From positions 1,080,001 through 1,112,000 of the forward strand of contig JBAZVE010000001.1 of NCBI GenBank assembly GCA_041661045.1: DNA of 32,000 bases. Reading direction: 5' to 3'. This stretch comes from Candidatus Saccharimonadota bacterium (GTDB lineage: Bacteria; Patescibacteriota; Gracilibacteria; UBA1369; 2-02-FULL-48-14). Position 1 is the stretch's first letter. Every line of letters begins with the position of its first letter. The notes under the pieces are model-generated. The model was not told the DNA's origin and did not search any database. It worked only from the letters and a program-made list of their open reading frames with translations. Positions 1 through 32,000 of this stretch are shown here, in pieces. The translations under genes were made by a program, and so were the position numbers.

Positions 1-1187
<1,187 letters not shown>

Positions 1188-1277
1188 TAAGGAGTTACGA
1201 AGGACTTCGAAAGAAGTCGTGTAACCATTCCTAGGTCGCCTCTCCCTTTACTGGGAGAGCGAGTGCACCGCGAGATG

Positions 1278-1294
1278 CATTCACCCTAGAGTTT
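1278..1294 (+). repeat. Left copy of a 17-nt direct repeat, CATTCACCCTAGAGTTT, in the 16S trailer
   Basis: Matches 4807-4823 (CATTTACCCTAGAGTTT) at 16 of 17 positions in the same orientation. Confidence 0.8.
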
Positions 1295-1363
1295 GCCTCT
1301 CTTTTAGATCTGGATTATCAGACTGCAGATTTACTTCCGCAGCGTATCAATTGAAGAAACCTA

Positions 1364-1387
1364 GAAGCCCCGAAAGGGGCTTTTTTG
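1364..1387 (+). terminator. Rho-independent terminator downstream of 16S
   Basis: AAGCCCC-GAAA-GGGGCTT forms a 7-bp stem with a GAAA loop (1365-1382) and runs into TTTTTT (1381-1386). Confidence 0.7.
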
Positions 1388-1448
1388 CTTGAGTGGAAGC
1401 CGTTTCCACTATATAGTGGGCTCCATTTTAGCATTAAATTTTTATACC

Positions 1449-2309
1449 ATGCCCACTGATCTCCCGTCTCCAGACCCTGTAGTGCCCGAATTCACAGAGG
1501 GCTTTAGGGAAGAGGCTCTGAACTTTGTTCAAACTTGCGTGGAAAAAGCGGGACTTTCTTTAGATGATCCTCGATTGCGGTTTAAGATTGCTAATGATCA
1601 TCCCATTGAAAGCCCGGATTTAACTCGCGAAGAAGTCACTAGAGCTCTCGTCGTTGGACGAGGGCCGAAATACTTTTGGTATGATAAGCCCGGTTCAGGT
1701 GATACGGTCCAAGAAGCTTTTATTGAGGACATAAAGTTCGTGAGTGCTCTTCCTGTCGATCTGATACAGATTCTCATTACTCTTTTCAACTATCCTGATG
1801 GCGAATCGTATGGTGCTGAGGTCTTTGGTCTGGCGCATGAGGGGGCTGACCCGGTGGCCGTCGAAACTCTTCGGAATCGAGTGCATGAAGCTTTAAATGG
1901 TACGAGTGAGGCAGTACCCACATTCAGCCCCGAGTTCCAGACTCAAGCACTAACTCTTACCCAAAAATTAGTGGCTCGCGCGAATTTGGATGGGGATCTT
2001 CCCGTGAGCGTTGAGCTTTCGTCGCATTTTGGAGAGGATACTTTATCGGAACAGGAATTTAAGGATGCGGTTGTCCTTGGAATAGATGGAAGGTATCTCG
2101 ACTATGGAGATATTGATCAAAATGCTTTTGTGGCAGATTTAAAAAGAGTTGCTGCTGAAAGAGGAGTTGATCACATCGTTGTCAAAGTTTCTCTTCACGA
2201 CTGGCCAGAGACTGGTGAGCAGAAGGTTTCTGCCCAAGTTTTTGGTTTGCGGCACCCCGGCGGGGAAGTGGATGGAGTGGCCAGAGGATTCAGAGAAGAA
2301 CTAATATAG
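1449..2309 (+). CDS. Hypothetical protein with two tandem copies of a domain of about 140 aa
   Basis: The ORF is open from 1389 (TTG), and the first in-frame ATG is at 1449. The TTG overlaps the terminator T-run and a TTGAGT-17-TATAGT promoter-like element (1389-1417), so the ATG start is preferred. The two halves end in similar strings (EVFGLAHEGADPVAVETLRNRVHEAL and QVFGLRHPGGEVDGVARGFREEL). No family recognised. Confidence 0.55.
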   Translation: MPTDLPSPDPVVPEFTEGFREEALNFVQTCVEKAGLSLDDPRLRFKIANDHPIESPDLTREEVTRALVVGRGPKYFWYDKPGSGDTVQEAFIEDIKFVSALPVDLIQILITLFNYPDGESYGAEVFGLAHEGADPVAVETLRNRVHEALNGTSEAVPTFSPEFQTQALTLTQKLVARANLDGDLPVSVELSSHFGEDTLSEQEFKDAVVLGIDGRYLDYGDIDQNAFVADLKRVAAERGVDHIVVKVSLHDWPETGEQKVSAQVFGLRHPGGEVDGVARGFREELI

Positions 2310-2332
2310 AAAACTGGGCTGCACTATAAATT

Positions 2333-2980
2333 ATGGCTCGATCTAAAGCTCCTCAACAATTAGATACTGTTCATCTCCTTGTTCATCCCGGATTTGTAAT
2401 GGGAGGAGAGGTAGATCCGCCATCCCGGACAAAACTTCCTGCTTATACTGAGTATTTCCGTAACTTGATTAAAATTGTGGAGAGTGTGGGCCCTGAAGAT
2501 TTACTGCTTTTTTTTGCTGGTGAGTCCAATCCTTCCAAGGAAGTTTCTGGGTTCAGCCCCTTTGAACTATTCGATGTCTTGAAGGAACAATTGGCTGAGC
2601 GCGCTATGTCTGTTCCTAATCATGTGTATGGCAATACCACTCTTTTCAAAAGGTTTGTTTTTCAGAGATGGATTCGTTCTTTAGGTTTTTCTGTTGCTCC
2701 GGAGACCCAATGCAGGGCGTATGGGGAAATTTTTGATGCGTGCGTTTTGCAGCACGCGGCGGGTTTCCATGAGTCTTTTGATTTATATAATCCTGCTCTT
2801 GTTGTTCTTAAACATACGGATTTCAAGAGTTATTACATGAATCAGCTTCTTGCCTCGATGGAGAGGGCGTATTTGCAAAAAGCACTGGAGGATTGTGTAC
2901 TGTTCAGGCCCCCATACTCTCTTGAAAAACACCGTGTTGCGTACCTATTGCCGGATGGAAGTACCGTGCACGCTCAATAA
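2333..2980 (+). CDS. Hypothetical protein (215 aa)
   Basis: Uninterrupted ORF with an ATG start, 23 nt after the upstream gene. The segment RAYGEIFDACVLQHAAGF faintly resembles the cysteine region of isochorismatase-like hydrolases, which is not enough for a call. Confidence 0.55.
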   Translation: MARSKAPQQLDTVHLLVHPGFVMGGEVDPPSRTKLPAYTEYFRNLIKIVESVGPEDLLLFFAGESNPSKEVSGFSPFELFDVLKEQLAERAMSVPNHVYGNTTLFKRFVFQRWIRSLGFSVAPETQCRAYGEIFDACVLQHAAGFHESFDLYNPALVVLKHTDFKSYYMNQLLASMERAYLQKALEDCVLFRPPYSLEKHRVAYLLPDGSTVHAQ

Positions 2981-2986
2981 GAAAAA

Positions 2987-3063
2987 TGGTGGGCGATGGA
3001 AGATTTGAACTTCCGACCTCGACATTATCAGTGTCGCGCTCTAACCAACTGAGCTAATCGCCC
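2987..3063 (-). tRNA. tRNA-Ile (anticodon GAU), CCA encoded
   Basis: The reverse complement folds as a cloverleaf. Acceptor GGGCGAT/ATCGCCC, D stem GCTC/GAGC, anticodon stem CGACA/TGTCG with loop CT-GAT-AA, T stem GGAAG/CTTCC with loop TTCAAAT, then ACCA. Confidence 0.9.
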
Positions 3064-3116
3064 GAATAGCATTGAGTCCCTGCCGGGACTCTTTTGGTAC
3101 GCACTAAAGTGCGTGG

Positions 3117-3193
3117 TGGTGGAGCCTAAGGGAGTCGAACCCTTGACCTCCTCGGTGCAAACGAGGCGCTCTAGCCAACTGAGCTAAGGCCCC
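3117..3193 (-). tRNA. tRNA-Ala (anticodon UGC), CCA encoded
   Basis: The reverse complement folds as a cloverleaf. Acceptor GGGGCCT/AGGCTCC contains the G3:U70 alanine identity pair. Anticodon stem CCTCG/CGAGG with loop TT-TGC-AC, T loop TTCGACT, then ACCA. Confidence 0.9.
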
Positions 3194-3229
3194 ACTAGTG
3201 CTCAACGCTAAAAAAACGAGAGCGAAGAA

Positions 3230-3259
3230 CTTATATCACTTTGGGGTTCAAAAAATCAA
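3230..3259 (-). promoter_or_regulatory. Candidate promoter for the tRNA-Ala/tRNA-Ile transcript
   Basis: On the minus strand: TTGATT, 18-nt spacer, TGATATAAG (TGn-extended -10). It ends about 35 nt upstream of the tRNA-Ala 5' end. Sequence match only. Confidence 0.3.
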
Positions 3260-3298
3260 GCAGACATGGCAAACTGAGGGGGCTTTCATTTTATACTT

Positions 3299-3532
3299 AT
3301 GCTTTTACAGGGACTTATAGGAATGGTGCTCGGGTTCTTGATTCTTATTTTTAGACCTCAAATCAAAAATTTCACCGGAGATATTGGTTTTGCAGAACGG
3401 ACTCTCGGCGCGGGGGGGACCTGGACCTTCCTTTTGTTTTTAGGTGTTTTCATCTTCATCCTCTCCCTCATGTGGGCGATGGGAACCTTGCAAGATTTCT
3501 TATTGAACACCTTTGGACGATTTGTGTCTTAG
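3299..3532 (+). CDS. Small integral membrane protein (77 aa, two predicted TM helices)
   Basis: Two hydrophobic stretches (GLIGMVLGFLILIF and WTFLLFLGVFIFILSLMWAM). No family recognised. Confidence 0.45.
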   Translation: MLLQGLIGMVLGFLILIFRPQIKNFTGDIGFAERTLGAGGTWTFLLFLGVFIFILSLMWAMGTLQDFLLNTFGRFVS

Positions 3533-3544
3533 TCTGGGTGCTTC

Positions 3545-4135
3545 TTAAAGAAGCTTTTTAAGGGCTTCTTCTGTTTCGGGGTCCAATCTTTCGCGTAGAG
3601 CCTTTTTTGCTCGAGATAAACGAGACATGACCGTGCCCATTTCAATCGTCAGTTCAGCTGCAATCTCGTCGTACTGCATATCCTGTTCGTACCTCAGGGC
3701 CAAAATTTCACGGTGGATTTGGGATAACCCTTCTAAGTGGGGTCTCAAAAGAGCTCGTATTTTTTGTTGTTGACTTCTCAACTCCAATTCCCGTAATCCT
3801 TCACTTGAAGTGGGGGTTGTCTCTGAATGTTTGGCAAGAAGTTTCGAGCGATTCTTCCTGTTACGAATAAGGTTGAGGGCGTGGTTTGAAACAGCTCTAT
3901 AGAAATAGTTGTTTGCATACTCTCCACCGCTGAATCTGGTTGGATTTTTAAGGATTTTCAATACTACTTCTCCAAATATGTCTTCCGCTTCTTCTTTATT
4001 GCACAGGCCCCCTTCCACCATAGTCCTTATTAAACGAGGCCTCATTGCATTCAAACGATTCAAGAGTTCTTGGAGGCGTTCAGGGGATTCCGTGGTGGGT
4101 TGAGGCGCGTCGATGGCTTCAGATACTTCAGACAT
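3545..4135 (-). CDS. RNA polymerase sigma factor, ECF (sigma-70 group 4) family
   Basis: Region 2-like EDIFGEVVLKILKNP...YFYRAVSNHALNLIRNRKN. Region 4 helix-turn-helix LSQIHREILALRYEQDMQYDEIAAELTIEMGTVMSRLSRAKKALRERL. Start placed at the ATG at 4135 (MSEVSE...), because the ORF-track TTG at 4192 is the TTG of a TTGACA -35 box. Confidence 0.85.
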   Translation of the reverse strand: MSEVSEAIDAPQPTTESPERLQELLNRLNAMRPRLIRTMVEGGLCNKEEAEDIFGEVVLKILKNPTRFSGGEYANNYFYRAVSNHALNLIRNRKNRSKLLAKHSETTPTSSEGLRELELRSQQQKIRALLRPHLEGLSQIHREILALRYEQDMQYDEIAAELTIEMGTVMSRLSRAKKALRERLDPETEEALKKLL

Positions 4136-4257
4136 ATTTTTTATAAAATGGTACTTCCCGGAAATTAAAGAGCCAATATGGGTATATGTCAAGACGACTA
4201 TTGACTATTCTAACTTTTATTGTTAGACTCCTGGTCTTGTCATTTTAACTTGTTTTT

Positions 4258-4716
4258 ATGAGACACTTTAAATCTGCATTTGCGGGTGCCGTGGTACTCG
4301 GGATGGGCGGTGCGGTTTATGATTATGTAACTTCTCAAACTGGACAAGCAGTTGCACTTGAGGTAGCCGACCCCCTGCTCGCTCAGATTGGGATGGACTG
4401 CCATCTTGCTTTGCAAGATCCTATTGGTCCAAGATCTTTTACGCCTAGGCCTGATTCTGATGATATGTGTGCCCAGTTGAGGTTGCGTATCGATACCACT
4501 TCGGCGAATAAGGATCAGATTGATTGTTTAGAAAAGGCGGTTGAGCATCCAACCTATGAGCCAGAGGATGAGGATTCAGATCTTAACCTCTCCCTGTCTG
4601 GGTGGACTTTTTCGGATGGTGATGTGCAGTTGACCATCTCTGTGGCTCAAGATGATACCTGTCACATAATCTGGCACGCCACTCCACTCGGATATGAGCC
4701 AGAAAAATCCGAATAA
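4258..4716 (+). CDS. Hypothetical exported or membrane-anchored protein (152 aa, 4 Cys, acidic C-terminus)
   Basis: N-terminal hydrophobic segment AFAGAVVLGMGGAVY. Divergent from the ECF sigma gene, with TTGACT-17-TAGACT upstream (4199-4227). No family recognised. Confidence 0.5.
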   Translation: MRHFKSAFAGAVVLGMGGAVYDYVTSQTGQAVALEVADPLLAQIGMDCHLALQDPIGPRSFTPRPDSDDMCAQLRLRIDTTSANKDQIDCLEKAVEHPTYEPEDEDSDLNLSLSGWTFSDGDVQLTISVAQDDTCHIIWHATPLGYEPEKSE

Positions 4717-4724
4717 AATTCCTA

Positions 4725-4753
4725 TTGACTTCACCTTGTCGGCTTCCTATAAT
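4725..4753 (+). promoter_or_regulatory. Sigma-70-type promoter upstream of 23S-5S
   Basis: TTGACT (4725-4730), 17-nt spacer, TATAAT (4748-4753). This is the best consensus match in the window and points at the 23S gene about 275 nt downstream. Confidence 0.6.
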
Positions 4754-4806
4754 GCCCCAGCTTAATCAGTAAGCGCGGTCCTTTATCCTCCTTAATGATA
4801 CTGATC

Positions 4807-4823
4807 CATTTACCCTAGAGTTT
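4807..4823 (+). repeat. Right copy of the 17-nt direct repeat, CATTTACCCTAGAGTTT, in the 23S leader
   Basis: 16/17 identity with 1278-1294. Here it forms the 5' arm of a long hairpin: ACCCTAGA at 4812-4819 pairs with TCTAGGGT at about 4857-4864, enclosing an inner GGTCC-TTC-GGACC hairpin. Confidence 0.8.
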
Positions 4824-4861
4824 CAAACCACACAGGTCCTTCGGACCGTTTGAGCTTCTAG

Positions 4862-4900
4862 GGTGTATGGAAACATACACCTTTTTGTTCCTTGAAAATT
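4862..4900 (+). promoter_or_regulatory. boxB-like hairpin plus boxA-like antitermination element in the 23S leader
   Basis: GGTGTATG-GAAA-CATACACC is a perfect 8-bp stem (4862-4881), followed by TTTTT. TTGTTCCTTGAAAATT (4886-4900) then resembles the Firmicute-type rrn boxA as I recall it (TGTTCTTTGAAAACT). Confidence 0.45.
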
Positions 4901-5029
4901 CGGGTTTGAACTGAACGACTACTTCAGTTCGAACGAACAAAACAATTTTAAGACTCACAACAGGAAGAGCCTGTTGATGAGTAATTATTCTTTCTAATTG
5001 CCATAAAAAAGCACGGAAGATGACGTTAA

Positions 5030-7995
<2,966 letters not shown>

Positions 7996-8067
7996 TTTTC
8001 TTTCGTCTTTTTTGTGGCAATTTGAGAGAATAAAGTCTTGGCCTCGCCAAGTTAAAAAGCGGTTTTG

Positions 8068-8186
8068 TTCAGGTATCTATAGAGAGGAGGTCACACCCGT
8101 TCCCATTCCGAACACGGCAGTTAAGCTCCTCTTCGCCGATCGTACTGTCACAATTAGTGATGGGAGAGTAGGGCGATACCTGAACT
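8068..8186 (+). rRNA. rrf: 5S rRNA
   Basis: CCCGTTCCCATTCCGAACACGG at 8096-8117. Closing helix CAGGTATC...GATACCTG. About 118 nt, lying about 70 nt after the 23S. Confidence 0.9.
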
Positions 8187-8201
8187 AAGCCGCTTTTTTT
8201 T
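8181..8201 (+). terminator. Probable end of the 23S-5S transcript
   Basis: The 5S flanks extend the closing helix: AAAAAGCGGTTTTGTTCAGGTATC at about 8053-8078 pairs with GATACCTGAACTAAGCCGC at about 8175-8193. A T-run of 8 follows (8194-8201). Confidence 0.45.
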
Positions 8202-8234
8202 GTGAGGGAAGTTCCTTTGATTTGATAAAGGAGG

Positions 8235-8263
8235 TTCCAAAATCCTCTTTTTTGTGCTATAAT
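8235..8263 (+). promoter_or_regulatory. Candidate promoter of the pilus operon
   Basis: TTCCAA (8235-8240), 17-nt spacer, TGCTATAAT (extended -10, 8255-8263), 32 nt upstream of the pilB ATG. Confidence 0.4.
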
Positions 8264-8295
8264 TAGCAGATTTAAATAAGATAAAAACAAAACAA

Positions 8296-9993
8296 ATGGC
8301 CGTTCGTGATGATTTGCTTGCCGGTAAGCTCATCGAAAAAGGGCTTGTTGATGCCAAAGTTTTGGAAAAACTTCAATCTTCCCTCAAAACACAAGGAGGG
8401 TCTTTGGAGAATCTTCTTTTTGAGCGGGAAGTGCTTTCGGAGGAGGTTTTGGGAAAAGTGATTGCAGAAATCTATGAAGTCCCCTTCATTTCTTTGAAGG
8501 ACAAGCCAGTTTCTGATGATTTGCTCTTGATGGTACCTTATCTGGTGGCTTCCCATCAGTTTGTTTTGCCCTTTGAACGCAAAGAGGGTGAGCTTTTGGT
8601 GGCTTTCAACAATCCTCATGATTATGAGCTCATTAATTTTTTGGAAAACAAAACGGGCTTAAAGGTTCTGCCCCATTACGCCACTAAAAAAGATCTGCAA
8701 GCTTCTTTGAAGGTCTATAACCGAAATGTGAACGATAAGCTGGATACCTTGCTTCAGGGGGCGTTGACGGACACCAAGAAATTGGAATCCTTAAAGGATG
8801 CTTCCCAGATTGTGGATACGGTGATTTTGCTTGCTTATCAAAGTGAGGCTTCGGACATTCATCTGGAGAGCCATAAAAATCTTTTTGTGGTGCGCTACCG
8901 TATTGATGGCATTTTACACACCATTGCGGAACTTCCTATTGTTATTTCCGATCTCATCATCACTCGCATTAAGGTGCTTGCGAAACTTCGAATTGATGAA
9001 CACCGTGCGGCGCAGGATGGGCGATTTAAGATTACTCTTGAAGGGAATGAGATCACTTTGCGTGTTTCTATTTTGCCTACTTACGATGGGGAAAAGGCCG
9101 TGCTTCGTTTGCTTACTTCTTCACGGCAGGAATTGGATTTGGCCGGGTTTGGCTATACGCCCAAAAACTTGGAAATCATTAAAAATAATATCCGTAAAAC
9201 GAATGGGATTGTGCTTATGACGGGGCCTACGGGATCCGGTAAAACCACGACCTTGTATTCTATCTTAAAAATCCTCAACACTCCCGAGGTCAATATTTCT
9301 ACGATTGAAGATCCTATTGAATACCATCTCGATCGGATCAACCAAACGCAGGTTAATCCCAAGACCAACCTTACTTTTGCCAATGGGCTGAGGTCTTTGC
9401 TTCGTCAGGATCCAGATATTGTGATGGTGGGGGAAATTCGTGATGAAGAAACCGCCAGCACCGCCATCAATGCGGCGCTCACCGGACATTTGGTTTTGGC
9501 TACGCTGCACACCAATGATGCCGCCTCTACATTGCCACGATTGCTCGAAATGAATGTGGAGAGCTTTTTGGTCTCGGCGACTGCCAAAATGGTGATTGCT
9601 CAGCGATTGATCCGTAAAATTTGTGAGAAATGTAAGACGCCCTATACGCTTCGCATCGATCAGCTCAAGGAACTCGAGAAAAAATCCAATGTTAAGGAGA
9701 ATCTGGAACAAATCTTCTCGGGGATTCAGGAAGCTAAAGATGGAACCTTTACCCTCTACAAGGGCACCGGTTGTGAGGCTTGTACGGGTGGATTTAAGGG
9801 ACGAACCTCTATTTGTGAAGTGATGGAAATTTCTGATGAGATTCGAAAGAAGATTTTGGATAATGAATCGCCCACCGCCATTCAAGCCGTGGCCGTTAAA
9901 GAGGGGATGGTGCCGATGTTTGTGGATGGAATGATCAAAGTCTTGCAAGGAATCACGACTATTGAAGAAGTGCTTCGAGTGATGCGCTCTTAA
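8296..9993 (+). CDS. pilB: Type IV pilus assembly ATPase, PilB/GspE family
   Basis: Walker A GPTGSGKTTT, Asp box/Walker B IVMVGEIRDEETA, His box LTGHLVLATLHTNDA, and the tetracysteine motif CEKCK...CEAC. The N-terminal GSPII-like domain is present. Confidence 0.92.
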   Translation: MAVRDDLLAGKLIEKGLVDAKVLEKLQSSLKTQGGSLENLLFEREVLSEEVLGKVIAEIYEVPFISLKDKPVSDDLLLMVPYLVASHQFVLPFERKEGELLVAFNNPHDYELINFLENKTGLKVLPHYATKKDLQASLKVYNRNVNDKLDTLLQGALTDTKKLESLKDASQIVDTVILLAYQSEASDIHLESHKNLFVVRYRIDGILHTIAELPIVISDLIITRIKVLAKLRIDEHRAAQDGRFKITLEGNEITLRVSILPTYDGEKAVLRLLTSSRQELDLAGFGYTPKNLEIIKNNIRKTNGIVLMTGPTGSGKTTTLYSILKILNTPEVNISTIEDPIEYHLDRINQTQVNPKTNLTFANGLRSLLRQDPDIVMVGEIRDEETASTAINAALTGHLVLATLHTNDAASTLPRLLEMNVESFLVSATAKMVIAQRLIRKICEKCKTPYTLRIDQLKELEKKSNVKENLEQIFSGIQEAKDGTFTLYKGTGCEACTGGFKGRTSICEVMEISDEIRKKILDNESPTAIQAVAVKEGMVPMFVDGMIKVLQGITTIEEVLRVMRS

Positions 9994-10001
9994 CTTTAAT
10001 T

Positions 10002-11213
10002 ATGGCCAAATCTTTTAAATACAAGCTTGGAGATAAATTGGGGCCCGAGGCCAAAGGGGTTCTTGAGGCTGAAACGGAGCACGATGCCATTAAAAAGCTT
10101 ACGGAGCTGGGGCATACGGTCATTTCTATTCGAGAACTTAAACGAGGGTCACAGCCATTTTGGGATAGGCCTCACTTGAGTTTTGAGGAAAAACTTCTTT
10201 TTACAAAGCACTTTGCCACCATGCTTCGTGCGGGCATCACCATTACGGAGGCGCTTCAAATTTTGGCGTCTCAAACGGTTCAGGCCAAAAATCGCCAAAT
10301 GTATGAAAGTATTCAACGGAGCGTGAGGGCGGGACAATCTCTTTCGGAAAGTCTGAAACCTTACGACACTATTTTTTCTGATTTGTTCATCAATATGATT
10401 GAGACGGGGGAAAAAAGTGGAACCCTCGACCAAATTTTGGATTATTTGGACGAACAGCTCGACAAAGAATATGAACTCCGGAAAAAGGTGATTTCAGCGT
10501 TTATTTATCCCGCTGTGATCATGGGCATCACTTTGCTTCTAACGCTTGGAATCGTGTTTTTCATCATGCCTAAAATTACGGATATTTTTACTTCTTTTGA
10601 CATCACGCTTCCGCTGCCAACCCGGTTCCTCATTGGGTTCAGCTCTTTGCTTACGGCTCAGCCGCTTCTCACCTTACTGGCGGCCATCCTTTTTACGGGT
10701 TTTGTGGTGTTTCTGCTCAAGTGGAAGGCCCTTAAGCATTCTCGCGATTGGATCGCCTTGCATTTGCCTGTTTTTGGTAAGGTTTTGCGCTATGCCAGTT
10801 TGGCACGATTTGCGCGCACCCTCACTTCTCTTTTACAAGCGGGGATGCCGATTACAAAGGCCTTGAATGTCATTGCAAAAATGATGACCAACAGTTTGTA
10901 TCAAGAGGCCGTTCAGAATTCCGCGGCTAAAGTGGAACAAGGTGGGCAGTTGGGGGAGGCCTTTGAAGGAGAGGAAAAACTTTTCCCCATTTTAACGGTT
11001 AAAATGCTGTATGTGGGAGAGAAAACCGGAAGTTTGGAGACCACCATGAAGCAATTGGCCCTTTTGTATGAACGGAATGTGGATGGCCTTACTCGTAATT
11101 TAACGGTTTTGCTCGAACCCATTCTGTTGGTTTTCATGGGCCTCATGGTTGGAGGCGTGGCGATTTCGATTATTTTACCGATTTACCAGTTGCCTAATCT
11201 TCTTTCTCGATGA
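10002..11213 (+). CDS. pilC: Type IV pilus platform protein, PilC/GspF family
   Basis: Two GspF-type repeats (FATMLRAGITITEALQIL and LTSLLQAGMPITKALNVI) and three hydrophobic TM segments. 403 aa. Starts 8 nt after pilB. Confidence 0.9.
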   Translation: MAKSFKYKLGDKLGPEAKGVLEAETEHDAIKKLTELGHTVISIRELKRGSQPFWDRPHLSFEEKLLFTKHFATMLRAGITITEALQILASQTVQAKNRQMYESIQRSVRAGQSLSESLKPYDTIFSDLFINMIETGEKSGTLDQILDYLDEQLDKEYELRKKVISAFIYPAVIMGITLLLTLGIVFFIMPKITDIFTSFDITLPLPTRFLIGFSSLLTAQPLLTLLAAILFTGFVVFLLKWKALKHSRDWIALHLPVFGKVLRYASLARFARTLTSLLQAGMPITKALNVIAKMMTNSLYQEAVQNSAAKVEQGGQLGEAFEGEEKLFPILTVKMLYVGEKTGSLETTMKQLALLYERNVDGLTRNLTVLLEPILLVFMGLMVGGVAISIILPIYQLPNLLSR

Positions 11214-11659
11214 AAAAAGCCTTCACCTTACTCGAGATGCTTTTGGTCTTTACCATCATGGGATTGTCGTTTGGACTTGCTGTTCTTTATGCTCAAGTGT
11301 CTCAGCTGAGGGCTGATCTTCATGGTCAGGCCGATTCGTTTGTTTCTTATGTGCGGCTTGCACAAAGTGATGCCGCGAGTGGTAAGCATGGGCTTGCTCA
11401 CGGGGTTCGTGTGGAATCGGATTCTTACACGCTTTTTTCCGGAGCCGTTTATGATCCACTGGATCCGCTGAATATTCTGGTGGAGCTTCCTCCCACGATT
11501 GAGATCCAAAATATTGCACTCAATGGGGGAGGTTCAGACCTTATTTTTACGATTCCATATGGGGAGACCGATACTTATGGATCACTTAACTTTACTTCTC
11601 TTTCCACCGGTGAAACGGTTTTAATAACGATTTACGCCAATGGCATCCTTGATTACTAA
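11210..11659 (+). CDS. Minor pilin / pseudopilin (149 aa)
   Basis: Class III signal MKKA|FTLLEMLLVFTIMGL with E at +5. ATGA overlap with the pilC stop. Confidence 0.75.
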   Translation: MKKAFTLLEMLLVFTIMGLSFGLAVLYAQVSQLRADLHGQADSFVSYVRLAQSDAASGKHGLAHGVRVESDSYTLFSGAVYDPLDPLNILVELPPTIEIQNIALNGGGSDLIFTIPYGETDTYGSLNFTSLSTGETVLITIYANGILDY

Positions 11660-13529
11660 AAAGCGCAGATTTTTGACTTCTATAAAAGCATTTTCTCTCA
11701 TTGAGATCTTGCTCGCTATTTTTGTATTTTCTTTGTTTTCAACGGGGATGGTTTACCTCTCTTTGGATACCGCTTCCCGTGCGGTGCAGGTGGAACTCAA
11801 GAATGAAGCCCTGCTGTATGCGGAGGAGGGGATTGAAGCCGCTCGAAATATTCGAGATCGCAACTATTTGGATCTTGTCGCTGGCTCTTATGGCTTGAGC
11901 TTCTCTTCGGATACTTGGTCTTTGGGAGCAGCTCCGGAAACCATCGATGGCTACTATCAACGAACCGTTTTGGTTGAAGATGTGTATAGGGATGGAAACG
12001 GAGATATTGTTCCTATGGGAGCTTTGGATCCGGAGACCAAAAAAGTGACAGTTACGGTGGATTGGAATTGGAAAGCTTTGTTCCCAAAATCTATTTCTTT
12101 GGTCACTTATCTTACAAATTGGACCGGAGATGAATGGATGCAAACCACTTGTACCGAATTTGCCGGTGGGACCTTTACGGACACCAGTGCTTTGGCCAGT
12201 ATTGCTCCTCCAGCGGACAACTGCACCGTTGAACTCACCCTGGTGGAAGGGCAAAGTGACTTTTTTTGTTCGGTGGAGGCGGGGTCTCACGGAACCGATA
12301 TTGTGATGGCGGATGATTATGCGTATTTCACTACCGGGAACTCAGGGAGTGGGCTTATTACGGCGGACATGTCCGCCTTGGGTGAAGCGGAAAGTGAGAA
12401 TTGTGACGATGAATTTGATGAGAAGGAAGTCGACATAGGAGGGAAGGGACGGTTTTTAGTGAAGAGTGGAAATTACCTTTATATTGGAGTTCAAAGCTCG
12501 AGCAAGGGCTTGGCGGTGGTGGATGTTTCGGATCCGGATGATCCGGATTTGGTGAGGCAAATCAACCTTGGAGGTTATGGGAATCAGCCTTTTGTGAGCG
12601 GGAATACCCTTTTCATGGGGGTCGAAAAAAGCAGCAACAGTTTTGTGGCTTACGATATCAGCAGTCCCTCCAACCCCGTCTTTTTGGGAGCATACAACCC
12701 GAGTGCCGCGACAAGGACAGTGGAGATCAATGGCAATTATGCTTACATTGGAATCGATAACGCTTCCTCGACGCTTCGGGTGGTGGATATTTCCAATCCA
12801 TCTTCCATGAGTTCTGTTGCCTCACTCAATTTATCTGGAAGAGCGTACGCCTTGGAATACTATTCGTCGGTTCTTTATGCGGGTACGGACAGTGCCACCA
12901 GTTCTTTAAAAGTTATTAATTTGAGCAATCCCTTGAGTCCCACTTTAAGTTCTTCAATGAATGTGGGTGGCAGTGTACAAGATCTTAAAGTCGAAGGGGG
13001 GTATTTGTATGCGCCCACGGATGTCACAAACAATGCTTTGGCGGTCTTGAATGTGAGTACCCCGCTGGGGCCGGAGATCACCTATTATGCGGATCTTTCC
13101 GGGAAGGGGACGGGGGTGGATACCAATGCGGACAGGGTTTTCTTGAGCATCGATACCGCCAATGAGGGCTTGGTGATTCGAGACACCGTGAATGTTGAAT
13201 TGGCCAGCCCCGGTACCTTTACTTCAGAGGCTTTGGACACCGGAAGTGTGGATACGCGGTTTAATTTTATTGAATGGGAGGCCACGGTGCCGATGACGGG
13301 CTCTATCAGTTTTCAACTGCGTACCGCCAATTCCTCCGCCGCACTCTCTTCCGCCACTTGGGTTGGGAGCGACGGAACCTCTGCCACTTCTTATACCACT
13401 TCTCCCACCGTGATTGTTTTGGATCCTGCTCGCAGCGGAAATCGATTTATCCAAGTAAAAATCACCATGACTTCTGATGGAGTTTCGACGCCCGCTTTGG
13501 AAAGTTTTTCTGTTAATTACAACCCATGA
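11640..13529 (+). CDS. Large minor pilin: prepilin N-terminus + PilX-N-like region + roughly 7 LVIVD-type beta-propeller repeats + C-terminal beta-rich domain (629 aa)
   Basis: SIKA|FSLIEILLAIFVFSLF prepilin motif. ALLYAEEGIEAARN resembles the PilX N-terminal motif. Seven units of about 42-45 aa repeat the pattern GNYxYxG-x5-7-LxVVDxSxPxxP (nt about 12289-13190). The C-terminal 110 aa follow. Confidence 0.8.
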   Translation: MASLITKKRRFLTSIKAFSLIEILLAIFVFSLFSTGMVYLSLDTASRAVQVELKNEALLYAEEGIEAARNIRDRNYLDLVAGSYGLSFSSDTWSLGAAPETIDGYYQRTVLVEDVYRDGNGDIVPMGALDPETKKVTVTVDWNWKALFPKSISLVTYLTNWTGDEWMQTTCTEFAGGTFTDTSALASIAPPADNCTVELTLVEGQSDFFCSVEAGSHGTDIVMADDYAYFTTGNSGSGLITADMSALGEAESENCDDEFDEKEVDIGGKGRFLVKSGNYLYIGVQSSSKGLAVVDVSDPDDPDLVRQINLGGYGNQPFVSGNTLFMGVEKSSNSFVAYDISSPSNPVFLGAYNPSAATRTVEINGNYAYIGIDNASSTLRVVDISNPSSMSSVASLNLSGRAYALEYYSSVLYAGTDSATSSLKVINLSNPLSPTLSSSMNVGGSVQDLKVEGGYLYAPTDVTNNALAVLNVSTPLGPEITYYADLSGKGTGVDTNADRVFLSIDTANEGLVIRDTVNVELASPGTFTSEALDTGSVDTRFNFIEWEATVPMTGSISFQLRTANSSAALSSATWVGSDGTSATSYTTSPTVIVLDPARSGNRFIQVKITMTSDGVSTPALESFSVNYNP

Positions 13530-14029
13530 AGAATCGCTCCGCCACTACTCTCATTGAAATCCTTGTTTACTTCACTATTTTTGGAGTGTTTTTAACGGCA
13601 GCGTTTTCTTTTGCGATTCAGATTGTTAATCTCAGTGAACTGACTTCTCGTTTATATGAACTTGAGGCACAATCTTCCTTTGTGGAAGAGAATATGAAAA
13701 CCGCTCTTTTGACGGCGGAGGAGGTGGATGGGGCAAACAGTGTTTTTGATGCGGATGCCGGAATTTTGACTCTCACCATGAGTGAGGTGGAATCGAACCC
13801 TACGGTGTTCTCCGTCTCGAACGGGCAGATTTTTATGCAAGAGGGGGCGGGAGCCGCGGAGGCTTTACATTCCTCCTTGCTTCAGGTTACTTCTTTACGG
13901 TTCCATCGGATCACTTATGATAAAACTCCGGATCAAATTCAGGTGGACGCCATCTTCACGGTGCCCTCCGACCTCGCAAATATTGATGCAGACCTTTCTC
14001 TTCACTTTACCATTTCCCTTCGTCCATGA
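13526..14029 (+). CDS. Minor pilin / pseudopilin (167 aa)
   Basis: MKNRSA|TTLIEILVYFTIFGVFL (E at +5, T rather than F at +1). ATGA overlap with the upstream stop. Confidence 0.7.
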   Translation: MKNRSATTLIEILVYFTIFGVFLTAAFSFAIQIVNLSELTSRLYELEAQSSFVEENMKTALLTAEEVDGANSVFDADAGILTLTMSEVESNPTVFSVSNGQIFMQEGAGAAEALHSSLLQVTSLRFHRITYDKTPDQIQVDAIFTVPSDLANIDADLSLHFTISLRP

Positions 14030-14415
14030 AAAATCCACAAGCTTCCGTTGCGCTCATTAGTATTCTGATTATTTCAGCTTTCACGCTGCTCCTTTTGGTG
14101 GCAACTTCGATATCGGGCCTCTCCAATGCGGATCAATCTTTCAACTTTGATTCCTCAAAGATCAGCTATTATGGTGCGGAAGCTTGTTTGGAGGAAGCCT
14201 TGCTTCGTACGGAGCAGGACGCGGCTTTTACCACCACTACTCTTTCTTTGGATGAAGACACCACTTGTTCGGTGACCGTTAGCGGCGCCAATCCCAAGAC
14301 GGTTTTGGTGACGGTGGATTTTCTGGAGTACAGTCAGAGCTTTCAAGCCACCGTTTCCATCACTCAAAACGGACAAATTTACAACAATGAACTTTTAACT
14401 TGGGAAGAAATTTAG
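14026..14415 (+). CDS. PilX/GspK-like minor pilin lacking Glu5 (129 aa)
   Basis: N-terminal hydrophobic helix MKNPQA|SVALISILIISAFTLLLLV without E5. YYGAEACLEEALLR resembles the PilX-N motif. ATGA overlap with the upstream stop. Confidence 0.55.
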   Translation: MKNPQASVALISILIISAFTLLLLVATSISGLSNADQSFNFDSSKISYYGAEACLEEALLRTEQDAAFTTTTLSLDEDTTCSVTVSGANPKTVLVTVDFLEYSQSFQATVSITQNGQIYNNELLTWEEI

Positions 14416-14439
14416 TGTAGTATTGATTCACCTCGCCTC

Positions 14440-16071
14440 ATGTTCCTATTCTCCAAAAATATTCTGGGCATCGACCTGCATGATCACCTTGTGCAGTTTG
14501 TTGAATTGAAGAAAAGAGGCAAAAAGTTTTCTTTAGAGGCGTACAATCGTTTAACGATTCCGGAGGGTTATATTCAAGATGGAGAAATAAAAAAAGAAGA
14601 AGAGCTTAAAGAACTCCTTAAGAAGCTTTTGAAGGAGGCCAACCCCAACCCGGCACGATCTAAAGAAATTGCGCTTATTTTACCGACTCAAGTCACTTTT
14701 ATTCACATTTTTCACTTTCCCGCAAATTTATCGATCTCGGATTTGAGGAAACTCATTCCCGTGGAGGTTGAAAATATTTTGCCATACGCGGCGGCGGAGG
14801 TGTATTGGGACTTCACTATTCTTGAAAAACATAAGGATGACGGGCAGAGTGTTTTGTTTGCCGCCACCCCAAAAGTTTCCGCGGATCAATACTTGAAACT
14901 TTTTAATGAGCTTGGCTTTAAATCTGTTCTTTTTGGCATACAGCCGGAGGCCTTGCAAAACGCTTTGGCTTATAAATTGGTTCCTGAGGAAACCACCATG
15001 GTGGTTGAACTCGGAGCTTTGGCCACCAATTATTTGTTCTTAAATGGATCTGTCATTCAGAAATTCGTGAGCATCAACGGGGGTATTGAGGATCTTATCC
15101 AAACTTTGAGTCGCAATTTTTCTCTGTCTTCCGATGAACTGTGGGCCAACTGGGAGCAGCATAAAACAGAGGAGCGCTTTCAACCCGATCTGAATGCCTT
15201 TATTGAGGAGGCTTACAAGCAAGTGCAGACCATACTTAAAGAAACCCTCGGGCTTGAAGAAAAAAACTTAAAGGGCCTGCTCTTTACCGGAGAGTTCTCG
15301 AACCTCCCTTTATTTTATGAGCGGGCTAAGGAGACTTTTGTAGGGAAGACCGTGCTTATTGGAGATCCTAAATCCAGGTTGATTATTGATGATAAAAAGT
15401 TTGCATCCGACCCCGAGAAATATGGAGGGAAGGTGCCTTATTCCATTTATTTTACGGATGCCATTGGAGTGGCGCTCAGGGCTCTTTATGGGTCGGGGCG
15501 AGCGCTCAATCTCATTCCGGACACCCTCAAAGCACATTTTTCTCAACAAAGGTTGGCGCTCATTATGGGTGCGAGCTCTCTTCTCATGACGCTTTGTGCC
15601 GCCTTTTTTACTTCTTCGGTTTTTTATCAAAATCGCCAGCTCTCTTTTTCTCGCTTGAATCTTGAAATTCAGAAATCCGGTATTGAAAAAACATTGTTTG
15701 GAACCCGGTACATTGGTGTCAAAGAAGAGCTTACCGAGTTCAACAAGGAGGTTACGGCTTTAAAGAAAATCGATCAAACCCTTATCTCTTTGCCTCTCGT
15801 TTTGGAAGATGTCCTGGAACTGATCCCGAGCCAGGTTCAAGTTTTGGCGATTGATTTTATAGACGAGAGTCTTTCTGTGGAGATCACAGGGATTTCCACC
15901 AGTCGAGAGGCGCTTCTTGCCTTGCAGGACAATTTGGAGGCGGCTGAGTTTGTGAAGGACTTTGATATTCCTCTTTCTTCTTACGACCAAAAAACCGACA
16001 CTTCTTTCACGGTTTCCATTCTCTTAGATTTTCCTCATCTTCCTTTTTATGCAAGCTCAGAAAACAATTGA
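14440..16071 (+). CDS. PilM-PilN fusion protein (543 aa)
   Basis: N-terminus ILGIDLHDHLVQFVELKK, with an actin-like PilM fold pattern over about 350 aa. One TM helix LALIMGASSLLMTLCAAFFTSSVFY (nt about 15553) follows, then about 150 aa of coiled-coil and periplasmic domain, as in PilN. Confidence 0.7.
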   Translation: MFLFSKNILGIDLHDHLVQFVELKKRGKKFSLEAYNRLTIPEGYIQDGEIKKEEELKELLKKLLKEANPNPARSKEIALILPTQVTFIHIFHFPANLSISDLRKLIPVEVENILPYAAAEVYWDFTILEKHKDDGQSVLFAATPKVSADQYLKLFNELGFKSVLFGIQPEALQNALAYKLVPEETTMVVELGALATNYLFLNGSVIQKFVSINGGIEDLIQTLSRNFSLSSDELWANWEQHKTEERFQPDLNAFIEEAYKQVQTILKETLGLEEKNLKGLLFTGEFSNLPLFYERAKETFVGKTVLIGDPKSRLIIDDKKFASDPEKYGGKVPYSIYFTDAIGVALRALYGSGRALNLIPDTLKAHFSQQRLALIMGASSLLMTLCAAFFTSSVFYQNRQLSFSRLNLEIQKSGIEKTLFGTRYIGVKEELTEFNKEVTALKKIDQTLISLPLVLEDVLELIPSQVQVLAIDFIDESLSVEITGISTSREALLALQDNLEAAEFVKDFDIPLSSYDQKTDTSFTVSILLDFPHLPFYASSENN

Positions 16072-16600
16072 TCGGTTGCCAAAATTATTCCATGTTTGCA
16101 TGGTTTTAATGCTGTTCTTTTTTGCGGCGAGCATCATTTTGGGAATTTCCAACAAAAAATTAGCTTTGGATATTGAGGTTTTGGAGATCTTTTTGTTGAG
16201 TGCTGCGGAGGTGAAGCCCAACTTTGAAGAAAGTTTGAATTTTTATACGGAAGGAGCTCAAGATGCCATTGATTATGTTCAAACGCTTCGTCCGGATTCT
16301 GAAGGAGAATACATCGATTTTATTTCCAGTGTTGAGGGCATTGGCCAAAACTTGGCTTTGGATGTGAACCTGGAGTCGCTCGATACACCCAAGCCTGACA
16401 ATTTGGGGAGCGTACTGCGCTATCGCGTGGAATTTTTTGGAAGCCGCAATGACTTGATCGCTTTTCTAAAAGAGCTGGAGGCCCTTCCTTACTATGTTCG
16501 GGTTGAAACCCTTCAATACAAGTCTTTGGAGTTTGCGGTAGGGCCCCAGGGGCAATTGGCTCAGAATGTCGTTCTAACCCTTCAGCTGTATGTTCGATAA
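16049..16600 (+). CDS. PilO-like bitopic membrane protein (183 aa)
   Basis: Single N-terminal TM (VCMVLMLFFFAASIILGI) plus an extracytoplasmic domain. 23-nt overlap with pilMN. The call rests mainly on gene order. Confidence 0.45.
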   Translation: MQAQKTIDRLPKLFHVCMVLMLFFFAASIILGISNKKLALDIEVLEIFLLSAAEVKPNFEESLNFYTEGAQDAIDYVQTLRPDSEGEYIDFISSVEGIGQNLALDVNLESLDTPKPDNLGSVLRYRVEFFGSRNDLIAFLKELEALPYYVRVETLQYKSLEFAVGPQGQLAQNVVLTLQLYVR

Positions 16601-16775
16601 AATTTTTCTACCATTTTACATTATTCTGGCTCTTTTTATTGCCATGTTGATTTACTTGAGCACGGTTTATTTTTATGAGCCGAATGGGGAACTCTCTCAC
16701 GACGCTTCCGTGGAGATCAATTTACCGGTGATTCAACTGGACGATTATTTAAATTTGTCAAAAAGCTTGAGGTAG
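16590..16775 (+). CDS. Small single-TM protein (61 aa), possible pilus accessory component
   Basis: TM helix FLPFYIILALFIAMLIYLSTVYF. 11-nt overlap with the upstream gene suggests coupling. No family recognised. Confidence 0.3.
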   Translation: MFDKIFLPFYIILALFIAMLIYLSTVYFYEPNGELSHDASVEINLPVIQLDDYLNLSKSLR

Positions 16776-16814
16776 AGTAATTTTATTTATAGTAATTATT
16801 CATAACCACGCCCT

Positions 16815-17261
16815 ATGAACCGTCTTCATAAAAAGGCCTTCACTCTGATTGAAGTCCTCCTTGTGATCGTGATTATTGCCATTTTGGCAGGAATCGTGAT
16901 CATTGCCGTTAATCCCGGCCGTCAGATTTCTCAGGCCAACAATTCTCAACGCAGCAGTGATGTGTTGGCGATTTTAGATGCCGTACACCAGTATGGTATT
17001 GAGAATCGAGGTACTCTTCCGGCTGCTATCACTGCTACCGCAACGGTGGTGGGCAGCGGAGCTACAGAGATCGATATTTGTACGGACCTTGTTCCCACTT
17101 ACCTCACAGCCATTCCTTTTGATCCCAGCACCACCGGTGCCGGATACACGGACTGCACCACTTATTCTTCCGGCTACACGATTGCCGTGGATGCGGATGG
17201 TCGAGTAACGGTTGCGGCTCCAGATGCTGAACTTGCTGAAACCATTTCAGTGACTCGATAG
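16815..17261 (+). CDS. pilA: Major type IV pilin (148 aa)
   Basis: MNRLHKKA|FTLIEVLLVIVIIAILAGIVIIAV is a canonical N-methylation/prepilin motif with E5. Two Cys near the C-terminus (ICTD...DCTT). Last gene of the locus, followed by a terminator. Confidence 0.85.
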   Translation: MNRLHKKAFTLIEVLLVIVIIAILAGIVIIAVNPGRQISQANNSQRSSDVLAILDAVHQYGIENRGTLPAAITATATVVGSGATEIDICTDLVPTYLTAIPFDPSTTGAGYTDCTTYSSGYTIAVDADGRVTVAAPDAELAETISVTR

Positions 17262-17278
17262 TTTCTGATATTTAAAAA

Positions 17279-17307
17279 GGAGGGTGGACAACCGCCCTCT
17301 TTTTTTA
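17279..17307. terminator. Bidirectional rho-independent terminator between convergent pilA and the minus-strand operon
   Basis: GAGGGTGG-ACAA-CCGCCCTC is an 8-bp stem with one G:U pair, flanked by AAAAA on the left and TTTTTTT on the right. Confidence 0.65.
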
Positions 17308-18702
17308 TGCTGCTTTTTGCAGCATGAGTGCCCTCACACCCTCTAAACTTTCGCGGTCACCTGACTCCAAGCTGTCTTCTTTTAGTAATTCCTTGCACCA
17401 GTGAAGATTCTCCTCTATTAATCGATTTTTGCGCTGAATGAAGATGGGTTTCCCCTCTTCTATCTCCTCCATCATTTCAATGATGTCCGGCGTTTCTAAA
17501 ACCGTTCGTATCTGCGTTTGGAGTTTTTGGATTTTTAATGTATGAAGATTATTGAGTCGATCTGCAGCCTTAACTCTTAGCGTAACTTCTCGTTCTTCTT
17601 CCGGGAGCGGGAGCATTTGTCTTTTTAAGTAGCCGGGATGGTCCTTTTCATCTTCCGGTTTGGTGAGAGCTTGGATTCCTCTTAAAATCAGAGCCCCTTC
17701 TTCTTCTTTTCTTCGATACATGATATTGGTTTCCCCAGATATGGATGGATATCTTTTTCGTGTCAGTCGATCTTGGATTCCGGTGTCCCAGGTCGGTTTT
17801 TCTGCCAGTTTTTGTTTTAAGAATCCGATCCCAAGATTCCGATGATCTTCCGCATAATCGTGACCTTCGGCTTCGGTTACTCCAAGCTTCATGTTTCTGA
17901 AAATGGCCTTTCTCTTTTCCGGATCGGGCTCCATCTCCAATTCCAGACTGTATCCATTGATGACATCCACGCAAACGGAATAAATATGGTTCATGGTGAG
18001 CTGACCATCCTTTCTTCGGCGCTTCGCCTTGTTGTGCTTATGGCCTCCGGTGTGTACCGCACTGCGCACGGCCGCATAGTAGAGGTGTCCCAGTTGAATC
18101 ACTTCCGTCCACTCGATGAACTCGTCGAGGTCTTCTATACCGGTTTCAAAAGAGGGATCTTCTTCTTTTTTGTAAGCGGAAAGCAGTTGTAAAAAACAGC
18201 TCAAGTTTTGAAAATACAGCGCTTTTTTTGTGTAATGATGTCCTCTATCTTTATCTTCCTCTTCTTTTGAATACCCTTGGGTCTCTTGAGGGATGGAAAT
18301 GATGGTTTCGGGAGAAACACTTAGAAGTTCCGTGGCTTGCATTTGTATTCGAGCGTCTCTTATCCTTTTCAGGACGCCTTTCCCGGATTTTTCCCACATG
18401 GTATCCATGGATTGATCCAACTCTCTTTTGGCATTTTTTAGAGCGATGGCGCTTTCTTTGAGGGGATGATCTTCGTCCAAATGTGGCGGGAGCTGGATCT
18501 GATCAACGGCAAACTGAAAAATCCGTTCTTCTATTCTCCACATGGGGCGTTCGTCGATTTCCGCATAGGCGGGCTCCGCATGCCACCTTTCTTCCGGGAT
18601 GGGAAAGGGAGGTCTTTGATAATCAAAATCACCGTAGGATTCTTTTATTCCCTCATCTGTCCCTGGGTCTATTTCTCTGTTTGGAGATTGGGTGTCAGGC
18701 AT
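17305..18702 (-). CDS. Divergent HD-domain protein, SpoT/Mesh1-type (p)ppGpp-hydrolase-like, with an N-terminal extension of about 220 aa (465 aa)
   Basis: Three motifs in the correct order: RRRKDGQLTMNHIYSV (Arg/His), GHDYAEDH (HDxxED) and VKAADRLNNLHTL (ADRLxNxxTL). Spacings are longer than in canonical Rel/SpoT. No synthetase domain is present. Confidence 0.5.
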   Translation of the reverse strand: MPDTQSPNREIDPGTDEGIKESYGDFDYQRPPFPIPEERWHAEPAYAEIDERPMWRIEERIFQFAVDQIQLPPHLDEDHPLKESAIALKNAKRELDQSMDTMWEKSGKGVLKRIRDARIQMQATELLSVSPETIISIPQETQGYSKEEEDKDRGHHYTKKALYFQNLSCFLQLLSAYKKEEDPSFETGIEDLDEFIEWTEVIQLGHLYYAAVRSAVHTGGHKHNKAKRRRKDGQLTMNHIYSVCVDVINGYSLELEMEPDPEKRKAIFRNMKLGVTEAEGHDYAEDHRNLGIGFLKQKLAEKPTWDTGIQDRLTRKRYPSISGETNIMYRRKEEEGALILRGIQALTKPEDEKDHPGYLKRQMLPLPEEEREVTLRVKAADRLNNLHTLKIQKLQTQIRTVLETPDIIEMMEEIEEGKPIFIQRKNRLIEENLHWCKELLKEDSLESGDRESLEGVRALMLQKAA

Positions 18703-18713
18703 CGAGAAGGGGG

Positions 18714-19436
18714 CTACTTGGGTGCTTTCACGGTGTCGGCAGCCTTTTTAGACTCTTCATCCTTCTCTAAGGCCAGCTCATCGCCCGGGTTTATTTTTTG
18801 ACTGCGAGAGGTGAGAGGATTGTAGGTTTCGTAAAAAAGTTCAATCAGCTCTTCGGTATTCAGCTCTTCCACTTTAAGCCCGCAGCCTTCCAGTCCGGCT
18901 CGAACCGTGTTGGTGCGTTGGCTGAGGCGCTTTTTGAGTTCTTCAAATTGTCTTTGTCTTTGTTGAATTTTAACCACGCTGTCTTGTGGAAAAATATTTT
19001 CCAAGAAAGATTTTAAGAATCCACGGCGTTCTTGGCCGAAAGCTTCTTGAGGCACCACCACAAAGAATTGTTTCTCCATGATGTTGGCGTATTCCACTAA
19101 ACGACTGATGTATTCGGTGTATTCAAAAGTTTGTTTTTGCAGGAGAGGATTGGCTTGTTTGACGCCAATTTTCTTGAGTTTGATGATGTAGTCGTCCAAA
19201 TCCAACTTTTTGCTTCGCACCACAATTTGAATGGGGAATTCAAGCGTGTTGAGAAAGTTTTGGTAGGAGTAAATAACGGCATTTTGCTCTTGTTCAGACT
19301 TCAAACTGAGGTTGATGCTGGAGGTTTTGAGTACGCTCCGGAGCCCCCCATTCTTTAAAATCACGGTGCTGTCGTGGATTTCGGCGATTTTGAGATGCAT
19401 TTGAGTGCTCTCTTTTTTGGATTTTACTTTATTCAT
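18714..19436 (-). CDS. VirB4/TrsE N-terminal-domain-like protein without an ATPase domain (240 aa)
   Basis: IAEIHDSTVILKNGGLRSVLKTSSINLSLKSEQEQNAVIYSYQNFLNTLEFPIQIVVRSKKLDLDDYI matches, from memory, the N-terminal region of Gram-positive/CPR VirB4-like proteins. No Walker A or B motif is present. Confidence 0.6.
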   Translation of the reverse strand: MNKVKSKKESTQMHLKIAEIHDSTVILKNGGLRSVLKTSSINLSLKSEQEQNAVIYSYQNFLNTLEFPIQIVVRSKKLDLDDYIIKLKKIGVKQANPLLQKQTFEYTEYISRLVEYANIMEKQFFVVVPQEAFGQERRGFLKSFLENIFPQDSVVKIQQRQRQFEELKKRLSQRTNTVRAGLEGCGLKVEELNTEELIELFYETYNPLTSRSQKINPGDELALEKDEESKKAADTVKAPK

Positions 19437-19885
19437 AGCGATGGATGGGGTTTGCCGTAGGCGTCCAATGTTTTTGTGATTTCTCCGATCTTTTGAAGCC
19501 GTTCACGGTCACGAAGCAACTTGTCTGAGTTGACTTCTTTAGTTTGCACCTTTTTACTTTTATCTGCAAACAGCGTGGCGGCGTAATTGTCAGCGGCCCC
19601 CATCACAAAGGAGCGTTTTTTGGGATTCACAAAGTACTCCACCATCAAAAGACACCATTTTCCAAAAGGGATTCCGCTGATTTTTAGAAAGGTGACGGCC
19701 AGGGTGATGAGACCCGGAATGACGGTGGGAACCAGCCAAACCTCGATGTAATACTTGCTTGCAAGAATCGTATAAATGGCATAGGTAAGCCCTCCGCCCA
19801 CTCCAAGCATGATGAGCTGCTTGAGGGTTAGCGGGCCCACTATTTTATCTTCGATTTGTACATTTTGTGGAATTTTGTATTGCAT
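19433..19885 (-). CDS. PrgI-family (VirB3-like) membrane protein (150 aa)
   Basis: MQYKIPQNVQIEDKIVGPLTLKQLIMLGVGGGLTYAIY followed by a second TM helix, which is the typical PrgI-family N-terminus. Its TGA stop overlaps the next gene's ATG (ATGA). Confidence 0.65.
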   Translation of the reverse strand: MQYKIPQNVQIEDKIVGPLTLKQLIMLGVGGGLTYAIYTILASKYYIEVWLVPTVIPGLITLAVTFLKISGIPFGKWCLLMVEYFVNPKKRSFVMGAADNYAATLFADKSKKVQTKEVNSDKLLRDRERLQKIGEITKTLDAYGKPHPSL

Positions 19886-19960
19886 GCGTTTTTTAATCTC
19901 CTAAGTATATCAGAAATCAGGCCTTTTTTCAAGGAGCTAAACCTGGTAGACTCTCACGGC

Positions 19961-21775
19961 ATGAAAAACATACGAAATTTTTGCATCATTGCGCACATCG
20001 ATCATGGAAAATCCACCCTGGCGGACCGTTTTTTGGAGGTCACGGGGACCATGACGCGCAGAGAGATGAAGCATGGGCAGATGCTCGACACCATGGATAT
20101 TGAGCAAGAGCGAGGAATCACCATCAAGTTGCAGCCGGTGCGAATGGATTGGAAGTATAAGGGGCAAGAGTACCAAATGAATTTGATCGATACTCCGGGC
20201 CATGTGGATTTCAGCTATGAAGTTTCCCGCAGTTTGGCGGCGTGTGAGGGAGCCATTTTGGTGGTGGACGCGAGCCAAGGGATTCAAGCGCAAACTTTGG
20301 CGAATTGCTACATGGCGCTTGAGCACAATTTGACCATCATTCCGGTACTGAATAAGATTGATTTGCCCGCTGCTGAACCGGAAAGAAGGGCCATTGAGCT
20401 TGAAAATGCTTTGGGACTTTCTCGGGATGAAATCATTTGTATTTCTGCCAAAGAGGGGACCAATGTAGAAAAAGTTTTGGAACGCGTGATTGAACGAGTG
20501 CCCGCTCCAAAATCGGTGGGGCCTTCCGCCGAAACCAAGGCTCTGATCTTTGATTCGGTTTATGATCCTTATAAAGGAATTGTGGCTTTTGTGCGGGTGA
20601 TGGAGGGGCATTTGGAGCGAGGGCAGAAGATTAAATTTTTGAACACCAAAGCGGTGAGTGACATCATTGAAGTGGGTTGTTTTAAGCCAAAATACAAGGC
20701 TTTGGATGCTCTGGATGGTGGGGAAGTGGGTTACATTGTTACGGGGATGAAATCGGTTGCGGACGCACGAGTGGGAGACACGATTTGGAGAAAAGATGGG
20801 GTGAATGTGAAAGAGGAGACGGATGCGGAGGCTTTGCCCGGGTACAAACGAGTGGTTCCTTTTGTGTATGCCGGAATTTTTTGTATTGAAGGAGAGGGAT
20901 ATCCCTTGCTTCGTGACGCGCTTGAAAAACTGAGTTTGAACGACAGTGCTTTGACCTTTGAGCCGGAGCATTCCGGTGCTCTTGGGCATGGGTTCCGTTG
21001 TGGATTTTTGGGCTTGTTGCACTTGGATATTGTGCAAGAACGACTCGAACGCGAATATAATTTGGATCTTATTGTTACGGCCCCCAGCGTGTCTTACGAA
21101 GTGAAAGATTCCAAAGGCATTGTGAAGCGGATTTCCAACCCCGGCGAACTCCCGGATCCTTCTCAAATTGATGAAATTCGTGAGCCTTGGATGAAGGTGG
21201 AAATTTTGATTCCCAAGGATTTCGTGGGGGCCATTATGCAGTTGGTGCAAGAGCGCCGTGGACTTTCTAAAAACATGCAGTATTTGGACGAGCAACGAGT
21301 GAATTTGATTTATGAAATCCCACTGGCCTCCATTGTGGTGGATTTTTATGATGAGCTCAAAAGTGTTTCCTCCGGATACGCCTCCATGAGCTATGAATTT
21401 ATTGAATTTAGGCCGGGGGATTTGGTGAGGCTGGATGTTTTGGTTCACGGAGAAAAAATGGATGCCCTTTCGGTGATTATTCACCGGAGTTCGGCGCAAT
21501 ATCATGGAGGATTGGTCTGCAAACGGCTCAAAGAAATCATTCCCAAAGCTCAATTTGAGATTCCTATTCAAGCGGCCATTGGAGCTAAAATCATTGCACG
21601 AGAAACCATCGGATCGTTCCGCAAGGATGTGACGGGATATTTGTATGGAGGCGATGTTTCACGAAAAAACAAATTGCTCGATAAACAGAAAAAAGGAAAA
21701 AAACGGATGAAAATGTTTGGGAAAGTTGAGGTTCCTCAAGAGGCATTTCTTGCGGTGCTCAAGAAGAACGACTAG
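19961..21775 (+). CDS. lepA: Translation elongation factor 4 (LepA)
   Basis: MKNIRNFCIIAHIDHGKSTLADR (G1), DTPGHVDF (G3), NKIDL (G4), and the LepA-specific C-terminal domain ending KQKKGKKRMK. Start set at the ATG at 19961; the ORF-track extension from 19856 overlaps the divergent gene. Confidence 0.95.
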   Translation: MKNIRNFCIIAHIDHGKSTLADRFLEVTGTMTRREMKHGQMLDTMDIEQERGITIKLQPVRMDWKYKGQEYQMNLIDTPGHVDFSYEVSRSLAACEGAILVVDASQGIQAQTLANCYMALEHNLTIIPVLNKIDLPAAEPERRAIELENALGLSRDEIICISAKEGTNVEKVLERVIERVPAPKSVGPSAETKALIFDSVYDPYKGIVAFVRVMEGHLERGQKIKFLNTKAVSDIIEVGCFKPKYKALDALDGGEVGYIVTGMKSVADARVGDTIWRKDGVNVKEETDAEALPGYKRVVPFVYAGIFCIEGEGYPLLRDALEKLSLNDSALTFEPEHSGALGHGFRCGFLGLLHLDIVQERLEREYNLDLIVTAPSVSYEVKDSKGIVKRISNPGELPDPSQIDEIREPWMKVEILIPKDFVGAIMQLVQERRGLSKNMQYLDEQRVNLIYEIPLASIVVDFYDELKSVSSGYASMSYEFIEFRPGDLVRLDVLVHGEKMDALSVIIHRSSAQYHGGLVCKRLKEIIPKAQFEIPIQAAIGAKIIARETIGSFRKDVTGYLYGGDVSRKNKLLDKQKKGKKRMKMFGKVEVPQEAFLAVLKKND

Positions 21776-21786
21776 AATCATTGTTG

Positions 21787-23259
21787 ATGAAGCTTTCACG
21801 CCTGCTCCCCATCCTTGCGCTTCTGCTTGCTTCCTGCACTCCGCAGGAACTTTTGACTGGAGGAACGGGAGAGAGTGTTACGATTGCTTATGCGGAGCCG
21901 ATTTCCAGCTATTCTCCGCTGACTTATGAAGCTAAAAATCGTAAGTATTTGGTGAATCTTTATGAGCCGCTGGTGCGTTTTGATGCGTCCTTCAATACGG
22001 AGTCCGCTTTGGCGGTTTCTTGGGGGCGCTTGGATGAGAAAACTTGGGATTTTCGTTTACGGAAAGGTGTCGTTTTTCATGATGGACAAGCCTTCAATGC
22101 CGATTCGGTGCTCTACTCTTTGCAACTTGCTCGGGAGTACGAAGGCTCGGAGCTTGAATCTTTGCTGAGCAGCGTGGCTTCCGTTGAGAAAATAGATGAA
22201 TTTAGGGTTCAAATTCGTACCGATCAGCCGGATCCACTTTTGCTCAATGAACTTTCATTTGTGAACATGGTGCCGGTGGATTATGAGAATTTTGATCTTC
22301 CTGTGGGTACGGGGCCTTATCGTGCTTCACAACTTATTTCAGACACTTTGGTTTTGGAGCGGTTTGAGGGTTATTGGGGTCCTCTGGCTTATTTTAAGGA
22401 AGCGCGGCTTCAATATATTCCTGATTTTAAGGATCGGCTTGAAGGCATGCTTTCGGGTGAAATCGGACTTTTGGCCAATGTCCCTCCGCAAGGGGCTGCG
22501 CAGCTTGCAGAGCATGGAATTCTTTTGGAAGAGGCTCCCGGGCTGGAAAATAGTTTTTTGTTTTTGAATCAAAATACCCGTTTTGCGGATCCCAATGTGC
22601 GAGCCGCGGTTTGGCATGCGTTGGGTAGCGATTTCGCGGAAAAATTGGGAGGTGGGCACTTGCGAGCCAGTTCGCAGTTTGCGGCCACGGGAATCACGGG
22701 TTATGATCCGGAAGTTCCTGAGCGAAGCCAAAATTTGGATCTTGCCTGGGAGTATCGTCATAAACTTCCTGAGGAAATGAGCCTGACCTTGGATATTCCT
22801 GAGGGTTTGGAGAGTTTGGGTGAAATGGTGCAAGAAGATCTCGCCGTCATTGATATCGCCGTTACGGTGAGAAGCACAGCGACTCAAGAATATGAGGACC
22901 TCATCATGACGGGGCTTTCGGACTTTTACTTCTTTGGGTGGAAATATGATTTGGCGGATGGAGAGGATTTTTTCACTGGTGTTGTGCACTCGCCGGTTGG
23001 CACTTATGGAACCTTCAATGCTTTTGGCTATGCCGATGCTTCGATGGATCGCGATATTGAGGCCCTTGCATCTCTCTTTGACCCCATGGAAAGAAGGGAG
23101 GCTTTGACACTGCTCTCTTCGCGTTTACTGGAAACTCAAACGGTACTTCCCCTTTTTGAGTCTGAGGTGCTCTACGCGCTTTCTCCGGACTTGTATTATG
23201 ACTTCAGATTGGACGGACAGATTTGGGCTTCAGAAATTATCGAAAATGTGGTAGAATAA
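21787..23259 (+). CDS. Solute-binding lipoprotein, ABC transporter SBP family 5 (peptide/nickel type)
   Basis: Lipoprotein signal MKLSRLLPILALLLASC (lipobox LLASC). Family-5 pattern: YEPLVRFD, WDFRLRKGVVFHDG, and a length of about 490 aa. No permease or ATPase genes are adjacent. Confidence 0.8.
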   Translation: MKLSRLLPILALLLASCTPQELLTGGTGESVTIAYAEPISSYSPLTYEAKNRKYLVNLYEPLVRFDASFNTESALAVSWGRLDEKTWDFRLRKGVVFHDGQAFNADSVLYSLQLAREYEGSELESLLSSVASVEKIDEFRVQIRTDQPDPLLLNELSFVNMVPVDYENFDLPVGTGPYRASQLISDTLVLERFEGYWGPLAYFKEARLQYIPDFKDRLEGMLSGEIGLLANVPPQGAAQLAEHGILLEEAPGLENSFLFLNQNTRFADPNVRAAVWHALGSDFAEKLGGGHLRASSQFAATGITGYDPEVPERSQNLDLAWEYRHKLPEEMSLTLDIPEGLESLGEMVQEDLAVIDIAVTVRSTATQEYEDLIMTGLSDFYFFGWKYDLADGEDFFTGVVHSPVGTYGTFNAFGYADASMDRDIEALASLFDPMERREALTLLSSRLLETQTVLPLFESEVLYALSPDLYYDFRLDGQIWASEIIENVVE

Positions 23260-23281
23260 GGAGATATTTTATGGTTTGCAC

Positions 23282-24850
23282 ATGTTTCGAAGCCTGAAGG
23301 CAAAATTCGTACTCGCGTTTGGATCCCTGATTGTGGTTCTGTTTACCGCGTTGGGTCTCTTTTTGGTTGAGGCCAAAACACGAGAATTGGCGGAGGGTAT
23401 TTCGGACAACAGCCAGTCCTTTGCAGTGTTCACGGCGGAGCCTTTGGTTTCCGCCTATCGTGACTTACTTCAACCCGGGAATTTCATCCAATTCACACGG
23501 CAAGTGGACTATACGCTTCGTCATGCGGAAGAAATTTCCGATATTTCTATTGCCGGTTACAGTGGCTCTTTGCTGTATGACTCTAAAGGTGAGCATCAAG
23601 AAAGATACTCGGGAGAACCACGGGTTTTGGATGAAAAAACGCTGGAACGGGTACAGGGGGGTAAAACTTCTCTTTTGCTGGAAGATGGGCAAGTCGTTTA
23701 TTTGAAAGTGGATTCCGATAAGCATATTTCCTTTGTCGACTTCAATGAAGATTCGGTGGAACCGCCCAGCAGCACAGCGCGAATCACAAATATTGTGGTG
23801 CCCACCAATAATGCCTTCGCGGTGATTTATCAGGTTTCTTACGAGGCGATGGAAGCGAGTTTATTCGCTGCAAAAATCCAAATTGGGGTGATTGCGGGCT
23901 TGGGCTTCATCCTCACCCTCATGATTTCCTTTATGCTTTCCGTCAGCATCACTAGGCCGCTTAAGGAACTTAAGGCCGGGGCTTTAAAGATTGCCGCGGG
24001 TGATTTTTCTGCTCGTGTGCTTGTTCGTACTCGAGATGAAGTCGGAGTGCTTGCGGGAACTTTTAATCAGATGGCGGAGGATCTCGCGGCGAGTTTGGAA
24101 GCTAAAATTTATAAAGAACGAGTGGCGAAAGAGCTCGAATTGGCCGCCAAAATTCAAGTGGACCTTTTGCCCAAAACTCAATTGGAATTGCCTTCGTTGG
24201 AGGTGGTGGGAGGTTTGGTTCCTGCCACGGAAGTGGGAGGAGATGCTTATGACTTTATTCCCATGGAAGATGGAAATACTCTGATTTACATTGGGGATGG
24301 AACGGGACATGGAGTTCCGGCCGGAATCATGGCGTCCATTTCCAACGCGCTTTTGTATTCGCTCCGCGCGGAGCCTGATCTTATGGTGATTGCGGATCGT
24401 TTGAATGCCGTGATTCAAAAAAAATCTTCCAACACCATGTTCATCACCATGGGTCTCACGGTTTGGGATGAACAAAGTAGCACGCTTCGTTACCTCAACG
24501 CCGGCCATTTGCCGATGCTTCATTTTGATGCCGAGGCCCAAAGCCTCAATGAAATCAAACTTCAGGGTATGGCCTTTGGTATGGTGGATGAAGTGACCGC
24601 ACACCTTGAACAACGAGACATTCCTCTCAAAAAAGATGATCTCATTGTGCTGTACAGCGACGGTATTCCCGATGCCCAAAACGAGAACGGCGAAAGCTAT
24701 GGAGTCGCTCGTCTCAAAGCGGCCATGGAATCCGCTAAAGAGGGCAGCGCCGAACACATCAAGGATGCCATTTTAGCCGCCGTCATGCAGTTCATCGGGA
24801 CGCGTGAGCATTTGGATGACATCACGGTGGTGGTAATGAAGAAGAAATAA
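23282..24850 (+). CDS. Membrane sensor phosphatase: TM - extracytoplasmic domain of about 170 aa - TM - HAMP - PP2C/SpoIIE (RsbU-like)
   Basis: HAMP segment ITRPLKELKAGALKIAAGDFSARVLVRTRDEVGVLAGTFNQMAEDL. SpoIIE-type motifs GGDAYDF, GDGTGHGVPAG and DDITVVVM. An alternative TTG start lies at 23276. Confidence 0.85.
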   Translation: MFRSLKAKFVLAFGSLIVVLFTALGLFLVEAKTRELAEGISDNSQSFAVFTAEPLVSAYRDLLQPGNFIQFTRQVDYTLRHAEEISDISIAGYSGSLLYDSKGEHQERYSGEPRVLDEKTLERVQGGKTSLLLEDGQVVYLKVDSDKHISFVDFNEDSVEPPSSTARITNIVVPTNNAFAVIYQVSYEAMEASLFAAKIQIGVIAGLGFILTLMISFMLSVSITRPLKELKAGALKIAAGDFSARVLVRTRDEVGVLAGTFNQMAEDLAASLEAKIYKERVAKELELAAKIQVDLLPKTQLELPSLEVVGGLVPATEVGGDAYDFIPMEDGNTLIYIGDGTGHGVPAGIMASISNALLYSLRAEPDLMVIADRLNAVIQKKSSNTMFITMGLTVWDEQSSTLRYLNAGHLPMLHFDAEAQSLNEIKLQGMAFGMVDEVTAHLEQRDIPLKKDDLIVLYSDGIPDAQNENGESYGVARLKAAMESAKEGSAEHIKDAILAAVMQFIGTREHLDDITVVVMKKK

Positions 24851-24852
24851 AT

Positions 24853-25503
24853 ATGGGAATCGAAAAACTAAAATTTGAAATTCGCCATGGTGGGGCTGAA
24901 CTCCATCTGGAAGAGCGGCAGACACAGGCACTGTTTGTCTCTTATAAAGAACAGTTTCTGGCTCAGCAGGGGGAAGGAGGGAATGGGCTTAAGGATTCTG
25001 AAATTCTTGACTATCTTCATTATGTCCTAGCTCAGCCTGAGACGGTGGTCCTTTTCTCTGAGGGGGAGCCTATTGGGATGGGTGGAATCCGGTATTATCA
25101 GGATAACCCTAGTTATCCAAAAAATTCCATTGTTGAGCTGGGAACGCTGATTGTGACGCACGCTTTTCGTGGCAATGGAATCTCTGAAGAAATTTTGGCT
25201 AAATTACAGGAAGAAGCTTTGGCAAGAAATCCTCTTGATCGTGGAATTATTTTCTCCTTGATAACAGCTAATCCTATTGTTGAACATCAGGCCACTAAAG
25301 CAAATTATAGGCCACAATCAAGCTCTAAATGGGTGCAAATGACAGGATCTCCCGATTCAAAAACAGCTTATCTGGAAAAATGGGGGTATAAGCCTTATGT
25401 TAATATGGAGCATGCTTATAATGATCCGGGGGCGGTGAATAAATTCCTTGGGGAGGTGAGAAGTAGAGTCGCGACTCTGTTGAGAGGCTTTAAGCAGAAC
25501 TAA
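24853..25503 (+). CDS. GNAT-family N-acetyltransferase (probable)
   Basis: VELGTLIVTHAFRGNGISEEILAKLQEEA matches GNAT motif A (R-x-x-G-x-G/A). Starts 2 nt after the phosphatase stop. Confidence 0.5.
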   Translation: MGIEKLKFEIRHGGAELHLEERQTQALFVSYKEQFLAQQGEGGNGLKDSEILDYLHYVLAQPETVVLFSEGEPIGMGGIRYYQDNPSYPKNSIVELGTLIVTHAFRGNGISEEILAKLQEEALARNPLDRGIIFSLITANPIVEHQATKANYRPQSSSKWVQMTGSPDSKTAYLEKWGYKPYVNMEHAYNDPGAVNKFLGEVRSRVATLLRGFKQN

Positions 25504-25516
25504 ATTTCTCAAACTC

Positions 25517-25546
25517 TTGCATTTTCGATTTGTCTTTTGCTAAAAT
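25517..25546 (+). promoter_or_regulatory. Promoter-like element with no downstream ORF
   Basis: TTGCAT, 18-nt spacer, TGCTAAAAT. The same TGCTAWAAT extended -10 occurs upstream of pilB (8255-8263) and htrA (27601-27609). Confidence 0.3.
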
Positions 25547-25710
25547 CGTTTTGTTAAAGCTTTCGGCCGTGGTTTATAAGCCACAACTTGGCGGAGAGCT
25601 TTTTCGCTTTCTGTGAGGAAAGATTTGTCGTGTAAATCAAACATAGAAAATTAACACTTGTGCCCGCGCACAGATTTTGCCTCAATTTGTGGCTTAAGTA
25701 AGCCGTTTTG

Positions 25711-27000
25711 CTATGCGCTCACCCCCGGTACGGGGTATTTGAGGCAGAATTCAACGACTTTGGTTTTGATGCCGGCCAAGTAAGCGTCGTCATTCGCGTG
25801 CTTGAGGGCATCGAGCATCCATTCGCCGATTTGTTTGAGTTCCGCTTCCTTCATGCCACGGGTGGTGGCGCAAGGAGTTCCCAAACGAATTCCGCTGGGT
25901 CTTAGAGGTGGATTGGGGTCATCTGGGATCACTTGTTTGTTGCAGGTGATTCCCGCTTTATCGAGAGCGATTTCGGCTTCCGTTCCACCCACTCCAAAGC
26001 TCACGGTGGTGTCCACCACCATCATGTGGTTGTCGGTCCCATCGGTGATGAGTTTGGCGCCTCCGGCCATCAAAGTTTCGGCCAAAGCTTTTGCGTTTTT
26101 AAGCACTTGAGCGGCGTATTCTTTGAACTCGGGTTGCAGCGCTTTCCCTAGTGTCACGGCAATGGACGCGATGGTTTGCATGTGGGGACCTCCTTGGAGA
26201 CCCGGGAACACGGATTTATCGATGTCTTTGGCGAATTGTTCCTTACACAGAATCATTCCTCCTCTCGGTCCGCGGAGCGATTTGTGCGTGGTGGTGGTCA
26301 CGATGTCAAAACCGTAGTCAAAAGGATTTCGCATCACGCCTCCGGCAATGAGTCCCCCAATGTGAGCTACATCGGCCATGGTGATGGCTCCCACCGCATC
26401 GGCGGCCTTGCGGAAAATGCTGTAATCAATATCACGAGGATAAGAAGTATATCCACACAAAATGATTTTAGGTTTGTGCTCAAGCGCGAGACGCATGATT
26501 TCATCCGGATCAATCCAACCCTGCTTTTCAGGGTGAGTTTTGTAACGCACAAAGTTGAAGATTTTTCCCATGTGAGAAACGGGGTGTCCGTGAGTGAGGT
26601 GACCTCCATGAGAAAGATCCATCCCGAGCACGGTGTCGCCGGGTTTGAGGAAAGCGAGGTAGACCGCTTGGTTCATTGGAGAACCGGAGAGCGGTTGAAC
26701 ATTGGCATGGTCACAACGGAATACTTTTTTAGCACGGTCGATGGCGAGGCTTTCCACAATATCGGTGAATTCTTGTCCTCCGTAATAGCGGCGGCCGGGA
26801 TATCCTTCGGCGTATTTGTTTGTGAGCACGGATCCGTTGGCGGCAAAAACTTCGGGATAAGTGTAGTTCTCGGATGGGATGAGTTCGATCCCTTCCATTT
26901 CCCGTTTTTCTTCCCCGGTGATCGCATTAAAAATATCAGGGTCGTTCATGGCGAGCATTTCCCAGTTCTTTAGAACGGCGGGGTTGATCTGATGGGTCAT
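25711..27000 (-). CDS. glyA: Serine hydroxymethyltransferase
   Basis: SGSPMNQAVYLAFLKPGDTVLGMDLSHGGHLTHG and the PLP-lysine motif TTTTHKSLRGPRGG. 429 aa. Confidence 0.95.
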   Translation of the reverse strand: MTHQINPAVLKNWEMLAMNDPDIFNAITGEEKREMEGIELIPSENYTYPEVFAANGSVLTNKYAEGYPGRRYYGGQEFTDIVESLAIDRAKKVFRCDHANVQPLSGSPMNQAVYLAFLKPGDTVLGMDLSHGGHLTHGHPVSHMGKIFNFVRYKTHPEKQGWIDPDEIMRLALEHKPKIILCGYTSYPRDIDYSIFRKAADAVGAITMADVAHIGGLIAGGVMRNPFDYGFDIVTTTTHKSLRGPRGGMILCKEQFAKDIDKSVFPGLQGGPHMQTIASIAVTLGKALQPEFKEYAAQVLKNAKALAETLMAGGAKLITDGTDNHMMVVDTTVSFGVGGTEAEIALDKAGITCNKQVIPDDPNPPLRPSGIRLGTPCATTRGMKEAELKQIGEWMLDALKHANDDAYLAGIKTKVVEFCLKYPVPGVSA

Positions 27001-27012
27001 GGGGCAGGGGGG

Positions 27013-27540
27013 TTAAGAGGTGAGGACAAGGTTGAGGGGAACATCGTGAGCTTCGTGGGGAATTTTTTCTACCATTTGCTCGGTGAATGCAAGGCCTACT
27101 GTATAGCCCAACGAGAGTTTGAGCAATCGATCATAATAGCCCTTGCCGTAGCCGATTCGGTGGCCATGAGCATCAAAGGCCAGGCCGGGGACGATGATGA
27201 GGTCCATTTCTTGAGGGTCCGCTTCTTCTTGAGTCTCGGGTTCGAGGACACCAAAGGTCCCCGGCTTCAAGTCTGCCCAATCTTTAAGAGGCGTGACCGC
27301 AATTCCATCGGGCTTGGTTTTGGGCACGAAAAGGGCTCGGCCTTGGGTCAAAGCGTCTTTAATGAGTTCGTGGGTATCCACTTCCTCTCCGATTGAAACA
27401 TAAATCAGGATTTTTTTGGCGTTTTTGAACTCCGGCAATTGCTCCACCATTTCGCGAATCTTTTTACTTTTTTCCGCATGCAAAGCCGGCGAGAGCGCTT
27501 GGCGCTTCTCACGCATTTGGTTGCGGATGGCGTTTTTCAT
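27013..27540 (-). CDS. 5-formyltetrahydrofolate cyclo-ligase
   Basis: IRNQMREKRQALSP at the N-terminus, ILIYVSIGEEVDT, and LIIVPGLAFDAHGHRIGYGKGYYDRLL. 12 nt upstream of glyA. Confidence 0.85.
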   Translation of the reverse strand: MKNAIRNQMREKRQALSPALHAEKSKKIREMVEQLPEFKNAKKILIYVSIGEEVDTHELIKDALTQGRALFVPKTKPDGIAVTPLKDWADLKPGTFGVLEPETQEEADPQEMDLIIVPGLAFDAHGHRIGYGKGYYDRLLKLSLGYTVGLAFTEQMVEKIPHEAHDVPLNLVLTS

Positions 27541-27580
27541 AGGTAAGGAAAACCGGTTTCAGTGTGCCTTTATAGACCTA

Positions 27581-27609
27581 TTTTGTAAAGCAAAAAAATG
27601 TGCTAAAAT
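27581..27609 (+). promoter_or_regulatory. Candidate htrA promoter
   Basis: TGCTAAAAT extended -10 at 27601-27609, with a weak -35 (TTTTGT/TTGTAA) upstream. 24 nt before the ATG. Confidence 0.4.
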
Positions 27610-27633
27610 CCCGGAGCTTTTTAATCAAAACCT

Positions 27634-28743
27634 ATGGCAACTTCAATGAAAAATTTCACCATTATTCTGGCCTCTTTATTTAGCCTTATTTTTGGTGCGG
27701 TTGGCGGTGGACTCACGAGTTTTCTTATTCTTTCGCAATTTGAGCCTGAACCTGCGGAGACCGTCATTAATTTTGAAAATGGTTCTTATAAATCTGTGTG
27801 GGAGGCGGCATCTCCCGCCGTTGTCTCCGTGGTGGCTTTTAAGGATGTGAAGGGAGAGCTTGTGGAGATGAGCAGCGGAACGGGATTCATCATCACTCCG
27901 GATGGTTTCTTGGTGACCAACAAACATGTGGTTGCGGATGATGGGGCCACTTATATTGTGATTTTGGAAGACGGGACTCAGTTGGATGCCGAGGTTTTGG
28001 ACAGAGACAGTCTCAATGATATTGCTTTGGTTCAGATCACCGGGGAAGATGAGCGCTTGGGTTCCCTCCCTGCTTTGGATTTTGCCGATTCCGATCAAAT
28101 CAGTGTTGGAGATCCTGTGGTGGCCATCGGGAACGCTTTGGGTGAATATTCCAACACCACAACAGTGGGCATTATTTCAGCTACAGGGCGAGAAATCATT
28201 GCTTCCAGTGGTTTTGGCAGCAGCGAAAATTTGGTGAATTTGATTCAAACGGATGCGGCCATCAACCCCGGCAATAGCGGTGGGCCTCTTCTTAATATGA
28301 ATGCCGAGGTGGTGGGCATGAACACGGCCATCGATACTACGGCCAGCGGGATTGGATTTGCCATTCCTGCCAATGATATTGCCACGGTGGTGAAGTCGTA
28401 TCAGGAATTTGGTCGCATCGTACGGCCTTTTGTTGGGGTTCGTTACATTCCCGTAACGCCCGCCGTTCAAGAACGGTTCCAGATTGAAGCGGAGAGTGGG
28501 ATGCTTATTATTGGAGATCTAAAAGCCGGAGCTCCGGGCGTTGTGGAAGACAGCCCTGCCGATGACGCGGGATTAAAAGAAAAAGATGTGATTTTGGAGG
28601 TGGAGGGCAAGGCGCTCACCACCACTTACTCCCTCGCCAATGCCATTGCCGGCTATTTGGTGGGCGAAACCATCACACTCAAAGTCTGGCGTGATGGCGA
28701 AATCCTTTCCATCCAAGTGAAGCTGGAAGAGAGCGCTCAGTAG
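27634..28743 (+). CDS. htrA: HtrA/DegP-family serine protease with one PDZ domain
   Basis: N-terminal TM anchor. Catalytic triad contexts TNKHVV (His), DIALVQI (Asp) and GNSGGPLLN (Ser). C-terminal PDZ segment (PADDAGLKEKDVILEVEGK). Confidence 0.9.
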   Translation: MATSMKNFTIILASLFSLIFGAVGGGLTSFLILSQFEPEPAETVINFENGSYKSVWEAASPAVVSVVAFKDVKGELVEMSSGTGFIITPDGFLVTNKHVVADDGATYIVILEDGTQLDAEVLDRDSLNDIALVQITGEDERLGSLPALDFADSDQISVGDPVVAIGNALGEYSNTTTVGIISATGREIIASSGFGSSENLVNLIQTDAAINPGNSGGPLLNMNAEVVGMNTAIDTTASGIGFAIPANDIATVVKSYQEFGRIVRPFVGVRYIPVTPAVQERFQIEAESGMLIIGDLKAGAPGVVEDSPADDAGLKEKDVILEVEGKALTTTYSLANAIAGYLVGETITLKVWRDGEILSIQVKLEESAQ

Positions 28744-28760
28744 AGGGTAGATCAATGAGA

Positions 28761-29531
28761 CTATAGTGCCATCTCGCTGAATGTTTTCTCTGTTACTTGA
28801 AGGAGTTCTCCATCCTCACTAGAGCTAAGATAGCCCTGGTCTATCATCTCTTGGGTTACAGCCAATAAATCTGACCCTGAATTGTATTGCTGTACTGCAG
28901 CCCATGTCCCGTATCGTTTAACAGTGAGTAAGATAGCATACTTTCGTTTGCCAAGCACCTCTTCAGCAGAGGGTCTTTCAGGTCGAAGGCTACCATCTGG
29001 AGCAATGAAATTAGTATCCCTTCCTGGTGCTCCATTTGACATGTCTACGGCTGGCAAGTTTAGCCTGGCAAGCTTTAGACCTACCCAGCCTTGAAGCTCG
29101 CCAAGATCAGGACTTAATGGAGTCTCATGAGTCTGAAATAATTCGAGCCATTTTCTCGAAATATCCTTTGATCTTCGCAAAATATCTCCCCATTCAGTCG
29201 GATACTTTACATCCACTCCTGCACTCATTAGGTGGGTAGGTCCTTCCATTGAGAAACCCGCCAAATGTATAGGGCGCGTTTTCATTAACCGGATATATCT
29301 TTCTACTAATGCTGTTCGTTCTTCTACAGGTCTCTGCTTGTCTCCTGCTACTGCCAGATCATGCTCTGCCTGATCCAACGCTTCACGGGTGGTTTGCATA
29401 TCAGCTTTCATTTTAGTGTCTAAGTCGTCATGACTTGTAGCTTCCATATATTCTAAGTTATAGATTAATCTGTCAAAGATAGTATCATTATAATATATTT
29501 GATCTATAAAGTCAAATGGAGCGTTGAGCAC
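28761..29531 (-). CDS. Hypothetical protein (256 aa, GTG start)
   Basis: Long ORF with no competing frame. No family recognised. Confidence 0.5.
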   Translation of the reverse strand: MLNAPFDFIDQIYYNDTIFDRLIYNLEYMEATSHDDLDTKMKADMQTTREALDQAEHDLAVAGDKQRPVEERTALVERYIRLMKTRPIHLAGFSMEGPTHLMSAGVDVKYPTEWGDILRRSKDISRKWLELFQTHETPLSPDLGELQGWVGLKLARLNLPAVDMSNGAPGRDTNFIAPDGSLRPERPSAEEVLGKRKYAILLTVKRYGTWAAVQQYNSGSDLLAVTQEMIDQGYLSSSEDGELLQVTEKTFSEMAL

Positions 29532-29624
29532 TCAGTAGATAGAAAGCTCGTGTTTTCTGCACCTCGGGATGATCAAACTCTTTTCTTTCGCCCAATCTGT
29601 TTCCCAGCTCAGTTAAGCATCCCC

Positions 29625-31136
29625 TCAGTAAGGGAAGGGAATCAGCTGATTGCGGTTTTTATACCTGGCTTCAAAGCTCATGCGGGGGAGGGCTACATTT
29701 ATCTTTTTGTAGAATTTGATTTCGTTCCCCTGAAATTTGAAAGCCTTTTGAGTAACGGGGCAGAGGAAGGTGAAGCTGGTGATGTCGCCCTGAACTTGGC
29801 TCACCAGGTCCGGAATTTGTTCCACCGATAAAATCCCTTCGGGCAGCTTCGTTGTTTTTTGGGCTTCCGCCTCAGGGAAATAATCCTGAGCCAGGCTGTC
29901 TTCATAAGGGAAGTGTGAGAATTCTTCCGGAAAGAATTCACCGTATTCGCCGGTTTTCATCATGTGGTCTTTGATTTTGGGGATCAGGGCCTTGTATTCC
30001 TCTTCGGTGTACTGCTTGTTGAAGATGCAGAACTTGGCTTTTTTCAGGCCCACGCAGCCAAAGCAGTCTTCACAGGCCCAACAACTTTCACAATATTCCA
30101 AGTTGCTGCTGTACATGCAGTAGGTGCAGAATTTGAGGTCATAACAGCCCGCGATGGTGATGGCTTCATACATGAGTGCTGTTTTCATCCCATAAGCAAA
30201 GAAGTCGTAGGAATCTTTTGTATCCACGCTGTTGAGCACGAAGCGGCAATCCTCACAGTTGGAAACGGTATAGCAGTCGGTGCAGTTTTTGCTGTTGTAA
30301 ATGGACTCGCCACTGCAGTTCTCGGAGTTCAAAATGATGTGACGCATCTTGGGCCATTGCGCCGAAAAATCTTCCCACACTTTTTTTGCCGCTTGCAGCC
30401 CCGCGTAGGAATCCAAACGGTACTCTTTGATTTTTTCCTGATACTCTTCTTTGCTGTATTTTTGATTGAAGAGGCAGAATTCCTGATGATCCAGTCCGTA
30501 ACAAAACATGGAATTTTTGGTGCTTCGACAGTTGCGGAGGAAAGCACCATCACTGCAACTTTCGCAGTCATCGGAAAATTTGAGGTTGTAGCAGTTTTTT
30601 ACATTTACGCATTCGTAGCAAAGCTGGGAAAGGATGATATTGTGGCAGTCCACGCAATCCTGGCATTTGTCCCCAAATTTCAGGTACATGCAATCTTGGT
30701 CTTCTTCGGAGTTGAAAATAAAGTAGCAATTGCGACAGTTTCCGCAGTGGTTGCTGTACTCAGAATTTTCTTCGTTCCCCGCCGTGGCCTTGTGCATGCG
30801 CGGGGCTTTGAGCCACAGCTCCTTAAACTGTTCAAGGAACGAGCGATTGAAATCAAATGCCTCCAATTTTGGCACTTCGTGCGCCTGTTTTTGCCATTCG
30901 TCCGTGTGAAAAACAGGGAAGGGCGCATCGGGCCGAATATTGGATACAATTTGCTTCCCGCTGGCGTCACATGTGCGCGCGTAGAGCTTGCGTTCATTTC
31001 GAAAGGAAAGCCGTCGCTTCAACCGATCTTTTGGACACAACTTTGGCGCCGGCACGCCTCGCTTGGTGTAGTACGCTTGATCTCTCTCATCGATTTCAAA
31101 AGTTTGTGAGCAACGAGGACAGGTGAGGGTGGGCAT
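29625..31136 (-). CDS. Cysteine-rich protein with an N-terminal zinc-ribbon-like module and a duplicated Cys-repeat core (503 aa)
   Basis: CPRC...CPKDRLKRRLSFRNERKLYARTC at the N-terminus. About 34 Cys by my count, many in CxxCxxC strings (CGNCRNC, CQDCVDC, CESCWACEDCFGC). Two homologous halves each end in FC[LI]FN[QK][KQ]Y[ST][KE]EEY. Confidence 0.75.
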   Translation of the reverse strand: MPTLTCPRCSQTFEIDERDQAYYTKRGVPAPKLCPKDRLKRRLSFRNERKLYARTCDASGKQIVSNIRPDAPFPVFHTDEWQKQAHEVPKLEAFDFNRSFLEQFKELWLKAPRMHKATAGNEENSEYSNHCGNCRNCYFIFNSEEDQDCMYLKFGDKCQDCVDCHNIILSQLCYECVNVKNCYNLKFSDDCESCSDGAFLRNCRSTKNSMFCYGLDHQEFCLFNQKYSKEEYQEKIKEYRLDSYAGLQAAKKVWEDFSAQWPKMRHIILNSENCSGESIYNSKNCTDCYTVSNCEDCRFVLNSVDTKDSYDFFAYGMKTALMYEAITIAGCYDLKFCTYCMYSSNLEYCESCWACEDCFGCVGLKKAKFCIFNKQYTEEEYKALIPKIKDHMMKTGEYGEFFPEEFSHFPYEDSLAQDYFPEAEAQKTTKLPEGILSVEQIPDLVSQVQGDITSFTFLCPVTQKAFKFQGNEIKFYKKINVALPRMSFEARYKNRNQLIPFPY

Positions 31137-31167
31137 AAGAATTTTAAATTATTAAAGTTAATATTAT

Positions 31168-31503
31168 TCACCAGGAGGTGAGAGTGAGGCCGGGTAGCAT
31201 CGCCATTACCCACCCCGATATGCTCTCCCCATTTTCCATGTTGATTGTGAATGCGACGCAATCTCCCTGTTGCATGAAGATTAAGTCCTTCACCCGGTCT
31301 CTTATTTTTGATATGTTGTAAACTCTTCCCTCCAAGATCTTATTGCCGTCTACTACTCTATAGACTTGCCCATCTTCAACAGAGAAGTCTGCTTGATTTA
31401 TACTATCAACGCCTCGATAGATCCCACGGTGCCTCTGTGCAGTCTCAACTTCTTTTATTATTTCTTCTCTCTTTGGCCCATCGATGGGCGTAAAATAGGG
31501 CAT
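31168..31503 (-). CDS. Hypothetical protein (111 aa)
   Basis: ORF with an ATG start, in tandem with neighbouring minus-strand genes. No family recognised. Confidence 0.4.
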   Translation of the reverse strand: MPYFTPIDGPKREEIIKEVETAQRHRGIYRGVDSINQADFSVEDGQVYRVVDGNKILEGRVYNISKIRDRVKDLIFMQQGDCVAFTINMENGESISGWVMAMLPGLTLTSW

Positions 31504-31518
31504 AAGATGGTATTAATT

Positions 31519-31947
31519 TTATTCCCAGCAAGTGACAGCGAATTTGGGTTTGGGGTCTTCTAGCATTAGCTCTACAGTACAGGCTGTAGTCCGCTCGGTT
31601 TCTTCTGAGAATCCGTTTAAGGATTGCCTGGTTTCTTCTCTGACATTTGTAAGCCTCGCTACCACTTCAGTACCTACCGGTTCAAGCCGATGGGGAATCA
31701 CTTCTTTGCTCGCTACTTCCACTCCCGGTAACTGGTCTGCCTCCTCCACCAAGTCTAGGACTTGAGGTTGGCAGGCAGTGAATGTGAGAAGTAGTGGTAG
31801 GGTTTTTAACATGAGTAGTATTGCGATTATAATCAAGTTCGACTTCGGATTATTCCTCTTCACCAATAAAGGAGGGAAGTTTTCTAGCTCTCCTTCGGTT
31901 AGTTCTTTGTTGGTCAAATGGTACAACTTGCCCTTTAAGTGCAGCAA
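31519..31947 (-). CDS. Hypothetical protein, possibly a small lipoprotein if it starts at 31812
   Basis: The internal Met at 31812 gives MLKTLPLLLTFTAC, a lipobox-like signal peptide, with TATAAT 13 nt upstream. The longer form from 31947 adds 45 aa of unclear validity. Confidence 0.4.
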   Translation of the reverse strand: MLHLKGKLYHLTNKELTEGELENFPPLLVKRNNPKSNLIIIAILLMLKTLPLLLTFTACQPQVLDLVEEADQLPGVEVASKEVIPHRLEPVGTEVVARLTNVREETRQSLNGFSEETERTTACTVELMLEDPKPKFAVTCWE

Positions 31948-32000
31948 GGTCTGTATGTATTTCCTCCATAGTTGGAAGGAAGGCTACTGTCCATCCGCTT

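Follow-up and report, generated by a model that had tools for sequence, protein, structure and literature searches.

The 32,000-nucleotide stretch analysed here (the window), from an uncultured, ultrasmall bacterium of the Peregrinibacteria, carries on its forward strand a type IV pilus operon, in which one of the minor-pilin genes encodes modules appended to a pilin-like N-terminus. The genes and the parts of this 629-aa protein are as follows.

8296..9993, + strand: PilB-type assembly ATPase (T2SSE, E=9e-123)
10002..11213, + strand: PilC platform protein (T2SSF, E=1e-52)
11210..11659, + strand: minor pilin of slot 1, GspH/ComGD-like, overlapping the start of the 629-aa ORF by 20 nt
11640..13529, + strand: whole ORF (629 aa, then a TGA stop), encoding a predicted modular minor type IV pilin
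11640..11690, + strand: leader peptide, aa 1-17 (MASLITKKRRFLTSIKA), with prepilin peptidase predicted to cut after Ala17 (homologue comparison, N_methyl matches)
11691..12122, + strand: pilin module, aa 18-161, predicted alpha-1 helix and beta-sheet head, ending in ..VTYLTNW (AlphaFold2 model, bare homologues)
12123..12275, + strand: neck, aa 162-212, with the conserved pair Cys171/Cys195 (homologue comparison)
12276..13190, + strand: predicted seven-bladed LVIVD beta-propeller, aa 213-517 (Pfam, AlphaFold2 model, Foldseek, repeat mapping)
13191..13526, + strand: C-terminal autonomous beta domain, aa 518-629, about 105 aa, with the conserved loop motif A-x-W-V-G-x-D-G-T (model, homologues)
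13526..14029, + strand: minor pilin of slot 3, its own ATG overlapping the TGA of the 629-aa ORF (ATGA)
14026..14415, + strand: minor pilin of slot 4, no Glu at +5, a GspK/PilX-like trait
14440..16071, + strand: PilM-PilN fusion
16049..16600, + strand: ORF of 183 aa in the position of PilO, conserved and without a Pfam match
16815..17261, + strand: major pilin (HKKA/FTLIE, the slash marking the predicted processing site)

The ORF runs on the plus strand exactly as an earlier note on this DNA had placed it, and every peptide quoted there is present in it. A frameshift splitting the ORF in an independent assembly would have spoken against the gene; instead, a Logan contig holds an identical, unsplit ORF in the same gene neighbourhood. 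At E<=1e-3, 227 database proteins match the 629-aa protein, about 80 of them over the full length. Orthologues occur in about 35 Peregrinibacteria species at 35-76% identity and always in the same operon position. A mobile-element origin of the gene was considered and rejected, there being no plasmid match. Promoter and terminator scans of the operon gave counts at chance level, and no Peptidase_A24 (prepilin peptidase) gene was found among the scanned ORFs of the window.

The minor-pilin slots of the operon

Across 81 loci the gene order PilB-PilC-mp149-X-mp167-mp129-PilM(N)-orf183-major pilin is kept, and the pilin module of the 629-aa protein is always in slot X, second among the four minor-pilin genes that separate pilC from pilM. 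This four-gene order resembles GspH-I-J-K, FimU-PilV-PilW-PilX and ComGD-E-F-G. Slot 1 matches the GspH/ComGD profiles below threshold (8e-10 and 1.6e-7), and Glu at +5 is found in none of 60 slot 4 homologues. For slot X, weak sub-threshold matches among 18 sequences were to ComGE (17/18), GspI (11/18, best 6.9e-6), PilV (10/18) and GspJ (10/18), falling mostly on the N-terminal helix. Together with gene order, these sub-threshold matches point to the 629-aa pilin as a putative occupant of the ‘I’ slot (GspI/PilV/ComGE).

Leader and pilin module

The earlier note had read a class III signal at the N-terminus (MASLITKKRRFLTSIKA/FSLIE), a reading that conservation across 54 homologues supports. 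Residue -1 of the prepilin site is always A or G (34 and 20 of the 54); +1 is F in 47/54 and +5 is E in all 54. The leader has a median length of 11 aa and a net charge of about +2.5, and the uncharged run after the site has a median of 25 residues. In the window protein the cleavage context is KA/F, and the other pilins of the operon likewise have A at -1. Profile matches are more equivocal. The window protein itself scores 15.9 bits against N_methyl PF07963 (gathering cutoff 21.2) and 13.7 against NCBIfam TIGR02532 (cutoff 16.3), thus below both cutoffs, whereas 51/54 homologues match N_methyl at E<=1, the best at 3.6e-7.

In the AlphaFold2 model, the pilin part consists of a helix at residues 20-74 and strands at 82-168 (pLDDT 83-95), that is, a predicted pilin-type extended alpha-1 helix followed by an antiparallel beta sheet. 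Sequence searches for solved relatives, with the whole protein or the pilin module, matched only the N-terminal helices of major pilins. The label ‘PilX_N-like’, applied by the earlier note to the segment after the signal, does not hold, as the window protein has no PF14341 match at E<=10 and the family is absent from the 25 most often matched by the 54 homologues (E<=1). The ALLYAEEGIEAARN stretch is instead the conserved end of the alpha-1 helix in this pilin family.

A prepilin-type signal does not by itself place a protein in a filament: archaeal sugar-binding proteins use such signals for export and anchoring, and the propeller could in the same way belong to a membrane-anchored surface protein that never enters the pilus. 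The sub-threshold N_methyl score of the window protein fits this reading, large passengers may be hard to pass through a pilus machine, and the incorporation of a 629-aa protein into the pilus is something that we infer. Yet Glu+5, on which the docking of subunits in filaments depends, is invariant in the 54 homologues, the gene is embedded in the minor-pilin block through overlapping stop and start codons, and the pilin module is homologous to bare minor pilins of the same slot. We regard mere surface anchoring as quite unlikely.

A predicted seven-bladed LVIVD propeller

The 629-aa protein falls into four parts: leader and pilin module, neck, LVIVD propeller and C-terminal beta domain. The propeller region matches LVIVD PF08309 at 77.3 bits (gathering cutoff 20.2, E=5.6e-22), although Pfam detects only four stretches in it; all 54 homologues also match this family. 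Repeat mapping places blade starts at aa 216, 266, 310, 354, 398, 442 and 486, the period being exactly 44 aa across blades 2-7 and blade 1 containing an insert. The mapped units span nt 12285-13199, in line with the roughly seven LVIVD units proposed earlier at nt about 12289-13190. AlphaFold2 likewise returned seven groups of four strands (pLDDT 89.7, with values above 90 in the propeller region), and the best Foldseek matches are seven-bladed propellers, with Groucho/TLE and G-beta WD40 at target-normalised TM-scores of 0.65-0.72. The LVIVD region is thus predicted to fold as a closed seven-bladed propeller; no solved LVIVD relative was detectable by sequence. Elsewhere, LVIVD propellers occur in surface proteins with T9SS sorting domains.

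Such a fold could also be catalytic, for example a hydrolase displayed on the pilus and acting on the envelope of a partner. Several Foldseek matches are enzymes (the Sphingobium phosphotriesterase 5hrm, prolyl endopeptidase), 13/54 homologues show weak SBP56 matches, and polar residues H217, D220, K269, K489 and N508 are near-invariant. The enzyme matches, however, reflect generic propeller similarity at 10-14% identity, no enzyme family scores above its own threshold, and conservation falls mostly on G, Y and P residues that have a structural role in the repeat, making a pilus-displayed enzyme highly improbable.

A role in DNA capture is equally hard to sustain. Tip minor pilins bind DNA in other systems, which would suit a tip passenger that captures extracellular DNA for a competence-type pilus. 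Throughout the family, however, every module is strongly acidic, and this disfavours DNA binding; the propeller has a net charge of -22 and a pI of about 4.1, and the C-terminal domain a pI of about 4.3. Profile searches of the window protein matched no DNA-binding family. CPR pili have often been proposed to take up DNA (PMC11452946), but we give a DNA receptor at this tip very little credence.

Conservation of the propeller

A specificity determinant might be expected to vary, and a hypervariable propeller on a conserved pilin helix had been suggested as a check of the adhesin reading. This signature is weak. Among 30 Peregrinibacteria loci the propeller is the least conserved module of the protein, with a median identity of 39% against 55% for the pilin module, but its identity is no lower than that of neighbouring machinery genes (PilMN 38%, mp167 39%). 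Nor is it hypervariable at the species level: the closest orthologue shares 79% identity in the propeller and 81% in the pilin module. A metagenome scan found no relative above 74% identity, and the 90% cluster contained the same genome only. That the propeller is conserved across the phylum would suit a ligand that is itself conserved and, just as well, a housekeeping function in assembling the pilus.

The latter would make the protein an assembly or anti-retraction factor, whose PilY1-like propeller stabilises or primes the tip complex and controls extension and retraction with no external ligand. Besides the lack of hypervariability, the fixed place in the priming block and the single copy in every Peregrinibacteria operon examined are consistent with such a role, and the seven-bladed propeller of PilY1 likewise works with four minor pilins. 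Against it, slot X of this operon is filled in many Patescibacteria by a bare pilin with no propeller, which indicates that the machine can do without the passenger; Pfam shows no resemblance to PilY1/PilC, and the 50 best Foldseek matches do not include PilY1. Moreover, TM7x cells without PilX2 are still piliated (PMC11623550). An assembly factor therefore seems unlikely to us.

Neck and C-terminal beta domain

Cys171 and Cys195 of the neck are both kept in 94% of homologues, suggesting a Cys-bridged, disulfide-braced neck. This segment occurs only directly after the pilin module, usually alongside the C-terminal domain. The latter, the beta domain that the earlier note had placed at the end of the protein, was found in the AlphaFold2 model and is conserved in homologues. 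There is no Pfam model for it (aa 518-629), and Pfam and PDB profile searches gave no significant match; matches to carbohydrate-binding modules were faint (CBM_35_2, E=0.05, in 1/8 sequences; CBM_6, E=0.23, in 2/22). Profile searches with the propeller and the C-terminal domain yielded no assignable ligand-binding family. The domain recurs in tandem in large proteins with TIG, FN3, Calx-beta and dockerin domains.

Among slot-X proteins, 50 have both neck and C-terminal domain, 16 have neither and nine are discordant. This co-occurrence raised the suspicion that the propeller is inserted into a single beta sandwich made up of the neck (aa 164-208) and the C-terminal domain. The idea was rejected because the C-terminal domain is found elsewhere alone, in back-to-back copies about 105 aa apart, with no neck-like segment.

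Slot X as a carrier across Patescibacteria

Slot X is conserved across Patescibacteria, where the same pilin module occurs bare (about 155 aa) or with passengers, in proteins of up to 1434 aa. The module has 1745 relatives, mostly short, and the bare homologues of other Patescibacteria (153-184 aa) stop exactly at residue 161. The extra modules of the 629-aa pilin have therefore been appended after a complete pilin module. In other lineages the module is followed by two propellers, by a single propeller that lacks the C-terminal domain, by a middle part other than LVIVD or by WNGSSW repeats. Overall, the passengers of the 145-residue module are interchangeable and include LVIVD propellers (one or two), WNGSSW-repeat modules, other unannotated modules, and one to three copies of the 105-aa beta domain. 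The existence of bare forms implies that a passenger is not needed for a working carrier, which points to an added, outward-facing function.

By its sequence, the 629-aa protein can be classed as a modular pilin in the sense of Raynaud et al. 2021, combining a complete pilin module with modules that are not pilus-specific, given that LVIVD as well as the C-terminal domain is also found in proteins other than pilins. A broader reading, which we offer tentatively and consider doubtful, is that the Patescibacteria ‘I’-slot pilin is a universal plug-in carrier whose passenger type sets the tip recognition of each lineage. The acidic LVIVD propeller of Peregrinibacteria would then be a host-recognition element, and the fusion of propeller and pilin would have solved the PilY1 problem in monoderm-like bacteria. 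With a carrier in a fixed slot and swappable passengers, the pilus-tip equipment of different lineages can be compared from their genomes, and one can ask whether it follows host range; this comparison may be of more use than the single gene.

Proposed function

We consider that the protein is probably a modular minor pilin displaying a binding module at the pilus tip. Prepilin peptidase would most likely cut after Ala17, so that the mature protein starts with Phe18 (+1) and has Glu22 at +5, and the long hydrophobic alpha-1 helix with its small beta head (aa 18-161) would form a complete pilin module fitting the pilus core. Minor-pilin sets of this type form an assembly-priming complex that comes to lie at the distal tip. 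With its roughly 470 residues, the passenger (neck, propeller and beta domain) appears too bulky for the shaft and would therefore be displayed at the tip. There it would most likely bind a ligand on another cell or surface, and pilus dynamics could then bring the two partners into contact. We infer leader processing, pilus incorporation, tip location and ligand binding alike; tip location and adhesion are plausible.

The proposal of a candidate pilus adhesin thus retains its pilin anchor, its seven-blade LVIVD propeller, its C-terminal beta domain and its setting in a type IV pilus operon, but loses the PilX_N segment and the hypervariable propeller, and its architecture is not new (see below). 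Within the one conserved pilus operon of the uncultured Peregrinibacteria, the 629-aa protein is the sole bulky component expected to face outward, which makes it an obvious candidate for binding tests bearing on how these bacteria find and hold partners.

Comparison with known systems

In diderm type IVa pili, PilY1/PilC contributes a seven-bladed propeller that is found with four core minor pilins at the tip. In PilY1, which is no pilin itself, the propeller serves as the carrier that docks on the minor pilins, whereas in the 629-aa protein propeller and pilin are joined covalently. The earlier distinction from PilY1/PilC is upheld by a pilin N-terminus and by the lack of any PF05567/IPR008707 match.

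Other pilins with extra domains are CofB/TcpB of type IVb pili, ComZ of Thermus and GspK of the T2SS, for which a tip location has been proposed or shown (PMC8179133). Their additions differ, being a beta-repeat and beta-sandwich in CofB/TcpB, a beta-solenoid in ComZ and an alpha-domain in GspK, and some are inserted within the pilin fold. Modular pilins display adhesive modules at the tip; examples from Streptococcus sanguinis, for which a tip complex has been proposed, are PilB with a vWA module and PilC with Ig-like and ConA-like lectin modules (Raynaud et al. 2021, PMC8179133; Shahin et al. 2023, PMC9934059). Like these, the 629-aa protein combines a pilin module, a short linker and bulky non-pilus modules, and is a minor pilin of the pilus locus with a proposed place in the tip complex; unlike them, it carries as its passenger an LVIVD propeller followed by a beta domain without annotation, both known from sequence and prediction.

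The architecture has precedents. Dataset S1 of Raynaud et al. 2021 lists the combination of IPR012902 (N_methyl) and IPR013211 (LVIVD) for 30 proteins, and the paper itself refers to a pilin of 860 aa from Falkowbacteria with 12 LVIVD copies (PMC8179133); our literature search found nothing specific on LVIVD pilins beyond this dataset. A propeller pilin of CPR bacteria was tied to host binding by Grossman et al. 2024: deletion of PilX2 in TM7x (Nanosynbacter lyticus, Saccharibacteria) halves host binding, with pili still being made (PMC11623550).

By analogy, TM7x PilX2 is the best functional analogue of the 629-aa pilin, as both are Patescibacteria minor pilins with a C-terminal seven-bladed beta-propeller and a proposed role as tip adhesin (PMC11623550). 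The two differ in several respects. Compared by description, the PilX2 propeller is RCC1-type and PLL-lectin-like, whereas the one here is LVIVD with no RCC1 match; PilX2 is reported without a recognisable PilD signal, whereas this signal is clean in the family of the 629-aa pilin. The gene for PilX2 belongs to an accessory locus of pilin genes only and that for the 629-aa pilin to the core operon, and the extra C-terminal beta domain is found in the 629-aa pilin and not in PilX2. With modular pilins and propeller-bearing minor pilins of CPR bacteria already established, the 629-aa pilin does not change known biology but extends it.

The gene and its operon

The 629-aa open reading frame that the earlier note placed at 11640-13529 on the forward strand is present and contains every peptide quoted there. 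An identical JGI/IMG protein, named 'pseudopilin PulG', lies on a 1,316,577-bp contig, and an independent assembly (a Logan contig) carries the same unsplit frame with the same neighbours. Database searches returned 227 relatives at E<=1e-3, including ~80 of full length (600-634 aa, 35-76% identity), several of which are named as Candidatus Peregrinibacteria prepilin-type proteins. Relatives were found in ~35 Peregrinibacteria/Peribacteria species genomes, and the gene is broken into two ORFs in two surveyed loci only (L005, L033), being unbroken in the remaining Peregrinibacteria/Peribacteria loci. The NCBI copy (MFA6024587.1, 'Candidatus Gracilibacteria bacterium') has 651 aa, as the stop TGA (13527-13529) is decoded as Gly under genetic code 25, adding the tail GRIAPPLLSLKSLFTSLFLECF (13530-13595). 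Since all homologues (54/54) end in ..NYxP, TGA terminates 7 of 25 ORFs in the window, and no in-frame TGA occurs in its long conserved genes, the sequences indicate that the organism uses code 11 and that this public translation is over-extended.

Features of the window
1-1187: 16S
1389-2309 and 2333-2980: two ORFs without Pfam match, after the 16S
2987-3193, opposite strand: tRNA-Ile and tRNA-Ala
3545-4192, minus: sigma-70-like ORF
4258-4716: ORF
5027-7994: 23S
8069-8184: 5S
8296-9993: PilB
10002-11213: PilC
11210-14415: four pilin genes (slots 1-4)
14440-16071: PilM-PilN fusion
16049-16600: conserved 183-aa ORF
16815-17261: major pilin
17305-18702, minus: 465-aa ORF without Pfam match
18714-19436, minus: 240-aa ORF without Pfam match
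19433-19885, minus: PrgI-family ORF (E=3e-12)

PilB through the major pilin form a compact pilus operon in the window, with overlapping stop and start codons running through the pilin-gene block, and in the 81 related loci surveyed with phmmer the same gene order recurred throughout Patescibacteria. The protein under study is the second of the four minor pilins (slot 2). A missing Glu at position +5 is the hallmark of the GspK/PilX class, and the residue is found in 0 of 60 homologues of the slot-4 pilin. Together with the GspH/ComGD likeness of the slot-1 pilin (sub-threshold profile scores) and weak matches of the slot-2 pilin module to ComGE, GspI and PilV, this gives the block a resemblance to the H-I-J-K set, a broadly conserved group whose members build a priming complex ending at the filament tip (PMC9934059). 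Gene order and the sub-threshold scores make the I position the probable place of our protein.

Around the operon, the rRNA genes (1-8184) are non-contiguous. In the window the operon is immediately preceded by the 23S-5S pair; of the relatives checked, the two closest (L057, L003) share this arrangement and the more distant ones do not. The PrgI-family ORF and its two neighbours (17305-19885), which adjoin the major pilin gene on its downstream side, may belong to a set resembling type IV secretion or conjugation genes.

Leader and predicted fold

The leader, MASLITKKRRFLTSIKA followed by FSLIE, agrees with the proposed class III (prepilin) signal, as does the pattern across 54 homologues: short basic leaders precede ~25 uncharged residues, position -1 is Ala (34) or Gly (20) and nothing else, +1 is Phe in 47, and Glu at +5 is invariant. 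Ala at -1 is common to all other pilins of the operon. The protein itself scores 15.9 bits against N_methyl, below the Pfam cutoff of 21.2, and 51 of the 54 relatives match at E<=1. The PilX_N label given earlier found no support in profile searches of the protein and its 54 homologues; the segment in question, ALLYAEEGIEAARN, makes up the C-terminal half of alpha-1 and is conserved in this family (consensus YA[QE]EG[LI]EAxR).

An AlphaFold2 model built from an alignment of 54 sequences (pLDDT 89.7, pTM 0.62) predicts a helix at 20-74 followed by beta sheet up to ~168, a small beta segment at 164-208 containing Cys171 and Cys195 (both kept in 94% of homologues), seven groups of four strands, and a last beta domain at 518-628. 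The seven-bladed propeller foreseen from sequence is thus reproduced, and the best Foldseek matches in the PDB (Groucho/TLE WD40, G-beta, BamB, P22 gp10 and Sphingobium phosphotriesterase) are generic seven-bladed propellers, with target-normalised TM-scores of 0.65-0.72 for the WD40 matches (Groucho/TLE, G-beta); the remaining matches score 0.41-0.58. Blades start at residues 216, 266, 310, 354, 398, 442 and 486, an exact 44-aa period in blades 2-7 with an insert in blade 1. LVIVD repeats were likewise recovered by Pfam profile search (77 bits, E=5.6e-22), the profile detecting just four of the seven blades.

Carrier and passengers in slot 2

Several groups (WWE3, Moranbacteria, Azambacteria and part of the Saccharibacteria) have a slot-2 pilin without passenger, 153-184 aa long. 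These bare forms align with residues 18-161, the pilin module, at 35-43% identity and end exactly at its ..YLTN(W) boundary; a profile search with the module returned 1745 proteins, the best 120 of which are nearly all 143-305 aa long. Elsewhere the same module bears varied passengers.

Slot-2 pilins with passengers (total length; loci L, proteins P)
One LVIVD propeller without C-terminal domain: 419-508 aa; L050, L054, L061 and others
Propeller and C-terminal domain: ~600-640 aa; Peregrinibacteria loci (one, L034, with 776 aa); L075 (670 aa)
Two propellers and C-terminal domain: ~940 aa; L041, L043, L047-49
Non-LVIVD middle and same C-terminal domain: 632 aa; L062 (Kerfeldbacteria, complete chromosome)
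WNGSSW-repeat modules: ~600 aa; L074 (6944-8737)
Multi-module forms: 1393-1652 aa; L067, P0152, P0179

The WNGSSW passenger, carried by slot-2 pilins of 563-611 aa from some other Patescibacteria (L074, L069 and L071), lacks both LVIVD repeats and the C-terminal domain. Four motifs spaced ~50 aa apart were detected in L074 and only two, 114 aa apart, in each of L069 and L071; it may be another propeller or a lectin-like repeat. Because bare forms exist and the same module bears other passengers, comparison of sequences indicates that the carrier is a minor pilin complete in itself, with the passenger as an accessory. This modularity is our most informative result, and its recurrence across the phylum at one fixed place in the operon is what may be worth publishing.

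In two Peregrinibacteria species the slot-4 (GspK-like) pilin has 371-375 aa rather than ~130 aa (L006:9343-10458, L011:8700-9827), the extra ~240 residues carrying ..ING..I.. motifs in repeats that suggest a beta-helix, so a passenger can also be attached to a minor pilin of another slot. Several metagenome-assembled genomes with a Patescibacteria-type pilus operon are titled 'uncultured Gammaproteobacteria', 'Nitrospirota' or 'Mollicutes' (L042-L044, L049, L058, L069, L070, L072), the probable cause being wrong binning or wrong labelling of these contigs.

Conservation

Identity to the window proteins (median over 30 Peregrinibacteria loci)
PilB: 61%
PilC: 53%
Slot-1 pilin: 48%
Slot-2 pilin module: 55%
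Slot-2 neck (aa 162-212): 50%
Slot-2 propeller (aa 213-517): 39%
Slot-2 C-terminal domain: 51%
Slot-3 pilin: 39%
Slot-4 pilin: 44%
PilMN: 38%
Major pilin: 71%

The earlier note expected a specificity determinant to show a hypervariable propeller on a conserved pilin. The propeller is indeed the fastest-evolving module (39% vs 55% for the pilin module), yet it is no more variable than the adjoining machinery genes, and identity to the closest orthologue is 79% over the propeller and 81% over the pilin module, so the signature is weak. Within the family, sequence varies in the leader, in the insert of blade 1 (aa 241-260) and in the segments between blades. Separately, the major pilin (16815-17261) is the operon's most conserved protein across Peregrinibacteria (71% vs 61% for PilB), which is out of the ordinary for a surface-exposed major pilin.

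The C-terminal domain

The final beta domain, put earlier at ~110 aa, corresponds to a ~105-aa unit in other proteins. Encoded at 13191-13526, it has no sequence match in Pfam or the PDB and occurs widely, in 1119 cluster representatives at E<=1e-3 (examples include P0122, P0165, P0193, P0262, P0231, P0234 and P0247), with the loop A-x-W-V-G-x-D-G-T as its best-conserved feature. Very large proteins contain 2-6 adjacent copies ~105 aa apart, alongside TIG, FN3, Calx-beta, DUF2341, ConA-like or dockerin domains, which makes it an autonomous extracellular beta domain and a candidate new family without a Pfam model. A split domain, formed by neck and C-terminal domain around the propeller, was ruled out, as the latter stands alone in these adjacent copies.

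Proposed role and comparison with known systems

The best-supported account is that of a modular minor pilin. What the analysis shows directly are the features of the sequence, the fold predicted for it, its place in the operon and the carrier/passenger pattern. By analogy with H-I-J-K complexes and modular pilins, which are established knowledge (PMC8179133, PMC9934059), and with TM7x PilX2, the leader would be cut after Ala17, and the protein would join the three other minor pilins in a priming complex and reach the pilus tip, where the displayed bulky neck, propeller and beta domain would bind a ligand. A role as DNA receptor is argued against by the strongly acidic character of all modules across the family, the propeller having a net charge of -22. 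The passenger may instead play a PilY1-like part in assembly, or the protein may be a surface protein simply anchored in the membrane, or an enzyme.

The protein is neither a PilX_N protein nor a member of PilY1/PilC, a distinction from those adhesins already drawn in the earlier note, and PilY1 is absent from the top 50 Foldseek PDB matches to the model. It falls within the definition of modular pilins, and its pilin and LVIVD architecture is already on record: Raynaud et al. 2021 list combinations of IPR012902 with IPR013211, 30 proteins in total, in their Dataset S1 (PMC8179133), IPR013211 being the LVIVD repeat (PMC10210494). A 2004 paper reports LVIVD repeats from surface proteins, with no known function (PMC2447325), and our literature search found no study on this Peregrinibacteria family or on LVIVD pilins as such. 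The closest functional analogue is TM7x PilX2, a minor pilin with a heptabladed propeller, whose deletion halves host binding while pili are still made (PMC11623550).
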